A DNA stretch of 64,000 nucleotides from assembly GCA_964544145.1 (NCBI GenBank), contig CAZJAT010000003.1, positions 7,804-71,803 of the forward strand, in the 5' to 3' direction. Shown here in pieces: positions 1-64,000 of the stretch. Origin of the DNA: an uncultured Bacteroidales bacterium. GTDB lineage: Bacteria > Hydrothermota > 32-111. Position numbers and translations under genes: made by a program. Every line of letters begins with the position of its first letter. Position 1 is the first letter of the stretch. Under the pieces are notes generated by a model. It worked only from the letters and a program-made list of their open reading frames with translations. It had not been told where the DNA came from and searched no databases.

Positions 1-219
1 TACTGCTGAATGCAGCGTTTGCAGTCCATCCCTATTTCTCTTTCTGAACTCAATTTCATTTATGCTGAAAGGTTCAAGATGGGAATTAAACATTGATTTT
101 TTTCTGTAGAATCCCCTTACTGCAAAATCCATGATACCTTCTGGTGTGAGCACTTTTATTAATGCACTTGTTTCTCTGAAACGCTGCTTTCTTATTACAA
201 TACATTTTATCTTTTTCAA

Positions 220-1089
220 TTATCTCCTTGGAAATCCATTGCCCAAAACCTCATATACATTCTGAACTACGATAAATGCTTTTGTATCTACATTTTTGAC
301 TGTTTCAGTCAATCTGCTCAATTCTCTTCTTGAAACAACTACATATAGAATGTCCCTGTCATTTCCTGTATACATACCCTTACCTCTGAATCCGGAAATA
401 CCTCTGTTCATTGTTTCCATAATCTTCTGTGATACTGCCTCCGGTTCATCAGTGAAAATAAAAACACCTCTCGCATAATCCTGTCCCTCAAGTATCATAT
501 CAATCGCCTTACTGGATAAAAAAAGCGTAATAAAGGAATATAAAATTAATTCATAATTTCTGAATATCAGGCTGCTGCCTATAATTATAACTGCATCTAT
601 AATCATTATTGAATATCCTACTGAAAGATTGAAATATTTGTTCATTATCCTGCCAACGATATCACTCCCCCCCGTACTGCCTCTCCCCTTAAAAATAAGT
701 CCCAATCCTATACCAAGCAACGCACCGCCGTAAACTGCTGATAGAAGCAAATTCCCATTATCAAAAATCAGGGGTTTGAGAAGATATGCGAATAAATCTG
801 TGACTATTGAGATAAGGATTGTTGCTGTAATTGTCCTTACTCCGAATGTCTTTCCGAATAGTTTAATACCTATGAATAACAACGGTATATTTATAATAAG
901 CATTACAGCCCCAAATGGTGTCTTGAAAAGATGATGCAATATAATGGAAATACCGGAAATTCCTCCCGGAATAATCTTGGCAGGTACTATAAAAAAAGCA
1001 TAGGCAGCTGATGTAATAAGAACACCTGCACTGATATATAAAACATCTTTACTGATTCGCATTATTTTTCTTCCTTTGTTCAATTTCAA
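220..1089 (-). CDS. YitT-family integral membrane protein (DUF161 N-domain, DUF2179 C-domain)
   Basis: 289-aa ORF with multiple TM helices and a Gly-rich membrane core, followed by a soluble C-terminal domain typical of YitT/DUF2179. Confidence 0.7.
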   Translation of the reverse strand: MKLNKGRKIMRISKDVLYISAGVLITSAAYAFFIVPAKIIPGGISGISIILHHLFKTPFGAVMLIINIPLLFIGIKLFGKTFGVRTITATILISIVTDLFAYLLKPLIFDNGNLLLSAVYGGALLGIGLGLIFKGRGSTGGSDIVGRIMNKYFNLSVGYSIMIIDAVIIIGSSLIFRNYELILYSFITLFLSSKAIDMILEGQDYARGVFIFTDEPEAVSQKIMETMNRGISGFRGKGMYTGNDRDILYVVVSRRELSRLTETVKNVDTKAFIVVQNVYEVLGNGFPRR

Positions 1090-2299
1090 CTGTCTCTATT
1101 CTATTCTCTATCATCCGCATTATACGGAGAGATGTATTTTCATCAATATTGATAATATCACCTTCATCGGGTATACGCCCCAATTTGTACATAACATACC
1201 CGGATACAGTTTCATAATAATTACTCTCCTGCAGGAATACAAAACCTCTCTCATTTATATCCTCTATCTTTCTGTCGCCATCAATAATCATCTTTCCTTT
1301 TCTCCAGTCAATACCATCATCCTTGTCATATTCATCCGATATGTCACCAATCAATTCCTCAATGATATCCTCTAATGTCACTATGCCGGATAATTGACCA
1401 TATTCATCAACAATAACAGTCATATGAATGTTCTTACTCTTCATCTCTACAAGCAGATTGCCAAGGGAAACTGTTTCAGGAGCAAAATGAGGTTTTTCCA
1501 TTATATCCCTGACCTTTCCAGATTGCAGCATTATCAAATCATTTATATTTACAATACCTATGACTGTATCAGGATTTTCGTGGTAAACAGGCAGCCTTGT
1601 GAATATTTTCTTCTCTTCCATTAAATGCGCTTTAGCTGATACAAAGTCATCATCTGACCTGAGCATAACAATATCAGTACGGGGTATCAGTACATCGCCC
1701 GCATTTTTATCATTAAAATCAAATATACCTGATATAAGCTTATTTTCATGCACAGAAATATTTTCACCCTCAAATCCGCCTTTAACAAAGAATTCAAGAT
1801 CACTTTTGCTCAATGTGAGTCTCCTGATGCCCTTTGATTTAATATTGGTGAGAATCAATATCAGCTCAGAGAATGCTGTACTTAAAAGTATCATAGGATA
1901 AAAAATATAATAGAAAAACTTGATAAGGGGTGCATAGATTACAGCATAGCGTTCCGGGGATTCCTTTGTAATTGTTTTTGGAATAATCTCACCCACAATT
2001 AGTATAATGATTGAAAGAAGTAAAGAGAAATACAGTGATGCTCCCACCTCATTCCCGGGAAATATAAGTTCCTCACTCAATGTAGTCATAGCGGCAATAG
2101 CTAGATTTGTTCCTACCAATACAGAATATAGATATATCTCCGGCTTTATCAAGAGCCTGTATAATACCTTGTATTTATTGTCTTTCTGGGATCTAACCAG
2201 AACGAACAGCTTGTTGGAAGCAATAAATGCCATCTCACTTGCTGTAAAGAGAAGTGTAAATCCCATCAATATGATAACAATAATGATATCCATTATCAT
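1049..2299 (-). CDS. CNNM/DUF21-CBS-CorC_HlyC hemolysin-family transporter (CorC/TlyC-like)
   Basis: 416 aa with an N-terminal 4-TM DUF21 domain, tandem CBS region and a C-terminal CorC_HlyC-type domain. It lies in the classic ybeZ-ybeY-ybeX(corC) neighbourhood. Confidence 0.8.
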   Translation of the reverse strand: MIMDIIIVIILMGFTLLFTASEMAFIASNKLFVLVRSQKDNKYKVLYRLLIKPEIYLYSVLVGTNLAIAAMTTLSEELIFPGNEVGASLYFSLLLSIIILIVGEIIPKTITKESPERYAVIYAPLIKFFYYIFYPMILLSTAFSELILILTNIKSKGIRRLTLSKSDLEFFVKGGFEGENISVHENKLISGIFDFNDKNAGDVLIPRTDIVMLRSDDDFVSAKAHLMEEKKIFTRLPVYHENPDTVIGIVNINDLIMLQSGKVRDIMEKPHFAPETVSLGNLLVEMKSKNIHMTVIVDEYGQLSGIVTLEDIIEELIGDISDEYDKDDGIDWRKGKMIIDGDRKIEDINERGFVFLQESNYYETVSGYVMYKLGRIPDEGDIINIDENTSLRIMRMIENRIETVEIEQRKKNNANQ

Positions 2300-3270
2300 A
2301 GTTCTTCTCCCCTGTCATCCGGAAGCGGTCCCAATAATCTTTCCATTATATCATTCAATGTGACCAGACCTTCAGTATTGCCATCAGTATTCTGAATGAT
2401 TGCAAAATGGTTTTTGGTCTTGAGAAACCAGCTAAGCAGCTTAAAAACTGGTGTCTGATTGCTGATAAAACTAACATTCCTTATTATACCTTTTATTGTT
2501 GCATTGCGCTCAACATAAATCATATCCTTGAAATAGATGATACCGGATATGCGTTCCCTGTCTTTGCTATATACGGGCATTCGTGAAAACCTGTGCTTTA
2601 AAAACAATTCACTTGCCTCGCTGAATGAGGATTCCCTGCTTATTGAAACTATCTTGGGTTTTTTCACACATATATCAGTTACTTTCATTTCGCGTAAAGC
2701 CAGATAATTGTTTACTAATTCAACCTCATCTCGATTATCCTTATAGTTCTTACTGATATATGAAAGCATATCCTTGAGTTCCATATAGTCAATCTTCTCA
2801 CGTTCCTTATCGCTGCTTTTACCGAGTATAAGAGCAATAAGCCAGGAAAGAGGATACACCATCAGATGGAAAACATAAGTAAATGGCAGTAAATTGATAA
2901 ATACCCTTGACCTGTACACAGATATTATTTTGGGTGTAATTTCTCCGCATATGAGCAGTATGAATGTGACAAGGAGAATACTTACTAATTTATTCTGTGT
3001 TAAAGTTGAAAATGCCCGGTTAAATACTGTGACAAAGAATACATTGACAAATGTATTAAGGAAAAGTAATGATATAAGGAATTCCGTCCTTCTCTTATTC
3101 ACCTTTCTCAACGCATCTACATAATATGCTGATTTACTGCAGAATTTTCTGATATCCGATTCTGTAAGTGAAAAGAATGCAGTCTCAGTACCTGAAAAGA
3201 TAAATGAGAATATGAGCAATAATGCAAGTAAAATTATATTAATTGTCATTGTCATTATAAAATGCTTCAA
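2296..3270 (-). CDS. DUF21/CNNM-CBS domain membrane protein (second CorC-like paralog without the C-terminal domain)
   Basis: 324 aa with an N-terminal TM DUF21-like region and a CBS-pair region. It is adjacent to and overlaps the previous paralog. Confidence 0.65.
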   Translation of the reverse strand: MKHFIMTMTINIILLALLLIFSFIFSGTETAFFSLTESDIRKFCSKSAYYVDALRKVNKRRTEFLISLLFLNTFVNVFFVTVFNRAFSTLTQNKLVSILLVTFILLICGEITPKIISVYRSRVFINLLPFTYVFHLMVYPLSWLIALILGKSSDKEREKIDYMELKDMLSYISKNYKDNRDEVELVNNYLALREMKVTDICVKKPKIVSISRESSFSEASELFLKHRFSRMPVYSKDRERISGIIYFKDMIYVERNATIKGIIRNVSFISNQTPVFKLLSWFLKTKNHFAIIQNTDGNTEGLVTLNDIMERLLGPLPDDRGEEL

Positions 3271-3667
3271 GCATTGAATTTTCCATTTCTATAAATTGAT
3301 CATAATCCGCATCAGTATTATGAGTGAATTCCATAATATGCAGCAGACCATGGAATACCCTTCTCATTATTTCATATTCACTATTGGGTTTTATAAAATC
3401 GGCATATATATAAATATCACCAAGCATATCACCCGAAAATTCTGAGAATTCACCTTCATTCATACTGAATGTTATAACATCAGTGGGCATATTCTTCTTT
3501 CTATACTGATTATTGATTGATATCATTTTTTCTTCATTTATAAAGATAATATTGAGACTTTTTTCATTAATGTCCTGGGATTTAAGATATGATGAAATAA
3601 ATGCCTTTAAGAATTTATCTGTATCCTTGCTGAAGCATGAATTTACAATTGCTATTTTATTTTTCAT
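3239..3667 (-). CDS. ybeY: rRNA maturation endoribonuclease YbeY
   Basis: About 140 aa with a C-terminal metal-binding 'HGLLHIMEFTH' segment (YbeY H..H..H zinc site) in the phoH-ybeY-corC context. The ORF track starts at 3724; the internal Met (MKNKIAIV) is the more plausible start. Confidence 0.75.
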   Translation of the reverse strand: MKNKIAIVNSCFSKDTDKFLKAFISSYLKSQDINEKSLNIIFINEEKMISINNQYRKKNMPTDVITFSMNEGEFSEFSGDMLGDIYIYADFIKPNSEYEIMRRVFHGLLHIMEFTHNTDADYDQFIEMENSMLEAFYNDNDN

Positions 3668-5795
3668 GGTATTTATACTCCACACGCATATGGTATATAC
3701 TGATAAGTATGGATGTAAATTCATCCTTTATTGCATTGATCTCATTTACACTCAATTCTGCCTGGTCCATCTGTCCTTCATTCAGTTTTTTAGAGAAGAT
3801 AAATTCAATCATCTTTCTGATGTCTTTTTCCTCTCTCGTCTTCAAACTGCGTACAGCAGCTTCCACAGAATCAGCAAGCATCACAATTGCATTCTCCTTG
3901 CTGACTGGTAATGGGCCTGTATATTTGAATTTTTCAATATCTATATCATCCTTGCGTTCTCTTGCTTTATTAATAAAGTAATCAATCCCCGATGTGCCAT
4001 GATGAGAGATAATAAATGATATAATCTCATTCGGCAATTTATTTTCTCTTGCTAATTCTGCTCCATTGCTTACATGGTCCTTAATAATCTCAGCAGATAA
4101 CTCGGGAGGAAGAGATTCGTGAGGATTAAATCCCGTTGTTTGATTTTCAATAAAATACTCTGGTTTCAATAATTTTCCTATATCATGATAATATGCTCCC
4201 ACTCTTGTAAGCAGTTCATTCGCACCGATTCTCTTTGCCGCCTTTTCCGCCAAATTACTTACAGTGAGTGAATGATGGAATGTCCCTGTTGCTTCTTCAG
4301 CCTCCATTCTAAGGAGCTTGTTATTGAGATCAGAGAGATCAAGCAATGTAATATTAGTGATTCTACTGAGCAGTCTTTCTATAAAAGGTAATAACAGAAT
4401 TACCAGCAGAATGGATATTAAAATATTAACAAAACCCGATAACATGCTGAGAAGTATATCAGTAAATGCAGATTCCTTAAAAATCTCAACACAGAAAGCT
4501 ACCAATACGGCAATTGCAGAGACCTTAAGAATTATGCCAACAAAGTGAGTTCGCTTTTCTATACGCTTTACAAGGTATATACAGTAAATTGCTGAGACAA
4601 ATAGTGCAAGAAGACCCTGAATCCGCAAACCTGAATATATAACAATAATACTTATAAGGAATACAATACTGATCAATGCGAATGTTCGGCTATAGAGCAG
4701 AGATAAAACCGCTGATGTTATTATTATAGGAATCAGATATTCGATATAGGCAAATTGATAGAAAAGACCATATACAATCAGATTGACTGCAAACAAAAAT
4801 ACAATAAGAATTTTATCCTTTAATTTAATACGCAGTTTTATGAATTGTGTATTTATAAATACAAAGTATAATATTAAAATTATAATCATTATTAGGTTTT
4901 TAACCAAGAATCTGGTAAAATCAGATAATGGCGAATTGTTCTGGGAACGATGATGTCTCAATGACCTCATCTTATCCGCAGCAGGCTGAGAAACAATGTC
5001 ATGGGCTCGGACAATAATTTCTCCTTTAAGCACCATCCCTGCTGCTTGAGATATCTCATTCCTTGCCTTTTCTCTGCGCATATTGGTTTCTTCAATATCT
5101 ATCGTTATATTCGGCTTAACAAAATGCTGTATTAATTCTATACCGTATTTCAATAAAAAAGAATTTGATGAAAATGATTTGATAATATTTTCTTTGGTTT
5201 TGCTTATCACTTCATTATTGTCCAGTATATCATTGCTGGTAATCTGCTTCTCTTCACCTTCTGAAATGATTGTGATTGTATTATCCTTACCATATGGTAT
5301 AGCACTCTTATCAGCAATAATACCTTTTTTCAGCAATGCAGTCATTATTTTATACGAATTGTCCAATAAATATCTGCGTTTATCAGAGATTAACAGATTG
5401 TGCATTTCAGCTGAAAACTCCGGGTAATTCTCTGCAAGATATGTCCTTTTCTGTTCAACTGACATCATTGATTTTGCAAGAGAGTCAATCCTCAGCATAA
5501 AACCCTTGAAATCATTATCCATTCTTGATGTTTTGGCATCATCAAATTTAAGTACAGGTGAAATACTGTTATATGCTGACTGGCGTTCCTTTTCCAATAC
5601 CGTTTCATTTTTCAGAATTTGGAATGAGAATGGAGCTACAACATCCTTTGGAGCAATGTCTCCTTTCTTTAAATCAGGTAAAGAAGATATTGCATAGGGA
5701 AAAAATATATTGAATACTGTAACAAGCAGTATTAACAGAATTATATCTGTTATATGTTCAAGAATTTTGTTCAGAGCTGCTTTTATCATATGCAT
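3657..5795 (-). CDS. 7TM-receptor HD-hydrolase membrane protein (7TMR-HDED + HD/HDIG domain, PgpH/YqfF-like)
   Basis: 712 aa with an N-terminal extracytoplasmic region, about 7 TM helices, and a C-terminal HD domain ('HHSLTVSNLA...YYHDIGK'). The phoH neighbourhood is typical of yqfF/pgpH. Confidence 0.75.
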   Translation of the reverse strand: MHMIKAALNKILEHITDIILLILLVTVFNIFFPYAISSLPDLKKGDIAPKDVVAPFSFQILKNETVLEKERQSAYNSISPVLKFDDAKTSRMDNDFKGFMLRIDSLAKSMMSVEQKRTYLAENYPEFSAEMHNLLISDKRRYLLDNSYKIMTALLKKGIIADKSAIPYGKDNTITIISEGEEKQITSNDILDNNEVISKTKENIIKSFSSNSFLLKYGIELIQHFVKPNITIDIEETNMRREKARNEISQAAGMVLKGEIIVRAHDIVSQPAADKMRSLRHHRSQNNSPLSDFTRFLVKNLIMIIILILYFVFINTQFIKLRIKLKDKILIVFLFAVNLIVYGLFYQFAYIEYLIPIIITSAVLSLLYSRTFALISIVFLISIIVIYSGLRIQGLLALFVSAIYCIYLVKRIEKRTHFVGIILKVSAIAVLVAFCVEIFKESAFTDILLSMLSGFVNILISILLVILLLPFIERLLSRITNITLLDLSDLNNKLLRMEAEEATGTFHHSLTVSNLAEKAAKRIGANELLTRVGAYYHDIGKLLKPEYFIENQTTGFNPHESLPPELSAEIIKDHVSNGAELARENKLPNEIISFIISHHGTSGIDYFINKARERKDDIDIEKFKYTGPLPVSKENAIVMLADSVEAAVRSLKTREEKDIRKMIEFIFSKKLNEGQMDQAELSVNEINAIKDEFTSILISIYHMRVEYKYHEK

Positions 5796-6693
5796 TGATT
5801 ATTTCCTTTACTAGAGGATGACGTATTATGTCCCTCGGTTTCAATTTTATTGATTCAATTCCAATTATCTCTTGAGTTAATTTATTCAACTCTATTAATC
5901 CGCTTTTCTGATTCCTATCCAGATCAGTCTGTGTAATATCACCCGTTATGATTACCTTTGAATTCATTCCCATTCGTGTGATAAACATCTTCATTTGCTT
6001 TGATGTAGTATTCTGTGCTTCATCCAGAATAAGATAACAATTAGACAATGTCCTTCCTCTCATATATGCCAGCGGGGCAATTTCAATAATCTCCTCATTA
6101 ATAAATCTCTCTACTCTGTCTCGTTCAAGCATTGAATGGAGAGCATCATACAATGGTCTTAAATATGGGTCAATCTTATCTTTCAAATCACCGGGCAGGA
6201 ATCCGAGTTTTTCTCCTGCTTCTACAGCAGGCCTGGTCAATATAATCTTCTTTATATTCCTGTTTAGCAACTCATTTAATGCCTTTGCTACAGCAAGAAA
6301 TGTCTTTCCTGTTCCGGCAGGTCCTATGGCAATAACGATTTCATTACTCATTAGGGCTTTCATATACTCTTTCTGCCCTTCAGTCCTCGGTTTTATAATA
6401 CGTTTAGGGAAATGGAAAACCAATTCATTGTTTACAGATCTGTTTTTTATCTTTGAAATAATACTTATAACATCACTTCTCTCAATAAATCCCCTATTGA
6501 GTTCAATGTCATTCAATTCATTTATAATGGAACATATTTCTTCATTTGCTAAAATATAATCAGTATCTGCATCCTTGATAATCTTACCTTCAACATTGGA
6601 TAATATTAATTCAGTAAAATCATTGTGTTTGCTAATAAATGAAATAATTAATTCTTTCTGTTTCATAATAAAAAAATAATGATTTTGGAGCAA
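5758..6693 (-). CDS. phoH: PhoH-like ATPase (YbeZ)
   Basis: 311 aa with a Walker A motif 'GPAGTGKTFLAV' and an overall PhoH-family sequence. Confidence 0.85.
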   Translation of the reverse strand: MLQNHYFFIMKQKELIISFISKHNDFTELILSNVEGKIIKDADTDYILANEEICSIINELNDIELNRGFIERSDVISIISKIKNRSVNNELVFHFPKRIIKPRTEGQKEYMKALMSNEIVIAIGPAGTGKTFLAVAKALNELLNRNIKKIILTRPAVEAGEKLGFLPGDLKDKIDPYLRPLYDALHSMLERDRVERFINEEIIEIAPLAYMRGRTLSNCYLILDEAQNTTSKQMKMFITRMGMNSKVIITGDITQTDLDRNQKSGLIELNKLTQEIIGIESIKLKPRDIIRHPLVKEIINAYDKSSSEQNS

Positions 6694-6742
6694 AAATGCT
6701 CCAAAATCATTATTATTTGCATTGTTTGACTATTTACGCTGC

Positions 6743-7165
6743 TTAAGGTCTCGGAATGACTAACTTCCACTTAGGATATATTAAGTTAGGATCCTTGATG
6801 AGTTTCTTGTTAGCTTTGTAAATTTCAGGCCATCTGCGCCAATTACCCTTTCCATAAACATCAGGATATTCAGCGAGCTTGCTCAGCCAGTCACCGGATT
6901 TCACTTCATAGAAACCTCTTGTTGCTTTGAGTGTTTCCAACTCTTCAATAAGAGCTTCCTTCTCAGCAAGAAGATTTTCATATGTTGCTTCCAGTTCTTC
7001 CATCACAGGTGTGCATTCGTCAAGTTTTGCCTGAGCTGCCAAAAGTCTTGCTTTCTCCATTTCAATCATCTCAAGTGCATCTTCCTCTTTGATTACATCT
7101 TCTGCAAATACGATTACAGATGCAAGGATGATTAGTATTGAGATAATAAGAGCTTTTGTCTTCAT
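6743..7165 (-). CDS. secreted coiled-coil protein with C-terminal LysM-like domain
   Basis: Signal peptide, an Ala/Glu/Leu-rich coiled coil, and a C-terminal 'YEVKSGDWLSKLAEY...LVIP' LysM-like motif. The start is taken at the internal Met; the ORF track extends to 7192. Confidence 0.5.
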   Translation of the reverse strand: MKTKALIISILIILASVIVFAEDVIKEEDALEMIEMEKARLLAAQAKLDECTPVMEELEATYENLLAEKEALIEELETLKATRGFYEVKSGDWLSKLAEYPDVYGKGNWRRWPEIYKANKKLIKDPNLIYPKWKLVIPRP

Positions 7166-7175
7166 TACCAACTCC

Positions 7176-7421
7176 TTATTTGTACTTTTCAATTTCCATC
7201 TTGAGTTCTTCGATCTCTGCTTCCAGGTCTTTTATCTTCATTTGAAGATCATCAACCCTTACAGCACAGTCTTTTGCACTCATCTCTGCATCATCTGCTG
7301 CCATTCTCAATTCATCGAGTTCAGCAAGCATCTCATCTGAAGCCTTCTTGGGTCCGCAACTTGATAAAATCAAGGCAGAAGCCAACATCAAGAGGATGAA
7401 GACAGTTAAATACTTTTTCAT
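7176..7421 (-). CDS. small coiled-coil lipoprotein
   Basis: Lipoprotein signal 'LILSSCGPKK' followed by a heptad-rich E/K/L coiled coil. The start is taken at the internal MKKYL. Confidence 0.4.
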   Translation of the reverse strand: MKKYLTVFILLMLASALILSSCGPKKASDEMLAELDELRMAADDAEMSAKDCAVRVDDLQMKIKDLEAEIEELKMEIEKYK

Positions 7422-7544
7422 TAGATTCACCTCCATTGTTTTTCTGTATTATAGAGTTAAGTTATATATTTGTCAATATATATATTTATTTTATATATTA
7501 TATATGGACAATTACATTCTGTAAAGAACCGTTTCGCAGAAAAG

Positions 7545-7616
7545 AGCGGGCAACGGGAATCGAACCCGCAGCATTCAGCTTGGGAAGCTGACACTCTACC
7601 GTTGAGTTATACCCGC
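7545..7616 (-). tRNA. tRNA-Gly(CCC)
   Basis: The reverse complement reads GCGGGTATAACTCAACGGTAGAGTGTCAGCTTCCCAAGCTGAATGCTGCGGGTTCGATTCCCGTTGCCCGCT. The cloverleaf has a 7-bp acceptor stem, a GTTCGATTC T-loop, and an anticodon loop TTCCCAA. Confidence 0.85.
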
Positions 7617-7617
7617 A

Positions 7618-8337
7618 TTACATCAGATTTTTATACTCACTCAACTGAGGGTAAAATAAGGTGTCAGGCATGCTGTCCATTGGTAATATATCAATAATTC
7701 TTATCTCTTCAGTAACAATTGTTTCATTATATTCTGTTTTTGTAACAATATTTCTGGGTAATTTTTCCACATAACCGTAAAATACTGTTTGTAATACGAG
7801 TTTTTGCTCATTATTGTAAGCTTCCATCATCTCTATTTCACCAATGCTGTTTATAAGTATTACTATGTCAGATATTGTAGTACCATTATCATCTAATATA
7901 TATCTGATCTGTTTCTTACCATCCCTGTCAATCATCTCGGTGTGCTCTTTATTTTCATGTAGATAATCAAGTATTCGCAGGGATTCAAAAATATCCGTAT
8001 TAAACATATCAATAATATTTGCTGAATTATCTGTTTGATATGCATATTCCTTGACCATTGGATTTATAAGTATAAGTGAGTCATTCCTGGATATAAATAT
8101 ATTTCTCATTTCAATGGTATTGACTTCAATTCGTCTCATTCCCTTGTCTGCATTTTCAAAGATCCTGTAATATAGGGTATTGATATCATCACCACTATTT
8201 ACAGTAGTAATATACGATATACTGTAATTTCGCAATCCAATTAATTGTTCAGAGATACCGGAGAATGAAAAATCTGCCGGTTCTTCTCCCCCTATCAATA
8301 AAGGGAGCAGAAAAACCAGCAGAATAATTTTATTCAT
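7618..8337 (-). CDS. hypothetical secreted protein
   Basis: 239 aa with an N-terminal signal peptide (MNKIILLVFLLPLLIGG) and no recognisable motif. Confidence 0.4.
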   Translation of the reverse strand: MNKIILLVFLLPLLIGGEEPADFSFSGISEQLIGLRNYSISYITTVNSGDDINTLYYRIFENADKGMRRIEVNTIEMRNIFISRNDSLILINPMVKEYAYQTDNSANIIDMFNTDIFESLRILDYLHENKEHTEMIDRDGKKQIRYILDDNGTTISDIVILINSIGEIEMMEAYNNEQKLVLQTVFYGYVEKLPRNIVTKTEYNETIVTEEIRIIDILPMDSMPDTLFYPQLSEYKNLM

Positions 8338-8536
8338 TCAAAAGGATATTCATTGATGTAGCATAGGGAGCTACATTAACTGTTTTGCCTTGCTGCGCTA
8401 ATGAACCGGATGTCAATTTTGCTGCATAATAATCTACACAACAGCATTGTGCTGTTGAGAAAGCAATGCTGACTGATGCTGCTAATACTGTGAGAGCAAA
8501 AATAACAACAATGATTACTGTGGTCAATTTTTTCAT
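8330..8536 (-). CDS. small secreted Cys-cluster protein (hypothetical)
   Basis: 68 aa with a signal peptide and a CCC motif. Its start overlaps the downstream gene (ATGA-type coupling). Confidence 0.3.
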   Translation of the reverse strand: MKKLTTVIIVVIFALTVLAASVSIAFSTAQCCCVDYYAAKLTSGSLAQQGKTVNVAPYATSMNILLNE

Positions 8537-8575
8537 GAAACCTCCAAATCGTTATTTATATTGTTATATATTATA

Positions 8576-9428
<853 letters not shown>

Positions 9429-9512
9429 TTAATAATTTACAATATAATGATTTGTATTTTTCTGTCAAGACCAATTGCTCTATTATTAATTAAAATCACA
9501 TAATCTAAATCA

Positions 9513-12083
9513 TTAATTAAAAATCATTGTCTTTTTGTTTATAATACTGTTTCCTGCTGTTATACGTATAAATAAAATACCGCTGTGATATATCCCTATA
9601 TCCTTACTGTTCAGTTCATATTCACCCTGCTCAAGAATACCGTTAACAGGTATACCTATAACCCTTCCAGTAATATCAAGTAATTCGATTTTTACATGCT
9701 TTTTATCAGATACTGTATATGAGAAAATGCCTCCATTTCCCATTACAGCGGGTACATGACATGATATACCTGAATTATAAGTATCCATATCAATAATTGA
9801 CGATAGATCTGTCTTGTAGCCCACTAACCAATATGATGTTGAATCAATATTCGCTGTAATAGCAATAGTATCGATAACAGGATTGACCCTCAGGATATTG
9901 TTTATGTCATCATTCCTTATATTATCTGAACCTGTTGTTTCATATACTGAAATACTGCCTCTGTATATACCGGAATTATGTTCCGTTTCCAAAAGAGTCA
10001 CTGCAATGCCCTGTGTATAAATATTAGAACTAATAATAGAAACAGCAACTTCTCTCATATCAGGAAAAACATTCTGTCCATATAGAGAGATATACAGAGT
10101 ACCGGGATTATATAATGTATCAATGACAAATGCATATGAAGTATCCGCATATGTTCTGACAGAATCAACCATAACGGGCTCTCTCTGTGCACCTGATATG
10201 AAATCAGATGAAAATGGTGTAAAATCTATATAACCATTTACTGTGCCTGAAATATCAATGGAATCGGTGTGAAACCAATAATTATTTTCACAATTCAATG
10301 TGTCATTTGTCAAATTGATAATCTCTGTATCTGCCTGGAATGTATTGTAATAGATATTACTTGCCGCAATAGATACAGATATACCGGGACCTGAATTAGC
10401 TGAAATATGTGCAAATCCTGATTGAGTATTCCCTGTACTTCCATTATCTGTGATAAAACTGGAATCAATGATTATCTGTGCATTTAAGGTATCATATATT
10501 GCTCCTCCAATGCCTGCTGAATTATTTGCGATGATACATTGACTGATACTAATATTAACATCATCACAACCTACCAATGCTCCGCCTCCATTAGCCGCAG
10601 AATTACCGTAAATAAGATTAGCTGTCAGTGCTGCTGATGCATCACTATAAACAAAAATACCGCCTCCGCCAATTCTGGATGTATTATTCATGATTTCATT
10701 ATTATTTAATATTGGAGCAGAATAATCATATATGAATAATCCCCCTCCATATCGCAGACATGAATTACCTTTTATTATATTATTCTCAATTATCGGATCA
10801 GAGTAGAATTGTGCATGAATGGCGCCGCCATATAATGCAGTTGAATTATTCATGAAAGAATTGCCTTTTATCAGAGGATCGCAGTGGTCATCCATAAATA
10901 TCCCCCCTCCGAATTGATTCACAGAATTACTGTGAATAATATTGTCTTCAATTGAGGGGGAACAGTTTATATACAATCCTATGCCCCCGCCTGCATCAGA
11001 AGCAATATTGTCAATTATACTATTTTTGCTGATAATAGGTGATGACTCATTGACTGCCATTATACCTCCGCCTGCAGAAGCCGAATTATTTGATATTGTA
11101 TTACTGTCAATAATTGTATTAGATGAATCTGCAAGACCTATACCTGCACCGAATTCTGCAATATTATTGGATATGGTATTCCCGTAAAACAGCGATAAAT
11201 TATCATGTATAATGCATATACCCCCTCCCGCGCTGTCTGCAAAATTCTGTGATATATCGGAAAAATTGACATTTATTTGCGAGTTCTCTATATGAAGCCC
11301 GCCGCCATTACCGCTTGATGCCGAATTGAAATTGATTGAGCAGCTGTCAATAATGATATTGCTGCTGTTCAATACCGCAATTCCTCCAACATCCGGCGCA
11401 TTATTATTGAGAATATTATTGTTAATTATACTTGCCTGCGAATTGGAAATTGCCATTCCGCCTGCTGCAAGAGATGAGCTGTCAAACACAACTGTATTGT
11501 ATCTTATAACAGGATTAGAGAGAGAATCAACACATATACCGGCTCCGATTATAGCTTTATTGCCTGATATATAATTACCCGTGATTTCCGGTTCTGCTCC
11601 ATTCCATATCATTATGCCTCCTCCATAATTGCTTGTTATATTGTCAGCAATAATGCAGGAATCAATAAATGGATTAGAATTACTGATAAATACACCGGCT
11701 CCAGGTTCTGATGTATTTGCCCCGGTGATTGTAAGATATTTCAATCCGCTGTAGCAGTCACCCAGATTCCAGAATGATACTACATGATTGGCAGAATTAG
11801 TCATACCTTGGTCCATTGCTGTCAATGTACATTGTAGTGCACTTATACCTATTAATATAACAGAATCTCTCATCACAAGACCCGAATCACCATTTATGAA
11901 TAAATGATATGTGCCTGGCATAAGTATTATTGTATCCGGATTAAACAGAGGAAATCCTGCAGCAGCATCAATATAATGCTGTAATGAATCACCCTCATCA
12001 CCCGTTGTGTCAATCACGGCTACTGCAGCTGAAATAAATGTGAACATTAATATTAGAATTAATAATAGGACAGTATTTTTCAT
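9513..12083 (-). CDS. secreted right-handed parallel beta-helix repeat protein with T9SS C-terminal sorting domain
   Basis: 856 aa with a signal peptide and many Gly/Asn/Ser-rich PbH1-like repeats (NxxGGGI/ANNxA). The C-terminus 'VKIELLDITGRVI...GEYELN...GIYHSGILFIRITAGN..KK' matches the Por/T9SS CTD pattern. Confidence 0.7.
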   Translation of the reverse strand: MKNTVLLLILILMFTFISAAVAVIDTTGDEGDSLQHYIDAAAGFPLFNPDTIILMPGTYHLFINGDSGLVMRDSVILIGISALQCTLTAMDQGMTNSANHVVSFWNLGDCYSGLKYLTITGANTSEPGAGVFISNSNPFIDSCIIADNITSNYGGGIMIWNGAEPEITGNYISGNKAIIGAGICVDSLSNPVIRYNTVVFDSSSLAAGGMAISNSQASIINNNILNNNAPDVGGIAVLNSSNIIIDSCSINFNSASSGNGGGLHIENSQINVNFSDISQNFADSAGGGICIIHDNLSLFYGNTISNNIAEFGAGIGLADSSNTIIDSNTISNNSASAGGGIMAVNESSPIISKNSIIDNIASDAGGGIGLYINCSPSIEDNIIHSNSVNQFGGGIFMDDHCDPLIKGNSFMNNSTALYGGAIHAQFYSDPIIENNIIKGNSCLRYGGGLFIYDYSAPILNNNEIMNNTSRIGGGGIFVYSDASAALTANLIYGNSAANGGGALVGCDDVNISISQCIIANNSAGIGGAIYDTLNAQIIIDSSFITDNGSTGNTQSGFAHISANSGPGISVSIAASNIYYNTFQADTEIINLTNDTLNCENNYWFHTDSIDISGTVNGYIDFTPFSSDFISGAQREPVMVDSVRTYADTSYAFVIDTLYNPGTLYISLYGQNVFPDMREVAVSIISSNIYTQGIAVTLLETEHNSGIYRGSISVYETTGSDNIRNDDINNILRVNPVIDTIAITANIDSTSYWLVGYKTDLSSIIDMDTYNSGISCHVPAVMGNGGIFSYTVSDKKHVKIELLDITGRVIGIPVNGILEQGEYELNSKDIGIYHSGILFIRITAGNSIINKKTMIFN

Positions 12084-12151
12084 GCAACCTCCCGAATTTG
12101 TTATTTCTGATTTTATCCAATTAATAATTCACTGTCAACACATCTTTGTAT

Positions 12152-12432
12152 AGGGCCGGGTGTCTATTTTTGTAACCTTTTATTACGTTTATTGCATTAT
12201 TGCGATTGAGTCATTTTAAGTTAAGTTATTACATTAGTTCGTAATGTAATAAATTTTAAAAATTTAATTATAATAATATTGGAAATATTTTTTTTTGCAA
12301 ATCTGCAAATAAATTAAATCTTCTTAAGCAATCTATTAGAATGATTTACGGTATTGAAATATATATTTGATTGCTTTTATATTTGAAAATTTGCTAAATG
12401 CGAAAAGGTTACAAAAATAGACACCCGGCCCT
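12152..12432. mobile_element. miniature non-coding element bounded by perfect 30-bp inverted repeats (MITE-like/REP-doublet derivative of the RAYT element at 40445..41377)
   Basis: 12152-12181 reads AGGGCCGGGTGTCTATTTTTGTAACCTTTT and its exact reverse complement lies at 12403-12432. The 221 bp between them are AT-rich with no ORF. The repeats differ at only 3 positions from the repeats flanking the transposase gene at 40.4-41.4 kb. Confidence 0.6.
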
Positions 12433-12480
12433 GTTAGGTATTGACATATATTTCTATTGTGGTATATTAATAATCAATAT

Positions 12481-12555
12481 CGCGGGGTGGAGCAGTGGTA
12501 GCTCATTGGGCTCATAACCCAAAGGCCGTAGGTTCAAATCCTACCCCCGCTACCA
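12481..12555 (+). tRNA. initiator tRNA-fMet (CAT)
   Basis: CGCGGGGTGGAGCAGTGGTAGCTCATTGGGCTCATAACCCAAAGGCCGTAGGTTCAAATCCTACCCCCGCTACCA. It has the three consecutive G-C pairs in the anticodon stem, an unpaired C1, and near-identity to the canonical bacterial tRNA-fMet. Confidence 0.85.
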
Positions 12556-13595
12556 ATTCCCAATATATTATTAATTTCTGCAAGACGCTGTGAATTTATT
12601 ACATATTTCATTGCCCTATTATATGCAGCATCAGCTTCCCTGTCATATATTTCCCTGTTTATGCAGAGTTTTATAATATGATTTATCAGCATTTGCTCAT
12701 CACCCTCATCTGCCATAATAGTACTGAATTCAAGGGATTCATTGAGTCCTCCCGATGCATATCCAATTGCCGGTTTATGGAATAATCCTGCCTCCTGCAC
12801 AACTATTCCAAAACCCTCTATATGGTTTTTATCAGACACTGATGGCATAACAAGCAAATCAATATCATTGTAAAACCTGGAACGTGATTGATTGTCAGGG
12901 CAATCCCTGAATTCTACCATATGTTCAATATGGCTATCAGCAACAAATTGTCTGCACAGCTTTAACTCATCTCCCCTGCCTGCTATGATGTAATGTAATC
13001 TGAAATTATCTCTCTTTAATAATGCTTCGATTTTGGTTAGTTTTTTTAGTATTGCCATAATATTCTTATGTTTCTCAATACGTCCTATAGACCCGATTGT
13101 GAATATATCCTTACTCCTTTTCCTGATCTGAGGTTCATAATCATCCATATCCAACAGAGGTGGAAATACAATACTATCCTGCTTGATCAGTGATGATGTA
13201 TAATGCGAAATACTTATAATAAGATCAGCATTATTTAATACAGAATTAACTGTAGGCCTGGGCTTGAGGTAATTTCTGGAGATAATTTCCTGTCCATAAA
13301 TAAATAACACCTTCTTTGCATTGGGTTTCAATATATTAACCATCCATGCAAGAGGAAATATTGTTCTTAAAATAATTATATCATATTCTTTTTTAAAAAT
13401 ATTTTTCAGCACTGAAAGATAATTGATTTTTGAAACAGCATGATAATGAATGCCATCACATTGAGCTTTAACTCCAAACACATGCACTTCCACATTATGC
13501 TTATCCTTTATTAATTTATAAAAATTGAATGAATCAGTAGCGACCCCTCCCATTAAGGGATAAAAATCACTACTCAGTATGAGTATGTTTGCCAT
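12534..13595 (-). CDS. glycosyltransferase family 4 (GT-B)
   Basis: 353 aa with a C-terminal 'E(x7)E'-type GT4 motif (VQEAGLFHKPAIGYASGGLNESL). The last 7 codons lie inside the 3' end of tRNA-fMet on the opposite strand. Confidence 0.7.
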   Translation of the reverse strand: MANILILSSDFYPLMGGVATDSFNFYKLIKDKHNVEVHVFGVKAQCDGIHYHAVSKINYLSVLKNIFKKEYDIIILRTIFPLAWMVNILKPNAKKVLFIYGQEIISRNYLKPRPTVNSVLNNADLIISISHYTSSLIKQDSIVFPPLLDMDDYEPQIRKRSKDIFTIGSIGRIEKHKNIMAILKKLTKIEALLKRDNFRLHYIIAGRGDELKLCRQFVADSHIEHMVEFRDCPDNQSRSRFYNDIDLLVMPSVSDKNHIEGFGIVVQEAGLFHKPAIGYASGGLNESLEFSTIMADEGDEQMLINHIIKLCINREIYDREADAAYNRAMKYVINSQRLAEINNILGIGSGGRI

Positions 13596-14338
13596 TTGAC
13601 AGGTCTCAGGATTCTATTGAAACGAATAAATTCCCAGATCTTCCAAATTGGTTTTTCCTTATCAAATGAGAAATAGTAGAAGAAGGGAGTGCCTATAACA
13701 TATTCCCTCTTTAATGGTCCCCAGAAACGTGAGTCATCACTGTTATCCCTATTATCACCCATCATGAAATATGAACCTTCAGGTACAATAACAGGACCAA
13801 AATTATCTCTTGCAGCAATACTTATTTGTCTATTATTATAGAATTCACCTGATTCCCATATCCTCTGATAATCCTCAGCAGATATCTCATAAGGCAGTAT
13901 CTCTTGAAGTGATGGGTATTCACGCATATCCGAATGTATTGCAAAAGGTTCTTCAAAAGTTTTACCATTAATGTAAAGAATCTTATTCCTGACTTCAATT
14001 GTATCACCCGGGACACCAACACATCGTTTTACAAAAGGTCTTCCATCAATGGGAAATTTGAAAACAACAATATCACCCTTTACGGGATTCCTGTAACGCA
14101 GGATTTCTTCAGACGAGAATGGTATGTTTGATGAGTATTTTAAACGATTGACAAACATCAAATCATTGATTAGTAATGTGTTTTTCATTGAACCGGAAAA
14201 AACCATATATGATTGAACAAAAAATGATTTTATGAGAAATACAGCAACAGCTGCAAATAATATTGCTTCCATCCAGTCAAACATTCTGTCTTTCTTTGTT
14301 TTATCTGTTTTATCCTTGAGGTTTCTCCGAAAAAGCAT
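13574..14338 (-). CDS. lepB: signal peptidase I
   Basis: N-terminal TM, 'SGSMKNTL' Ser box, 'KRCVGVPGD' and 'GDNRDNSDDSRFWG' (S26 box E). Confidence 0.85.
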   Translation of the reverse strand: MLFRRNLKDKTDKTKKDRMFDWMEAILFAAVAVFLIKSFFVQSYMVFSGSMKNTLLINDLMFVNRLKYSSNIPFSSEEILRYRNPVKGDIVVFKFPIDGRPFVKRCVGVPGDTIEVRNKILYINGKTFEEPFAIHSDMREYPSLQEILPYEISAEDYQRIWESGEFYNNRQISIAARDNFGPVIVPEGSYFMMGDNRDNSDDSRFWGPLKREYVIGTPFFYYFSFDKEKPIWKIWEFIRFNRILRPVKWQTYSY

Positions 14339-14669
14339 ATTAGCTCCAATGATATAATTAAAAAATAAGTATAATTAACTATAATTTAATGTCAAGTGAA
14401 TTTGAGGTATCTATCATAACATTTTATTTAATAGTGCAAAGTACAATTCCGGTGATTAAGACACTTTTATTGAATATTATTGGTTATTAGAATTCATATA
14501 ATCATGTATTATTTGTTAGTTTATTATAGAATAACCATAATGTTTTATTATTTAGTATTTAAATTTTCTAAATATTTAGAAAATTATGTATTTATATTAA
14601 TTCTAAATTATAATACATTGACAAATTAATAGAATTAAAGTAAACTATTAAATTGTAAAAGGAGGAGAA

Positions 14670-17600
14670 ATGCTTGATTTTTTTTCAAAAGATCCTGCTA
14701 AGATAATTGAGAAATGCAATAAATTAAGATTAGAGGGCAAATACGATAAAGCTGAGCAAATTCTCAGAAAAAATATCAAAAACACCCCTGATGATTATCT
14801 TTTTCTGCTTGAGTTGGGTAGAGTACAATTTGAACAGGATAAGTTATTTGAATCAGTTGCTTCATTTAAAAGCGCTTATTATCAGAAAGCAGATGCGATA
14901 AATAACATCATTGATGTTGTTGAGGACATTCATTTCAGAAGTGAAAATAAAGAATACACAGGAAAATTACTGATTGAATTATATATTAAGAAAAAAGATT
15001 CAGACAATATTCATAAAATCATTAAGACCATATCCAAAGAAGCAGTCGAACGTATTAACAATGATACGAAGAAAAAGTACCTCACAATTAAAAAGGATAG
15101 ACCCGCATCGGGTCTCACAAAGAAAGATGTAGATATATTCATTATGACGGGTATGCTGGCTATTGTGACAAAGGACTTTGAAACAGCTGAAAATGCTTTT
15201 TCAGCAGTATTTAAGAATAAACCCATTGAGCGAAATTTTATTTTACAGCAATATATGGAAGCGACACAGTATAATTATTCAGAACCGGAACCTTTCATGA
15301 CTATTGGCGACTTTTATATGATAATGGGAGAAAAAGATAAGGCAATCAATTTCTTTCAGAGAGCAATAAAGCTTAATCCGGATCTTAAAGACATTGTTGC
15401 AACAAAACTTGATGAAATAGTCAGCAATACAGACAATCTGTCTGAGACAGGAAAATTCTCAGCTGCTGATGTATACGTGAACAAAGGCGACCTGGCAAAA
15501 GCAGCAATGATATTAAGCAATCTCATTGATGAAGGCATTACAGATGTTGATGGCGTTATTAAAAGGCTTAGGAATATACTTGCTAAGACTAATAATAATA
15601 TTGAAACAACCAGGATTCTCATAAAAGCAGTAATGGTTAAAAAGGATTTTGAGCAGGTTATTATTCTTCTCAATAGAATATTTGAATCAGACAAAATGCA
15701 GACTGATTATATTCTAGGAGTTATAACTCAAATAGAGGAAAATGATTTCAGTTTAACTGACAAGGATATACTCAAAGCAAGGGTGTTTACAGAAATAGAC
15801 AAAACAGAAGATGCTGCGAAAATTCTTAAATCTATTTACGACACAGATAAGGATTCTGCATATGATATAGAGGATACTGTCAATATAATACTGGATAAAG
15901 AGAATCAGAACATAACTGCACTGACATTACTTATGTCAATATTCATTGATAGAGCTCAATTACCGAAAGCAAAAACTCTACTATCATTTACTGACTCGCT
16001 GGAAGACGAGAAATTCAATGAGTTTTCAAGATATCATTATGAGATACTCAATGAAAAATATCCTGATGATCTTGAATTGAAATTACCTCTTGCAATTGCA
16101 TACATTCGGAAAAACAATATAGAAAAAGCATCCAAACTGATTAATTCAATTATTACTGCCGATCCTGACTTATTCTACGAAATTGCCCCTCATCTATTTG
16201 AACCCTCTTCATCAGACACGGAAATTGCAAAGGGAATCCTTCATATTCTGGAATCAGTCGACCATGATAGCATAGACAAATATCTCTATGAATTTACTAT
16301 TGCTGAGGTTGCTTACCTTGCAGGGGATGTCAAACAATCATTGGATAGGGTTCTCAGACTTTTTGAGGAATATCCCGACAATGAAGAGCAATTGATGGGT
16401 ATTATTGACAGGATGTCGCAAAAATACAGTGATAATCAGGAAATAAAAGAATTTGAGTTTAAATTTTATGTAAATAAGAAGGAATACGACAAAGCATTAA
16501 CTGCGGTAATTGCCCTCTCTTCCAATAAAGAGGTAATGGGTCATGTACTTGATGATTTATATTTACTGCACAAGCATGTCCCCGATAATTATGATGTAAT
16601 GATGAATATTCTCAAAGTACTTGATGATATGGGTATGTATGAGAAAATGATTTCAGAAGCAAAAACATTTGTTGAACGCGTACCTCAAGAAAGATCCGGT
16701 TTGGTAAGATTCTATATAGGGAAATCCTATGCAAAGCGCGGTCAGGTAAATGATGCAGCTACATACATATTCCAGGCAATAACTCTGGAAGATACGATAA
16801 TTGAAGAGGCTATTCTGATATTGGTTGATCTACTCAAAATTGATTATTCATCAATAAAATTGCACTATTCGCTGGCTCATGCTTATCAGAAAAATAATGA
16901 TATTGACAAAGCTATTGATGAATTGATGGAGATTTACCGAATTGATGACAAACAGATTGATATAGTGTTGAGGGATCTTGATATTTTTCATGATACAGTA
17001 AAATCCAATCCCAAATTATTATTTGCAATTGGTCAGCTTAAGATGAAGAAAATTGAATATACAGAGGGTGTTGAAAGGCTGATGGAATCGTATCGGTTGG
17101 ATAATTCATATATGGACCCTGTACTCAATCTATTGAAAACAATGCAGGAAACTGAAAACATTGAAAGCGGAGAGATACTCTTCACTATGGGTACATTATA
17201 TGCAGATAAAGGAATGTATAAGATGGCATCTGATCATTTATACAATGCCATGTCCATTGAGACATCATTAAAAGAACAAGTGATAAACAAATTACAGGTT
17301 ATTATTAATAAACAACCGGAAGAAATCTATGCCAGATACTCATTGACACAGGTTTACAGTGATATGCATAATTATATTCAAGCTATACAATTGTTAAGAC
17401 AAATTGAAACAATAAATCCTTCTGAGAGTGAAAACATTATTGAATATTATAATTCAATGCTTGCCATAGAACCGCAGAACACTTCACTGCTTCTCTCTCT
17501 TGGTGATTCTTATCTTAATACAGGGAATGAATCAGCAGGGATGGATATATACAGCAAAGCAATAGCTGCTGATAAAAATCTTCCCGACACTGTCATAGAG

Positions 17601-18440
17601 AAATTGCTGGATTATGACAATAAAACACTTGAGGTTCAATTTTTTCTTTCTGATCTATACAGGGATAAAAGTGATTATGAATCATCTGTCAATTGGCTCA
17701 ACTCTGTATATCTCACTGATATAAATGAACAAGAAAAAATAAAACAGAAATTAAATACAATTCTAAGTCAGTCACCTGAACAACAGAATGCATTAATGCT
17801 TTTATCAAATATTTATTATAATCAAGAAGATTATGACAGTTTGATTAAACTCTCATTTGATATTTTTGAGAAATCCTCTGTTCAAGAGATGAAATTCCGC
17901 TCTGGTATGCTGCTTTCTCAAGCATATAGAAAAATCAGCAAGCAAGACAAAGCGGATGATATTATATCTAAAATGATTAAAGAAAACAGAATGCTCTATT
18001 ACACTGTTCTCATTCAATTCTATGAACAGGAAAAAAGTTCCAGGGTATTCAAATTACGCAAGCACCTTGACAGTGATCCCGAGAACCAAGAATTGATTGT
18101 CGAGTATGCTGCAAATCTTATTGCACAGAATAACTTTGAATCAGCAAAAAATGTTCTTATATTCAAATCTGAGATCGAAGAAATTGAGTATGAGAGAATA
18201 TATCTGCTTTCAAAGATAAGTGAGGCAAACAATAATCTCATTTTCGCCCTGCAGATAGCAACACGATTAAGATATTCAAGTAATATGAAACATATTTCAT
18301 ATTTAATTAAACTGCTTATGAAAATGGGATATCATGGGGAGATTGACAGTATTCTTAAAGAAAACCCGCAATATACAGTATCAATGAATAAATATAATCT
18401 TTCCAAACATGTTTTCGGTGAATATAAGATTTTAACATAA
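14670..18440 (+). CDS. giant tetratricopeptide-repeat (TPR) protein
   Basis: 1256 aa, cytoplasmic, with repeated 34-aa Ala/Tyr/Leu-patterned TPR-like helices throughout. It is preceded by a GGAGG Shine-Dalgarno site. Confidence 0.65.
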   Translation: MLDFFSKDPAKIIEKCNKLRLEGKYDKAEQILRKNIKNTPDDYLFLLELGRVQFEQDKLFESVASFKSAYYQKADAINNIIDVVEDIHFRSENKEYTGKLLIELYIKKKDSDNIHKIIKTISKEAVERINNDTKKKYLTIKKDRPASGLTKKDVDIFIMTGMLAIVTKDFETAENAFSAVFKNKPIERNFILQQYMEATQYNYSEPEPFMTIGDFYMIMGEKDKAINFFQRAIKLNPDLKDIVATKLDEIVSNTDNLSETGKFSAADVYVNKGDLAKAAMILSNLIDEGITDVDGVIKRLRNILAKTNNNIETTRILIKAVMVKKDFEQVIILLNRIFESDKMQTDYILGVITQIEENDFSLTDKDILKARVFTEIDKTEDAAKILKSIYDTDKDSAYDIEDTVNIILDKENQNITALTLLMSIFIDRAQLPKAKTLLSFTDSLEDEKFNEFSRYHYEILNEKYPDDLELKLPLAIAYIRKNNIEKASKLINSIITADPDLFYEIAPHLFEPSSSDTEIAKGILHILESVDHDSIDKYLYEFTIAEVAYLAGDVKQSLDRVLRLFEEYPDNEEQLMGIIDRMSQKYSDNQEIKEFEFKFYVNKKEYDKALTAVIALSSNKEVMGHVLDDLYLLHKHVPDNYDVMMNILKVLDDMGMYEKMISEAKTFVERVPQERSGLVRFYIGKSYAKRGQVNDAATYIFQAITLEDTIIEEAILILVDLLKIDYSSIKLHYSLAHAYQKNNDIDKAIDELMEIYRIDDKQIDIVLRDLDIFHDTVKSNPKLLFAIGQLKMKKIEYTEGVERLMESYRLDNSYMDPVLNLLKTMQETENIESGEILFTMGTLYADKGMYKMASDHLYNAMSIETSLKEQVINKLQVIINKQPEEIYARYSLTQVYSDMHNYIQAIQLLRQIETINPSESENIIEYYNSMLAIEPQNTSLLLSLGDSYLNTGNESAGMDIYSKAIAADKNLPDTVIEKLLDYDNKTLEVQFFLSDLYRDKSDYESSVNWLNSVYLTDINEQEKIKQKLNTILSQSPEQQNALMLLSNIYYNQEDYDSLIKLSFDIFEKSSVQEMKFRSGMLLSQAYRKISKQDKADDIISKMIKENRMLYYTVLIQFYEQEKSSRVFKLRKHLDSDPENQELIVEYAANLIAQNNFESAKNVLIFKSEIEEIEYERIYLLSKISEANNNLIFALQIATRLRYSSNMKHISYLIKLLMKMGYHGEIDSILKENPQYTVSMNKYNLSKHVFGEYKILT

Positions 18441-18452
18441 AAAGGAGTCGTT

Positions 18453-19616
18453 ATGGATAATTCAAATGACAATAAACCCAATGAAAACAACGCTGAAAAT
18501 TCGACTTCACAGAACAGTACTATGAAAATCGAAGAATTAGGTGATATTAAGAAACAGGTTGAGAAAATATCTGAGCAAATGCACAAGAACAGCGAATCAG
18601 CTGATTTTATTCTCAAATCACTTAAAGACATAGAATCCGGTTTGAAAGATAATTATTCTGATTTGAAGAAAGATATTATTGATGATAATATCACAAAAAT
18701 TAAAGAAATTTTAGTTGACGGTAAATACATAAAAATGACTGAGCATGTTGACATGATACAGGAATCAACTGCAAAGATGAAAGAGGATTATAAAGAAATT
18801 CAGATTCATCTGGATGCAATAACGGAGACACTTTCCATACTTCAGGAAACAAATGAACACATAAAGGGTATCAAAGACGGGATCACTGACATATCACATG
18901 ATTTTCAGTCAAAGATTGATGAAATTGATGAGTCCCTTAAGCAGGGCAATGATAAGATGGAGAAAGCAATAACGGAACAGGCAAAAGCATTTGAAAAGGC
19001 ATTGACTGATAACAGGGATTTCTTTGAAAAAGCTATGGAAAATATGAATAAAACATTTGAGAGTATAAAAGATATAGCTGAACAGACAGAAAAAATTTAC
19101 TCATATGAACAGGAACTGTCTGGAATAAGAGGAAAAGAATTCGCTTTGATGCAGTCAAAACAATTAAATGAGAAAGGATTGGTACTGTTCTACAGAGGAG
19201 TATTCTCTGCAGCTTTGGATAATTTCAATAAAGCACTTGAACTTGACCCTCAATCAGCTGAGATACATAATAATATGGGTTATGCTTATCTAAAGAAAAA
19301 AGAGTATGATAAGGCAGAAGAATTATTCAAAAAAGCTATTGATATCTTCCCTGATTTTTCAGAAGCATTCAATAATCTCGGCTTATTGTATATGGATAAC
19401 AATAATTATGAATTGGCGATTGAAAACATTCAGAAAGCTGTATCCCTATTCCCTGATTTTGCAGATGCGTATTATAATCTAGGCAATGCATTTCAATCAT
19501 CAGACAGAATAGATGATGCAATTGATAATTGGTCAAAAGCTATTGAAATAAATCCTTTCCATGAAGAAGCAAAAGAAAAAATAAAACTTTTTAAGAAGGG
19601 AGATGTCAATGTCTGA
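18453..19616 (+). CDS. coiled-coil N-domain / C-terminal TPR-repeat protein
   Basis: 387 aa. The N-terminal 230 aa are E/K/D-rich coiled coil; the C-terminal part has 4 canonical TPRs (NNMGYAYLKKKEYDKAEELFKKAI...). There is a GGAG Shine-Dalgarno site 12 nt after the previous stop. Confidence 0.6.
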   Translation: MDNSNDNKPNENNAENSTSQNSTMKIEELGDIKKQVEKISEQMHKNSESADFILKSLKDIESGLKDNYSDLKKDIIDDNITKIKEILVDGKYIKMTEHVDMIQESTAKMKEDYKEIQIHLDAITETLSILQETNEHIKGIKDGITDISHDFQSKIDEIDESLKQGNDKMEKAITEQAKAFEKALTDNRDFFEKAMENMNKTFESIKDIAEQTEKIYSYEQELSGIRGKEFALMQSKQLNEKGLVLFYRGVFSAALDNFNKALELDPQSAEIHNNMGYAYLKKKEYDKAEELFKKAIDIFPDFSEAFNNLGLLYMDNNNYELAIENIQKAVSLFPDFADAYYNLGNAFQSSDRIDDAIDNWSKAIEINPFHEEAKEKIKLFKKGDVNV

Positions 19617-20130
19617 TGATTTTTTAAAAAAAATATCAAATAAGGAATCTACTGATAAAAACAATCCTTTCAATCAAATTTTTCAAAAAAAAAGAGACAC
19701 TGTAAGAAAAGAAAACCCTGTAATTGAAAAAAAAGAAGCCGGTCTGGATGGTATTGAAAATCTTGGTAAAACAGGCACGCCAGCAGCTGAAGTTGATTTT
19801 GAAACTGATGTTCCTGCAGATAAGATACCCAGTAAAAAAATAGCAGATGAGAATATTCTGGAGACCCAGAATGAGAACATTGATAAATCTACATCTTCAA
19901 TTCCGACGAAAAATCTAGAAAATTCTGATATATTTAAAGACAACACTGATGATGCTGAAGGTAATCTTATAATAAATACAAGTTCTTCTTATAATAACCT
20001 CGATTTCGGTTCAGAGAACAGTAATCAGAATCCTTTTACACAGGATATCATAAACAAAGTCTCTCAAATGCTCAAGGAAAATAAATGGAAAGATGCAGTA
20101 AAACTCATTGAAGGGACTAAAAATGAGTAA
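19603..20130 (+). CDS. hypothetical low-complexity (disordered) protein
   Basis: 175 aa, rich in polar residues (N/S/E/K) with no motif. Its start overlaps the upstream stop and its stop overlaps the pyrR start. Confidence 0.35.
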   Translation: MSMSDDFLKKISNKESTDKNNPFNQIFQKKRDTVRKENPVIEKKEAGLDGIENLGKTGTPAAEVDFETDVPADKIPSKKIADENILETQNENIDKSTSSIPTKNLENSDIFKDNTDDAEGNLIINTSSSYNNLDFGSENSNQNPFTQDIINKVSQMLKENKWKDAVKLIEGTKNE

Positions 20131-20665
20131 AAGGGATTATATACTTGCTGACAGCAAGGCAGTAAATGAGCTAATTGAAAAAATGTCTGAGTTCATTATT
20201 TCCAAAATGAAAACTACTAATGAATCAGTATTAATCGGCATTATCAAAAGAGGCGACATTATTGCGGGTAGGATTAATAATATAATCAGAGAAAAAACAG
20301 GAAAAGATATTCCTGTAGGTAAAATTGATATCAATCTATATAGGGATGATCTGTCTCTTATTGATTATCACCCCACTATTGAGCATACAGATATACCCTT
20401 TGATATCAATGGTAAGAATATTTTCCTTATTGATGATGTCTTCTTCACAGGCAGAACAATCCGAAGTGCATTAAATGAAATCATCGATTTCGGGAGACCC
20501 AGAAAGATTTTATTCTGCACTCTTGTTGACCGGAACAGTCACGAATTACCTATAAAACCTGATTTTGCAGCAATTGATATCAATATACCGAATAAAAACA
20601 ATGTAAATGTAGAATTAAATGAGTGTGACAGTCATGACCGCATCATGATTATTAAGGAGGATTGA
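20108..20665 (+). CDS. pyrR: bifunctional pyrimidine operon regulator / uracil phosphoribosyltransferase PyrR
   Basis: 185 aa with a PRTase motif 'IFLIDDVFFTGRTIRSAL' and a 'GIIKRGDIIAGRI' segment. Confidence 0.85.
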   Translation: MKGLKMSKRDYILADSKAVNELIEKMSEFIISKMKTTNESVLIGIIKRGDIIAGRINNIIREKTGKDIPVGKIDINLYRDDLSLIDYHPTIEHTDIPFDINGKNIFLIDDVFFTGRTIRSALNEIIDFGRPRKILFCTLVDRNSHELPIKPDFAAIDINIPNKNNVNVELNECDSHDRIMIIKED

Positions 20666-21591
20666 TGAAGTGGACTAAAAAACATCTGCTATCAATTGAA
20701 GATCTTTCTGTTAATGAAATCAATATGATTCTGGACAATGCTTTCCCATTTAAAGATGTATTAAACAGACCAATCAAAAAGGTCCCCGCTTTAAGAGGAA
20801 AAACCGTTGTCAACCTCTTTTTTGAACCAAGTACCAGAACACTTATATCCTTCGCACTTGCTGAAAAGCACCTGTCAGCTGATTCAGTTAATGTAAACGC
20901 GAAAAGCTCATCAGTACTTAAGGGTGAAACATTACTTGATACTGCTAAGAATATTGAATCAATGAAGACAGATATGGTTGTTATACGTCATTCATCACCC
21001 GGAGCTGCTCAGTTCCTGGCAGAACGGATAGATTCTAATGTCATAAATGCCGGAGATGGGATTCATGAACATCCGACTCAGTGCTTACTGGATTTGATGA
21101 CTATTCGTGAAAATTTCAAGCAGTTCAAGGGTTTGAATGTTCTTATACTTGGAGATATAATGCATTCAAGAGTAGCAAGATCATTAATGTGGGCTTTCAA
21201 CAAATTGAATATCAATACAACACTCTGTGCCCCACCCACATTAGTACCTATGTATGCTGAAAATTTTAATGTTAAAATTGAGTATGATATTGATAATGCA
21301 ATAAAGAACAAAGATATTATATATATTTTAAGGGTCCAGCTTGAAAGACAGAAAAGCGGACTATTCCCTTCCATTAGGGAATATGTCAAATATTTTTCCC
21401 TTACAGAGGAACGTTTTGATAAAATACGCCATAAAACTGTGATAATGCACCCCGGTCCAATAAACAGAGGAGTTGAAATGGACGGGACTGTAGCAGACAG
21501 TGATAAATCAGTAATACTTGATCAAGTGACAAACGGAGTAGCTGTTCGTATGTCTATTCTCTACCTGCTAAACGGAGGATCAAATGGCTGA
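20662..21591 (+). CDS. pyrB: aspartate carbamoyltransferase catalytic subunit
   Basis: 'FFEPSTRTLISF' (STRTR motif) and 'HEHPTQCLLDLMTI' (HPxQ). 309 aa. Confidence 0.9.
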   Translation: MMKWTKKHLLSIEDLSVNEINMILDNAFPFKDVLNRPIKKVPALRGKTVVNLFFEPSTRTLISFALAEKHLSADSVNVNAKSSSVLKGETLLDTAKNIESMKTDMVVIRHSSPGAAQFLAERIDSNVINAGDGIHEHPTQCLLDLMTIRENFKQFKGLNVLILGDIMHSRVARSLMWAFNKLNINTTLCAPPTLVPMYAENFNVKIEYDIDNAIKNKDIIYILRVQLERQKSGLFPSIREYVKYFSLTEERFDKIRHKTVIMHPGPINRGVEMDGTVADSDKSVILDQVTNGVAVRMSILYLLNGGSNG

Positions 21592-22852
21592 AAATATTTT
21601 ACGTAACTGTACTGTTTATAATCATGATAAAACGTTAAAGAATGTAGATATTACAATCAAAAACGGCAAGATTGCACAAATTCAGAAAGCACAATCAAAG
21701 AAAGGGCTGGATATGACCGGTATGGCAGTTATGCCCGGTTTAATAGATATGCATGTTCATTTCAGAGAACCAGGCGAAGAACACAAAGAAGACATGTTTT
21801 CAGGTATCGTTGCTGCCGTTAAAGGAGGATTTACAGGTGTATGCACAATGCCAAATACAAACCCGCCTATAGATAATCCGCAATCTATCACATATCTTAG
21901 AAATACAGCTTCCAATATTGGAAAATGTGATGTGTTCCCGTTTGGAGCTATTTCAAAAGGATTAGAAGGACATGAAATCACGGAGATGTATGATATGATT
22001 AAGGCAGGAGCATATGGTTTCACTGATGATGGGGCTGGAACAAAAGATGCAAATATTATGGTAAATGCAATTAAATACGCATCCAGATTTGATATTGCAT
22101 TCACCACTCATTGCGAAGACCATGATTTAACAGAAGATGGACAGATAAATGAATCAAAAATATCGCTCGAAACAGGGCTTAAGGGTATTCCCTCTATTGA
22201 TGAAACTACATCTGTATTCAGGAATCTTTCAATTGCTTCCTATCTGAATGCACCAATGCATATAGCACATATTTCACTTGCCGAAACCCTTTCAATAATC
22301 AAGGACTTTAAAAAGAAAAATAATAGAATTACCTGCGAAGTCACTCCACATCATCTTATATTCAATGAACAGATTCATAAGACATTTAATACGAATTATA
22401 AGGTTAAACCGCCATTAAGATCCATTAGAGATAATAAGGCCTTATTGAAAGGAATAATTGACGGGAGTATTGATGTAATTGCTACAGACCACGCTCCGCA
22501 TCAGCTTTATGAAAAGGAAGTTGAATTTATATTTGCTCCATTCGGCATGATAGGTTTGGAAACAGCATTACCATCATTATATTCATATTTTATAAAAACA
22601 AATAAACTCAGTTTCAATCATTTGGCTAAAACAATGGCTTACAAACCATCTAAGATTCTCCATATTGAAGAACATTCTATTAAAGAGGGAAATCAGGCAA
22701 ATATAACAGTATTCAATCCAAATGTTGAAATATCAGTAGACAGGAAATATATCAAGAGCAAATCAATAAATACACCGTTCTGGAACAAAAAGCTGTCAGG
22801 TGCTGTTGAATATACCATATATAAGGGACGAATTGTATATAAGAGGATTTAG
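21584..22852 (+). CDS. pyrC: dihydroorotase (class I)
   Basis: 'GLIDMHVHFREPG' metal-binding motif and 'ATDHAPH'. 422 aa. Confidence 0.85.
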   Translation: MAENILRNCTVYNHDKTLKNVDITIKNGKIAQIQKAQSKKGLDMTGMAVMPGLIDMHVHFREPGEEHKEDMFSGIVAAVKGGFTGVCTMPNTNPPIDNPQSITYLRNTASNIGKCDVFPFGAISKGLEGHEITEMYDMIKAGAYGFTDDGAGTKDANIMVNAIKYASRFDIAFTTHCEDHDLTEDGQINESKISLETGLKGIPSIDETTSVFRNLSIASYLNAPMHIAHISLAETLSIIKDFKKKNNRITCEVTPHHLIFNEQIHKTFNTNYKVKPPLRSIRDNKALLKGIIDGSIDVIATDHAPHQLYEKEVEFIFAPFGMIGLETALPSLYSYFIKTNKLSFNHLAKTMAYKPSKILHIEEHSIKEGNQANITVFNPNVEISVDRKYIKSKSINTPFWNKKLSGAVEYTIYKGRIVYKRI

Positions 22853-25419
22853 TGAAATACGATTTTAATATTAATGACATAGATGATATTCTGAGCCGCG
22901 AATCAAAATATATAAAAGAACTCAAGAATGAATTTGGCAAACAAGATGAATTTTCTTCCAATATCAGACGCATAGTATCAATCGCAAGAAAGCGAAAGAT
23001 TGACCATGATTGTCTGAACCCATTCAGAGAATCAGTTGATACAGGTATAATATATGTAATCATTGGCTATAAAAACTTTGAAATATTATCGTCAATGTTT
23101 CCTCTTTTACTCAGTGATTCAATTGATAAAACAGATTTAAAAAATACTGTCAGGAATATGTATAAAAAAACAGCTGAAACTGATGGTAAATTGACTCTTA
23201 TATTTGAATTAACTGTAATTAAAGCATTTATCAATTATTACAGGGATAATAAAAAAAATAAGAATAACCGGGAATTTCTAAATGCTATAAACACATTGAG
23301 AGACACATTGATTGAAATCCGAAATGAGATATGTTCATATATAGTTTTCAACAGGGATTTTCACAGAAATATCCTGGATAAAGCACTTATAACGCCTCAG
23401 ATTGCATTCAGTGATTCATGGGATTTGCTGAAAGAAAAGGTATCCTCTTACTATTTCCCCTATGAATTATTTGTAGACCTTGTTGCTTTCTACAATACAT
23501 TAGCATCATTAGATAGAGAAATTGAGATCATTAAGTATTTTGAAGAAAAAACAGTATGGTCTATTGATGATATATCATCACCGCCTCATTCATTTTATCT
23601 GCCATACCTGAGGGATGAAGTAAAGAGCATTATTCTTAAAACAATCGCAAAAAAAAGCAAACAAACAAGGGAATATTTGATTAAGGAAGAGAATGATCTT
23701 AATGCACAGATAAACAGTATTAAAAAAAGCATTAATGATGATTTAAAGGAATTTGACACTGCATTTATTCAAGAACTCTCAGCATCGCTTCACTACCCTG
23801 CTAATATAAATCTGATAAGCAATATCAATTCCTACATTATAGATTTCAACAGAAAGACAATGGGCAATATTATAATGGCAAATAAAATATTGGAAAGATT
23901 CAGCATGCTTAAGAAAAAATTTATTAAAAATGAGCAAATGCGCAATATCACATATGATCAGTTGATGTCCATATTCAAAAAACAAGGTTTCATTGAAAAC
24001 TCTGATATATTCCTTTCAATTGCCGCTTATAGCGATTATCAGAAACATTTTGATGATTTGTTTGAAAAGAATAAAAAATATGTGTTAAAAATAACTAAAA
24101 CATCGTTTAATAAAATGAAGGGAATGTATAAGGAAAACAGCAGTAAAGATATAGAAGAACAGCTGCTTCTAATGAAAAACATTCTGACTTCAAAAACATT
24201 TTCAACAAAATTCAACTATGATTTTGTACGCGATAATTTTCGTGATATAATGAGTTCAATTGAAAATGATATCATTGTATTTCTTCTGCTTAATAATATC
24301 CGTGTCTTCAATATGGAATATTCACAAACACGTGTGAAAGAGAAAAAAGAATATTTTTATATCAATAATTACCTGATTCCACATGGCAAACTTTATTATT
24401 TTGACGGTAAAATACCATGTTCCCGCACAAAACTGAATATCCGTGAAGACAATATCAACACTATTGGCCAAATCTTAAAAAAACATTATTCAAAGGTTGT
24501 ATCATCCTTAGTTTATGATATCAGAGGTTCTTCATTTATGAGTGATAAATTGAATAATGCAGAAAAACAGGTTTATATAATGAGAAAATACCAAGGTATA
24601 ATTAACAATATCATTAAGGTCAATAATGGCTTCCCTATTAAAGAAACCGGCGATGGCGGGATTTCTCTGTTTTTCAGTAAAAGTAAGGAATTATACAGGA
24701 ATCTTTATAAAGAAACAATGTCATCAAGAAATGTGCATATAAGACACTCAATTGCAACCGGTGCGAACCTCAGCCTGAAGGAAGCAGAGTCATCTGCTTC
24801 AGAAGCTATGGATTGCTCAATTAAACTCATAGATGCAACAGAAAAATTCATTAAAGATAATTACATTAATTACAGAGAATGGTTTTTTGATGTACATGAG
24901 AGAAAAGTCATACATGAAGGAATAGAATATGCATTGCTTCCCCCTGAATTCAAATCACTTTTCCGAATTGGAATAGGTATATCATCGGGCATAATCAATA
25001 AAGATTTAAGTCTCAATGTTAATGCATATGGAGATGTGGATGTCTATGGCTCATCAATAAATGAAGCAAAAAATTTTTCAGAAGGTAAAGATCCTTCAAA
25101 ATCAGTAATAATGATTGATCATATCACATTATTCAATCTTATACTCAATAAAGAGTTTTTTATTGATGATATTGATATTGAGAGAGATGATTTTATGAAG
25201 AATTTCCTTAATCTACTTAAAAATGAATCAACACTTACATTGAAACATATTGGAAATTTTGAGATTAATTTACTTGGGACTTATTCAAAATCAAAAAAGG
25301 ATAAGTCAAAGAGAATGCTCTTTGACTCAATCCCTTCTGATTTACAAATTGACGAAAATGGGATTTTGTATTCAGCAAATGAGCCTATTAAACTCATCTA
25401 CCAAATTACATTGAAATAA
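22852..25419 (+). CDS. large uncharacterised protein with C-terminal divergent class-III nucleotidyl cyclase homology domain (CHD)
   Basis: 855 aa with a GTG start overlapping the pyrC TAG stop by 1 nt. The C-terminal ~250 aa carry ordered CHD-like motifs: 'LVYDIRGSSF' (F.DI.GFT-like), 'ETGDGGISLFF' (IGD-like), 'FRIGIGISSGII' (RIGIHTG-like) and 'DVYGSSINEAKNF' (GD.VN.A.R-like). The N-terminal ~550 aa have no recognisable domain. Confidence 0.5.
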   Translation: MKYDFNINDIDDILSRESKYIKELKNEFGKQDEFSSNIRRIVSIARKRKIDHDCLNPFRESVDTGIIYVIIGYKNFEILSSMFPLLLSDSIDKTDLKNTVRNMYKKTAETDGKLTLIFELTVIKAFINYYRDNKKNKNNREFLNAINTLRDTLIEIRNEICSYIVFNRDFHRNILDKALITPQIAFSDSWDLLKEKVSSYYFPYELFVDLVAFYNTLASLDREIEIIKYFEEKTVWSIDDISSPPHSFYLPYLRDEVKSIILKTIAKKSKQTREYLIKEENDLNAQINSIKKSINDDLKEFDTAFIQELSASLHYPANINLISNINSYIIDFNRKTMGNIIMANKILERFSMLKKKFIKNEQMRNITYDQLMSIFKKQGFIENSDIFLSIAAYSDYQKHFDDLFEKNKKYVLKITKTSFNKMKGMYKENSSKDIEEQLLLMKNILTSKTFSTKFNYDFVRDNFRDIMSSIENDIIVFLLLNNIRVFNMEYSQTRVKEKKEYFYINNYLIPHGKLYYFDGKIPCSRTKLNIREDNINTIGQILKKHYSKVVSSLVYDIRGSSFMSDKLNNAEKQVYIMRKYQGIINNIIKVNNGFPIKETGDGGISLFFSKSKELYRNLYKETMSSRNVHIRHSIATGANLSLKEAESSASEAMDCSIKLIDATEKFIKDNYINYREWFFDVHERKVIHEGIEYALLPPEFKSLFRIGIGISSGIINKDLSLNVNAYGDVDVYGSSINEAKNFSEGKDPSKSVIMIDHITLFNLILNKEFFIDDIDIERDDFMKNFLNLLKNESTLTLKHIGNFEINLLGTYSKSKKDKSKRMLFDSIPSDLQIDENGILYSANEPIKLIYQITLK

Positions 25420-25626
25420 TTATTTTCCCTTTTTCTGATACTTTTTAATAAACTTATCAACCCTTCCGGCTGTATCAACAAATTTCTGTTTACCGGTAAA
25501 GAAAGGATGACATTTTGAGCAGATTTCAACCTTTATAAGAGGCTTGGTTGCTTTTGTCTTTATTTCATTACCGCAGGCACATTGAATTGTTGCGTCAACA
25601 TAATTAGGGTGTATTCCTTTTTTCAT
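25420..25626 (-). CDS. rpmE: 50S ribosomal protein L31
   Basis: 68 aa with 'MKKGIHPNY' and 'CxCG...[10 protein letters not shown]'. Confidence 0.9.
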
Positions 25627-25637
25627 TTTTCCTCCTG

Positions 25638-26897
25638 TTACTGCGACATCATGTTTAGAAATTCTTTATTTGTTTTCGTTGTTTCCATTCTGTTTATGAG
25701 AAATTCCATTGCTTCTACAGGGTTCATTTCACTAAGCAGCTTTCTCAATACCCATACACGTGATAGCTCGTTTTCTGAAAGCAATAAATTCTCTTTTCTA
25801 GTACCTGACTTATTAACATCCATTGCCGGGAAAATCCTGCGGTCAGCAAGACGCCTATCTAACACTAACTCCATATTACCTGTACCTTTGAATTCTTCAA
25901 AAATCACTTCATCCATTCTGGAACCGGTTTCAATAAGAGCAGTCGCTATGATTGTCAGTGAACCACCATTTTCAATATTTCGTGCAGCTCCAAAGAATCT
26001 CTTCGGTTTATGCAGTGCATTTGAATCAACACCGCCTGAAAGAGTCCTGCCGCTATGCGGAGTAACCACATTATAAGCCCTTGCTAATCTAGTAATGGAA
26101 TCAAGTAAAATAACCACATCCTTCTTCTGTTCAACCAGACGTTTAGCTCTCTCAATTACGATACTTGCCACCTGAACATGTCTGTCAGCAGGCTCATCAA
26201 ATGTAGAGGATATAACTTCTCCTTTAACTGACCGCTCCATATCTGTTACCTCTTCAGGTCTTTCGTCAATAAGGAGCACTATAAGCATTATCTCCGGATG
26301 ATTAATTGAGATGGCATTTGCTATCTTCTGAAGCAAAATTGTCTTACCTGCTCTTGGAGGAGATACGATAAGAGATCTCTGTCCCTTTCCAATAGGTGAC
26401 AGAAGATTCATCACTCTCAGTGATATGTCTTTTTCATCAATTTCCAAATCTATTTTCTCTTCTGGATATAAAGGTGTCAGATTATCAAAGAGAATTTTCT
26501 TTATTGCATCCTGATATTCCACATAATTGATCTTTTCAATTTTGATTAAGGCAAAATACTTCTCATTATCCTTTGGGGGACGAATATGTCCTGATATTGT
26601 ATCACCTGTTTCCAAACCAAACCTCTTAATTTGAGAAGGAGATACATAAATATCCATTGGACCCGGCAAATATGAATATTCAGGCTGCCTAAGAAATCCA
26701 AATCCCTCTTTTGATATTTCAAGAACACCTTCTCCAAAAATATCACCATTCTTTTCAGCCTGTTTCTCCAAAACTCTGAATATCAGGTCCTGTTTTCTCA
26801 GTGTATTGATATTATCCACTTTTAATTCTTTTGCCATTACTACTAGTTCATCAAAACTTTTTTTCTTCAAATCCTCAATTTTCATACTGTACTTCAC
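25638..26897 (-). CDS. rho: transcription termination factor Rho
   Basis: An N-terminal RNA-binding region, Walker A '[10 protein letters not shown]', the Q- and R-loops, and a C-terminal 'EFLNMM' segment. Confidence 0.9.
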
Positions 26898-26948
26898 TTT
26901 TTGTTAGGGTTAAAAAGACATCATAATATAACGTTTTTCACTTATATG

Positions 26949-28721
26949 TCAAGTATTAGCAATATCCTGCTCTGAATTCTTCAATTTATCTGATTGTGCA
27001 TCAATCTCCTGCACATTGGATAAAATCTCTTGCATTGATGCACTCTGCTCTTCAATTGAAGCTGCAATTTCCTCAGTATTTGTTGATGTGCGTGTTGAGA
27101 GATCTGATATCTCCGAAATTTTATTTATATAGGATTCAATTGATCCCATCTGTTCATGAGAGGCATTGGATATTTCTTTAATCATATTAACTGTAAGCGT
27201 TATTGCTTTTGATATCTGCTCGAACTGATCTTTTGTTTCATTCATAAGCAGTTTACCATCATTAACATTTTTATGCTGGGATACAATAAGTCCCACTGTC
27301 ATTTCAATGTCATCCCTTATCTCCTTGATTAGAGATGCAATTCTCTTTGTTGACTGTGATGATTGTTCTGCCAATTCTCTGATTTCTTCAGCTACAACGG
27401 TAAATCCCTTACCATACTCGCCCACACGTGCTGCTTCAATTGCCGCATTCAATGCAAGCAAATCCGTCTGCTCTGATATTTTTGTAATTATATCCAGTAT
27501 CTCGTTTATTTGATCCGAACGCTGTTGCAGCATTTCTATCTTCTGTTTAGTTTTGTCCACATTAGTTACAATTAAATCATAATTCTTTATAGTTTCAAAC
27601 ACTTTATCCAATCCTTCACTTGATGCATTATTTGCCTTCTTTGAAGCTGTCTGAGACATATTAACCTTTGATGTGACACTTTCGGAAAGACTTTTAATCT
27701 TGCTTATCTCATTGTGTGCCCCTTGAACCATCTCATTCTGGGCATTCATATCAATTGAAATATTTTGAATAGTTGCAGATACCTCTTCAGAGGAAGCTGT
27801 GATTTGTTCACCTGTTGCTGCAAGTTGACCGGTTAATGAGCTGAGTTCCTCACTGAGATTCATCATCAGATTGAGTAATGAGATAATACGGTTGAGAAGT
27901 CCATTAAAACTTGAAGTCATTATGCCCACTTCATCAGATGTAGTAACTGCCAGAGCATCCAGTTCTCTGATATTGCCTAATTGCATTTTCAGCAGATAAT
28001 CATTCATAATTTCAATTGGTTTCACAACAGTCAGAGAAAGTACAATAGTCAATGCAATATTTACTGTTATAAGAATTAAATACAGAAAAATGTTATTGCT
28101 AATCATAAAATTGCAGTAAATTGTAAAAAACATTATAAAATTGATTGTCAGAATAAATTTCCATTTCAATTTTATCTGCCTGATTTTACCTTTTATACTT
28201 TCCATCTCCTTACCTGTAAATTTATACCTATGTAATTGTCTGAAAAATACCATCTGCGTGAGGTAAAAATTAACCATTCCCATGAATATAGCAATAATAA
28301 ACGAATCAGCCATAGCAATAGCAAATGATTTTATTGCAAAACCCTGAATAACCAAAATTAAACCAAGCACAATTGGTGCTATAGAAAAATGCAAGAACAT
28401 ATGTAATGCTGAAGCATATGGACTATTCATCATAAAGAGATATTCTTTTAATTTAATATCCGTTATGTCTTTTCTGTTGACATATTTACGGAATCTATAT
28501 CTCTGGAAAATATCATACTCAACCGCAAGTGCTGGACCTACAATCGCACCGAATATAATAATACTCCTCATATAACCTTCTGCCACTTCAACCGTTGCAG
28601 GGATAAGAAGCAACAGAAGCGGAAGCCCTATGAATAGAGCCGGTAAATTCGTCAATGTAGCAAATAGATTGATATATTTTTTCATAAACACCTCATGTTT
28701 CTTCAATGATTCCTTTTTCAA
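26949..28721 (-). CDS. methyl-accepting chemotaxis protein
   Basis: Two TM helices plus HAMP, and a highly conserved signalling hairpin '[34 protein letters not shown]'. Confidence 0.85.
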
Positions 28722-29043
28722 TTAATCGTCTAAATGCTCTTCTGATATGGGGAATCACAATTGATCCTCCTACAATAAGCGCAATATTAAATACTTCTAT
28801 AAATTCATCCTTATTAACCTTTTCATCCACACATTTTCCAATATGATATGTAATACAATCATCACATCTCATTACCATTGACGATACCAATCCAAGCATT
28901 TCCTTAGTCTTACTGCTAAGCGCTCCACCACGGTAAACATTTGAATCTAAAGCAAAAAACCTTTTCGTGTCAGTATTGCTGTTTTTAAGAAGCAGTTCAT
29001 TTATTTCTTCTCTTTCTTTATGGAATGTATCATTGTTTTCCAT
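28693..29043 (-). CDS. carboxymuconolactone decarboxylase / AhpD-like family protein
   Basis: 116 aa with a 'CDDCITYH' motif (the CxxC...H signature of the AhpD-like fold). Confidence 0.65.
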
Positions 29044-29180
29044 CTATTCTCCGTCTCTGTAACTGTTTGTTTGGAATTTCATAATATTTCGAATTACAAT
29101 CTTTATATCATAATTTAATTTAATCGTCAATACTAATGTGATAATATTGACATGGAATATTTATATGCTATTCTATAACA

Positions 29181-29540
29181 ATGAAAAAGATCTATATTAT
29201 CGAGGATGATGATGATATCATTGACCTCATCAGTATAATCCTTGAAGGAAAATATGAATTAGATTTTTCCAAATCAGTAAGGTTTGTTTTGGATAATCCT
29301 GATGTTGTCCGAAATGCAGATATGATAATTACAGACTTCCTTTCAAATGATTTAACATGTAAATCTCTTATTGACGACCTTCCAGGCCACCGCTATCTTA
29401 TAATAACTGCTTATCCGGAAAATTCTCATCCTATTAAAGAACTGTTAGAGCTGAATAATGTTGAATTTCTTCAAAAACCATTTAATATCAATGATCTTGA
29501 GCAGAAAATATCATTCCTACTGGGAATGTCTCAATCTTGA
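29181..29540 (+). CDS. orphan response-regulator receiver domain protein (CheY-like)
   Basis: 119 aa with 'IIEDDDD' (acidic pocket), the phospho-acceptor Asp in 'MIITDF', 'IITAY' (Thr/Ser) and 'LQKPF' (Lys-Pro). Confidence 0.7.
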   Translation: MKKIYIIEDDDDIIDLISIILEGKYELDFSKSVRFVLDNPDVVRNADMIITDFLSNDLTCKSLIDDLPGHRYLIITAYPENSHPIKELLELNNVEFLQKPFNINDLEQKISFLLGMSQS

Positions 29541-30140
29541 CATAACTTCCTTATATTCACTTCCCTTAAGCATTGAACCAATATGATTTAGAGAAACAAG
29601 CAGATACATTACACCCATTACTGTAGATATACCTATCAATAACGGCGAATAACCGAGCATATATGAATATACGGGCATTATGAGCATGAGAATAAGACCA
29701 AGGAATGCAGGTCTCTTTATTGTAGGTGTTATAATTAGAAATAAAACTGCATATGACACCATGAGCACCGGCATTAATGCTACAAGAGCACCTACTGATG
29801 TTGCCAGTCCGGTCCCTCCTTTAAATCCTATATATATGGGAAATACATGGCCTACAACGGCCAAAACAGCTGCAAATATCATTATAACCTCATGACTGCC
29901 TGTCAGTTGACGCACTATAAGAACAGGTACAGCACCTTTGGCTATATCAAAAACCATTGTAATGATTCCTAAGAATACCCCTCCATTAACAAAAACATTG
30001 GTCGTACCAATATTTTTCCGTAAACCGATTTTTCTAATATCTTTTCCGGTTTTCAATTTATAAAAAATATACCCTGAGGGGAATGCTCCTATAAGATATG
30101 CGATTGTAATTAGTAAAGCGTAATAAATATAAGTTTTCAT
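29517..30140 (-). CDS. plsY: glycerol-3-phosphate acyltransferase PlsY
   Basis: 207 aa multi-TM protein with 'GSGNIGATNV'-like 'IGTTNVFVNGG' and 'FKGGTGLATS' motifs. Confidence 0.85.
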   Translation of the reverse strand: MKTYIYYALLITIAYLIGAFPSGYIFYKLKTGKDIRKIGLRKNIGTTNVFVNGGVFLGIITMVFDIAKGAVPVLIVRQLTGSHEVIMIFAAVLAVVGHVFPIYIGFKGGTGLATSVGALVALMPVLMVSYAVLFLIITPTIKRPAFLGLILMLIMPVYSYMLGYSPLLIGISTVMGVMYLLVSLNHIGSMLKGSEYKEVMSRLRHSQ

Positions 30141-30148
30141 AAGGATTA

Positions 30149-30172
30149 ACGGGGACCCGTTGGGTCCCCGTT
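30149..30172 (-). terminator. GC-rich perfect hairpin between pilQ stop and plsY start
   Basis: ACGGGGACCC-GTT-GGGTCCCCGT, a 9-10 bp stem of perfect complementarity. The U-tract is weak on the minus strand. Confidence 0.35.
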
Positions 30173-30176
30173 TGAT

Positions 30177-31781
30177 TTATTCAATTGTTCTTACAATGTG
30201 CGGGGAGATAAAGATTAATACTTCTTTTGATCTGACAATGGTTTCATCACTCTTAAACAGATGCCCTATAATGGGTATTGATCTTAGAAGAGGAAAACCT
30301 GTCTGTGTTCTTGTTTCCTGATCAAGAACAAATCCACCCATTACTACTGTTTCTCCGTCCTGCACCATTTGAACTGTTTTTGCATTTGTTGTATTTATTG
30401 TAGGTCTTAAACTGGTAGGATCCTGAACTGTTGAAAGTTCTGCTTCAATATCCAATGTGATATCCTTCATTGAGTTAACATGTGGTGTTACATTGAGTAT
30501 GGTTCCAACTGTATACTGTGTATTAACAATATTTCCATTTGCATCAACACTCTGTACAAAGAACTGCTGACCTCCAAGGATATTTGCTTCAGTATTATTT
30601 GTTGCAGTTATACGGGGATTAGACAAAGTTTTTGATTTACCTGAAATCTCCATTGTCTGCAATACAGCATCTATCTGGGCAAAATTTCTTATAGTACCTA
30701 TGCTGACTTCTCCTGATGTGACAGAAACAGGTGTATTAACACCGATGCCGCCTATAACATTTGCCTGGCTCAGACCTATATTGTTTATAGTCCAGTCAAT
30801 ACCCAGACTTCTTGTGATATCATCATTAATCTCAACCACTTTAACTACAATCTCTACCTGAAGATTCTTCTTATCTATCTCGGCAATAATATTCTGAATC
30901 TTTTTATGAACATCATTAATATCCTTCACAACCATTGAATTCGTTCTTTCATCAATAGTTATTACACCTCTTTTAGAGAGTACCGGTTTTAATGAAGCCT
31001 GCATATCTCTGGGAGTTGCATATTCAAGCTTGTACACCTTTGTTAAAAGGGGTAATGATTCCTGCATAGCTGTTTGTTCTGTTGCAAATTCTTTGTAAGT
31101 ACCTACTCTAATCATATTCGGAAATTCTTCATAGGTAAGACCTGCCATTCTGGTTATCAAATCAAACAAATCCTTCCATGGTACATCTTTCACATGAATA
31201 GTCACATTACCTGATACATTATTGGACATTACAAGGTTAATGCCGATATAATCCGCAATACCTCTAAGTAATGTTACAACATCAGCGTTTTCTACATCCA
31301 TTGTAATATTATAATCAGTTTTGAATGTACTGATGTTCTGATCATTTTCTTTTGATGAAGCTGAATGATCTGAAGCAAGCCATGAATCAAATGAACCAGC
31401 TAATGAATTATCCAGCGAAATAACGATATTGTTGCCCTGATATGATTTATTGTATGCATATCTATCACTCAATTCAATCATTATGCGCAGAAAATTTGAT
31501 TCATTATCCTTCATTATTTCTATTGATTTGATTCCTGTTACAGCATCCATTTCATAATACGAACCTGTCAGACCATTGTCTACTGCAATGAGGTCAAACA
31601 CTATGATATCAGGTGCTGTTATGGAAAAATCAGTAAAATTAATGACTTTGTCCATTTCGAGTATTATTTCAGTCTTATTATCTCCTGTAGGAGATACTTT
31701 TATGTCCTGTAGAAGCCCTAATGCTGAAACACTGCTGAATAAAACTATGAGCGTGAGGACAAAGAGTGTTTTCTTTAACAT
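30177..31781 (-). CDS. pilQ: type IV pilus secretin PilQ
   Basis: 534 aa with a signal peptide, N-terminal secretin_N-like domains and a C-terminal secretin domain ('VVMGGFVLDQETRTQTGFPLLRSIPIIGHLFKS...IFISPHIV'). Confidence 0.85.
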   Translation of the reverse strand: MLKKTLFVLTLIVLFSSVSALGLLQDIKVSPTGDNKTEIILEMDKVINFTDFSITAPDIIVFDLIAVDNGLTGSYYEMDAVTGIKSIEIMKDNESNFLRIMIELSDRYAYNKSYQGNNIVISLDNSLAGSFDSWLASDHSASSKENDQNISTFKTDYNITMDVENADVVTLLRGIADYIGINLVMSNNVSGNVTIHVKDVPWKDLFDLITRMAGLTYEEFPNMIRVGTYKEFATEQTAMQESLPLLTKVYKLEYATPRDMQASLKPVLSKRGVITIDERTNSMVVKDINDVHKKIQNIIAEIDKKNLQVEIVVKVVEINDDITRSLGIDWTINNIGLSQANVIGGIGVNTPVSVTSGEVSIGTIRNFAQIDAVLQTMEISGKSKTLSNPRITATNNTEANILGGQQFFVQSVDANGNIVNTQYTVGTILNVTPHVNSMKDITLDIEAELSTVQDPTSLRPTINTTNAKTVQMVQDGETVVMGGFVLDQETRTQTGFPLLRSIPIIGHLFKSDETIVRSKEVLIFISPHIVRTIE

Positions 31782-31799
31782 TTATAACCTCGCTTTTAA

Positions 31800-32369
31800 T
31801 TATTTTTTTGTCGGCGTCTGCAGTCTAATCACCTTGTTCCTGACAACTCCGTATTCCTGCAGTTTGAATATTACTGAATCCTGCTCAATTTTAAGCAAAA
31901 CTCCATTCTTTATTTTCTGACCTTCATAGAAGACATAACCCATTCCTGTTGCATCTTTGAATAATGCCATCCTGCCATTCTTACCTTGAATCATACCATA
32001 ATAGCTGGCAGTTTCTATCTCGATCTGATTAAGACCTTCTCTCTGTAGTTCTAGAACTGAAATGAAAGGGTCTCTTCTGTATTTTGATTTATATGCGTAG
32101 AATTCATTTTTAAAAACTGTGTCTGCTATTGCTTGTGCATTGAATTCCTTAGTTTCTGCATTATCAGAATTTTCTGTAATCTCTTCAGCTGCCTTGTCAT
32201 TTTGAGCAATTAAAGTCATTGATGCAGTTGTTTTATTCGCTTGCACATTATCTTTCTTAACAAATACATTTGTTGTATTCTCCATCATGGCATTAACCGG
32301 ATCTGTATTACAAGAAATAAAAAGCAGCACAACAGTCAAGATAATTAAAATTGTTAATTTATCCTTCAT
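31800..32369 (-). CDS. pilP: pilus assembly lipoprotein PilP
   Basis: 189 aa with lipobox 'LFISCN'. Assigned from its position between pilO and pilQ. Confidence 0.5.
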   Translation of the reverse strand: MKDKLTILIILTVVLLFISCNTDPVNAMMENTTNVFVKKDNVQANKTTASMTLIAQNDKAAEEITENSDNAETKEFNAQAIADTVFKNEFYAYKSKYRRDPFISVLELQREGLNQIEIETASYYGMIQGKNGRMALFKDATGMGYVFYEGQKIKNGVLLKIEQDSVIFKLQEYGVVRNKVIRLQTPTKK

Positions 32370-32944
32370 TTTTTACCGCCTTTTTGGGTATTAGCAGTCC
32401 CTGTGCCCTTAAAGAAGGTTGTAACCCTCATTGATACTGCAATAGAGTATTCACCTTCTGCAGTAGTAGTTGGTTTTATTGATATATCAGAGACTTTATA
32501 GATTCTTGACTGATTGCCCAGTTCCGTTAAATATTGAGCCAGTGAATTAAATGAACCATACAGAGATACATCAAATGCTACAGTTGATGATTCAGCACCC
32601 TTTGATACCGGCAAGGGTGTCAGTTTCTTAATTTTAACTGCATTTCTTTCAGAAAGAATTGTTAATGTATCTATTATTTGTTCAAAGTTCTGTGAATCAG
32701 GCAGCATCTTTTTTGCAATTTCCAGTGTTGCTTCCAATACTCTGAGTTTTTCAATGGTCTCCTGCATTCTACTCGCAACTCTCCTTGCTTCAGCCACCTG
32801 GGTATTGAGTTTATCATATTCGGCATTCATCTCATTTATCTTTGACGCATTCTTAGAATAGTCAAATTTCCAATATAGAAATCCTATTCCGATTATGACA
32901 ACTACTGCTATTATTAAATTTCTTAACAGAGTTTTATCCATCAT
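32366..32944 (-). CDS. pilO: pilus assembly protein PilO
   Basis: 192 aa with a single N-terminal TM followed by a coiled coil. Assigned from operon position. Confidence 0.55.
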   Translation of the reverse strand: MMDKTLLRNLIIAVVVIIGIGFLYWKFDYSKNASKINEMNAEYDKLNTQVAEARRVASRMQETIEKLRVLEATLEIAKKMLPDSQNFEQIIDTLTILSERNAVKIKKLTPLPVSKGAESSTVAFDVSLYGSFNSLAQYLTELGNQSRIYKVSDISIKPTTTAEGEYSIAVSMRVTTFFKGTGTANTQKGGKK

Positions 32945-32953
32945 TACCCCCGA

Positions 32954-33535
32954 TTATTTAAGGAATTTGCAGGATATTGAGAAGCTTATTATATCATAAG
33001 CATCTTCGCGGTTATTAACCATTTCCTTCAAATCCACTGATTCTCCGTCAATAAAGTCATTCATTTTCTTCAACTCAGCGAGGAAATCCGTAATCTTAAG
33101 ATTTGAAAATGATTTGCCTTCAATTATAAGAGAACTTCCTTTAATCGACATGCTTTCCAGCCAGAGATAATCAGGTATATTCTTGCTCAATGTATCAAAG
33201 AATTTGGGAAATGTAAATTTCCCGACAGCCAACTTCTTGATTGTATCAATTTTCTGATTGATTTCTGTCTGCTTAGCTTTCATATTTTCTACTTTCTTCT
33301 TCTCTTCTTGGAGCTTTTTCAGCTCTGAGCGTTTTTCCTCGATTTTAACATCAAGCCGCTTAATAGAACCGGTTTGCGAAAAGTGTACAATAACCATCAC
33401 AATAATTAAAACAACGAATACACCCAAACCGGCATACAGCATCATATTACCCGGCATATTAAATGAGAAAGTCGGCATCGATAGCTCTTTCCTCCGTTTT
33501 TTCTTCTCATCAGGCAATAAATTTATTTCTATCAT
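32954..33535 (-). CDS. pilN: pilus assembly protein PilN
   Basis: 193 aa with the conserved N-terminal 'INLLP' motif, a single TM and a coiled coil. Confidence 0.7.
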   Translation of the reverse strand: MIEINLLPDEKKKRRKELSMPTFSFNMPGNMMLYAGLGVFVVLIIVMVIVHFSQTGSIKRLDVKIEEKRSELKKLQEEKKKVENMKAKQTEINQKIDTIKKLAVGKFTFPKFFDTLSKNIPDYLWLESMSIKGSSLIIEGKSFSNLKITDFLAELKKMNDFIDGESVDLKEMVNNREDAYDIISFSISCKFLK

Positions 33536-33549
33536 TTTTAACCTCTTTG

Positions 33550-34575
33550 TTAAGATCTCATACTAAGGCCGAGTGAAGGAACAAGCAGTGGTGCTACTTT
33601 TTCAATCTCATCAAGTGCAAAAAGGCCTTCTTTGATTTTGATTTTCTTAAAAGCATCTAGCTTTTCAACATCTGTTTCAAATCTATTTTTAAAGAAATCA
33701 ACAATACCTTTTGCATTTGAACCGCCGCCGGAAATAATAATATTATCAATTCTATCCATGTTTGTAAAGGGCAATGCTCTTTCCACATTCACTGCCAATT
33801 CGTCAAAGAATGACTGTAAGCCCTCTTCAATAATCTCCGGTGATAAATCTGCTACCTCTTCGCCTTTAAATATATTATCAATTTGTTCCTTAGTTGCTCC
33901 GGGTATTTTCTGCAGAGTTGATTTAATTGCAGTGGTAACATCCCTTGTAAATAAGTTCTGTTCTCCCTGAATAAAAGAAAGGATTGTGGTTTCATACCCT
34001 ATATGAAGCAGAGCATACATCTTATCAGGTTCTGGTTCATAGTTCATTTCAAAACAATTTTGAATTGTAAATGCGGGTACATCGACAACCACAGGTATAA
34101 GGTCAATTTCTTCAATTAAATCAATGAAAGGCATAAGAATTTCCTTCTTAGCAGCAACAAGCAGTACATCAATCTTGCCTTCTTCATCCGATGGACCCAG
34201 TATTTTGTAGTCAATCTGAACATCCTCAATACCATAAGGAATATTGTTTTCAGCTTCCTGTTTAATCAAAATTGATAATTCGGATTCTTTCATTTTGTCC
34301 ATCTTGATTTTCTTTACAATAACGCCTCTTCCCAATAGAGCAGTGCTCGTTTCCTTGATTTTAACCTCTTTTGACTGAAGCAGATTCTTAACAGTATCAA
34401 CCAATGCCAATCTGTCCATAACCTCACCGTCCGCTATAGATCCATCAGATAATTCGGTTATGCCATAATCTTTAAGCATGGGTTCATTACCGGACAAATC
34501 AAGCATTGAATACTTGATATAGGAACTGCCGATATCCAAACCCATAATCACTTTTTTCCTTTTCTTAACAGCCAT
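33550..34575 (-). CDS. pilM: type IV pilus assembly ATPase-fold protein PilM
   Basis: 341 aa with an actin-like fold. It has the N-terminal 'GLDIGSSYIKY' motif and 'IISGGGS'. Confidence 0.85.
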   Translation of the reverse strand: MAVKKRKKVIMGLDIGSSYIKYSMLDLSGNEPMLKDYGITELSDGSIADGEVMDRLALVDTVKNLLQSKEVKIKETSTALLGRGVIVKKIKMDKMKESELSILIKQEAENNIPYGIEDVQIDYKILGPSDEEGKIDVLLVAAKKEILMPFIDLIEEIDLIPVVVDVPAFTIQNCFEMNYEPEPDKMYALLHIGYETTILSFIQGEQNLFTRDVTTAIKSTLQKIPGATKEQIDNIFKGEEVADLSPEIIEEGLQSFFDELAVNVERALPFTNMDRIDNIIISGGGSNAKGIVDFFKNRFETDVEKLDAFKKIKIKEGLFALDEIEKVAPLLVPSLGLSMRS

Positions 34576-34587
34576 ATAACCGTCCTT

Positions 34588-34785
34588 TTAATTTTCAATA
34601 AACTTTTTGATTTCTCTTCCCTGAATATGCCATCTCCTCCCTATCTTCTTGCCCCGTAACATCATTGTTCTAAGATGCCGGCGCACTGTCTGAGTAGAGA
34701 CATTGAGGATCTGCGATACTTCCTCTACATTGTAGAATTTGGCAGTATCAATTTTCTTTAAAGATATAGCCATTTTGTGCCTCAC
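34588..34785 (-). CDS. small helix-turn-helix DNA-binding protein (excisionase/MerR-like HTH_17 family)
   Basis: 65 aa, 'YNVEEVSQILNVSTQTVRRHLR..G..I..R' pattern. It sits immediately upstream of pilM in the same orientation. Confidence 0.5.
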   Translation of the reverse strand: MRHKMAISLKKIDTAKFYNVEEVSQILNVSTQTVRRHLRTMMLRGKKIGRRWHIQGREIKKFIEN

Positions 34786-34860
34786 GTTATGTTATGTTTA
34801 CTTATATATCAATACATATATTTATATATATTTATACATAATAATGTCTTTTTTGTCAAG

Positions 34861-34901
34861 TAAAAAAATTATAAAGCAAACCCCGCATTTAAGCGGGGTT
34901 T
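34861..34901 (-). terminator. rho-independent terminator downstream of the oxidoreductase operon
   Basis: AAACCCCGC-ATTTAA-GCGGGGTTT hairpin, followed on the minus strand by TTTATAATTTTTTT. Confidence 0.5.
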
Positions 34902-34914
34902 AGTTCATTAATGT

Positions 34915-37900
34915 TTATAAAATATTTATCTTATTAAGTGAATTGGGGAATGATGCCCGTTTCTTGATATTCTCCGGGACATTAATTCTGTCATTTATGA
35001 AATCCCCATTATCAGGGATTTCCTGCTTAAAGAAATCGGTATTTAAATGTTTCATTACACCCTGCAGCATCTCAATATTGCTGAATGCAAGATCATTTAT
35101 AACCTTATTCCTCTTTACAGTCCTGTATTCAGCATTGATTTGAGTACCGGATTCTGCATAAGGTGCATTAATCCGGATATAATCAGAATTGCCATCAGGA
35201 TTCATGAAACTCACAATCATTCCGGTATCCCTGTGAGCAAGATATGAAATTGTCCTTTCAGATATATTATCATTGTCTTCAAGCAGAGCATTCATTGCTG
35301 ATGCATTACTGCCTCTTCCCATGTATAACATCCTTGCATCGATTTTTCCTGCAATTACTCTAATCTTTTCATCGCCACCATTCATCAATGAAGTATATGA
35401 TGCTATTATCACTTTACTGCCATTAAACTTATACTCAGCAATCTCCTTATAATCATCTGTTTCAACATATATATCAGCAATTTTGCTAATATCCTTATTG
35501 GGACTGCCATAATATGATAATGAAGCACCATTTTTCCTTGCTCTGTTTATCATAGGCATAATCATTGGAGTATCCTCAAAGGGATTAATGCCTGCCAGAA
35601 CTATATTGTTGCATAGTTCAATATCTTTGTATGTGATATCACTCTTGAGCACTGACATCCTATTTGCAGGGATTATTTTAACACCTGCTTTATCTGCAAT
35701 TGCTTTTAATAAGTATATCTCTTCTAAAGTAGCTGTTTCCCCTACAATAATATCTGATTTATTCTTTAAAATATAATCAGCCATTAATTTAGCAGTTTTA
35801 TCCAATCCAATTTCACCATGCTTATCCATAATTGCTTTATTTATCTCAATAAAACCGAATCTGCTGCGTTTACAGATATTGCCGAAAAGATTTACTTTTG
35901 AATCCTGTTTGCCTTTTATACCCACAATCTTGTTTCCCATTGTTTTAACTTCAATTTCACATCCAAATGAACAAAAGGGACAAACCGTTTCTTTTGTTTC
36001 CAATTTAAATGGTCCCGGCTTTTTGGTGTATGGTTTTATTACTATCGCGCCTGTGGGACATACATCTGCACATAAGCCACATGATATACAGGATGTTTCG
36101 GTTAATGCCTTGCCCAACGGAGGTTGGACAACAGTTTTATACCCTCTATTGACCAATCCCAGCACAGATAAGCCAACAACCTCTTTACATATGCGCACAC
36201 ATCTTGCGCATGAAATGCATTTATTCGGCTCAAGTGTTATAAATGCATGTCTGTCATCTGGAGTCATATCCTTAAAAGTGCCCCTGTAATTGGTCTGGTC
36301 CACATCATACTTTGCTGCATTATCCTTCAATTCACAGTCAAACACAGATTTACATCCGCATTCCAGACATCTGTCAGCTTCCTTGCAAGCCATGTCTTCA
36401 CTGAACCCTGTTTCAACTTCATTCATACTGCTTATGCGTTCATCCGCTTTCAATTTGGGCATCTCCATTTTCTCTTTCTTTTCAAAGTCAGAATAATCTG
36501 CTTCAATCTGTTGTTTCAGATTATCCTTTTTTGAATAAAAATCTTCAGGGTAAGGAATAATATCACCTGTTGAAATGTATTTATCAATAACCCATGCAGC
36601 TTTCTTACCATCAGCAATTCCGCCAATAACAGTATCTGCTCCGCGCCTGAAATCGCCTCCTGCAAAAATCCCTTCAACATCTGTCATAAATGTTTTTTCA
36701 TCTGTTTCTATTGTCTGCCATCTGGTAAATTTCAACTCATTGTTAATGCTGCTCGGATCATCACTGATGCATTTTATGTCTCCCTTCTGCCCTATAGCAA
36801 AAATTACTGCACTTGCCTGCATCTCATACTCACTGTTTTCCTTAGGTATAGGACGGCGCCTTCCGCTGGCATCAGGTTCACCCAATTCCATCTTAATACA
36901 TTTTAAACCAATCACTTTATTATTGTTATCTGTGATTACCTCAATGGGATTTGACAGGACTTCAATATTAATGCCTTCATCTATTGCATCCTCTATTTCA
37001 GTTTCATGTGCAGGCATTTCTTTGATTGTTCTTCTGTAAACCATAGTAACGTCAGCTCCAAGCCGTTTGGAAATTCGTGCAGCATCTATGGCAGTATTAC
37101 CTCCGCCTACAATGATAACATGTTTACCGATATTTGTGTTTTTATTTGATGCAGCATTATGGAGAAATTCAATTCCTCCAAGCACACCCTCTGCATCTTC
37201 ACCCTTGATACCCATGAATTGGCAGTCATGTGCGCCCAATGCAATATATATTGCGTCATATTTACGTTTTTTCAGTGAATCCAGTGTAAAATCCTCACCC
37301 AATGTCTGATTATAATGTATAGTGGGACCTAGATCAGTAATCTGTTTGATTTCAATATCCAATATTTCATTAGGTAGTCTATATTCAGGTATCCCATATC
37401 TCAGCATTCCGCCCGCTTTATCATATTGCTCGTATAAATCAACATCATAGCCCTTTAATGCAAGATAATAAGCAGCAGAAAGTCCTGAAGGCCCGGCTCC
37501 GACAATACCTACCTTTTTTCCATTTTTGCTAAGTGTTTCAGGTACATAGGTATACTCTGATGCAAGGTCTCTGTCAGAAGCATATCGTTTTAAGAAATCT
37601 ATACCTACCTTTGAATCTACAAGGTTTCTTCTGCATTCATCCTCACAGGGTCTTGTACACACTCTTCCGCATACTGCAGGCATAGGATTGTCTCTTTTGA
37701 TAATTTTTATTGCTTCAGTATAATCACCCTCTGCAATTGCAGCAATATATCCCTGAACATCTACATTGGAAGGACACGTATTGAAACACGGACCTGCACA
37801 ATCAGCATAATGATTGGAAAGCAGAAGTTCTAATGCCATTTTTCTCTGTTTCCATATATTCTCAGTATCCGTTTTTATCTTCATTCCTTCTGCAATCTTT

Positions 37901-38100
37901 GTTCCGCATGCAAGTGAATATCTCTTTTTCGCACCTTCTATTTCAACTGAACAGAGAAAACATGATCCATAAGGTTCAAGCTGTTCATGAAAACATAGTG
38001 TGGGTATGTCAATTCCATTTGCCTTACATATATCCAGAACTGTCATTCCCTTTTCTCCGATATACTCTTTATTATTTATCTGTAATTTAATTTTTTCCAT
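34915..38100 (-). CDS. NuoG-like large subunit fused with a GltD-type NAD(P)H flavin oxidoreductase and a truncated molybdopterin-oxidoreductase-like domain
   Basis: 1061 aa. The N-terminal 2Fe-2S fold is 'C..GSCFLCSV...C'. The GltD/DPD-type Fe-S region is 'MPAVCGRVCTRPCEDEC'. Two Rossmann dinucleotide sites are present ('IVGAGPSGLSAAYYLA', 'IIVGGGNTAIDAA'), followed by 4Fe-4S ferredoxin motifs. Then comes an Fdh/NuoG-type 'CPFCSFGCEIEV...C' cluster and about 350 aa of MopB-like sequence that is too short for a full Mo-bisPGD domain. No H-cluster motifs were found. Confidence 0.7.
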   Translation of the reverse strand: MEKIKLQINNKEYIGEKGMTVLDICKANGIDIPTLCFHEQLEPYGSCFLCSVEIEGAKKRYSLACGTKIAEGMKIKTDTENIWKQRKMALELLLSNHYADCAGPCFNTCPSNVDVQGYIAAIAEGDYTEAIKIIKRDNPMPAVCGRVCTRPCEDECRRNLVDSKVGIDFLKRYASDRDLASEYTYVPETLSKNGKKVGIVGAGPSGLSAAYYLALKGYDVDLYEQYDKAGGMLRYGIPEYRLPNEILDIEIKQITDLGPTIHYNQTLGEDFTLDSLKKRKYDAIYIALGAHDCQFMGIKGEDAEGVLGGIEFLHNAASNKNTNIGKHVIIVGGGNTAIDAARISKRLGADVTMVYRRTIKEMPAHETEIEDAIDEGINIEVLSNPIEVITDNNNKVIGLKCIKMELGEPDASGRRRPIPKENSEYEMQASAVIFAIGQKGDIKCISDDPSSINNELKFTRWQTIETDEKTFMTDVEGIFAGGDFRRGADTVIGGIADGKKAAWVIDKYISTGDIIPYPEDFYSKKDNLKQQIEADYSDFEKKEKMEMPKLKADERISSMNEVETGFSEDMACKEADRCLECGCKSVFDCELKDNAAKYDVDQTNYRGTFKDMTPDDRHAFITLEPNKCISCARCVRICKEVVGLSVLGLVNRGYKTVVQPPLGKALTETSCISCGLCADVCPTGAIVIKPYTKKPGPFKLETKETVCPFCSFGCEIEVKTMGNKIVGIKGKQDSKVNLFGNICKRSRFGFIEINKAIMDKHGEIGLDKTAKLMADYILKNKSDIIVGETATLEEIYLLKAIADKAGVKIIPANRMSVLKSDITYKDIELCNNIVLAGINPFEDTPMIMPMINRARKNGASLSYYGSPNKDISKIADIYVETDDYKEIAEYKFNGSKVIIASYTSLMNGGDEKIRVIAGKIDARMLYMGRGSNASAMNALLEDNDNISERTISYLAHRDTGMIVSFMNPDGNSDYIRINAPYAESGTQINAEYRTVKRNKVINDLAFSNIEMLQGVMKHLNTDFFKQEIPDNGDFINDRINVPENIKKRASFPNSLNKINIL

Positions 38101-38109
38101 TGTATCCTC

Positions 38110-39900
38110 CTACTTGACATCTACAGCATCAAATGGACATACCCGCAGGCAGTTTCCGCATTTGATACATGCATCCTGATTAATTTGATAAGGAGTTTCT
38201 TTGTCTCCGGTTATCACATTGACCGGGCAGTTTTTGGCACATATACCGCATTTTTTACATTTATCTGCATCAATAGTAAACTCAATAAGTTCTTTGCACA
38301 CCTTTGCAGGGCATTTTTTTTCTAATATATGAGCCTCATATTCATCCCTGAAATATTTAATTGTAGTAATTACAGGATTTGGTGCTGTCTGTCCCAAGCC
38401 GCATAATGATGATTCCTTAACCATATCAGCTAATTCCTCTAATTTATCAATATCCTCCATTTTACCTTTACCTTCAACAATTCTTGTCAGTATTTCATGC
38501 ATCCTCTTTGTACCAACCCTGCAGAATGTACATTTACCACATGATTCATTCTGTGTAAAATTAAGAAAATATCTTGCAACCTCTACCATGCAAGAATCCT
38601 CATCCATAATAACCATTCCGCCTGAGCCCATTATTGCACCAGTCGCATTCAGTGAATCATAATCAACAGGTGTATCAATAAGATGCTCTGGAATACATCC
38701 CCCAGATGGTCCGCCAACCTGTATTGCTTTAAATTTTTTACCATTAAGAATGCCTCCTGCTACATCATAGATAATCTCTCTCAAGGTTATACCCATCGGC
38801 ACTTCAGCCAATCCTGTGCGATTAATCTTTCCTGATAATGAGAAAGCTTTGGTCCCCTTTGATTTAGAAGCCCCAATTGAAGCATATTTATTTGCTCCAT
38901 TCCTGATAATCCAGGCAATATTAGCAAAGGTTTCCACATTATTAATATTTGTGGGTTTCCCCCATATTCCGCTTTCAGCAGGGAATGGAGGTCTAATCTT
39001 CGGCATACCTCTCTTTCCTTCTATTGAAGCCATTAATGCTGTTTCTTCACCGCATACAAAAGCACCAGCTCCCTCTTTTACTTTAAGATTGAACGAAAAA
39101 TCAGAATTAAGTATATTATTGCCAAGGTAACCCTTATTGACCGCTTCTTTGATGGCAAGCTTTAATCGTTTAACTGCTAAAGGATATTCTGCTCTGCAGT
39201 ATATGTATCCTTCAGTACATCCTATTGCATAAGCAGCAATAGTCATTCCTTCAATTACATTATAAGGATCTCCCTCTAATATACCCTTGTCCATAAATGC
39301 ACCGGGATCACCCTCATCTGCATTGCACACCAGATATTTCATATCGCCCTTTGACTTGCGGGCAAAATTCCATTTTACACCTGTAGGGAAACCTGCTCCG
39401 CCTCTTCCCCTAAGCCCGGATTCTGTAATTTCCTTTATAACATCCTCAGGTGTCATGGATTTAATGATTTTCTCCAATGCAGCATAGCCATTTGATTCAA
39501 TAAAATCATTAAATGATTCCGGATTTATTACTCCCGTCCTTTCCAAAACAATTCTATACTGCTTTTTAAAAAGATCTTCTTCACTACCCTTTTTGTCGGA
39601 TGATTTGACAATAAGTTTTTCTACAGGATTGCCATTTAGAACATGCTCGTTGAAAATCTTTTCTGCCTTTTTAACATCAACTCCGCCATAAAGCGTTTTT
39701 ATATTATTTTCCATATCCTCAATCTCTACCAATGGCTCCTTATAGCACATACCTATACAACCTGTTTCATCCAGCTTGATATCAATATTTTTCTCTTTCA
39801 ATAATTCATCCAGTTTCTCATATACAGGTTTTGCTCCTGCTGCTATTCCGCAGGAACCCATACCGACTGTTATCCTTATTTTATTCATCAATGCCTCCAC
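38110..39900 (-). CDS. NuoF-like NADH-binding flavoprotein subunit of bifurcating type (N-terminal thioredoxin-like 2Fe-2S domain, C-terminal 2x[4Fe-4S])
   Basis: 596 aa with 'GLRGRGGAGFPTGVKW' (FMN/NADH), 'ESCGKCTFCRVG' (N3 cluster), and C-terminal 'CKKCGICAKNCP' plus 'CIKCGNCLRVCP' motifs. The N-terminal 'GSCG...GCIGMC' domain resembles HydB/HndC. Confidence 0.85.
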   Translation of the reverse strand: MEALMNKIRITVGMGSCGIAAGAKPVYEKLDELLKEKNIDIKLDETGCIGMCYKEPLVEIEDMENNIKTLYGGVDVKKAEKIFNEHVLNGNPVEKLIVKSSDKKGSEEDLFKKQYRIVLERTGVINPESFNDFIESNGYAALEKIIKSMTPEDVIKEITESGLRGRGGAGFPTGVKWNFARKSKGDMKYLVCNADEGDPGAFMDKGILEGDPYNVIEGMTIAAYAIGCTEGYIYCRAEYPLAVKRLKLAIKEAVNKGYLGNNILNSDFSFNLKVKEGAGAFVCGEETALMASIEGKRGMPKIRPPFPAESGIWGKPTNINNVETFANIAWIIRNGANKYASIGASKSKGTKAFSLSGKINRTGLAEVPMGITLREIIYDVAGGILNGKKFKAIQVGGPSGGCIPEHLIDTPVDYDSLNATGAIMGSGGMVIMDEDSCMVEVARYFLNFTQNESCGKCTFCRVGTKRMHEILTRIVEGKGKMEDIDKLEELADMVKESSLCGLGQTAPNPVITTIKYFRDEYEAHILEKKCPAKVCKELIEFTIDADKCKKCGICAKNCPVNVITGDKETPYQINQDACIKCGNCLRVCPFDAVDVK

Positions 39901-40359
39901 TTAATAGGATTTTAGTATACTGCGGATTTTGTCAGGTGTCAGTTTACCATGCACCTCGCCGTCAATCATAATAACTGGGGCAAGAGAACAGCATCCTAAA
40001 CATGCCACTTCTTCAACAGTGAACTTACCATCTGCTGTTGTACCATAATCTTTAAGTTTCAATTCTTCTAAAACAACATCAAGCACTGTATCGGCACCAA
40101 TAACATGACATGCCGTACCTTGACATATTTTAATATTATGCTCACCCGGTTTTTCCATCTTAAATTGAGAATAAAATGTAGTTACACCATAAATATCACT
40201 TTCTGCATATTCTGTATTGCCTGCGATTTCTTCAATGGATTCCTTGGATATATACCGGAACACGTCCTGAACATCCTGTAGAATGGGGATCAAAGCCCCC
40301 TTTTTGTCCTTGTATCTTTCAACAATATCAAGAACTGTTATCTCTTTTTTACCGCTCAT
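39901..40359 (-). CDS. NuoE-like 2Fe-2S thioredoxin-fold subunit
   Basis: 152 aa with 'CQGTACHVIGA' and 'CLGCCSLAPVIMIDG'. Confidence 0.85.
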   Translation of the reverse strand: MSGKKEITVLDIVERYKDKKGALIPILQDVQDVFRYISKESIEEIAGNTEYAESDIYGVTTFYSQFKMEKPGEHNIKICQGTACHVIGADTVLDVVLEELKLKDYGTTADGKFTVEEVACLGCCSLAPVIMIDGEVHGKLTPDKIRSILKSY

Positions 40360-40444
40360 TTTATAACTCCTTAATAATTAAAATATATGAAATTATTAAA
40401 AAAATTACATTAACATAATGCCCCATTCTTGTCAATATATATAT

Positions 40445-41377
40445 AGGGCCGTATGTCTATTTTTGTAACCTTTTTATAATAGAATTAACTGTTTTTCTTG
40501 AAAGTTTCAAAGTAAAAGCAATTTCTGATTGTTTGAATCCTAAATTATATAAAGAAAATATTAGTATATTTCGTTTATCAATAATTCCCCTATTCCATTT
40601 TTTGTTATAAAGTATACTATCATTGATATTTAGCTGCTTACAGAGTGTATTTATAGATATTTGAATATTCTTAGATTTCGTCCTTCTTCTATTAGGATTT
40701 CTTTGTTTATATCTACTATAATTTCTTTTGTTTATTGTCAAATAATCATCTTCAGTCCCCACATAATATTCTTCTTTATTATAATAACTTTCAATTTCTT
40801 TATTTATCTTATTTTCATCTATAAATCTCGTTATTTTTATTTTTGTTGATTTTTTCCGTTTCATTTTATATATATGTGCGCTTGAGTATGCATATTCATA
40901 TGGATATTTTACAATATGCGTTCTTATGGGATTGTCATGTATATAAGCTATAACCGAATTGTAGTAAAACTCTCCTAGGATAATAAATGATTTATATCTT
41001 CCCTGAAACACATGTCCACAAAGTGAATATTTCTCATTAAAATACATTGCATATATCGTATTTATTCTGTGCATGAATCCTGATATATCGAGCGTTTTCC
41101 TTCTAATTAGAAGGTGTACATGATTTCTCATTAAACAATATGCGATTACCTCAACATCATATTGAGTTAAAGCATAATTAGCAATTTCGCAATATTTATC
41201 CATATCATATTTGGAAAAGAATATTGGATTTTTTCTCTGTCCTCTTGAAATTATATGATAAACTGAACCTTCTATTTCCAGTCTCGTATCTCTCGCCATA
41301 TAAACCCCCTTTTGTTATATTTTACTTATTTTTTGACAAAATGCAATAAAAGGTTACAAAAATAGACATACGGCCCT
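40445..41377. mobile_element. RAYT/IS200-family Y1 transposase element bounded by perfect 30-bp terminal inverted repeats
   Basis: 40445-40474 reads AGGGCCGTATGTCTATTTTTGTAACCTTTT and its exact reverse complement lies at 41348-41377. The enclosed single gene encodes an HUH Y1 transposase-like protein. Flanking sequence is TATA-rich on both sides, which may be a target duplication. Confidence 0.7.
40457..41299 (-). CDS. REP-associated tyrosine transposase-like (Y1 HUH, IS200/IS605 Transposase_17 family) with C-terminal HTH extension
   Basis: 280 aa. The N-terminus matches RAYT signatures in order: 'YHIISRGQRKNPIF', 'AYCLMRNHVHLLI' (HUH), 'GHVFQGRYKS' and 'YIHDNPIR' (catalytic Tyr region). The extra ~110-aa basic C-terminus ends in the HTH 'FKQSEIAFTLKLSRKTVNSIIKRL'. 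The stop codon lies inside the left inverted repeat. Confidence 0.75.
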   Translation of the reverse strand: MARDTRLEIEGSVYHIISRGQRKNPIFFSKYDMDKYCEIANYALTQYDVEVIAYCLMRNHVHLLIRRKTLDISGFMHRINTIYAMYFNEKYSLCGHVFQGRYKSFIILGEFYYNSVIAYIHDNPIRTHIVKYPYEYAYSSAHIYKMKRKKSTKIKITRFIDENKINKEIESYYNKEEYYVGTEDDYLTINKRNYSRYKQRNPNRRRTKSKNIQISINTLCKQLNINDSILYNKKWNRGIIDKRNILIFSLYNLGFKQSEIAFTLKLSRKTVNSIIKRLQK

Positions 41378-41518
41378 ATATATTGTAACAAAATATGATA
41401 TAATGCGTATTAATAATCAACGACGGAGGCATTAATCAGAAACGATAAGGAAATTGTACAGGACATTCTTGATGGTAATAAGGGTTCATTTTCATTACTT
41501 ATTGACCGCTATGAGCAT

Positions 41519-41986
41519 TTGTTGAACAGCATCATATATCAGATGGTCGGGAATGTGGACACAACAGAGGATCTTACACAGGAAGCATTTATCAAATGCT
41601 TCAAGAAACTGAACTCATATAATTGCAAATACTCATTCAAATACTGGCTTATTTCTATTGCGAGAAACAATGCAATTGACTATTTGAGAAAACAGAAGTC
41701 AGTTATTGATATTGACAGTGTGAACCCATCCCTTCTGTCATATGAGGATAAAGATAAAGCATTACAGAATGAAACATCCTCTATGATTAATGAGGCAATG
41801 AGTAAACTCAGCGAAGAGGATAGGACAATTTTATTTTTAAAATATCATGAACAGTACAAAAATCCGGAGATTTGTAAAATTATGGATATGGATGATAAAA
41901 ATATCCGCATAAAACTTTACAGGGCAAAAAGTAAATTAAGGGATATAATGAATTCAATGGATTATTTTGCCAAACAAGAGGTGTGA
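41519..41986 (+). CDS. ECF-type RNA polymerase sigma-70 factor (N-terminus probably begins upstream at a non-canonical start)
   Basis: Region 2 'YQMVGNVDTTEDLTQEAFIKCFKKL' and region 4 'EDRTILFLKYHEQYKNPEICKIMDMDDKNIRIKLYRAKSKLR' are present. The in-frame upstream sequence 'ALIRNDKEIVQDILDGNKGSFSLLIDRYEHLL' aligns to region 2.1 of ECF sigmas but contains no ATG/GTG/TTG. A GGAGG at 41425-41429 precedes an ATC at 41435. Confidence 0.7.
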   Translation: MLNSIIYQMVGNVDTTEDLTQEAFIKCFKKLNSYNCKYSFKYWLISIARNNAIDYLRKQKSVIDIDSVNPSLLSYEDKDKALQNETSSMINEAMSKLSEEDRTILFLKYHEQYKNPEICKIMDMDDKNIRIKLYRAKSKLRDIMNSMDYFAKQEV

Positions 41987-42498
41987 TTATGGAAAAAAAA
42001 TGGGAATTGCTTGAAAAATATTTTGATAATGAATTGAGTGAGAAAGAACAGAAGAAGCTCAATCAGTTGATGCAGAATGATGAAGAATTATATAATGAAT
42101 TCATTCAAATGCAGACCATTCACGATGATATCAAGACAATTGTACTTCCAATATTTAATAGTAAGAAAAAAGATATCTTGAATATTGTAGATTATATTCA
42201 ACCTGATAAGAAAAGGAAATTTTTATATGCATTACCAGTTTTATTTAGTTATTCTATTATTACCACACTCTTTATAATAGCTAAATTTAAAGATATAATA
42301 TTTTCATTCACATGGAATAATGCAAAGGGAATAATTGTCACCATAATGGAAATCATGTCAAAAATTTCAATCATATTTGCTGAATTGGATTTTCATACAA
42401 TGTTAATCATGTGTATGATACCTATTATGTCTGTAATTATTACTTTTAGTTCAGGTTATTTCATAAAAAAGGAAATTAATAAAGGAGGAAACAGATGA
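41983..42498 (+). CDS. putative anti-sigma factor (membrane-anchored)
   Basis: 171 aa with an N-terminal cytoplasmic helical domain (MIMEKKWELLEKYFDNELSEKEQKKL...), a TM segment and a short C-terminus. Its start overlaps the sigma stop (ATGA). Confidence 0.5.
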   Translation: MIMEKKWELLEKYFDNELSEKEQKKLNQLMQNDEELYNEFIQMQTIHDDIKTIVLPIFNSKKKDILNIVDYIQPDKKRKFLYALPVLFSYSIITTLFIIAKFKDIIFSFTWNNAKGIIVTIMEIMSKISIIFAELDFHTMLIMCMIPIMSVIITFSSGYFIKKEINKGGNR

Positions 42499-43496
42499 AA
42501 AAATATTTTATTCTGTTAATAAGCATTTTACTAATTCTTGCTTTCAGCATGGTTATCTCTGCTGATGAAATGACATTAGATGAAAGTACCGGTGACTCAG
42601 AGGATTTTTCTTTAAGCATTGACTTAGGCAGTGACTCTATCTATTCTGATGATCTTGTTTCAGTTGGAGGAAACTTAGATGTGAAAGGCACAGTTGATGG
42701 TGATGTAATAGGTATTGGCGCTCTTGTTTATATAAATGGTCATATAACAGGCGACCTTGTTTTAATTGGTTCCAGCGGAGAGATTGATTCAAATACAGTC
42801 GTTGACGGTGAATTCATAACATTAGGTTCATTTATTGATATGGATGAGAATGTTGAATTGAGCGGTCCGGTAACTCATGTCAATCTCGGTCCATTCCAGA
42901 AATTTTTTGGTTTAAAATACAAACCTTCAGCAATTCAAAAGAGTTACGCTGCAGGATCACTTATCAGTTCAATTGCAAAGTTTATTGCAATCTTTCTTCT
43001 CGGCTCTCTGGTACTGCTTTTATTTAAGAAATTCAAGAGAATTGAGGAAACTATAGTTCTTAATCCCCTTAGAGCATTTCTAATAGGATTACTTGCAGAG
43101 ATTCTTATAATACCTGCTATATTAGTTCTGACAATAAGTATAATAGGAATTCCATTCATCCCTGTTTTTATATTAATTATTTTTATCGGAGTTTTTATTG
43201 GCTCTGTTATATTAATACATATGTTAGGATCTTTCATATTCAATGAATTTAAAAAGAATGGTCTTCACTTCACAATGAATCTTCTCCTAGGTTTACTTAT
43301 TTTGTCCCTATTCCCGCTGCTCAGCAAAATAGGCATGTGGTTCAGCATAGATTGGCTTAGCAATTTATTTGGAATCATTTCCTTTATACAATGGTATATC
43401 ATAATAACATATGCTTTTGGTGTTATGGTACTAACTCGATTTGGAACGCGGATATATAATCCGAGATTGCAAATTACATCTGATTCTTCTGATTAA
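42495..43496 (+). CDS. membrane protein with N-terminal extracytoplasmic beta-helical repeat domain (DUF4097/bactofilin-like) and C-terminal multi-TM region
   Basis: 333 aa with a signal peptide and repeated 'G.v.GDv.liGs.GeI' beta-strand motifs, followed by 4-5 TM helices. It is third in the sigma/anti-sigma operon, with a GGAGG Shine-Dalgarno site. Confidence 0.45.
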   Translation: MKKYFILLISILLILAFSMVISADEMTLDESTGDSEDFSLSIDLGSDSIYSDDLVSVGGNLDVKGTVDGDVIGIGALVYINGHITGDLVLIGSSGEIDSNTVVDGEFITLGSFIDMDENVELSGPVTHVNLGPFQKFFGLKYKPSAIQKSYAAGSLISSIAKFIAIFLLGSLVLLLFKKFKRIEETIVLNPLRAFLIGLLAEILIIPAILVLTISIIGIPFIPVFILIIFIGVFIGSVILIHMLGSFIFNEFKKNGLHFTMNLLLGLLILSLFPLLSKIGMWFSIDWLSNLFGIISFIQWYIIITYAFGVMVLTRFGTRIYNPRLQITSDSSD

Positions 43497-43497
43497 A

Positions 43498-43522
43498 GAA
43501 CCGCGAAAGCGGTTCTTTTTTT
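43498..43522 (+). terminator. rho-independent terminator
   Basis: GAACCGC-GAAA-GCGGTTC followed by TTTTTTT, immediately after the stop codon. Confidence 0.65.
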
Positions 43523-43707
43523 GACATAATATACTTCTCATTTTTTTAAAAAAAAGAATAAATGCTATTGCATAATTTATTTATTTGAGTAAAATAAAAT
43601 TATGATTGAGGGACACAGATTGTATCTGACCTTAAACCCAAACCCAAACAGATTTTACACCGTATATGATGATTCACTTTTTTTATTTAATTCTCTAAGG
43701 AGGTCTT

Positions 43708-44154
43708 ATGCCTAAGAAGACTGTTAAGAAAACAGCAGCGAAAAAGCCTGTTAAGAAAACAGCAGCCAAGAAACCGGTCAAGAAGACAGTAAAGAAAGCA
43801 ACTGCCAAAAAAGTCACAAAGAAACCCGCAGTGAAAAAAACAACAAAAAAGAAAGTTGCTAAGAAACCCGCAGTGAAAAAGACAGCCAAAAAGACAACAG
43901 CGAAGAAAGTAGTTAAGAAGACTGCAGTGAAAAAAGCAACAAAAAAGAAAGTTGTGAAAAAAGCAGTGAAAAAAGTTGCTAAGAAAAAAGCTGTGAAAAA
44001 ACCAGCAGTGAAAAAAACTGCAAAGAAGAAAGTTGTGAAAAAAGCAGTGAAAAAAGTTGCTAAGAAAAAAGCTGTGAAAAAACCAGTGAAAAAAGTAGCT
44101 AAGAAAAAAGTCGTGAAAAAAGCTGCAGTGAAAAAAACTGCTAAAAAGAAGTAG
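43708..44154 (+). CDS. histone H1-like Lys/Ala-rich DNA-binding protein
   Basis: 148 aa, about 45% Lys, built from K-K-x-(V/A/T)-(K/A)-K-K repeats (PKKTVKKTAAKKPVKK...). A strong Shine-Dalgarno site TAAGGAGG precedes it and a terminator follows. Confidence 0.7.
   Translation: MPKKTVKKTAAKKPVKKTAAKKPVKKTVKKATAKKVTKKPAVKKTTKKKVAKKPAVKKTAKKTTAKKVVKKTAVKKATKKKVVKKAVKKVAKKKAVKKPAVKKTAKKKVVKKAVKKVAKKKAVKKPVKKVAKKKVVKKAAVKKTAKKK
43948..44151. repeat. internal tandem duplication (~81-bp unit) within the histone-H1-like gene
   Basis: Unit 43948-44028 is repeated from 44029. The first 57 nt are identical, then the copy diverges with a short insertion. Shorter repeats (GTTAAGAAAACAGCAGC x2, AAGAAACCCGCAGTGAAAAA x2) occur earlier in the gene. 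Confidence 0.6.
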
Positions 44155-44164
44155 CAGATTTATA

Positions 44165-44193
44165 AAAACCGGAGTTTTAACTCCGGTTTTTTG
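44165..44193. terminator. bidirectional rho-independent terminator
   Basis: AAAAA-CCGGAGTT-TTAA-CTCCGG-TTTTTT with A/T tracts on both sides. It lies between the convergent histone-like gene and the peptidase gene. Confidence 0.65.
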
Positions 44194-44197
44194 TTTC

Positions 44198-46300
44198 CTA
44201 TTTATCCATATTAAACATTTTTAAAATAAAAGAATACTCAAATGCAATTTCCCTGTAAAAATCATACCTGCCGGAAGCACCACCATGTCCTGCAGTATTC
44301 ATTTTAAGCATTAATTCAGAGGAACCAGTATTCATTACTCTCAATTTCGCTATCCATTTAAGAGGTTCCCAGAAAGCGACTCTAGCATCATTAAGACCGG
44401 CTGTTATAAGTGTATTCGGATAAGACTGCTTAATAATATTATCATAGGGTGAATAAGAAAGCATATATTCAAAATATTCAGGTTGTGAAGGATTTCCCCA
44501 CTCTTCATATTCCGCTGTAGTAAGGGGAATTGTTTCATCTAACATTGTATTCATTAAATCAATAAACGGAACCCCCGCAATTACTGCTTTAAAAAGGTCG
44601 GGTCTCATATTGATTACTGCACCGATAAGCAAGCCGCCTGCTGAACCTCCGGTTCCTATCATTTTTGCAGAAGATGTATAATTTTTATTCACTAAAAAAT
44701 CAGCACAGTCGATAAAATCATAAAAAGTGTTTTTCTTATTAAGCATTTTCCCATCTTCATACCATCTCCTCCCATTTTCACCTCCACCTCTGATGTGAGC
44801 AATAGCATAAACTATACCTCGGTCAAGCAGAGAGAGACGTACGGATGAGAAATACGGATCTGAACTCATTCCATATGCGCCATATCCATTAAGAACAAGA
44901 GGTGTTTTCTCGCTGAATTTCAGTCCCTTTCTATAAACCATAGAAATCGGTATCAATGTACCATCACGTCCAATTGCATTTACTACTTTTGTCTCATATT
45001 TATCCTTATCATATTCACATTCAAGTTTATATTCTTTGAGTATAGTCAATTGTCTCTCTTTCATATTATACTCGTAAACAGTTGCCGGTGTAATAAATGA
45101 TGAGTAAGAAAGCCTGAATCGTTCTGTTTCAAATTCAGGATTTTTTTCATACCAAATTGAAAAACTTCTTTCCGGAAATTCAATATAATGCGAATTTCCT
45201 GTATGTAAATCAAATATTTCAATTGCTTGATTACCTGATTTACGTTCATTAAGTACAATGAAATCCTTAAACATATCCATACTGTTTATAGTTACACCAT
45301 CTCTTTCGATAATAAAATCCTCAATTTCATTCTTTCCTTCATCAATTTTCATTCTTTGGACCTTAAAATTATATGCCTCAAAATTCGTTAGAATATAAAA
45401 ATAACCATTATTATGTGACACATAATACTCAACATTCTGTTTCTTTGGGAATAAGACCGTAAACGTATCATTAACAGAATTGCACTCAAGGAATAACATA
45501 TATGATGTGGTTTTGCTTGATGATCCTGCAAATATATACTTGTTGTCTCTTGACTTATCTATCCAAACCCAGTATTTCTCATCATCATCACGGAACATCT
45601 CAATATCTTCTTCAATATTCCTTCCGACAACATGTTTCATAACCCTGAAAGGTCTTTTTGTAGTATTCTCTACAGTATAAATAATTGTCTTATTATCATC
45701 AGCCCATTCTGCCTGTGATATGTTATTCAAATTTTCCGGACAAATATTATTTAGTTCAATGTCTTTAACATTTAGAGTGTAACTCTCATTACCAGAAGTA
45801 TCTACCAGAAAAAGCAGGAAATTTTCATCAGGAGATATTCTTATATTGGCAATATTATAATACGAATACCCTTGAGCCATTTTATTGATATCCAACACCA
45901 CAATTTCTTCATTACTGTCAATGAGTTTTCTGCAGTAAACAGAATACTGTTCTCCTTCAATTGATTTACTGTAATACTGGTAATTGCCAATTACATAAGG
46001 AACTGACATATCATTTTCTCTGATCCTTCCAATCATCTCATTATATAGAGAATCTTCATCATCCCTAACATCTCTCAATTTCTCGTCAGTGTACGCATTT
46101 TCTGCTTCAATATACTGAAGTACATAGTCATCCAGATTTCGCATATATGCATAATCATCAATTAACACATTATCCATTAGAACAGTTTCCGTATGGATTT
46201 TTTTAGCACTTGGAGGTGTTATTATATGAGCATCTGCAGTCTGCTTGGCGCATCCTCCTGTAAAAATAATCACGATCAGTAGGATAAAATATTTTTTCAT
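44198..46300 (-). CDS. S9-family prolyl oligopeptidase / oligopeptidase B-like serine peptidase (lipoprotein)
   Basis: 700 aa with lipobox 'FTGGCAK', a beta-propeller N-domain and an alpha/beta hydrolase C-domain. It carries 'GGSAGGLLIGAV' (nucleophile Ser) and the Asp/His region. Confidence 0.85.
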   Translation of the reverse strand: MKKYFILLIVIIFTGGCAKQTADAHIITPPSAKKIHTETVLMDNVLIDDYAYMRNLDDYVLQYIEAENAYTDEKLRDVRDDEDSLYNEMIGRIRENDMSVPYVIGNYQYYSKSIEGEQYSVYCRKLIDSNEEIVVLDINKMAQGYSYYNIANIRISPDENFLLFLVDTSGNESYTLNVKDIELNNICPENLNNISQAEWADDNKTIIYTVENTTKRPFRVMKHVVGRNIEEDIEMFRDDDEKYWVWIDKSRDNKYIFAGSSSKTTSYMLFLECNSVNDTFTVLFPKKQNVEYYVSHNNGYFYILTNFEAYNFKVQRMKIDEGKNEIEDFIIERDGVTINSMDMFKDFIVLNERKSGNQAIEIFDLHTGNSHYIEFPERSFSIWYEKNPEFETERFRLSYSSFITPATVYEYNMKERQLTILKEYKLECEYDKDKYETKVVNAIGRDGTLIPISMVYRKGLKFSEKTPLVLNGYGAYGMSSDPYFSSVRLSLLDRGIVYAIAHIRGGGENGRRWYEDGKMLNKKNTFYDFIDCADFLVNKNYTSSAKMIGTGGSAGGLLIGAVINMRPDLFKAVIAGVPFIDLMNTMLDETIPLTTAEYEEWGNPSQPEYFEYMLSYSPYDNIIKQSYPNTLITAGLNDARVAFWEPLKWIAKLRVMNTGSSELMLKMNTAGHGGASGRYDFYREIAFEYSFILKMFNMDK

Positions 46301-46328
46301 TTTTATCTCCTTGGAACTTATCGGTTCC

Positions 46329-47735
46329 TTATATAACTGCTTGTTTAATTTTAATATTGTTTAATGCAGATTTTTTCCATGTTCCTGTTCTATACCAAAT
46401 ATATGCAATAACTGTTATAACAAAATTGCTTATAAACATACTCCAAAAAATACCATCATGTCCCATATTAAGAACTTGGACAAATAAATAGGCAAATGGT
46501 ATACGGAACAACCATAAACGGGATATCTGCAATACAAAAACAGGAATAGTATGACCTGCACCCTGGAAAGCACCATTAAAGATAATCATTATGGAAAAGA
46601 AGAGAACCGAGTATGATGTTATTCGGAACATACTTGCACCAATATTTATAACTTCAGGATCATTAATAAAAAATTTAACAACATATTGGCCCAAAAAGAA
46701 GAGTAGTGTTGTTAGAATAAATAGAAGGACTGTATTCATTAATACAGCTGTCCATACACTCTTTTCCGCCCTTTTAAGATTCCCTGCACCAATATTTTGA
46801 GCTACCATAATACTATTTCCATTTGCTAGTCCCATAGCAGGCATTGTTAACAATGAAATTATCCTGTTACCAATCCCAAATGCAGAAACAACTCCAGACC
46901 CCAAAGTATTAACAAGCCCCATTAGCAGTGTAAATCCAAGTGCAGTCCCGGCTTGTGAGAATGAAACAGGTAATCCAATTTTTAATATACCCTTAACAAT
47001 ACGACCTTGTAATTTTAAATCGGGTAATCTTATCCTTATGCCGTATTTCCCTGTGAACAGAAAATACATGCCTATTAGTGAAGCTATGAATTGACTGATA
47101 ACTGTAGCAATTCCAGCACCCATAACTTCCATACGAGGGATTGGACCAATACCAAAGATAAGTATCGGATCAAGAATAACATTCAGGATAACTGTTAAAG
47201 CATTTACTTTCATGGGAATAACAGTATTGCCATACCCCTGCATTATACCTTGAAAAATGAAATAGCCAAAAACAAAAGGCATACCGGCAAAAGTTATCCG
47301 CATATATTGTAGAGTATATGTAAAAGCATCATCCGGAGTCTTCAATAGTATTAATATTCTATCAGCAAAAATAAAACCCGCAAGAGACAGAATAAATGCA
47401 ATAATGAAGATTATTGTGAACGTATTACCTGCAGATTTACTTACCATATCTTCATCACCGGCACCCTTGAATTGACCGATCATCGTTGTGCCACCCATTG
47501 CTAACCCACTGGCAAGTGCGAGAACTGTAAAAATAACATTAAAGGTTATTGTAGGTGCAGCTAATGCTGTTTTACCCACTTTCCCCAACCAGAAAGCATC
47601 TGTTATATTATACAATGTATGAAATAGGTTTGATATAATTATGGGAACTGACAATAAAAGAAGTGCTTTCCAAATCCTTCCCTTCAGAATATCCGGTTGT
47701 GCATTGATCATAGAATTAAATTTGGCAATCATCAA
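46329..47735 (-). CDS. MATE-family efflux transporter
   Basis: 468 aa with 12 TM helices and an N-terminal 'LLLSVPIIISNLFHTLYNITDAFWLGKVGKTALAA' MATE signature. Confidence 0.85.
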   Translation of the reverse strand: MMIAKFNSMINAQPDILKGRIWKALLLLSVPIIISNLFHTLYNITDAFWLGKVGKTALAAPTITFNVIFTVLALASGLAMGGTTMIGQFKGAGDEDMVSKSAGNTFTIIFIIAFILSLAGFIFADRILILLKTPDDAFTYTLQYMRITFAGMPFVFGYFIFQGIMQGYGNTVIPMKVNALTVILNVILDPILIFGIGPIPRMEVMGAGIATVISQFIASLIGMYFLFTGKYGIRIRLPDLKLQGRIVKGILKIGLPVSFSQAGTALGFTLLMGLVNTLGSGVVSAFGIGNRIISLLTMPAMGLANGNSIMVAQNIGAGNLKRAEKSVWTAVLMNTVLLFILTTLLFFLGQYVVKFFINDPEVINIGASMFRITSYSVLFFSIMIIFNGAFQGAGHTIPVFVLQISRLWLFRIPFAYLFVQVLNMGHDGIFWSMFISNFVITVIAYIWYRTGTWKKSALNNIKIKQAVI

Positions 47736-48421
47736 TGCACCACTAATCCCACTATTAATTCAATAATTAAGATAACCAATAATGATGGCATCATATTCAT
47801 AACCCTTATTTTACGTAGATCCAACAAATCAATCCCTAGAGCAATAAGCATCAAACCTCCAAGTGCCGTGATATCAAGGATCATTGCTTGAGATAGAAAA
47901 ACGGAAATATATGAAGAAAAAAAGGTTAATAGTCCCTGATATATAAGGAGAGGTATAATAGAGAATAGAACTCCCAATCCAAGTCCCGATGACAATACAA
48001 TTGCCGTGAATCCATCCATTACTGATTTTGAATAAAATATAGATGGATAATTTCCTGCGCCTTCTTCGAATGCACCAAGAATCGTCATAGACCCCATACA
48101 GAATATAAGAAAAGCAGTTAAGAGACCTGTAGTAAATCTTCTGTCAGCAGTTTTCCCTTTTAATTTAACGGATTCCATCCATTTATACATTCTGTCTTCC
48201 AATCTCAGCATCTCTCCAATAAGGGATCCTATTATGAATGAAATTATGATAATTAGAATATTGCTGCCTGTAATTGCATTTCTTATACCAATATAAATAG
48301 TAAACACACCAATTACTGAAAAAAACGTATTACTGAAACGTTCACTGATTTTGGATTTTATAGATAAACCTATAATGCTGCCAATAGCAACAAGTAATAC
48401 ATTAAGAATTGTCCCATTCAT
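47732..48421 (-). CDS. DUF554-family membrane protein (YqgA-like)
   Basis: 229 aa with an N-terminal 'MNGTILNVLLVAIGSIIG' segment and about 6 TM helices. Its stop overlaps the start of the MATE gene. Confidence 0.55.
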   Translation of the reverse strand: MNGTILNVLLVAIGSIIGLSIKSKISERFSNTFFSVIGVFTIYIGIRNAITGSNILIIIISFIIGSLIGEMLRLEDRMYKWMESVKLKGKTADRRFTTGLLTAFLIFCMGSMTILGAFEEGAGNYPSIFYSKSVMDGFTAIVLSSGLGLGVLFSIIPLLIYQGLLTFFSSYISVFLSQAMILDITALGGLMLIALGIDLLDLRKIRVMNMMPSLLVILIIELIVGLVVH

Positions 48422-48555
48422 AGTATATTAATATATCGTTTATTCAGTAAAGTGCAATACTTATTATTGAAAATAAAATGTTGCAGTAATAAATCAATAT
48501 AATTATCCAATATAATTTCCTTATAAAATCACTATATCCATTAATATGCTCATTA

Positions 48556-49587
48556 TCAGAACCATTTTTTCTTTTTAAAAAAAATCAGCATTCCAGAAAA
48601 AATTGATATCATTAATATCCAGATTGCAGGATATGACCATCTGTAGCTTAATTCCGGCATATAGACAAAGTTCATTCCATAAATACCTGCAACAAATGTC
48701 AATGGAATAAAAATAGTTGCAATAATGGTAAGAACTTTCATAACTGAATTCATTCTATTACTAATCTGTGTAAGGTACAAATCAAGGAGCCCTGACATTA
48801 CATCTCTAAGTGATTCTATTGTCTCGAGCAGATGAAGAGCATTGTCTGTTAGGTCCCTTATGTATAATAATGTTTTATTATCAAATCTTCTGCTTGAATT
48901 CATCTTGAGTATCATATCCCTTGTGGGCCAGAGTATCTTTTTCATTGCAATTAATTGTCTTTTCATATGATAGATACCATCTACAATATTATCTGCTGTA
49001 TCAGTAATTACCATATTTTCAATTTCTTCAGATTTCTCATCAAGATTCTGTACATATCCATAAAATGAATCAATAATAGTATCCAGAAGAATATAAAAAA
49101 GATAATCCGCTTTTACATCCCTCACTACACCAGTACTGTTACGGATCCGATCTTTCACAGCATTAAAATAATCCAGGTTCCCATCTATTAAAACAATAAC
49201 AACATTATCTTTCAGTATAAGTGATACATTCAACATCTCCGATGATATATTATGTGCGTCCCTCATACCATATGCAGATACATAGAGATATTCATTATAC
49301 TCTTCCATTTTAGCTCTCTGATTAACACTCAATATATCTTCTAGTACAAGACGGTGGATATTGAATTCCTTTCCCAATTTCTCAATAACTCCTGTATTAC
49401 AAACATTTTTCACCTCAATATAAAGCGTTTTCCCGCTATCTGCAATTTTAGACAGTTCCGTAATTTTCACATTCTCGTATTCTTTAATAGTATCTTTATC
49501 ATACTCAATGGCAGATATAATAGTAACTCCCTCCTGTGTTCCAGTGTATTCCAATGTACCGGGCGCTGTAAACACCTTTTTCTTCAT
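48556..49587 (-). CDS. corA: magnesium/cobalt transporter CorA
   Basis: The 'YGMNFVYMPE' GMN motif precedes two C-terminal TM helices. The start is taken at the internal MKKKVF; the ORF track extends to 49653. Confidence 0.85.
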   Translation of the reverse strand: MKKKVFTAPGTLEYTGTQEGVTIISAIEYDKDTIKEYENVKITELSKIADSGKTLYIEVKNVCNTGVIEKLGKEFNIHRLVLEDILSVNQRAKMEEYNEYLYVSAYGMRDAHNISSEMLNVSLILKDNVVIVLIDGNLDYFNAVKDRIRNSTGVVRDVKADYLFYILLDTIIDSFYGYVQNLDEKSEEIENMVITDTADNIVDGIYHMKRQLIAMKKILWPTRDMILKMNSSRRFDNKTLLYIRDLTDNALHLLETIESLRDVMSGLLDLYLTQISNRMNSVMKVLTIIATIFIPLTFVAGIYGMNFVYMPELSYRWSYPAIWILMISIFSGMLIFFKKKKWF

Positions 49588-49610
49588 TCCTTTCTTTTTC
49601 AATTTTCCTC

Positions 49611-50243
49611 CTAATTTCCTGCAAAACAAAGACCGATTATCTCCATATTGCAATTGCTTTCCTTAATACTTTTCATTGCAGATGTAATAGTTTTTCCTGA
49701 TGTCACAACATCATCAATAATAATAATCCTTTTTATATCAATCTTTTTTGAATTAAATCTTATGTTTCGTCTTTTTCTAAGAAATACAGGCATTTTTGCC
49801 TGCGTTATAAAACTGATTTTTTTATAAAGTAGACCATGTACAACATTCATGCCGGTTATTTCTGAAGTGAACTCTGCAAGCATTTGCCCATGATTATAGA
49901 ATCTGTTAAATCTCCTTATTCTGTCAAATGGTATATATGTAATTGATGCATCTTTTCCTATTTGCTCAATACCCGCAGCTAATATAACAGACATAAACAA
50001 ACCTGCTTCAATAAATGAATGATATTTAAAAGATTTAATTAGTAAGCCAGAGATGTCATTATACTTGCACATAAAATATATTTTATATGGCTCATCATTA
50101 TTGAATAACTGCAAATTTGGTCTTAATGCTGATGCGCATTTTCTACATAATGGAATATTATCTGACAATCTTCTATTGCCGCATTTAATGCATTGATCTT
50201 CGAATAATATACCATTAAGTAATGAAATATCACCAATATTCAT
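49611..50243 (-). CDS. comF: ComF-family phosphoribosyltransferase-domain protein
   Basis: N-terminal zinc-finger-like 'CIKCGNRRLSDNIPLCRKCASAL' and a C-terminal PRTase motif 'IIIIDDVVTSGKT'. Confidence 0.7.
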   Translation of the reverse strand: MNIGDISLLNGILFEDQCIKCGNRRLSDNIPLCRKCASALRPNLQLFNNDEPYKIYFMCKYNDISGLLIKSFKYHSFIEAGLFMSVILAAGIEQIGKDASITYIPFDRIRRFNRFYNHGQMLAEFTSEITGMNVVHGLLYKKISFITQAKMPVFLRKRRNIRFNSKKIDIKRIIIIDDVVTSGKTITSAMKSIKESNCNMEIIGLCFAGN

Positions 50244-51402
50244 ATTTGTCCACTAGGATTTTATTTATAATCCCGATTGAAACGAAGAATAGCATTATTG
50301 AGGAAGGATTAAATGAAAAGAGAGGCATTGAACAATCCCAAAAGGGAATCAAGCCTATTGCAAAACTTATATTCATGATAAAATGAATCAGAATCATTGT
50401 ACTGATGCCAATTATAATATACCTTGAATATATAATACGTATCTGCTTGTATATATATATAATCCTTATCAAAATAATCAATATGAGCAGCATCATTATC
50501 ACAAATCCCAAATACCCCGTTTCTTCTGATATAACTGAGAATATGTACATATCATCCTGTCCTGATATCATTTCCAAGCCTTTCTGAGAGCCCATAAATA
50601 ATCCTTTACCAATAAGCCCGCCGGAGCCAACTGCAATCTTTGATTGCAGGAGATTCCACCCGTAACCATGAATATTAACTGAATTTTCCTTTAAATATTC
50701 AATAATATTGGCTGCATTTCCGGTTTCCCAAGCCCAGATAAATATCGATATAATGCCGCTGATTATTGATGAAAAGAGTACTGCAGCTATTTTAATGATA
50801 CCCGTTCTCATGAAATATAATATCAGGATCAAACATATGAGAAAAAAAATCCAAATAATCGGAAAACTAAAGATAAAGATACTGATAAATATGCTTATTA
50901 TAATAATTATATTTTCTGTTTTCATATCAGCAAGATATAACAAAATAATCTCCATAAATACATATAGAAACGCATTCGACGGCTGTTTCAAATAAATGGA
51001 AATACTCACAATAATCAATGTAATGATAGTCAAAGGTGTATATATTCTGAATGAATTTATATTGTCCTTACGATTGGAAATATATCTTGATGCAAACAGA
51101 ATGTATGTTAATTTTAAAAACTGAGATGCAAACTGATGGAGCAGGACATGCTCCGGTCTTAGTATGATTGATATAATTAATACAATTAGATTAACTGAGA
51201 ATAGTATGTATGAAGAGGCAAAATGTATTTTAACAGGAACAAACTGCATGAATATCATTATAACAATACTTATTGCTATCCACATTGAATACTGCAGTAG
51301 ATTACTGTTATATCCATTTAATGAGCTCATAATTATCAATGCAAAAATAGTAAGTATTAATGCAATTACTGCCAGGATTGAATCAATGTTCATTTTTTTC
51401 AT
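50230..51402 (-). CDS. rodA: SEDS-family peptidoglycan glycosyltransferase (RodA/FtsW-like)
   Basis: 390 aa polytopic protein with 'LLQSKIAVGSGGLIGKGLFMGSQ' and 'GQDDMYIFSVISEETGYLG' matching the RodA 'GSGG...TDFIFAV..EE.G' core. It is adjacent to pbp2-mreDCB. Confidence 0.7.
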   Translation of the reverse strand: MKKMNIDSILAVIALILTIFALIIMSSLNGYNSNLLQYSMWIAISIVIMIFMQFVPVKIHFASSYILFSVNLIVLIISIILRPEHVLLHQFASQFLKLTYILFASRYISNRKDNINSFRIYTPLTIITLIIVSISIYLKQPSNAFLYVFMEIILLYLADMKTENIIIIISIFISIFIFSFPIIWIFFLICLILILYFMRTGIIKIAAVLFSSIISGIISIFIWAWETGNAANIIEYLKENSVNIHGYGWNLLQSKIAVGSGGLIGKGLFMGSQKGLEMISGQDDMYIFSVISEETGYLGFVIMMLLILIILIRIIYIYKQIRIIYSRYIIIGISTMILIHFIMNISFAIGLIPFWDCSMPLFSFNPSSIMLFFVSIGIINKILVDKYEYW

Positions 51403-53155
51403 ATAATTCCTTAATACAATAATACATTATTTTTCTTATCAAATGAGGTAAATTAAATCGTGCATTTTCCATACCCTCGATGCTTAAGGTTATAATAATA
51501 TATGGATCTTCAACCGGATAGAACATCAGCATATTATTGATACTGATATTGCGGGATTCAAACTCAGAGTATAAAGCTCCAATAGGATAATTTTCAATTC
51601 TTGCTGCAGGAATAATTGATTTATCTGAATTAACATTTTGATACATTAACATCTTAATATTATTAACAGCATCTTTATTATACATAATCTGTTTTTTAAT
51701 ACTTTCATTCTTGAATACAGTATTTCCCTTACAATCAGCTATGGAATCTATAAGTGTTGGTGTGACTTTAATCCCTCCATTGATAAATGCTGAAGCCAAC
51801 ACTGTCATCTGCAATAGAGTCATTGTAGCATCCTCTTTACCAGACATCATCTTGACAATTTCTGCATTCCCCCATTCCTTTTTCCCGTATCTTGCTGAGA
51901 AAAATTCAATATCTGGTAAAAATCCGTCAGATTCATTAAAAATATCCAATCCAGTTTTCCGATTCATATTCATTTCTTTTATATAACCTGCAAATTCGGA
52001 GAAACCCACTTTAAGAATCAATTGATCAAAGAAAATATCACAATTTTCAAGAAATGCATCGTTCATATTCAATTGCCCGTGTTCATCCCAGCATTTGAAT
52101 TCTTCATTGCCTATCAGAAGATTTCCGGTACAGGGCTGGAAAAGATCATTTGAGTCAACAATAGTTCTATCCATGGTAATATACATAGTAATTAGCCTGA
52201 ATAACAATAGAGGTGCCTTCTGAATGTCAATGCATCTGTTTATAAAAGGTGAGTTATCATTTCTCTGCAGAAAATCCCATATATCCCTCTTTATCCCATA
52301 AATAAAAATATTGGGATTGAATGACGGTTTGGAAACCATTGATAAAATACGTCCTGTTTTCGGTTCCATAATAATCATATCACATACGCTGTACTCATCC
52401 AGCAATGAATCACAGTATTGCTGGATTGTGTGATTTAATGATGTATATAAATTGTTCCCGGGCTCAGGTTTTATCGCATTATCCTCATTGATACTTCCAA
52501 TGATCCGGCCATTGATATCAATTTCATAATACTTTATTCCATTTATTCCTCTCAAATCAGAATCATAGTGTGCTTCAATTCCGGATTTGCCCGTGAAATC
52601 AAAAAAAGCATATCCCCTTTTAATTAATTCTGAATATTCTTCATTGGAAATATTACCGACATAACCTATGGGATGCGTATACAAATCCTTGAATGGATAA
52701 TATCTGAACACAGTACCTTTAATTAAAATACCGGGAAAAAGATTGGAATTTTCTTCAATCACTGAAACTGTTCTCATATCTGTATCACTCTTAAGCAATA
52801 CCTGTGATTGTCCGTATCTCTTTCCATTACTTATCAGCATACTCAGCGAGTCGATGCTCATATCTGCAAGTTCTGCAATTTCCCTTAATACAATATAATC
52901 CGGTTTTACTATGCCAATATCTAAATACAATGAATACAGTTTCCTCACCGATGCTATCTCTACGCTATCAGATGAAAACATTTTTCCTCTAGGTGCCGGT
53001 TCAATAACCATGCGTACCCTATTGCTCTCTGATAATTCCCGGTATCGCGCTCTGTTCATGATTTGATAAACAAATAGTATAACACCTATTGAAACAGTTA
53101 ATATTATCATGAAATAAAGAATGTGTCTTTCTCGGTTATTCCGAAATAATATCAT
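51383..53155 (-). CDS. mrdA: penicillin-binding protein 2 homolog lacking transpeptidase catalytic motifs (predicted pseudo-enzyme)
   Basis: 590 aa. The N-terminal TM and dimerisation domain and the 'ILSMVSKPSFNPNIF' segment align with E. coli PBP2. At the SxxK position the sequence is 'APLLLFRL' (Ser to Leu). At SxN it is 'ENCD' rather than 'ESAD'. No KTG/KSG is present in the C-terminal third. Confidence 0.65.
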   Translation of the reverse strand: MILFRNNRERHILYFMIILTVSIGVILFVYQIMNRARYRELSESNRVRMVIEPAPRGKMFSSDSVEIASVRKLYSLYLDIGIVKPDYIVLREIAELADMSIDSLSMLISNGKRYGQSQVLLKSDTDMRTVSVIEENSNLFPGILIKGTVFRYYPFKDLYTHPIGYVGNISNEEYSELIKRGYAFFDFTGKSGIEAHYDSDLRGINGIKYYEIDINGRIIGSINEDNAIKPEPGNNLYTSLNHTIQQYCDSLLDEYSVCDMIIMEPKTGRILSMVSKPSFNPNIFIYGIKRDIWDFLQRNDNSPFINRCIDIQKAPLLLFRLITMYITMDRTIVDSNDLFQPCTGNLLIGNEEFKCWDEHGQLNMNDAFLENCDIFFDQLILKVGFSEFAGYIKEMNMNRKTGLDIFNESDGFLPDIEFFSARYGKKEWGNAEIVKMMSGKEDATMTLLQMTVLASAFINGGIKVTPTLIDSIADCKGNTVFKNESIKKQIMYNKDAVNNIKMLMYQNVNSDKSIIPAARIENYPIGALYSEFESRNISINNMLMFYPVEDPYIIITLSIEGMENARFNLPHLIRKIMYYCIKELYEKNEH

Positions 53156-53645
53156 AAATATGCTCAGTAAAAATTACCTTCAAGAATCTGAGCAGCAGAT
53201 ATATCAATACTGTCAGCACGGGAGAGATGATAAGATACTTGATGGATATTATAATATCATGGCTGTTCAGAATAAATACGTATTTAAATATACTGTATAG
53301 AAAAGAAACAAAAAATATATAACTAAGTCTCAAAAGAAAATTATTTTTATAGATTATTGATTTAAATCTGATAATCATAACTATAATAATTATGAAAAAC
53401 AGAGAATGTGATCCCATTGGTGAATGAATAAATGAATCCATTATGTAACCGCACAGCATAAAAACCAATAATATATAGTATGGGTTCAGATCCATAGCCA
53501 TTATGACCAGTAAAATAATAAGCAGATATAATTCAATACCCATAAATGACAAAATCGGGGGACATGTTATGGAAAAATATATTGTAAAATAAAGTACAGC
53601 AGTATATAGAATATATATTATCAGATTCTTTTTATTTGATACCAT
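53136..53645 (-). CDS. mreD: rod shape-determining protein MreD
   Basis: 169 aa with 5-6 TM helices. Assigned from its position between mreC and pbp2. Confidence 0.5.
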   Translation of the reverse strand: MVSNKKNLIIYILYTAVLYFTIYFSITCPPILSFMGIELYLLIILLVIMAMDLNPYYILLVFMLCGYIMDSFIHSPMGSHSLFFIIIIVMIIRFKSIIYKNNFLLRLSYIFFVSFLYSIFKYVFILNSHDIIISIKYLIISPVLTVLIYLLLRFLKVIFTEHIYDIISE

Positions 53646-54439
53646 CCGACTTTCCCTATTGTTGATGGATTGTTACCATTCATTTCATTTGAATTATCAT
53701 TTAAATCACTTATTATAAAAACAAAATCAGTATTCAATGATTGGAACATATCAATAATAATAATTTCATTCTGTTCATTGGTCTCAATAGATTTCACTTG
53801 TCCGACTGGAATACTTGCAGGAAACAATTTACCTAGACCAGAAGTAAAAAGTGTATCATTTATTTTAAGGGATTTTATTTCGGCATTATCAATAATCAAT
53901 CCACCTTGTCCATTGCTTCTACCAATAAAAAACATCATTCCATTCTTATCAGTCAAGCTTATTTTGAAGTTAATATTCATATATGTTTCAATCAGTGAAT
54001 TACCCGGGTCAGATTCAATTATTTTTCCAATAATACCGTCTAAGAACATAACACCCATCTGCTTATGCACTCCATGTGCTGTTCCTTTATCAATAATCAG
54101 ATATCCATTATTATCAATCGAATTAGCTAATATCTCCGATGTTATAAGATTGTGAGCTAGATTCATTTTCAATTTTAAAATACGTCTCAATTGCTTATTT
54201 TCATTTTCGAGTGATTGCTGTCTATATAAAGCAATATTGTTATGTCCTCGCTCATTAAGTATTGCATTGAGCAAATGCTTGTTCTCAACAGCATTGGATA
54301 AGAAAGAAACACTTTTCAATATGGGAATCATTGGCATTCTGCCTGCATGTCTCAAACCTGTAAATGCTTTGTCTCCAATTATAGTTATTATAGTGGTCAG
54401 CAATAAAACAATTGTAATAATATATAGATTTCTATTCAT
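53621..54439 (-). CDS. mreC: rod shape-determining protein MreC
   Basis: 272 aa with an N-terminal TM, a coiled coil (QQSLENENKQLRRILKLK) and a C-terminal beta-rich domain with 'VVTSGLGGIFP'-like 'LFTSGLGKLFP'. Confidence 0.75.
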   Translation of the reverse strand: MNRNLYIITIVLLLTTIITIIGDKAFTGLRHAGRMPMIPILKSVSFLSNAVENKHLLNAILNERGHNNIALYRQQSLENENKQLRRILKLKMNLAHNLITSEILANSIDNNGYLIIDKGTAHGVHKQMGVMFLDGIIGKIIESDPGNSLIETYMNINFKISLTDKNGMMFFIGRSNGQGGLIIDNAEIKSLKINDTLFTSGLGKLFPASIPVGQVKSIETNEQNEIIIIDMFQSLNTDFVFIISDLNDNSNEMNGNNPSTIGKVGWYQIKRI

Positions 54440-55479
54440 TATCTGGATAATTGCATGATAATTTTTTCATGTTGTTTAATATTATCTAATATCTTGCCAC
54501 TTCCTCTGACAACACATTCCAAAGGATTTTCTGCTACTCTTACTCTGAGATTGGTTTCCTTCATAAGAAGCTGGTCAAAATTTCTCAACATTGCTCCGCC
54601 TCCTGTCATTACAATGCCGCTTTCAACAATATCAGCTGCTAATTCGGGTGGGGTTTTTTCTAATGCCTGTTTAACTGCTGTAACTATCATTCCAATTGTT
54701 TCCTTAAGAGCATCTCTGATTTCCTCAGAAGTTAATGTAATCGTTTTCGGTATTCCTTCAACAAGATCAAGTCCTCTTATTTCCAGTTTTTTTTCTTCTT
54801 TTAACTTAAAAGCACTTCCGATATCGGTTTTGATGCGCTCAGTTGTTTGTTCTCCAATAAGTAAATTGTAATTTTTCTTTACATACTGATTTATTGCCTC
54901 ATCCATTTCATCACCGCCAATTCTGATGGAATTATTTGAAACAATTCCATTCAATGCCATAACCGCAATTTCACTCGTCCCTCCTCCAATATCAATTATC
55001 ATATTACCTATAGGTTTGTGCACTGGAAGATCTACACCCACAGCAGCAGCAATAGGTTCTGCTACAAGGTAAACTTCCCTCACACCTGCATGCTCGACTG
55101 AATCCCTTACAGCTCTTGTTTCAACAGCTGTAATACCTGAAGGCACACACACAATAACCCTTGGACGCATAAGTGCTCGAGATTTCTGCACTTTAGATAT
55201 ATAGGTTCTCAACATTAATTCTACCACTTCAAAATCCGCTATTACCCCATCTTTCATGGGCCGTATTGCCTTTATCTCCTGAGGAGTTCGCCCAAGCATT
55301 TCTTTTGCCTCCTGGCCAACAGCAATTGGAGTACCCTTTTTGAGGTCAATTGCAACAACTGAAGGTTCATTCAGGACTATACCAATATCCTTCATATATA
55401 TAAGCGTTGTAGCTGTACCCAAATCTATAGCTATATCATTGGAAATAAAACTGTTGAAGAAATTCCTCATATTAAACAT
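54439..55479 (-). CDS. mreB: rod shape-determining actin homolog MreB
   Basis: 'SNDIAIDLGTATTLIY' at the N-terminus, then 'IIDIGGGTSEIAV' and 'IVMTGGGAMLRNFDQLL'. Confidence 0.9.
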   Translation of the reverse strand: MFNMRNFFNSFISNDIAIDLGTATTLIYMKDIGIVLNEPSVVAIDLKKGTPIAVGQEAKEMLGRTPQEIKAIRPMKDGVIADFEVVELMLRTYISKVQKSRALMRPRVIVCVPSGITAVETRAVRDSVEHAGVREVYLVAEPIAAAVGVDLPVHKPIGNMIIDIGGGTSEIAVMALNGIVSNNSIRIGGDEMDEAINQYVKKNYNLLIGEQTTERIKTDIGSAFKLKEEKKLEIRGLDLVEGIPKTITLTSEEIRDALKETIGMIVTAVKQALEKTPPELAADIVESGIVMTGGGAMLRNFDQLLMKETNLRVRVAENPLECVVRGSGKILDNIKQHEKIIMQLSR

Positions 55480-55561
55480 ATATCCTCCATTATACTATAT
55501 TTGGCATTATACAATATATACATGTAAAATCAACAGAATAATGAATGGATAAGATTTAATT

Positions 55562-56401
55562 TTATTGAGAATATGATTTCATCAGCAGCATCATCTCTCT
55601 TGTTAATTTTGCAGCAGCAGCTGATGATATTCCCGATTTATCATGACATGGTGATAATTCTACAATATCGGAACCAATAATATTGCATTTATTGAATTGT
55701 AATAATGTATTCATCAAATCCCTAAAGCTCCATCCGTCTGCTTCCGGTGTTCCTGTTCCAGGTAAAATTGATGGATCTAAAATATCAAGGTCAATAGAAA
55801 TATATATATTTCTGGCATTGTATAATTTCTTTTCAATTATAGTTGGTACAGGAGAATACATCAGAGAATTACCTATATCATTATATTCTTCCTCTGTGAA
55901 TGATCGTTGGCCAAAACAGATAATATTATCCATTCCTAAGTGTTCTGATATTCTTTTCACTACTGAAGCATGTGAATATGGTGTATCACCATATTCCACT
56001 CTTAAATCTGCATGAGCATCAAAGACAATAAACAGTATGTCAGAAAACTTAGTATTCAACGCCTTAATAATCGGAAATGAAATTGAATGTTCACCACCCA
56101 ATGATATTATTCGCGCATTATGATCAAGTAATGTAACTAAATCACTATATATTGCATCATGTACATGCAATGTACTGCCGGGGATAATTTCCATATCTCC
56201 CGCATCTGCATATCTTATAGAGTGTATATCCTGTTTGAAATATGGTGAAAATGTTTCAAGATTCTCAGAAAAAGTCCGAATCGAATCAGGTCCTTCCCTT
56301 GATCCGCCTCTAAAGGAGCTTGTACCATCAAAAGGAATGCCCCTTATAATAATTTCAGCATTTTTTATATCATTGCTTGCTTCAAGGAATACTTTACTCA
56401 T
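55562..56401 (-). CDS. speB: agmatinase (ureohydrolase family)
   Basis: 'GGEHSISF', 'FDAHADLR' and 'SIDLDILDP' Mn-binding motifs. Confidence 0.85.
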   Translation of the reverse strand: MSKVFLEASNDIKNAEIIIRGIPFDGTSSFRGGSREGPDSIRTFSENLETFSPYFKQDIHSIRYADAGDMEIIPGSTLHVHDAIYSDLVTLLDHNARIISLGGEHSISFPIIKALNTKFSDILFIVFDAHADLRVEYGDTPYSHASVVKRISEHLGMDNIICFGQRSFTEEEYNDIGNSLMYSPVPTIIEKKLYNARNIYISIDLDILDPSILPGTGTPEADGWSFRDLMNTLLQFNKCNIIGSDIVELSPCHDKSGISSAAAAKLTREMMLLMKSYSQ

Positions 56402-57266
56402 AGATTTTTCTTACAAAATTTGGTAGCATAAATGCCGCTCTGTGAATATTTTCATTATAATATTTAAGCTTATCTGAAAATGCTGAAATTCTATTATTGT
56501 CAGTTTTATTCACATTATAATCATGATTAAATGCTATCATAAACTGCCACATTCCAGAGGGATATGTCGGTATATAAGCTAAATACGGAAAAACATATTT
56601 GAATGTTTTCTTTAGATTTCTATATATATCTGTGCATGTATTCGGATAATAATAAGGTGATTCTGCTTGAATAGTCAATATGCCTTTTTCAGTCATATGA
56701 TTAGCACAGTGAGTGTAAAATTTCTCATTGAACAAACCTTCAGCCGGACCTATTGGATCAGTCGAATCAACAATAATCAGGTCAAATTCTTCTTGTGAAT
56801 CTTCAATAAACTTGATTCCATCCCCTACTATTACCTTGCCATTTGGTTTCTCAGAGTATAACTCAGGAAAATATTTTCTGGATACATCAATAACTTCTTT
56901 GTCAATCTCAACCATCTTAACTGATTTAATTTCTCTATATTTGGTCAACTCTCTAAGCGTTCCGCAATCTCCTCCTCCTATAATCAAAGCGTTCTGCACT
57001 GAATCAATAATATTTACAGGTATATGAGTAATCATTTCATGGTATATAAATTCATCTTTCTCTGTAAGCATAATCAGATTATCCAATAGAAGCATCTTTC
57101 CGAAATCATAAGTATCCAATACAGTTATTTCCTGATAATCAGATCTGCTGTGATACAATGTCTCTTTAATCCTTAGAGTTACTCCTGAACAGTCAGTATG
57201 ATATTCGGTGAACCAAATTCCACTCGTTGATTTATTCATTTCATTTGTCATGCTTTTTACTCCCAT
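56394..57266 (-). CDS. speE: spermidine synthase
   Basis: 'ALIIGGGDCGTLRELTKY', 'VEIDKEVIDVSRKYFP' and 'DLIIVDSTDPIGPAEGLF' motifs. Confidence 0.85.
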   Translation of the reverse strand: MGVKSMTNEMNKSTSGIWFTEYHTDCSGVTLRIKETLYHSRSDYQEITVLDTYDFGKMLLLDNLIMLTEKDEFIYHEMITHIPVNIIDSVQNALIIGGGDCGTLRELTKYREIKSVKMVEIDKEVIDVSRKYFPELYSEKPNGKVIVGDGIKFIEDSQEEFDLIIVDSTDPIGPAEGLFNEKFYTHCANHMTEKGILTIQAESPYYYPNTCTDIYRNLKKTFKYVFPYLAYIPTYPSGMWQFMIAFNHDYNVNKTDNNRISAFSDKLKYYNENIHRAAFMLPNFVRKIYE

Positions 57267-57724
57267 AATACAACTGCTGAAAAAGCAGTCCCAATATGCT
57301 TGACACGGTGCTCAACTGATGATGATTTCAATGAATAATTCTTAATACCTCTAATTTTCATTGCTTCACTTGCCATGCTTCTTACAATTGATTCCACATC
57401 ACTTTTCCGTCCTCTTGATGAATATTCCATTATTACTCCGGCTTTCTCAATATCCTCAGGAAGAGCAGCGGCAACACCAGCCGCAATAACTTCACCTGTC
57501 ATATCTGAAGTAATAGATGCATAAGCCACAGGAATAAAACTTCCTTCAGGTATTCTTATAAATCTTGACGGTTTACAGAATGGAGGAATAATGGATGAAA
57601 TCTTTATCAGATTCATATTCCCTATTTTTGAATCCAGTAATGCATTGTCAAATGAATTCAATTTAGAGAATCCCTCGGCATGTCCTTTTACAGTGAAAAA
57701 TCTTTTAGGCTTAAATAGATTCAT
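57257..57724 (-). CDS. pdaD: pyruvoyl-dependent arginine decarboxylase
   Basis: 155 aa with the 'NLIKISSIIPP' Ser-Ser serinolysis site, characteristic of PdaD. Confidence 0.7.
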   Translation of the reverse strand: MNLFKPKRFFTVKGHAEGFSKLNSFDNALLDSKIGNMNLIKISSIIPPFCKPSRFIRIPEGSFIPVAYASITSDMTGEVIAAGVAAALPEDIEKAGVIMEYSSRGRKSDVESIVRSMASEAMKIRGIKNYSLKSSSVEHRVKHIGTAFSAVVLWE

Positions 57725-58122
57725 TATACTACCTCTTCGGCATTAATCGGTTTATGAGGCATTTTTTCTTCAGAATCAAATAATCCCCTTTTCATTTCCA
57801 TCATTGATGTCTCTCCAGATTTTAGCATATCCCTGAGATATTTGTATGCTACCCAAGGATCCAGTGTATCTCCACATGTATATATATCAACTGAAGCATA
57901 ACCGTATTCCGGCCATGTATGAATTGCTAAGTGGGATTCTGCGATGACGACTACACCGCTCACTCCAAAGGGATTGAAATGATGAAAGGAACTTGAAATT
58001 ACTGTTGCATTTGCTTTCTCTGCTGCATCTATCATAAGCTGTTCTATTAATGATACATTATTCAATATATCATTATCGCATTTATAAAATTCTGCTAATA
58101 CATGTTTACCTAAGGCTTGCAT
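57724..58122 (-). CDS. speH: S-adenosylmethionine decarboxylase proenzyme (class 1B, SpeH)
   Basis: 132 aa with the 'VVIAESHLAIHTWPEYGYASVDIYTCG' processing site (E-S) and core. Confidence 0.85.
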   Translation of the reverse strand: MQALGKHVLAEFYKCDNDILNNVSLIEQLMIDAAEKANATVISSSFHHFNPFGVSGVVVIAESHLAIHTWPEYGYASVDIYTCGDTLDPWVAYKYLRDMLKSGETSMMEMKRGLFDSEEKMPHKPINAEEVV

Positions 58123-58339
58123 TCTTTCACACCTCCATAGTCATGGGTTAATGGGCTTTTCATAATTTTTTTCATTCCTAAGAAACACATAATTACTCCT
58201 TATTTGTGTGAAAAAAATTATATATATTTCTATGTAAAATGCAATAGGTATCATACTTCATTACAAAGTCACGGGGAATAGTAAACTTACGGATAACTAT
58301 TATCACTATAAAGTACTTTTTGTTTAAAATGGTAATAAA

Positions 58340-58414
58340 TCGGAGCGACTGGATTTGAACCAGCGACCCCCAGCCCCCCATGCTGGTGCGCTACCCGGGC
58401 TGCGCCACGCTCCG
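58340..58414 (-). tRNA. tRNA-Pro(GGG)
   Basis: The reverse complement reads CGGAGCGTGGCGCAGCCCGGGTAGCGCACCAGCATGGGGGGCTGGGGGTCGCTGGTTCAAATCCAGTCGCTCCGA. The anticodon loop is ATGGGGG. Confidence 0.85.
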
Positions 58415-58512
58415 ATTGTGTCAATATTATATATATTTTTAATTATTTTTCAATAGCAAATAAATGTAAATGATTAAAATGGGCTTGAATTTTTGAATTT
58501 ATTCATTATATT

Positions 58513-59259
58513 ATGAATATGATTAAGATAGAAAGACTGACTAATAAAAATATTGGACTTGCATTTTCATGTGCTAAAGATGCTGATATCTGGGGCTCAA
58601 AATACCACGAATATTCAAATCAAGTGCTTATAAATCACCCGGACTCTATTATATCGTATGGTATAACATATGACAATGAACCTGCTGGCCATTCAATAAT
58701 AATAAAAGGCAATTCGCCATTTAACCCGGTCAAAAGCGAAAAAGCCGCATTTATTCACTGTTTTTACATATCAGAAAATTTCAGGAATGAGAATCTCGGC
58801 ACCCTTTTGCTTAATTATATTGAAAAAGACTTACACAATATTGTTAGTGCAATATTTATTATGTCTGTACATTCTGATAATTCATATGAAGAATTTTTCT
58901 ATAAGCATGGTTTTAAAAATATTGGGAAAGATGAATATTCGCCACTGCTTAGCAAATTTTTTTCAAAAACAGAATATTCTGTCAAACCGCCTAACACCTG
59001 TTCAAATAAAAATGATGCATTAGTAGTAAATTATAACCCTCTTTGTCCCATTATGTTCAGTCAATATAAAAATGCTCTTACTGAGATTAGAGAAGCATTA
59101 CCTGAATTGATGATTATTGAACATTTCCCGGATAAAGAAGATGACCTCTGTGATTACGGTTATTTCGGTTTTTTCTTAAGAAACACACCAATCCTTATTA
59201 ATCCAAAAAAAACAGATGAATTGATTAGAATGATTAGAAATCTGCTCTTTATTTCCTGA
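58513..59259 (+). CDS. GNAT-like N-acetyltransferase domain protein
   Basis: 248 aa. The N-terminal ~150 aa have a GNAT-like beta/alpha pattern ('AFIHCFYISENFRNENLGTLLLNYIEK'). The C-terminal part is unknown. Confidence 0.45.
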   Translation: MNMIKIERLTNKNIGLAFSCAKDADIWGSKYHEYSNQVLINHPDSIISYGITYDNEPAGHSIIIKGNSPFNPVKSEKAAFIHCFYISENFRNENLGTLLLNYIEKDLHNIVSAIFIMSVHSDNSYEEFFYKHGFKNIGKDEYSPLLSKFFSKTEYSVKPPNTCSNKNDALVVNYNPLCPIMFSQYKNALTEIREALPELMIIEHFPDKEDDLCDYGYFGFFLRNTPILINPKKTDELIRMIRNLLFIS

Positions 59260-60406
59260 TTACTTTTTTATACTCATTTTCTGTTTTTTCACCAATCAGT
59301 TCCCAAGTGAAATCAGCAGAGAACAATTCCGCATTATCAACAATCTTATTATATAGAGCATTATCATTCATTGCATATTGTATAATATCTGCAGCATGTA
59401 AAGGATCATTTGATATCATTCCGGTTTTTTTATTAAGAATTATCTCAGATGTCCCCCCCGTATCATATGAAATAACAAAAGTTCTGAACATCATTGCCTC
59501 AAGCAGGACAATTCCAAGTCCCTCTGAATAGGTTGGTAAAAAAAAATAATTAAATATTCTGAAATAATCACCAATATGCGCATGTTCTTTTTTGCCTGTA
59601 AGTATAATATCCCTCTCTAATTTCTCCTTTGATAATTTCCTCTCTAATTCGGAATACAAAGGTCCATCACCTATCATTACGCCTTTTATTTTCATTCCCC
59701 GCGTTTTCAGTATTCTAATGGTTTCAATAAAATCATATACGCCCTTTTCTTTTATCAAACGTGAGACAAATCCCAATACAATTTCACCGGGATCAATATT
59801 CAATTCTTTAAAAATATCATTGATTTCTCTAACAGGAGCTATCTCATTCTTATCAATACCATTATAAATAACTATTTTAACAGTTTCTGACGCGGGTATT
59901 TCGTCCAGCACCTTCTTTGAGACTCCGAAATATGTTTTTACGCAATTTTTCAATAATCTAAATGGATTTAAGTACATTGATATAAACCTGTTTATCGCAG
60001 GATGAGAACGAAATATCATTGAGTGTTTTGTTATTAGAAATGGAATAGAATATTTTTTAGCAAGTATCATTGATTGGTACACAAGCAGAGAGAGCATTGA
60101 ATGTCCATGAATAATATCAGGTTGTAGGGAGACAATCAGTTCATTAATAGAATAATATGACCTAATGCTAAGTGAAATATCTGCTCCAAATTTATATAGT
60201 ACAAAACCCGGCAATTTTATCAAAGTATAATACTCTTTCTCACAGTATATTATACCATTACCATTATCCTCTTTTGAATAATGTGTTATAACATATACCC
60301 TGTGACCCATTTTACCAAGCATTGACGATAAATAATGAATATGAGACTCAATGCCGCCAAAAGAAGGAAAAGCGCAGTCTGTTACCATGAATATAGTCAG
60401 TTGTTT
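59249..60406 (-). CDS. glycosyltransferase family 4
   Basis: 'PSFGGIESHIHYLS' at the N-terminus and C-terminal 'PTYSEGLGIVLLEAMMFRTFVISYDTGGTSEII'. The start is taken at the internal MKQLTIF; the ORF track extends to 60481. Confidence 0.75.
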   Translation of the reverse strand, partial: KQLTIFMVTDCAFPSFGGIESHIHYLSSMLGKMGHRVYVITHYSKEDNGNGIIYCEKEYYTLIKLPGFVLYKFGADISLSIRSYYSINELIVSLQPDIIHGHSMLSLLVYQSMILAKKYSIPFLITKHSMIFRSHPAINRFISMYLNPFRLLKNCVKTYFGVSKKVLDEIPASETVKIVIYNGIDKNEIAPVREINDIFKELNIDPGEIVLGFVSRLIKEKGVYDFIETIRILKTRGMKIKGVMIGDGPLYSELERKLSKEKLERDIILTGKKEHAHIGDYFRIFNYFFLPTYSEGLGIVLLEAMMFRTFVISYDTGGTSEIILNKKTGMISNDPLHAADIIQYAMNDNALYNKIVDNAELFSADFTWELIGEKTENEYKKVIRK

Positions 60407-60619
60407 CATATCAGAATATAGTGTAAATAAATGGTGTAACTGCACTATTGGCAAACAAGAACAGCAATGCTGCAACAGCAAGAGTTATTATAATAACCGG
60501 CAATAACCAGTATTTTTTGTGTTTGAATATAAATCTAAAAATACTCTTTACAGTATTAAACCTTTCAACCATGTGTTCATTATACATTAAATTTATCCAT
60601 CTGCAATACCAGATATGTT

Positions 60620-61042
60620 CTAAAATGGTTCATTGATATTATCTTTCCAGGAATTATTAGCTTTAGTATAATATGTTTTAGAGTTTTTATCCATATGCAT
60701 TACAAAGAACCTTTTTCTCAAGAGAAAAACAGTAATTCTTATAATTGGAAATAACAAAAACTGCATAAATATTGTGAATACAAATGTGATTATTATTCTG
60801 AATACATCAATCACACTCATAAGTGCTCTATCAAGGATAATTGCCAATGATGGGATAATAATTCCTGCTATAAGAAGTATCAATGCTATGGAGAAAATAT
60901 ATAAATTCCAGTAATTATATTTTAAGTAAACAAATATTCCAGCTGCCATAATCGGAAGCACCAATTTTATGATTTTCAGTCTATCTTTAATCTTCAATGA
61001 GTTTTTCAATTGCATATTCCTCTTTAATTTTATTATTATCAT
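60620..61042 (-). CDS. hypothetical small membrane protein
   Basis: 140 aa with 3 predicted TM helices. It overlaps the 3' end of the carbamoyltransferase gene. Confidence 0.3.
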   Translation of the reverse strand: MIIIKLKRNMQLKNSLKIKDRLKIIKLVLPIMAAGIFVYLKYNYWNLYIFSIALILLIAGIIIPSLAIILDRALMSVIDVFRIIITFVFTIFMQFLLFPIIRITVFLLRKRFFVMHMDKNSKTYYTKANNSWKDNINEPF

Positions 61043-62777
61043 CCTTTTTTAGAATAAAATTACCTATTATCAAGTAATCCATCTCAGTATTAAGGAAAAC
61101 AGATAGAGCATCTTTTGGACTTTCAACAATAGGCTGGCCTCTCACATTGAATGATGTATTAATAACCAGAGGCACACCTGTTATTTGTCTGAAATAATCT
61201 ATAAGTTTATAATATTTCGGATTTTGTTCTTTATTTACTGTTTGCAGGCGTGAAGTAAAGTCAGCATGGATGACTGCAGGTATCTGGGATATACCTTTTG
61301 ATAATATATTGAAATCATGAGTAATCTGATCCTTCATGATTTTTTTTTCTTCTCTCAATTTAGCAACAGTAAGCATATAAGGTGTATGATAATTACCGAT
61401 AAAGTAATCTGCAGCATAATCTTCCATAACAGAAGGTGCAAAAGGCCTGAATGATTCTCTGAATTTTATTTTCAAATTCATCCTTTTCTGCATCTTCGGA
61501 TCACGGGGATCCCCCAATATGCTTCTCGAACCTAAAGCTCTTGGGCCATATTCCATTCTTCCCTGAAACCAGCCCACAACATTACCTTCTGATATAAGAT
61601 ATGCAGCATCTTTTGATGGATCATCAATTTTACTATATGAGAATCGGTTCATTAAATATGACTCAATCTGATCATCACTGTATTCAGTTCCTAAATATGA
61701 GTAATTTTGTATAGATTGTAACTTGATTTTCTTTATATATTTTGCTGAATAAAGCGCTGCACCCAATGCACCGCCTGCATCCCCTGCAGCTGGCTGTATA
61801 AACACATTCTTATATTGGCAGTTTTCAATAATCTTTGAATTTGCCTTACAATTTAGTGCGACTCCTCCACCCATAACTAAATTCTCAGCTGCGGTTTCTT
61901 TTTGAATATGCTTTGCCATTCTGATAAGAATTATTTCTAGAACTTGCTGAATTGATGCAGCTATATCAGCATACACATATGTTAATTCATCTTCAGGTTT
62001 TCGTATTTGAATACCTAAAAGTCTTTCCATTTCTTCACCGCACATTCTCTGGCCATATTGATAGGAAAAGTATTTCATATTCAGTCTGTATGATCCATCA
62101 TTTTTCAGATCTATCATTTCTGTCATCATTTTCTCGGTATATTGAGGATTTCCATAAGGTGCTAAACCCATTAATTTGTATTCCCCAGAATTCACTCTGA
62201 ATCCGCAAAAATAGGTTAATGCAGAATACATCATACCTAATGAGTGAGGATATTCAATGCTGCCGAGTATATTGATGCCATTGTCATCACATGTCCCAAA
62301 AGTGCTTGTGTCCCATTCTCCAACTCCGTCATTTATCATAAATGCTGCATCAGAGTAACCTGACGGGATAAAAGAGGCAGAAGCGTGTGACACATGATGA
62401 GGAATATATGATATTGAGTAATCTCCTTTTATATACCTTCTAATATGTTCTGATACAAATATTTTCTTGTTTATTGTGAGAGGTATTGAGTCAAGGGCAA
62501 ATTTGAACCCTTTGGGTGATATTGCAATAAGATTTTTCAGAATCCTTTCCATCTTAAGAATGGGTTTGTCGTAAAATACAATATCACTGATATCTTCATT
62601 ATTTAAACCGAAATTCTTATAGAGTTTCTCTAAGGCCTTTAATGGAAAACTGCTGTCATGTTTAATCCTGGAAAACCGTTCTTCCTGCAGACATGCCACT
62701 ACTGTGTTATCATTTATCATACATATTGCTGAATCATGATAGAATGATGATATGCCCAAAATTGTTTTCTTAGTCAT
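60987..62777 (-). CDS. carbamoyltransferase (NodU/CmcH family)
   Basis: 'ILGISSFYHDSA' at the N-terminus, 'HHVSHASASF' and 'GGVALNC' motifs. About 595 aa from the internal Met. Confidence 0.85.
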   Translation of the reverse strand: MTKKTILGISSFYHDSAICMINDNTVVACLQEERFSRIKHDSSFPLKALEKLYKNFGLNNEDISDIVFYDKPILKMERILKNLIAISPKGFKFALDSIPLTINKKIFVSEHIRRYIKGDYSISYIPHHVSHASASFIPSGYSDAAFMINDGVGEWDTSTFGTCDDNGINILGSIEYPHSLGMMYSALTYFCGFRVNSGEYKLMGLAPYGNPQYTEKMMTEMIDLKNDGSYRLNMKYFSYQYGQRMCGEEMERLLGIQIRKPEDELTYVYADIAASIQQVLEIILIRMAKHIQKETAAENLVMGGGVALNCKANSKIIENCQYKNVFIQPAAGDAGGALGAALYSAKYIKKIKLQSIQNYSYLGTEYSDDQIESYLMNRFSYSKIDDPSKDAAYLISEGNVVGWFQGRMEYGPRALGSRSILGDPRDPKMQKRMNLKIKFRESFRPFAPSVMEDYAADYFIGNYHTPYMLTVAKLREEKKIMKDQITHDFNILSKGISQIPAVIHADFTSRLQTVNKEQNPKYYKLIDYFRQITGVPLVINTSFNVRGQPIVESPKDALSVFLNTEMDYLIIGNFILKKDDNNKIKEEYAIEKLIED

Positions 62778-63999
62778 TATGATATGTTGGTATAAATTCA
62801 GAGAGATATTTTCTGATTGATTTTTCACTTGTCTGCTTACTGAAAATATCAATTAATAAATCCCTATTCGGTATAATGTTGCCTGATTTTGCTTTGAATA
62901 TCTTTTCAAATCTTGTATTCTCAGTACCCTCCTCATCCATCACAAGCTCTTCAAATAATTTTTCCCCGGGTCTTATACCCGAATACTCTATGCCAATCTC
63001 ATCAATTTCATACCCATACATTTGAATCATCCTCTCTGCAATATTTTTTATAAGAACAGGTTCACCCATGTCGAGAATAAAAGTTTCTCCACCCTGAGAT
63101 GCACCGCCTGCTTCAAGCACAAGAAGTACTGCTTCGGGAATTGTCATAAAAAACCTTTTCATTTCAGGATGAGTTACTGTAATTGGACCTCCACTTTCAA
63201 TTTGATTCTTGAATATTGGTATAACACTTCCTCTTGAGCCGAGAACATTACCAAACCTGACTGCAGAGTATATTGTTTTGCCACCAGCCGCATTTTTAAC
63301 GAGATACTCGCATATTCTCTTAGTTGCACCCATAACAGAGGATGGATTTACAGCCTTATCGGTTGAGATAAAGATAAACCTTTCTATTCTTCCTTTTGAT
63401 GATTCTATAAGATTATTAGTTCCAAGAATATTAGTTTTAACTGCTTCATACGGGAAATCCTCACATAGAGGTACATGTTTAAGTGCAGCACAGTGGTAAA
63501 CAACATCTATTGTATTGTTGTTAAAGAATTTTTCTATGGTTTCAGTATCCCTGACATCGGCCAAACAGACATCAATGTGCTTATTATATTTTCTCATAAT
63601 ACTGTTGCGTAGATAGAATAACTCTGTTTCATCTATATCAAGCGCAATTATTCTCTTTATATCAAAACGGGCTATTTGATTAACAATTTCTGAACCTATT
63701 GAACCTCCTGCACCTGTTACTAAAACCGTCTTGTTATTTAGATAATTAACAATCACACTGACATCAATATCCACAATCTCACGTCCTATCAAATCCATTA
63801 TATCTACATCTTTCAATGACTTAATAGTAATTTCCTCATTGAGAATCTCTTCTGCAGGCGGCAATATTTTTATTTGTTTAATTCCATTATCAATCATTAT
63901 GTCATAAACATCCCTCAATCGTTCCTTTCCCATTGATGGAATGGCAATTATTACATTTTTTGCATCATTACGCATCATCACTCTGTTGATGTCATACAA
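62770..63999 (-). CDS. polysaccharide biosynthesis protein CapD/PglF-like (UDP-sugar 4,6-dehydratase), 5' end outside the window
   Basis: 'VLVTGAGGSIGSEI' Rossmann motif, 'YHCAALKHVP' and 'STDKAVNPSSVMGATKR' (catalytic YxxxK region). The ORF runs to the window edge and typical homologs have an additional N-terminal TM region. Confidence 0.8.
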   Translation of the reverse strand: MYDINRVMMRNDAKNVIIAIPSMGKERLRDVYDIMIDNGIKQIKILPPAEEILNEEITIKSLKDVDIMDLIGREIVDIDVSVIVNYLNNKTVLVTGAGGSIGSEIVNQIARFDIKRIIALDIDETELFYLRNSIMRKYNKHIDVCLADVRDTETIEKFFNNNTIDVVYHCAALKHVPLCEDFPYEAVKTNILGTNNLIESSKGRIERFIFISTDKAVNPSSVMGATKRICEYLVKNAAGGKTIYSAVRFGNVLGSRGSVIPIFKNQIESGGPITVTHPEMKRFFMTIPEAVLLVLEAGGASQGGETFILDMGEPVLIKNIAERMIQMYGYEIDEIGIEYSGIRPGEKLFEELVMDEEGTENTRFEKIFKAKSGNIIPNRDLLIDIFSKQTSEKSIRKYLSEFIPTYHND

Positions 64000-64000
64000 T

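What the first reader, a model, noticed from the sequence alone, without database searches (positions are those of the whole stretch)
40445..41377. RAYT-family (IS200-like Y1 HUH) transposase with extra C-terminal HTH, enclosed by perfect 30-bp terminal inverted repeats
The encoded 280-aa protein has all the REP-associated tyrosine transposase hallmarks (YHIISRGQRKNPIF, AYCLMRNHVHLL, GHVFQGRYKS, YIHDNPIR). Canonical IS200/IS605 and RAYT proteins are about 150 aa and their elements lack terminal inverted repeats, instead using subterminal hairpins or REP palindromes. Here there is an additional basic ~110-aa C-terminus ending in a clear HTH. The gene is bounded by an exact 30/30 inverted repeat (AGGGCCGTATGTCTATTTTTGTAACCTTTT). 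The stop codon is encoded inside the left repeat. Together this looks like an undescribed architecture for a Y1-transposase element, or a domesticated derivative.
Basis: partly seen in the sequence, partly recalled or inferred. Interest (0 to 1): 0.7.

Follow-up and report, generated by a model that had tools for sequence, protein, structure and literature searches.

The report
Known TIR-flanked tyrosine transposase gene (TIRtron)
This is a real RAYT-like tyrosine-transposase gene with a DnaA-type DNA-binding tail, framed by perfect 30-bp inverted repeats, but the layout was already described in 2013 as a "TIRtron" encoding a "TIRYT", so it is a new member of a known and very widespread kind.

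Summary
A 280-aa ORF (40457-41299, minus strand) lies between perfect 30-bp inverted repeats, and its stop codon sits inside the left arm.

The claim of an "undescribed architecture" does not hold:
- Di Nocera et al. 2013 named such loci TIRtrons and their proteins TIRYTs.
- Quentin et al. 2018 placed them in TnpAREP subclass 2.1, which carries HTH or DnaA_C tails.
- A profile search finds over 5,000 protein clusters at E<=1e-30, and the 150 best listed are mostly full-length.

Findings added here:
- The locus is syntenic in two relatives. The protein is only 53-56% identical, yet the repeats are 25-29/30 identical and change in both arms together.
- A gene-less 281-bp pair of the same repeats lies at 12152-12432, next to tRNA-Met.
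- A WOR-3 relative carries two copies of a 111-nt repeat-pair element.
- The repeats contain tandem half-sites that could be binding boxes for the DnaA-like domain.

The most likely reading is a vertically inherited, RAYT/REPIN-like system. Binding, cleavage and mobility were not tested.

The parts
40445..40474 (.). Gene-distal (3') terminal inverted repeat arm, AGGGCCGTATGTCTATTTTTGTAACCTTTT. It contains the stop codon (40457-40459) and the last five codons of the gene.
40457..41299 (-). TIRYT gene, 280 aa. It has a Y1 HUH nuclease domain, a disordered basic linker and a DnaA-domain-IV-like DNA-binding domain.
40865..41299 (-). Region coding for the Y1 HUH domain (about residues 1-145). It includes the HUH motif H60/H62, Q99, the catalytic Tyr119 within YIHDNP, and the serine motif S139/S140.
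40460..40672 (-). Region coding for the C-terminal helical DNA-binding domain (about residues 210-280), which has a DnaA domain IV-like fold.
41300..41347 (-). Leader between the upstream arm and the ATG, with an RBS (AAGGGGG). The orthologs carry a TTGACA-N17-TA(C/T)AAT promoter at the same place.
   Evidence: The promoter is read from the sequence only and was not flagged by the scan.
41348..41377 (.). Gene-proximal (5') terminal inverted repeat arm, a perfect complement of the 3' arm.
12152..12432 (.). Gene-less 281-bp TIR dimer (E2). Two arms (12152-12181 and 12403-12432) have the same 30-mer except GG for TA at positions 8-9 in both arms. The 221-bp AT-rich spacer shows no remnant of the gene.

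Best explanation
The locus is a TIRtron. It consists of a single TIRYT gene (TIR-associated tyrosine transposase, TnpAREP subclass 2.1) bracketed by its cognate 30-bp terminal inverted repeats, in an uncultivated AT-rich bacterium related to candidate division WOR-3.

Shown:
- The protein has a TnpAREP-like Y1 HUH nuclease domain with all catalytic residues intact, plus a DnaA-domain-IV-like DNA-binding domain.
- The repeats are the most conserved DNA in the locus across orthologs, and their two arms evolve in concert.
- The same repeats occur as a gene-less dimer elsewhere in the window.
- A relative carries two near-identical copies of a 111-nt dimer of TIRYT-type repeats.

Inferred mechanism:
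- The DnaA-like domain reads the two tandem half-sites in each arm (TGTCTAnnnnTGTAAC here; CTTGAAAAA x2 or TTGACAT x2 in relatives).
- The HUH domain nicks one strand at or near the G-rich outer end (GGGCCG, a variant of GGGGWSAS), using Tyr119, when the DNA is single-stranded and the arms can pair.
- As with RAYT and REPIN, the enzyme stays put and is inherited vertically. The short repeat dimers are what get copied or maintained.
- Because the 5' arm sits just upstream of the gene's own promoter, binding there would also autoregulate the gene.
For: Identity of the protein:
- Pfam Y1_Tnp E 1.1e-15.
- NCBIfam RAYT model 58 bits, well above the IS200 model at 20.6 bits.
- A profile search of PDB gives 4ER8 as best hit.
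- H60, H62, Q99, Y119, S139 and S140 are invariant in 23 family members.

Flanking repeats:
- Nearly every close family member whose flanks could be read carries 26-40-bp flanking inverted repeats. One (L012) shows none and one (L014) lies at a contig edge.
- The outer motifs grade from GGGGTCAG through GGGGACGG and GGGGCCGG to AGGGCCGT.

Literature match.

Vertical inheritance:
- The position between the ECF sigma gene and nuoE/nuoF-like genes is the same in L001 and L002.
- There the neighbours are 72-83% identical and the TIRYT 53-56% identical.

Repeat conservation:
- The repeats are 25-29/30 identical, against 64-65% DNA identity for the ORF and 74% for nuoF.
- 7 of 8 substitutions among 4 repeat pairs fall in both arms.

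Tandem half-sites:
- Mean best tandem match is 4.86 of 6, against 3.82 +/- 0.12 in shuffles.
- 9 of 35 arms have perfect 6-mers repeated at a 7-10 bp period, against 1.7% in shuffles.

Non-autonomous copies:
- E2 in the window.
- Two copies about 98% identical of a 111-nt dimer, with different flanks, in L089.

Low copy number: each protein cluster was seen on 1-3 contigs.
Against: - No binding, cleavage or transposition has been demonstrated for any TIRYT in the searchable literature.
- Quentin et al. doubted that the HTH reads the TIR, because GGGGWSAS does not resemble a DnaA box.
- The window TIR does not match GGGGWSAS exactly.
- Only 64 kb of the genome is visible, so the genome-wide copy number of the gene and of the repeats is unknown.
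- Scans for the TIR in GTDB representative genomes and in JGI metagenomes found nothing.
- The dimers in L088 and L089 have repeat sequences different from those of the TIRtrons in the same organisms, so the cognate relationships are unproven.
- Concerted change of the arms could come from gene conversion rather than from any function.
Confidence: 0.8

Rival explanations
1. It is an autonomous insertion sequence. The whole 933-bp unit (TIR, gene, TIR) transposes as one piece, using the Y1 enzyme together with TIR recognition by the HTH. It would then be an unrecognised IS type rather than a domesticated locus.
For: - The unit is compact, with TIRs directly framing a single transposase-like gene.
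- More distant family members sit in unrelated genomic contexts.
- A few relatives lie on plasmids.
- E2 looks like a MITE derivative.
Against: - The gene sits at the same chromosomal position in three organisms whose neighbouring genes are only 72-83% identical.
- There is one gene copy in 64 kb, and each protein cluster was seen on 1-3 contigs.
- No target-site duplication was found.
- E2's interior shows no relic of the gene.
- Published analyses find such genes to be single-copy and not transposing as units.
Confidence: 0.1
2. It is a fully exapted DNA-binding regulator or insulator. The repeats would be operator arrays for the DnaA-like domain, placed just upstream of outward-facing promoters (nuoE operon, ECF sigma gene, tRNA-Met, the 856-aa gene). 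The protein would control or insulate those promoters, with no DNA mobilisation at all.
For: - The outer end of the arm lies 8-9 bp from a conserved TTGACA on the nuoE side in the window, L001 and L002.
- E2 is flanked by two outward promoter-like sites scoring 11 of 12.
- The repeats are far more conserved than the surrounding spacers.
- The C-terminal domain has a DnaA-IV fold.
Against: - The HUH histidines and the catalytic tyrosine are invariant across the family, which is not expected for a pure DNA binder.
- The promoter scan did not flag the outward promoters around the gene-bearing element at its threshold.
- Near-identical 111-nt dimers at two unrelated sites in L089 indicate copying, not just regulation.
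Confidence: 0.08
3. The inverted repeats act at the RNA level, as a long-range stem enclosing the mRNA or as a terminator, and have nothing to do with the enzyme.
For: The arms are perfectly complementary and co-vary.
Against: - In L001 and L002 the 5' arm lies upstream of the gene's own predicted promoter, so it would not be part of the mRNA.
- No terminator-like sites were found.
- No Rfam family matches.
- The association of such repeats with this protein family holds across many phyla while the repeat sequence changes.
Confidence: 0.02

Closest known systems
TIRtron / TIRYT (Di Nocera, De Gregorio & Rocco 2013, BMC Genomics 14:522)
   Same: - A RAYT-like Y1 HUH gene, longer than RAYTs, is flanked by long terminal inverted repeats that are not REP hairpins.
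- The 3' repeat overlaps the end of the gene.
- The outer end of the repeat is G-rich.
- The same repeats also occur elsewhere as dimers.
   Different: - The outer motif here is AGGGCCGT, not GGGGWSAS.
- The host is an uncultivated WOR-3-like lineage that was not sampled in 2013.
- Three points shown here do not appear in the passages of that paper retrieved here: syntenic conservation of the locus, concerted change of the two arms, and tandem half-sites inside the repeats.
TnpAREP subclass 2.1 (Quentin et al. 2018, BMC Genomics 19:475)
   Same: - These are the longest TnpAY1 proteins.
- They have a C-terminal HTH related to Bac_DnaA_C, HTH_23 or HTH_28.
- They have a serine motif after the catalytic tyrosine.
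- No REP sequences lie nearby.
   Different: - Phylogenetic placement within 2.1.1 or 2.1.2 was not tested here.
- The window protein itself reaches no Pfam HTH threshold. The domain is seen through its fold and through family members.
REPtron / RAYT-REPIN system (Nunvar 2010; Bertels & Rainey 2011; Ton-Hoang 2012; structure 4ER8)
   Same: - The catalytic domain has the same fold.
- The gene is low-copy and vertically inherited, and is flanked by inverted copies of a repeat.
- That repeat also exists as gene-less doublets able to form long hairpins.
   Different: - The repeats are not self-complementary REPs and lack the GTAG tag.
- The protein has an added dsDNA-type binding domain.
- It scores below the NCBIfam RAYT cut-off (58 against 80 bits).
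- Repeat abundance appears low.
IS200/IS605 TnpA (e.g. ISHp608, 2VHG)
   Different: - IS200/IS605 elements have subterminal hairpins and no TIRs.
- Their TnpA is about 130-155 aa with no HTH.
- They are multi-copy.
- The NCBIfam IS200 model scores only 20.6 bits, against a cut-off of 55.

Membership tests
TIRtron / TIRYT (Di Nocera 2013) | The protein is homologous to RAYT/TnpAREP, with the HUH motif and catalytic tyrosine conserved. | tested here: met
   Y119 aligns with Y115 of 4ER8, whose Y115F form is the catalytic mutant (PMC8266576).
TIRtron / TIRYT (Di Nocera 2013) | The gene is flanked by long terminal inverted repeats instead of REP hairpins. | tested here: met
   The inverted repeat is 30/30 perfect. 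Single arms do not fold, dG 0.
TIRtron / TIRYT (Di Nocera 2013) | The outer end of the TIR carries a GGGGWSAS motif. The paper says some TIRs share it and others are unrelated to each other, so it is frequent but not obligatory. | tested here: not met
   The window arm starts AGGGCCGT. Relatives form a graded series GGGGTCAG, GGGGACGG, GGGGCCGG, AGGGCCGT. This is a variant of the motif, not an exact match.
TIRtron / TIRYT (Di Nocera 2013) | The protein is longer than RAYTs, and the TIR may overlap the 3' end of the gene. | tested here: met
   280 aa, against 165 aa for 4ER8. The stop codon lies inside the arm.
TnpAREP subclass 2.1 (Quentin 2018) | There is a C-terminal HTH domain related to Bac_DnaA_C, HTH_23 or HTH_28. 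| tested here: met
TnpAREP subclass 2.1 (Quentin 2018) | There is a conserved serine motif shortly after the catalytic tyrosine. | tested here: met
   S139 and S140 are invariant in alignment A2.
TnpAREP subclass 2.1 (Quentin 2018) | The protein falls phylogenetically inside the subclass 2.1 clade. | not tested
Canonical RAYT / REPtron | The gene is flanked by palindromic REP sequences carrying a GTAG tag. | tested here: not met
   The arms are not self-complementary. The window arm has ATAG where L001 has GTAG, and there is no hairpin.
Canonical RAYT / REPtron | The protein reaches the NCBIfam REP_Tyr_transpos equivalog score of 80 bits. | tested here: not met
   58.3 bits.
Canonical RAYT / REPtron | The gene is single-copy and vertically inherited. 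| tested here: inconclusive
   Synteny is conserved in three organisms and there is one copy in 64 kb. The whole genome could not be seen.
IS200/IS605 insertion sequence | The TnpA reaches the transpos_IS200 cut-off of 55 bits, and the element has subterminal hairpins, no TIRs and multiple copies. | tested here: not met
   20.6 bits. TIRs are present. Only one gene copy is seen.

The most novel reading that the evidence does not exclude
In this WOR-3-like lineage the TIRYT and its repeats may form a long-lived, vertically inherited RAYT/REPIN-like partnership.
- The DnaA-domain-IV tail would read two tandem boxes in each arm.
- The two arms of every pair would be kept complementary by pairing-dependent processes, even while orphan dimers drift in sequence.
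- The dimers would sit preferentially just upstream of -35 boxes (tRNA-Met in three genomes; nuoE and the sigma gene), so that they double as promoter-proximal architectural or regulatory sites.

If true, this would give the first mechanistic handle on the uncharacterised TIRYT class. It would also answer the doubt raised in 2018 about what its HTH recognises.
Probability: 0.3. Interest if true: 0.5.

Novelty: new member of a known kind. Interest (0 to 1): 0.27.

Why it matters
TIRYTs are a very large family. More than 5,000 protein clusters at 50% identity match at E<=1e-30, and about 27,600 match at E<=1e-10. No function has been shown for them in the literature searched here.

This locus adds no new architecture. 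It does offer a clean natural experiment:
- Three syntenic orthologs in which the repeats are almost frozen and co-vary while the gene diverges.
- Gene-less repeat dimers, including a duplicated 111-nt element in a relative.

Together with the tandem half-sites and the DnaA-IV fold, this gives a concrete and testable binding model for the class. It also supports the view that TIRYT and TIR are analogous to RAYT and REPIN. As a finding in its own right it is ordinary.

Tried and rejected
- **TIR pattern scans.** The exact pattern GGGCCGNNTGTCTANNNNTGTAACCTT gave 0 hits in GTDB representative genomes and 0 in JGI metagenomes. Genome-wide copy number therefore could not be obtained.
- **Exact-protein look-up.** The window protein is not on record in the contig index.
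- **Looser 16-mer match at 15785-15800.** It lacks the GGGCCG end and lies in coding sequence, so I rejected it as chance.
- **Target-site duplication (TA/TATA).** The ATATAT flanks in the window are not reproduced in L001, L002 or E2. Rejected.
- **E2 as a deletion derivative of the gene-bearing element.** blastn and tblastn find nothing beyond the arms plus 3 nt and one 11-mer. Not supported.
- **Orthology of E2 with the L088 dimer.** The proximal arm aligns at about 60%, but the AT-rich interiors do not align convincingly. Left open.
- **Promoter scan.** It did not flag the outward promoters next to the gene-bearing element. That claim rests only on reading conserved TTGACA boxes.
- **Rfam.** Only tRNAs matched.
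- **Phage and plasmid collections.** Relatives are rare: 1 of 50,697 phage records and 12 of 72,556 plasmid records.

Full report

Yes. The 30-mer AGGGCCGTATGTCTATTTTTGTAACCTTTT occurs at 40445-40474 and, perfectly inverted, at 41348-41377.

The repeat finder extends the match to 36/36 because ATATAT happens to flank both arms. The stop codon and the last five codons (KRLQK*) lie inside the left arm. None of 100 dinucleotide-preserving shuffles gave a single match, against 4 matches in the window. A whole-window scan finds only two long perfect inverted repeats: this pair and a second one at 12152-12432.

**2. What the protein is**

- Pfam Y1_Tnp matches residues 13-123 at E 1.1e-15.
- The NCBIfam RAYT model scores 58.3 bits, below its 80-bit cut-off. 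The IS200 model scores only 20.6 bits.
- A profile of 23 full-length relatives finds E. coli TnpAREP (4ER8) as the best solved structure.
- In that alignment the invariant Tyr119 (YIHDNP) aligns with Tyr115 of 4ER8. Y115F is the published catalytic mutant (PMC8266576).
- H60 and H62 (the HUH motif), Q99, Y119 and S139/S140 are invariant across the family. The nuclease is therefore under selection.
- Residues 194-209 form a disordered basic linker.
- Family members hit HTH_23 (8 of 23), HTH_38 (7 of 23) and HTH_28 (4 of 23). More distant full-length relatives carry Pfam Bac_DnaA_C.

**3. How general the architecture is**

- Nearly every close family member whose flanks could be read is bracketed by 26-40-bp inverted repeats, often overlapping the stop codon. 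One (L012) shows none and one (L014) lies at a contig edge.
- In GTDB genomes at least 548 loci encode relatives.
- Among the best 80 of these, most proteins of about 275-325 aa are framed by repeats beginning GGGGTCAGG(T/C)CTTGA. They come from many phyla, including Geobacter, Syntrophales, Burkholderiales, Nitrospirae, Elusimicrobiota, Binatia and Marinifilum.
- A profile search of 1.84 billion representative proteins gives 5,152 clusters at E<=1e-30 and 27,607 at E<=1e-10. The 150 best listed are mostly full-length, 260-330 aa.

**4. What the literature says**

This layout is published.

- Di Nocera et al. 2013 (PMC3733652) reported RAYT-like genes flanked by long TIRs rather than REPs. They named the loci TIRtrons and the proteins TIRYTs. 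They noted a frequent outer motif GGGGWSAS, TIRs that overlap the 3' end of the gene, and moderately abundant TIR families occurring as singles, dimers and clusters.
- Quentin et al. 2018 (PMC6006769) equated TIRYTs with TnpAREP subclass 2.1. These are the longest proteins of the superfamily. They have C-terminal Bac_DnaA_C, HTH_23 or HTH_28 domains, a serine motif after the catalytic tyrosine, and no REPs nearby.
- Only these two works mention TIRYT in the searchable library, and none reports biochemistry.

The descriptive part is right.

**5. What this locus adds**

*(a) Vertical inheritance.*
- Orthologs at 56% and 53% identity (L001, L002) occupy exactly the same position, between an ECF sigma gene and nuoE/nuoF-like genes.
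- The neighbours there are 72-83% identical.
- More distant members lie in other contexts. Relocation therefore happens only over long time spans.

*(b) Repeat conservation.*
- The repeats are the best-conserved DNA in the locus. They are 29/30 and 25-26/30 identical to the window's.
- By comparison, DNA identity is 64-65% for the ORF, 74% for nuoF and 65-75% for the spacers.

*(c) Concerted change of the arms.*
- Among the four repeat pairs (window element, E2, L001, L002), 7 of 8 substitutions occur in both arms.
- Two of these (positions 8-9) lie between the G-rich end and the first half-site.
- This points to pairing-dependent homogenisation or selection, as described for REPINs, rather than mere shared protein specificity.

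*(d) Gene-less dimers.*
- E2 (12152-12432) has the same arms with GG for TA in both. Its 221-bp spacer shows no relic of the gene.
- E2 would form a very stable snap-back as single-stranded DNA: dG -58 kcal/mol, z -10.
- E2 sits between two outward promoter-like sites scoring 11 of 12, one for tRNA-Met and one for an 856-aa gene.
- At the orthologous tRNA-Met locus, the L001 organism carries a different dimer (GGGGCCAGGTTGACATTTTGACAG, 156-nt spacer).
- A WOR-3 MAG carries GGGGACGGAGTTTGGAATTTTGGATTTTTT with a 51-nt spacer.
- The WOR-3 element is present twice within 2.5 kb, in opposite orientation. The copies are about 98% identical including the spacer and have unrelated flanks. It has therefore been copied as a unit.

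*(e) Tandem half-sites.*
- Each arm has two direct half-sites 7-10 bp apart, for example CTTGAAAAA twice or TTGACAT twice. Here they are TGTCTA-N4-TGTAAC.
- Across 35 arms the enrichment over shuffles is clear: 4.86 against 3.82 +/- 0.12, and 9 of 35 perfect against 1.7%.
- This gives the DnaA-like domain a plausible target. It also addresses the 2018 objection, which considered only the GGGGWSAS end.

**6. Mechanism**

Shown:
- the folds;
- intact catalytic residues;
- conserved, co-varying repeats;
- copied dimers in a relative;
- stable chromosomal position.

Inferred:
- The C-terminal domain binds the tandem boxes.
- The HUH domain nicks near the G-rich outer end on single-stranded or paired-arm DNA, through Tyr119.
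- The dimers, not the gene, are the units that spread or are maintained.
- Binding at the 5' arm, which lies directly upstream of the gene's own promoter (TTGACA-N17-TATAAT in L001 and L002), autoregulates the gene.

Rivals:
- *An active IS.* This is disfavoured by the synteny, the single copy and the lack of a target-site duplication.
- *A pure regulator or insulator.* This is disfavoured by the invariant catalytic residues and by the copied dimers.
- *An RNA-level stem.* This is disfavoured because the 5' arm lies upstream of the promoter, and no terminators or Rfam families are found.

**7. Verdict**

The feature is real and was correctly described. It is an ordinary new member of a known and very widespread kind (TIRtron/TIRYT, TnpAREP subclass 2.1), found in an uncultivated WOR-3-like lineage with 33.6% G+C. 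Its value lies in comparative clues for a class that still lacks any experimental characterisation. Interest is low to moderate.

Noticed in passing
window 12152-12432: A second, gene-less pair of the same 30-bp repeats (GG instead of TA at positions 8-9 in both arms). It is 281 bp long and lies between the divergent promoters of an 856-aa beta-helix protein gene and tRNA-Met.
   Followed up: yes
window 12226-12252: A perfect 11-bp stem with a 5-nt loop (TTATTACATTA-GTTCG-TAATGTAATAA) inside the spacer of the gene-less dimer. Its function is unknown.
   Followed up: no
window 40360-40444, 41378-41420, 12110-12138, 12441-12468; L001 3853-3890; L002 931-965: Each repeat arm abuts an outward-facing promoter-like site. 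GGCCCT-N8/9-TTGACA is conserved on the nuoE side in three organisms, and the same spacing occurs before the tRNA-Met promoter. The consensus scan flagged only the two sites around the gene-less dimer.
   Followed up: partly
L089 2886-2996 and 5381-5491: Two copies, about 98% identical, of a 111-nt element in a WOR-3 MAG. Each has 30-bp inverted arms GGGGACGGAGTTTGGAATTTTGGATTTTTT and a 51-nt spacer. They lie in opposite orientation with different flanks, like a MITE or REPIN. The arms differ from those of that genome's TIRtron (L008).
   Followed up: partly
L088 2260-2469: At the orthologous tRNA-Met locus of the organism that carries L001 there is an inverted-repeat dimer of different sequence (GGGGCCAGGTTGACATTTTGACAG, 156-nt spacer). 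It could be an ortholog that has drifted or an independent insertion at the same spot. This was not resolved.
   Followed up: partly
L002 position 1; L004 1-940; L006 1710-1739: Three short-read (Logan) contigs begin or end exactly at a repeat arm. One contig is precisely the repeat-to-repeat segment. This is probably a de Bruijn graph break at an inverted repeat of about k length, but it could also hint at extra repeat copies or at inversion.
   Followed up: no
L020, L021, L026, L027, L045, L047, L055, L077: Relatives of about 257-266 aa, mostly from Syntrophomonas and other Bacillota (one MAG, L047, is labelled Deltaproteobacteria), are flanked by arms that are themselves hairpins with a GGGACGTTC loop (for example CCAACAGAGGGACGTTCTTTTTGTTGG). 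These are REP-like rather than TIR-like. The ~186-aa Fictibacillus relatives show no flanking repeat.
   Followed up: partly
window 6671-6718: A 22-nt-arm palindrome, 95% complementary with a 4-nt loop. It is probably a terminator or an operator.
   Followed up: no
L061, L071, L039, L086: Some TIRtrons (Desulfoscipio, Alloalcanivorax venustensis, Marinifilum, a Clostridia MAG) have extra copies of their own repeat within a few kb of the gene. This agrees with the published report of TIR clusters.
   Followed up: partly

What the first reader, a model, noticed from the sequence alone, without database searches (positions are those of the whole stretch)
51383..53155. Elongasome PBP2 homolog has lost SxxK, SxN and KTG motifs and is predicted to be a catalytically dead transpeptidase
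The protein aligns well with E. coli PBP2 across the N-terminal pedestal and much of the transpeptidase fold (RYYPF..THPIGYV, ILSMVSKPSFNPNIF, GKEDATMTLLQM). At the active-site position 'PPASTVKP' it reads 'KAPLLLFR'. At 'ESAD' it reads 'ENCD'. No K(S/T)G exists in the C-terminal third. The gene sits in an otherwise intact mreB-mreC-mreD-pbp2-rodA cluster with an apparently catalytically intact RodA (the GSGG...DDMYIFSV...EETG core is conserved). This implies a scaffold-only or allosteric PBP2, or reliance on another transpeptidase for lateral wall synthesis.
Basis: partly seen in the sequence, partly recalled or inferred. Interest (0 to 1): 0.7.

Follow-up and report, generated by a model that had tools for sequence, protein, structure and literature searches.

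The report
Catalytically dead RodA–PBP2 elongasome pair

Summary
The ORF at 51383-53155 (-) is an intact 590-aa class B PBP sitting in the order mreB-mreC-mreD-pbp2-rodA. Its SxxK motif reads LLFR, its SxN/D motif reads NCD, and its KTG motif reads ALY. The same losses occur in all six further members of a narrow WOR-3 clade. None occur in the closest canonical relatives, nor in 148 of 148 other aligned PBP2 representatives.

The adjacent RodA has also lost its catalytic Asp (Met285), the ECL2 RW/QP, the ECL3 PD.G, the lipid-II-binding Arg and the ECL5 YGG. These losses track the dead PBP2 exactly: all seven clade genomes against none of 15 canonical genomes.

Both proteins keep their predicted folds (pLDDT 90 and 86). 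Both are under purifying selection (dN/dS about 0.1, as in the active sister clade), so they are pseudoenzymes and not decaying genes.

Contigs from the same samples, with matching composition, carry a complete dcw cluster with motif-intact FtsI and FtsW. Peptidoglycan is therefore very likely still made by other synthases.

Best reading: a co-degenerated, non-catalytic RodA*-PBP2* module retained within the MreBCD complex. I found no precedent in the literature I could search. What the module actually does is unknown.

The parts
51383..53155 (-). pbp2* : class B PBP (PBP2/MrdA) homolog, 590 aa. It has a TM helix, a conserved pedestal/head region and a transpeptidase-fold domain that lacks all catalytic motifs.
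   Evidence: Of the columns conserved in canonical PBP2, 19 of 22 are kept in aa 1-255, and 24 of 53 are lost in the TP domain.
52196..52213 (-). PLLLFR (aa 315-320), at the position of the SxxK motif. The nucleophile Ser is Leu317 and the Lys is Arg320.
   Evidence: The Lys-to-Arg change is invariant across the clade, while the Ser position varies (Leu or Met).
52037..52048 (-). ENCD (aa 370-373), at the position of the SxN/D motif. The Ser is Asn371.
51560..51583 (-). IGALYSEF (aa 525-532), on the predicted beta3 strand at the position of GKTGTA. The KTG motif is absent.
50230..51402 (-). rodA* : SEDS-family homolog, 390 aa. The fold is retained but the catalytic and substrate-binding motifs are lost.
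50539..50562 (-). GQDDMYIF (aa 281-288). Met285 occupies the catalytic Asp position of canonical H-T-D-F-I-F.
   Evidence: alignment to 8tj3_B and 6bas; 115 of 117 RodA homologs have Asp here, and the two exceptions belong to this clade.
50974..51132 (-). Degenerate ECL2 (FASQFLK in place of RW...QPSEFAK, with the RW segment deleted) and degenerate ECL3 (LKQPSN in place of QPDLGT).
50299..50325 (-). PLFSFNPSS, in place of the ECL5 motif PLPxxSYGGSS.
50584..50667 (-). GYGWNLLQSKIAVGSGGLIGKGLFMGSQ: the ECL4 block that stays conserved. In solved complexes ECL4 is where the PBP2 pedestal contacts RodA.
   Evidence: The role of ECL4 is taken from PMC8765783.
54439..55479 (-). mreB, highly conserved (Pfam 3.7e-141; 84-90% identical within the clade).
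53621..54439 (-). mreC.
53136..53645 (-). mreD. It overlaps mreC by 25 nt and pbp2* by 20 nt.
49611..50243 (-). ComF-like phosphoribosyltransferase. It overlaps rodA* by 14 nt, and its position is conserved in both the degenerate and the canonical WOR-3 operons.

Best explanation
The mreBCD-linked SEDS-bPBP pair of this WOR-3 subclade is a co-degenerated pair of pseudoenzymes.

Shown. PBP2* cannot form an acyl-enzyme, because it has no nucleophile Ser, no SxN Ser and no KTG. RodA* lacks the proposed catalytic base (the Asp is Met here, and Ile or Glu in relatives), the donor-site Arg and the ECL2, ECL3 and ECL5 motifs. Both proteins keep their predicted folds. Both are under purifying selection as strong as in their active orthologs. 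They remain in an overlapping-gene operon with mreB, mreC and mreD.

Inferred. The pair persists as a non-catalytic membrane and periplasmic module of the Rod complex. The parts that are kept are the PBP2 TM helix and pedestal, and the RodA ECL4 block. These are the parts that mediate RodA-PBP2-MreC assembly, so the complex probably still forms on MreB. The transpeptidase-like domain, which is itself under selection, most likely serves as a binding or docking module for the cell wall or for a partner protein.

Peptidoglycan itself is made by other synthases. These are the motif-intact FtsW-FtsI pair encoded with a complete mur/dcw cluster in what is very probably the same genome, and possibly class A PBPs or L,D-transpeptidases that I could not survey.
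For: - PBP2 motif loss.
- RodA motif loss.
- Co-distribution: all 7 clade genomes carry both losses, and none of 15 canonical genomes does, including the nearest canonical relative L087. A deeper relative, L090, has both proteins eroded further.
- Fold retention: PBP2* pLDDT 89.7, TM 0.85-0.88 to PBP2 structures. RodA* pLDDT 86.1, TM 0.83 to E. coli RodA.
- Selection: dN/dS for pbp2* is 0.10-0.15 (TP domain alone 0.09-0.17) and for rodA* 0.083-0.088. The active sister clade gives 0.064-0.089 and 0.069-0.097.
- Interfaces kept: 19 of 22 conserved columns in PBP2 residues 1-255 (TM helix, pedestal and head region), and the RodA ECL4 block.
- Other synthases: a complete dcw cluster with intact FtsI and FtsW lies in the same samples as the window, with tetranucleotide r = 0.98. 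This repeats for L001, and in L090 the dcw cluster lies on the same contig as the degenerate operon.
- Residue roles: PMC8765783 and bioRxiv 10.64898/2026.02.13.705525.
- Phylum context: the cultured WOR-3 isolate has complete peptidoglycan biosynthesis genes (PMC12285271).
Against: - No biochemical data exist. Inactivity is inferred from sequence.
- One subclade has Glu at the RodA catalytic position, which might retain some activity.
- The non-catalytic function itself is not shown, and nothing in the data says what the TP-like domain binds.
- For the window organism, the link between the window and the dcw contig rests on shared samples, composition and congruent phylogeny, not on a closed genome. 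Only in L090 are the two on the same contig.
- I could not survey the genomes for a second, active RodA-PBP2 copy, class A PBPs, L,D-transpeptidases or RodZ.
- The AlphaFold models were built from alignments dominated by canonical homologs, which biases them towards the canonical fold.
Confidence: 0.6

Rival explanations
1. Neofunctionalisation: the pair has acquired a different biochemical activity. RodA* might act as a carrier or flippase for a lipid-linked precursor, or PBP2* might be a sensor or binder of a ligand unrelated to rod-complex scaffolding. The mre linkage would then be only historical.
For: Purifying selection acts on the whole TP-like domain and on RodA*. The Lys-to-Arg change at SxxK is invariant across the clade, and even in P0331, which hints at a retained and altered pocket. 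The clade has its own conserved downstream synteny with CorA, DUF554 and a MatE transporter.
Against: No new invariant polar constellation replaces the lost catalytic residues. The former catalytic positions vary within the clade: Leu or Met at the PBP2 Ser position, Met, Ile or Glu at the RodA Asp position, and ALY, ALF, ALL or GFL at the PBP2 KTG position. The RodA lipid-II pyrophosphate-binding Arg is lost, which argues against continued lipid II handling. The operon structure with mreBCD is strictly kept, with overlapping genes.
Confidence: 0.2
2. The proteins are still peptidoglycan synthases but use non-canonical residues, for example a register-shifted Asp283/Asp284 in RodA, or another nucleophile in PBP2.
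For: The window RodA has two Asp residues directly upstream of Met285. One subclade has Glu at the catalytic position. The folds are retained.
Against: L001's RodA reads QNNIYIF, with no acidic residue in the segment at all, so a shifted Asp cannot be a general solution. In PBP2* all three motifs plus the GQG, HAWF and ENGG signatures are gone, and the Ser position is hydrophobic. The RodA donor-site Arg and the ECL2, ECL3 and ECL5 motifs, described as mutation-sensitive in FtsW and RodA, are also gone.
Confidence: 0.08
3. The genes are decaying relics (pseudogenisation in progress) in a lineage that no longer needs an elongasome.
For: Many conserved residues are lost. The degenerate proteins have diverged about twice as far as their active paralogs between the same two organisms: PBP2* 53% and RodA* 49.5% identity, against FtsI 75% and FtsW 77%.
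Against: The ORFs are full-length in every clade genome that carries the complete gene, and in the deeper relative L090. dN/dS is 0.08-0.15, indistinguishable from active orthologs. Conservation is domain-specific and not uniform decay.
Confidence: 0.03
4. Assembly, binning or gene-calling artefact, such as a frameshift hiding the real motif region, a chimeric contig or an alternative genetic code.
For: None found.
Against: The alignment to PBP2 is collinear from residue 16 to the C-terminus with no frame change. The identical protein appears in three independent assemblies. The same substitutions appear in independent samples. The ORFs are intact under translation table 11.
Confidence: 0.01

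Closest known systems
Canonical RodA-PBP2 elongasome synthase with MreBCD (E. coli 8TJ3; T. thermophilus 6PL5/6PL6)
   Same: The gene order mreB-mreC-mreD-pbp2-rodA is the same. So are the Pfam families and the predicted folds (TM 0.83-0.88). The TM helix and pedestal of PBP2 and the ECL4 block of RodA, which form the assembly and activation interface, are conserved.
   Different: Both catalytic centres are gone. PBP2 lacks SxxK, SxN and KTG. RodA lacks the catalytic Asp, the donor-site Arg and the ECL2, ECL3 and ECL5 motifs.
Class B PBPs whose transpeptidase activity was removed experimentally yet which still support function (C. difficile SpoVD catalytic mutants, PMC12713402; B. subtilis PBP2b S309A, from my own knowledge)
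   Same: These cases show that a bPBP can have a role that does not need its own cross-linking activity, with another PBP supplying the chemistry.
   Different: Those are engineered point mutants, and their SEDS partner stays active, so their non-catalytic role is to activate the SEDS partner. Here the loss is natural and ancient, covers all motifs, and the SEDS partner is dead too. SEDS activation therefore cannot be the retained function.
Degenerate LytM (dLytM) factors such as EnvC and NlpD (my own knowledge, not tested here)
   Same: This is a precedent in cell-wall biology for enzyme homologs that lost their catalytic residues and are kept as regulators or adaptors of other wall enzymes.
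   Different: It is a different fold and a different reaction (a hydrolase, not a synthase). These are single proteins, not an obligate two-enzyme complex that degenerated together.
Lineages that dispensed with the elongasome altogether (cocci; polar-growing Rhizobiales; my own knowledge)
   Same: Wall growth in these lineages does not depend on RodA-PBP2 catalysis.
   Different: Those lineages lost the genes. This one keeps mreBCD, pbp2 and rodA under selection.
FtsW-FtsI divisome pair of the same lineage (L091, L092, L094)
   Same: These are paralogous SEDS-bPBP proteins from what is very likely the same organism.
   Different: They are fully motif-intact and evolve more slowly: 75-77% identity between the window and L001 organisms, against 50-53% for the degenerate pair.

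Membership tests
Class B penicillin-binding protein PBP2/MrdA (D,D-transpeptidase) | N-terminal membrane anchor plus a PBP_dimer pedestal domain | tested here: met
   Pfam PF03717, 1e-31. The model has a helix at residues 2-33. 19 of 22 conserved N-terminal columns are kept.
Class B penicillin-binding protein PBP2/MrdA (D,D-transpeptidase) | Penicilloyl-serine transferase fold in the C-terminal domain | tested here: met
   Pfam PF00905, 1.3e-27, although only profile positions 4-236 of 299 match. Foldseek gives TM 0.85-0.88 over about 550 columns to solved PBP2 structures. This rests on a predicted model.
Class B penicillin-binding protein PBP2/MrdA (D,D-transpeptidase) | SxxK motif with the nucleophilic Ser and the general-base Lys | tested here: not met
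   The sequence is LLFR, with Leu317 and Arg320. The Ser is present in 148 of 148 other aligned representatives.
Class B penicillin-binding protein PBP2/MrdA (D,D-transpeptidase) | SxN/D motif | tested here: not met
   The sequence is NCD, with Asn371 at the Ser position.
Class B penicillin-binding protein PBP2/MrdA (D,D-transpeptidase) | K(T/S)G motif on strand beta3 | tested here: not met
   ALY sits at residues 527-529, where the multiple alignment places canonical K-T-G, on the predicted strand 526-533. There is no K[ST]G after residue 400.
Class B penicillin-binding protein PBP2/MrdA (D,D-transpeptidase) | Covalent binding of beta-lactams and cross-linking activity | not testable with these tools
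   This needs a Bocillin-FL assay and a transpeptidation assay.
SEDS glycosyltransferase RodA | FTSW_RODA_SPOVE family membership and the 10-TM SEDS fold | tested here: met
   Pfam PF01098, 9.1e-33. The model has pLDDT 86.1, with TM 0.83 to 8tj3_B and 0.73-0.81 to FtsW and T. thermophilus RodA structures.
SEDS glycosyltransferase RodA | Catalytic Asp (Ec RodA D262, Tt D255, Ec FtsW D297) | tested here: not met
   Met285 aligns to the Asp. 115 of 117 homologs have Asp here, and the two exceptions belong to this clade.
SEDS glycosyltransferase RodA | Conserved ECL2 (RW...QPSE.K), ECL3 (QPDxGT), donor-site Arg (Ec R210) and ECL5 (SYGG) cavity residues | tested here: not met
   The Trp, the QP, the PD.G, the Arg (now Ile) and the YGG are all lost. 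Only the Lys of ECL2 is kept.
SEDS glycosyltransferase RodA | Gene adjacent to the cognate bPBP gene, within or next to mreBCD | tested here: met
   rodA* overlaps pbp2* by 20 nt.
Pseudoenzyme (non-catalytic homolog retained by selection) | Loss of catalytic residues with retention of the fold | tested here: met
   The folds are predicted, not solved.
Pseudoenzyme (non-catalytic homolog retained by selection) | Purifying selection after the loss | tested here: met
   dN/dS is 0.08-0.17 in the clade pairs L002, L005 and L006.
Pseudoenzyme (non-catalytic homolog retained by selection) | Experimentally shown lack of activity, plus a defined non-catalytic function | not testable with these tools
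   This requires biochemistry and genetics.

The most novel reading that the evidence does not exclude
A bacterial Rod complex (MreB-MreC-MreD-RodA-PBP2) that works with no synthase activity of its own. The MreB-associated RodA*-PBP2* module would have a function independent of peptidoglycan synthesis, such as guiding or licensing the FtsW-FtsI pair or other synthases for side-wall growth, or mechanically coupling MreB to the wall. That function would be important enough to be kept for a long evolutionary time after both active sites were lost together.
Probability: 0.4. Interest if true: 0.85.

Novelty: new variant of a known kind. Interest (0 to 1): 0.72.

Why it matters
RodA-PBP2 is regarded as the enzymatic core of the elongasome. 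The other components (MreB, MreC, MreD, RodZ) are usually interpreted as its positioning and activation apparatus.

A lineage that keeps the whole apparatus under selection, with both active sites destroyed, is a natural separation-of-function experiment. It implies that the assembled complex has value beyond making glycan strands and cross-links. It also offers natural variants for asking what the pedestal-ECL4-MreC interface and the transpeptidase fold do when catalysis is absent.

There is a practical point as well. Automated annotation calls these genes 'penicillin-binding protein 2' and 'RodA'. Metabolic reconstructions of such MAGs would therefore wrongly credit them with a working elongasome.

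Tried and rejected
- Two context look-ups with my own TTG-start ORFs at the window edges found nothing, probably because the called genes use other start codons.
- I tried to link paralogs to genomes through NCBI accession series. This failed because these MAG proteins carry no accessions.
- FtsW P0374 looked like the L002-subclade ortholog. It comes from another assembly with GC 42% and tetranucleotide r = 0.64 to L002, so I did not use it. There is therefore no dcw link for the L002/L005/L006 subclade.
- A fast MAFFT run misaligned the KTG columns across 153 sequences. I replaced it with a regex check. That check shows a few full-length representatives with KT[SA] variants. Only P0331 and two truncated sequences lack the motif, apart from P0236, which is a fragment of this clade itself.
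- dN/dS for the window against L001 is saturated at synonymous sites, so selection was measured on the closer L002/L005/L006 trio.
- Rfam found only three tRNAs in the window.
- The 64-kb window holds no mur, ftsW, ftsI, class A PBP or YkuD gene.
- Five literature searches found no description of a naturally inactive SEDS-bPBP pair. The library is open-access only, so absence there is not proof of novelty.
Full report
**1. What is at the coordinates**

The ORF at 51383-53155 (-) is uninterrupted and encodes 590 aa. It lies in a run of overlapping genes on the minus strand:

| Gene | Coordinates |
|---|---|
| mreB | 54439-55479 |
| mreC | 53621-54439 |
| mreD | 53136-53645 |
| pbp2 | 51383-53155 |
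| rodA | 50230-51402 |
| ComF-like phosphoribosyltransferase | 49611-50243 |

The overlaps between neighbouring genes are 1-25 nt. Pfam assigns PBP_dimer (1e-31) and Transpeptidase (1.3e-27) to the ORF. The Transpeptidase match covers only profile positions 4-236 of 299. The best solved relative is E. coli MrdA (8tj3_C, 1e-52).

**2. The motif losses in PBP2 are real**

- HMMER aligns PLLLFR to E. coli PASTVK, so Ser330 becomes Leu317 and Lys333 becomes Arg320. It aligns ENCD to ESAD, so the Ser becomes Asn371.
- Multiple alignments with canonical PBP2s from many phyla place IGALYSEF on GKTGTA. They also show loss of the GQG, HAWF and ENGG signatures.
- No K[ST]G occurs after residue 400, and no S..K sits at a conserved position.
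- An AlphaFold2 model has pLDDT 89.7 and pTM 0.85. Its helix 317-329 begins at Leu317, and it has a strand at 526-533. These are the structural positions of the nucleophile and of KTG.
- The model superposes on solved PBP2 structures over about 550 columns with TM 0.85-0.88.
- A frameshift is excluded. The alignment is collinear, and the identical protein occurs in NCBI, ENA and Logan assemblies.

**3. It is a clade, not a single odd sequence**

The lineage is candidate division WOR-3. Seven sequences share the losses: the window, P0002/L001, P0003/L089, P0004/L002, L005, L006, and the fragment P0236. They are only 46-53% identical to the window.

The next relatives keep every motif. These are P0005/L087 at 39% identity and P0006, P0007 and L003-L010 at 37-38%.

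I searched 1.84 billion cluster representatives with a profile of the clade. The result was one full-score cluster, then canonical P0005, then a steep drop in score. Among the 149 other top representatives, the Ser is present in 148 of 148 aligned sequences and the Lys in 147. The one outlier is P0331.

**4. The key correction: RodA is degenerate too**

In the HMMER alignments to E. coli RodA (8tj3_B) and to the T. thermophilus D255A mutant (6bas), the catalytic Asp aligns with Met285 of DDMYIF. I compared RodA from all clade loci, five canonical WOR-3/TA06 sister loci (including L087) and ten distant phyla. Every canonical RodA keeps these motifs and every clade member has lost them:

| Motif in canonical RodA | State in the degenerate clade |
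|---|---|
| RW...QPSE.K (ECL2) | The window subclade has the RW segment deleted, and the QP is lost |
| QPDLGT (ECL3) | PD.G lost |
| x-T-D-F-I-F (catalytic Asp) | Asp becomes Met, Ile, Ile, Glu, Glu, Glu |
| PLPxxSYGGS (ECL5) | YGG lost |

Among 117 RodA homologs, 115 have the Asp, and the two exceptions belong to this clade.

An audit of 59 columns that are at least 85% conserved in canonical RodA gives 27 kept, 6 partly kept and 26 lost. The losses include the 100%-conserved Arg equivalent to E. coli R210. Published work identifies this Asp as the putative catalytic base, R48/R109/R210 as the lipid II pyrophosphate ligands, and the ECL residues as mutation-sensitive.

A register-shifted Asp is not a general rescue, because L001 reads QNNIYIF with no acidic residue in the segment. 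The SEDS fold is nonetheless predicted with confidence (pLDDT 86.1; TM 0.83 to 8tj3_B).

**5. These are not decaying genes**

dN/dS was measured on the closely related trio L002, L005 and L006, and on pairs from the active sister clade:

| Gene or domain | Degenerate clade | Active sister clade |
|---|---|---|
| pbp2 | 0.10-0.15 | 0.064-0.089 |
| rodA | 0.083-0.088 | 0.069-0.097 |
| pbp2, TP domain only | 0.09-0.17 | 0.066-0.10 |

The losses are also domain-specific. Of the columns conserved in canonical PBP2, 19 of 22 are kept in residues 1-255 (TM helix, pedestal and head). In the TP domain 24 of 53 are lost, and these include every active-site element.

In RodA the retained columns cluster in the ECL4 block and in IF..EE.G. 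ECL4 is where the PBP2 pedestal contacts RodA.

The former catalytic positions vary among clade members. This fits release from catalytic constraint in the common ancestor, followed by drift at those positions. One exception is Lys to Arg at the SxxK position, which is invariant.

**6. Peptidoglycan is very probably still made**

The 64-kb window has no other wall synthase. The outlier P0331 led to locus L090 (GCA_046484245.1). L090's MreB is closer to the window's (82.7% identity) than the canonical WOR-3 sisters are (74-78%).

L090 carries speE, mreBCD, a partly degenerate pbp2, a heavily eroded rodA, the PRTase and corA. Directly next to these on the same contig lie ftsZ, ftsA, murB, murC, murG and ftsW. 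Its FtsW keeps the catalytic SDFIFS and SYGG.

I then searched with that FtsW. The ortholog P0373 lies in exactly the two samples that hold the window's PBP2 (Logan SRR5112540 and ENA ERZ23495300). It sits inside a complete dcw cluster: mraZ, rsmH, an ftsL-like gene, ftsI, murE, murF, mraY, murD, ftsW, murG, murC, murB, an ftsQ-like gene, ftsA and ftsZ.

Those contigs match the window in GC (34.3-34.7% against 33.6%). Their tetranucleotide correlation with the window is 0.98, the highest of any locus tested. Their FtsI has S273IFK, S328SN and K467TG. Their FtsW has RW, QPSE, SDFIFS and SYGGSS.

The pattern repeats for clade member L001, in sample SRR3476972/ERZ922729, with r = 0.96. All FtsW orthologs of the lineage are motif-intact.

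Between the window and L001 organisms, the active proteins have diverged much less than the degenerate ones:

| Protein | Identity, window vs L001 |
|---|---|
| MreB | 90% |
| FtsZ | 86% |
| FtsW | 77% |
| FtsI | 75% |
| PBP2* | 53% |
| RodA* | 49.5% |

The only cultured WOR-3 isolate is a thin rod with a complete DAP-type peptidoglycan pathway.

**7. Interpretation**

Shown:
- Both partners of the mre-linked SEDS-bPBP pair lack their catalytic machinery.
- The two losses are perfectly co-distributed.
- The folds are kept (predicted) and purifying selection persists.
- An intact divisome pair and an intact precursor pathway co-occur with the degenerate pair.

Inferred:
- The pair is retained as a non-catalytic module of the Rod complex.
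- It still assembles through the TM helix, pedestal, ECL4 and MreC interfaces.
- Wall synthesis depends on FtsW-FtsI and possibly on other synthases.

What the TP-like domain binds, and what the module contributes, is unknown. It might recruit or guide other synthases, couple MreB to the wall, or do something else. I put 0.6 on the scaffold or regulatory-module reading. The rivals are a new biochemical activity (0.2), non-canonical residual catalysis (0.08), decay (0.03) and artefact (0.01).

**8. Comparison with known systems and novelty**

By homology these proteins are PBP2 and RodA. They fail the defining catalytic features of both enzyme families, so they should not be filed as a transpeptidase and a glycosyltransferase.

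Functional analogues exist. Engineered transpeptidase-dead bPBPs can remain useful because they activate their SEDS partner (own knowledge). Degenerate LytM factors act as regulators of other wall enzymes (own knowledge).

I found no report of a natural, ancient, joint inactivation of a SEDS-bPBP pair that is still kept in the mre operon. I rate it a new variant of a known kind, with interest 0.72.

The main caveats are the absence of biochemistry, the lack of a genome-wide inventory of the other synthases, and the sample-level rather than closed-genome link between the window and the dcw contig.

Noticed in passing
L090:3275-6056 (GCA_046484245.1, JAWOBN010000032.1): P0331 is a deeper relative whose PBP2 is only partly degenerate. 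The Ser is kept in GSIIR, the Lys is Arg, the SxN Ser is Asn, TSGVY replaces KTGT, and there is a deletion of about 24 aa. Its RodA is eroded beyond recognition in ECL4 and gives only a faint Pfam hit. The dcw cluster sits directly next to this mre operon. This may be an earlier or parallel stage of the same degeneration.
   Followed up: partly
window 52196-52198 (Arg320 of PBP2*): The SxxK Lys is replaced by Arg in every clade member, and in P0331 too, while the neighbouring former catalytic positions vary. A conserved Arg in a dead active site hints at a retained binding pocket.
   Followed up: partly
window PBP2* residues Cys342, Cys355, His359 (about nt 52079-52132): A C-x12-C-W-x3-H pattern is conserved in both the dead clade and most canonical relatives. 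From my own knowledge it resembles the zinc site described for C. difficile PBP2 and SpoVD, which appear among the PDB hits as 7rcw and 7rcz. I did not test this.
   Followed up: no
L091, L092, L094 and P0369-P0376, P0439: FtsW across WOR-3, including canonical members, has EPNIS where most SEDS proteins have QPD(L/F)GT in ECL3. That Asp is therefore not universally required in an otherwise intact FtsW. This slightly weakens the weight of the ECL3 loss in RodA* taken on its own.
   Followed up: partly
window 55562-58150 and L090:1-805: A polyamine biosynthesis cluster lies immediately upstream of mreB: AdoMet decarboxylase, pyruvoyl arginine decarboxylase, spermidine synthase and agmatinase. 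The speE-mreB adjacency is conserved in L090.
   Followed up: no
window 46329-49653 and L001:6467-9760: Downstream synteny of CorA, DUF554 and a MatE transporter is shared by the window and L001 but absent from the canonical WOR-3 loci.
   Followed up: no
window 30177-34575: A type IV pilus assembly cluster (pilM, pilN, pilO, an unknown ORF, and the PilQ secretin). PilQ carries an AMIN domain. From my own knowledge this domain type binds peptidoglycan, which would fit a wall being present.
   Followed up: no
window 60987-62852 versus L085:380-2169: The carbamoyltransferase gene is one 621-aa ORF in the window. In the ENA assembly of the same region it is called as two genes of 480 and 116 aa. 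This could be a frameshift difference between assemblies or a gene-calling difference.
   Followed up: no
window 40457-41299: An IS200-like Y1 transposase (PF01797) lies between an NADH-dehydrogenase-like cluster and an ECF sigma factor.
   Followed up: no
window 22852-25419, 7618-9331, 42495-43496: Several sizeable ORFs (855, 239, 251 and 333 aa) have no Pfam match at E <= 1e-3 or 1e-4.
   Followed up: no
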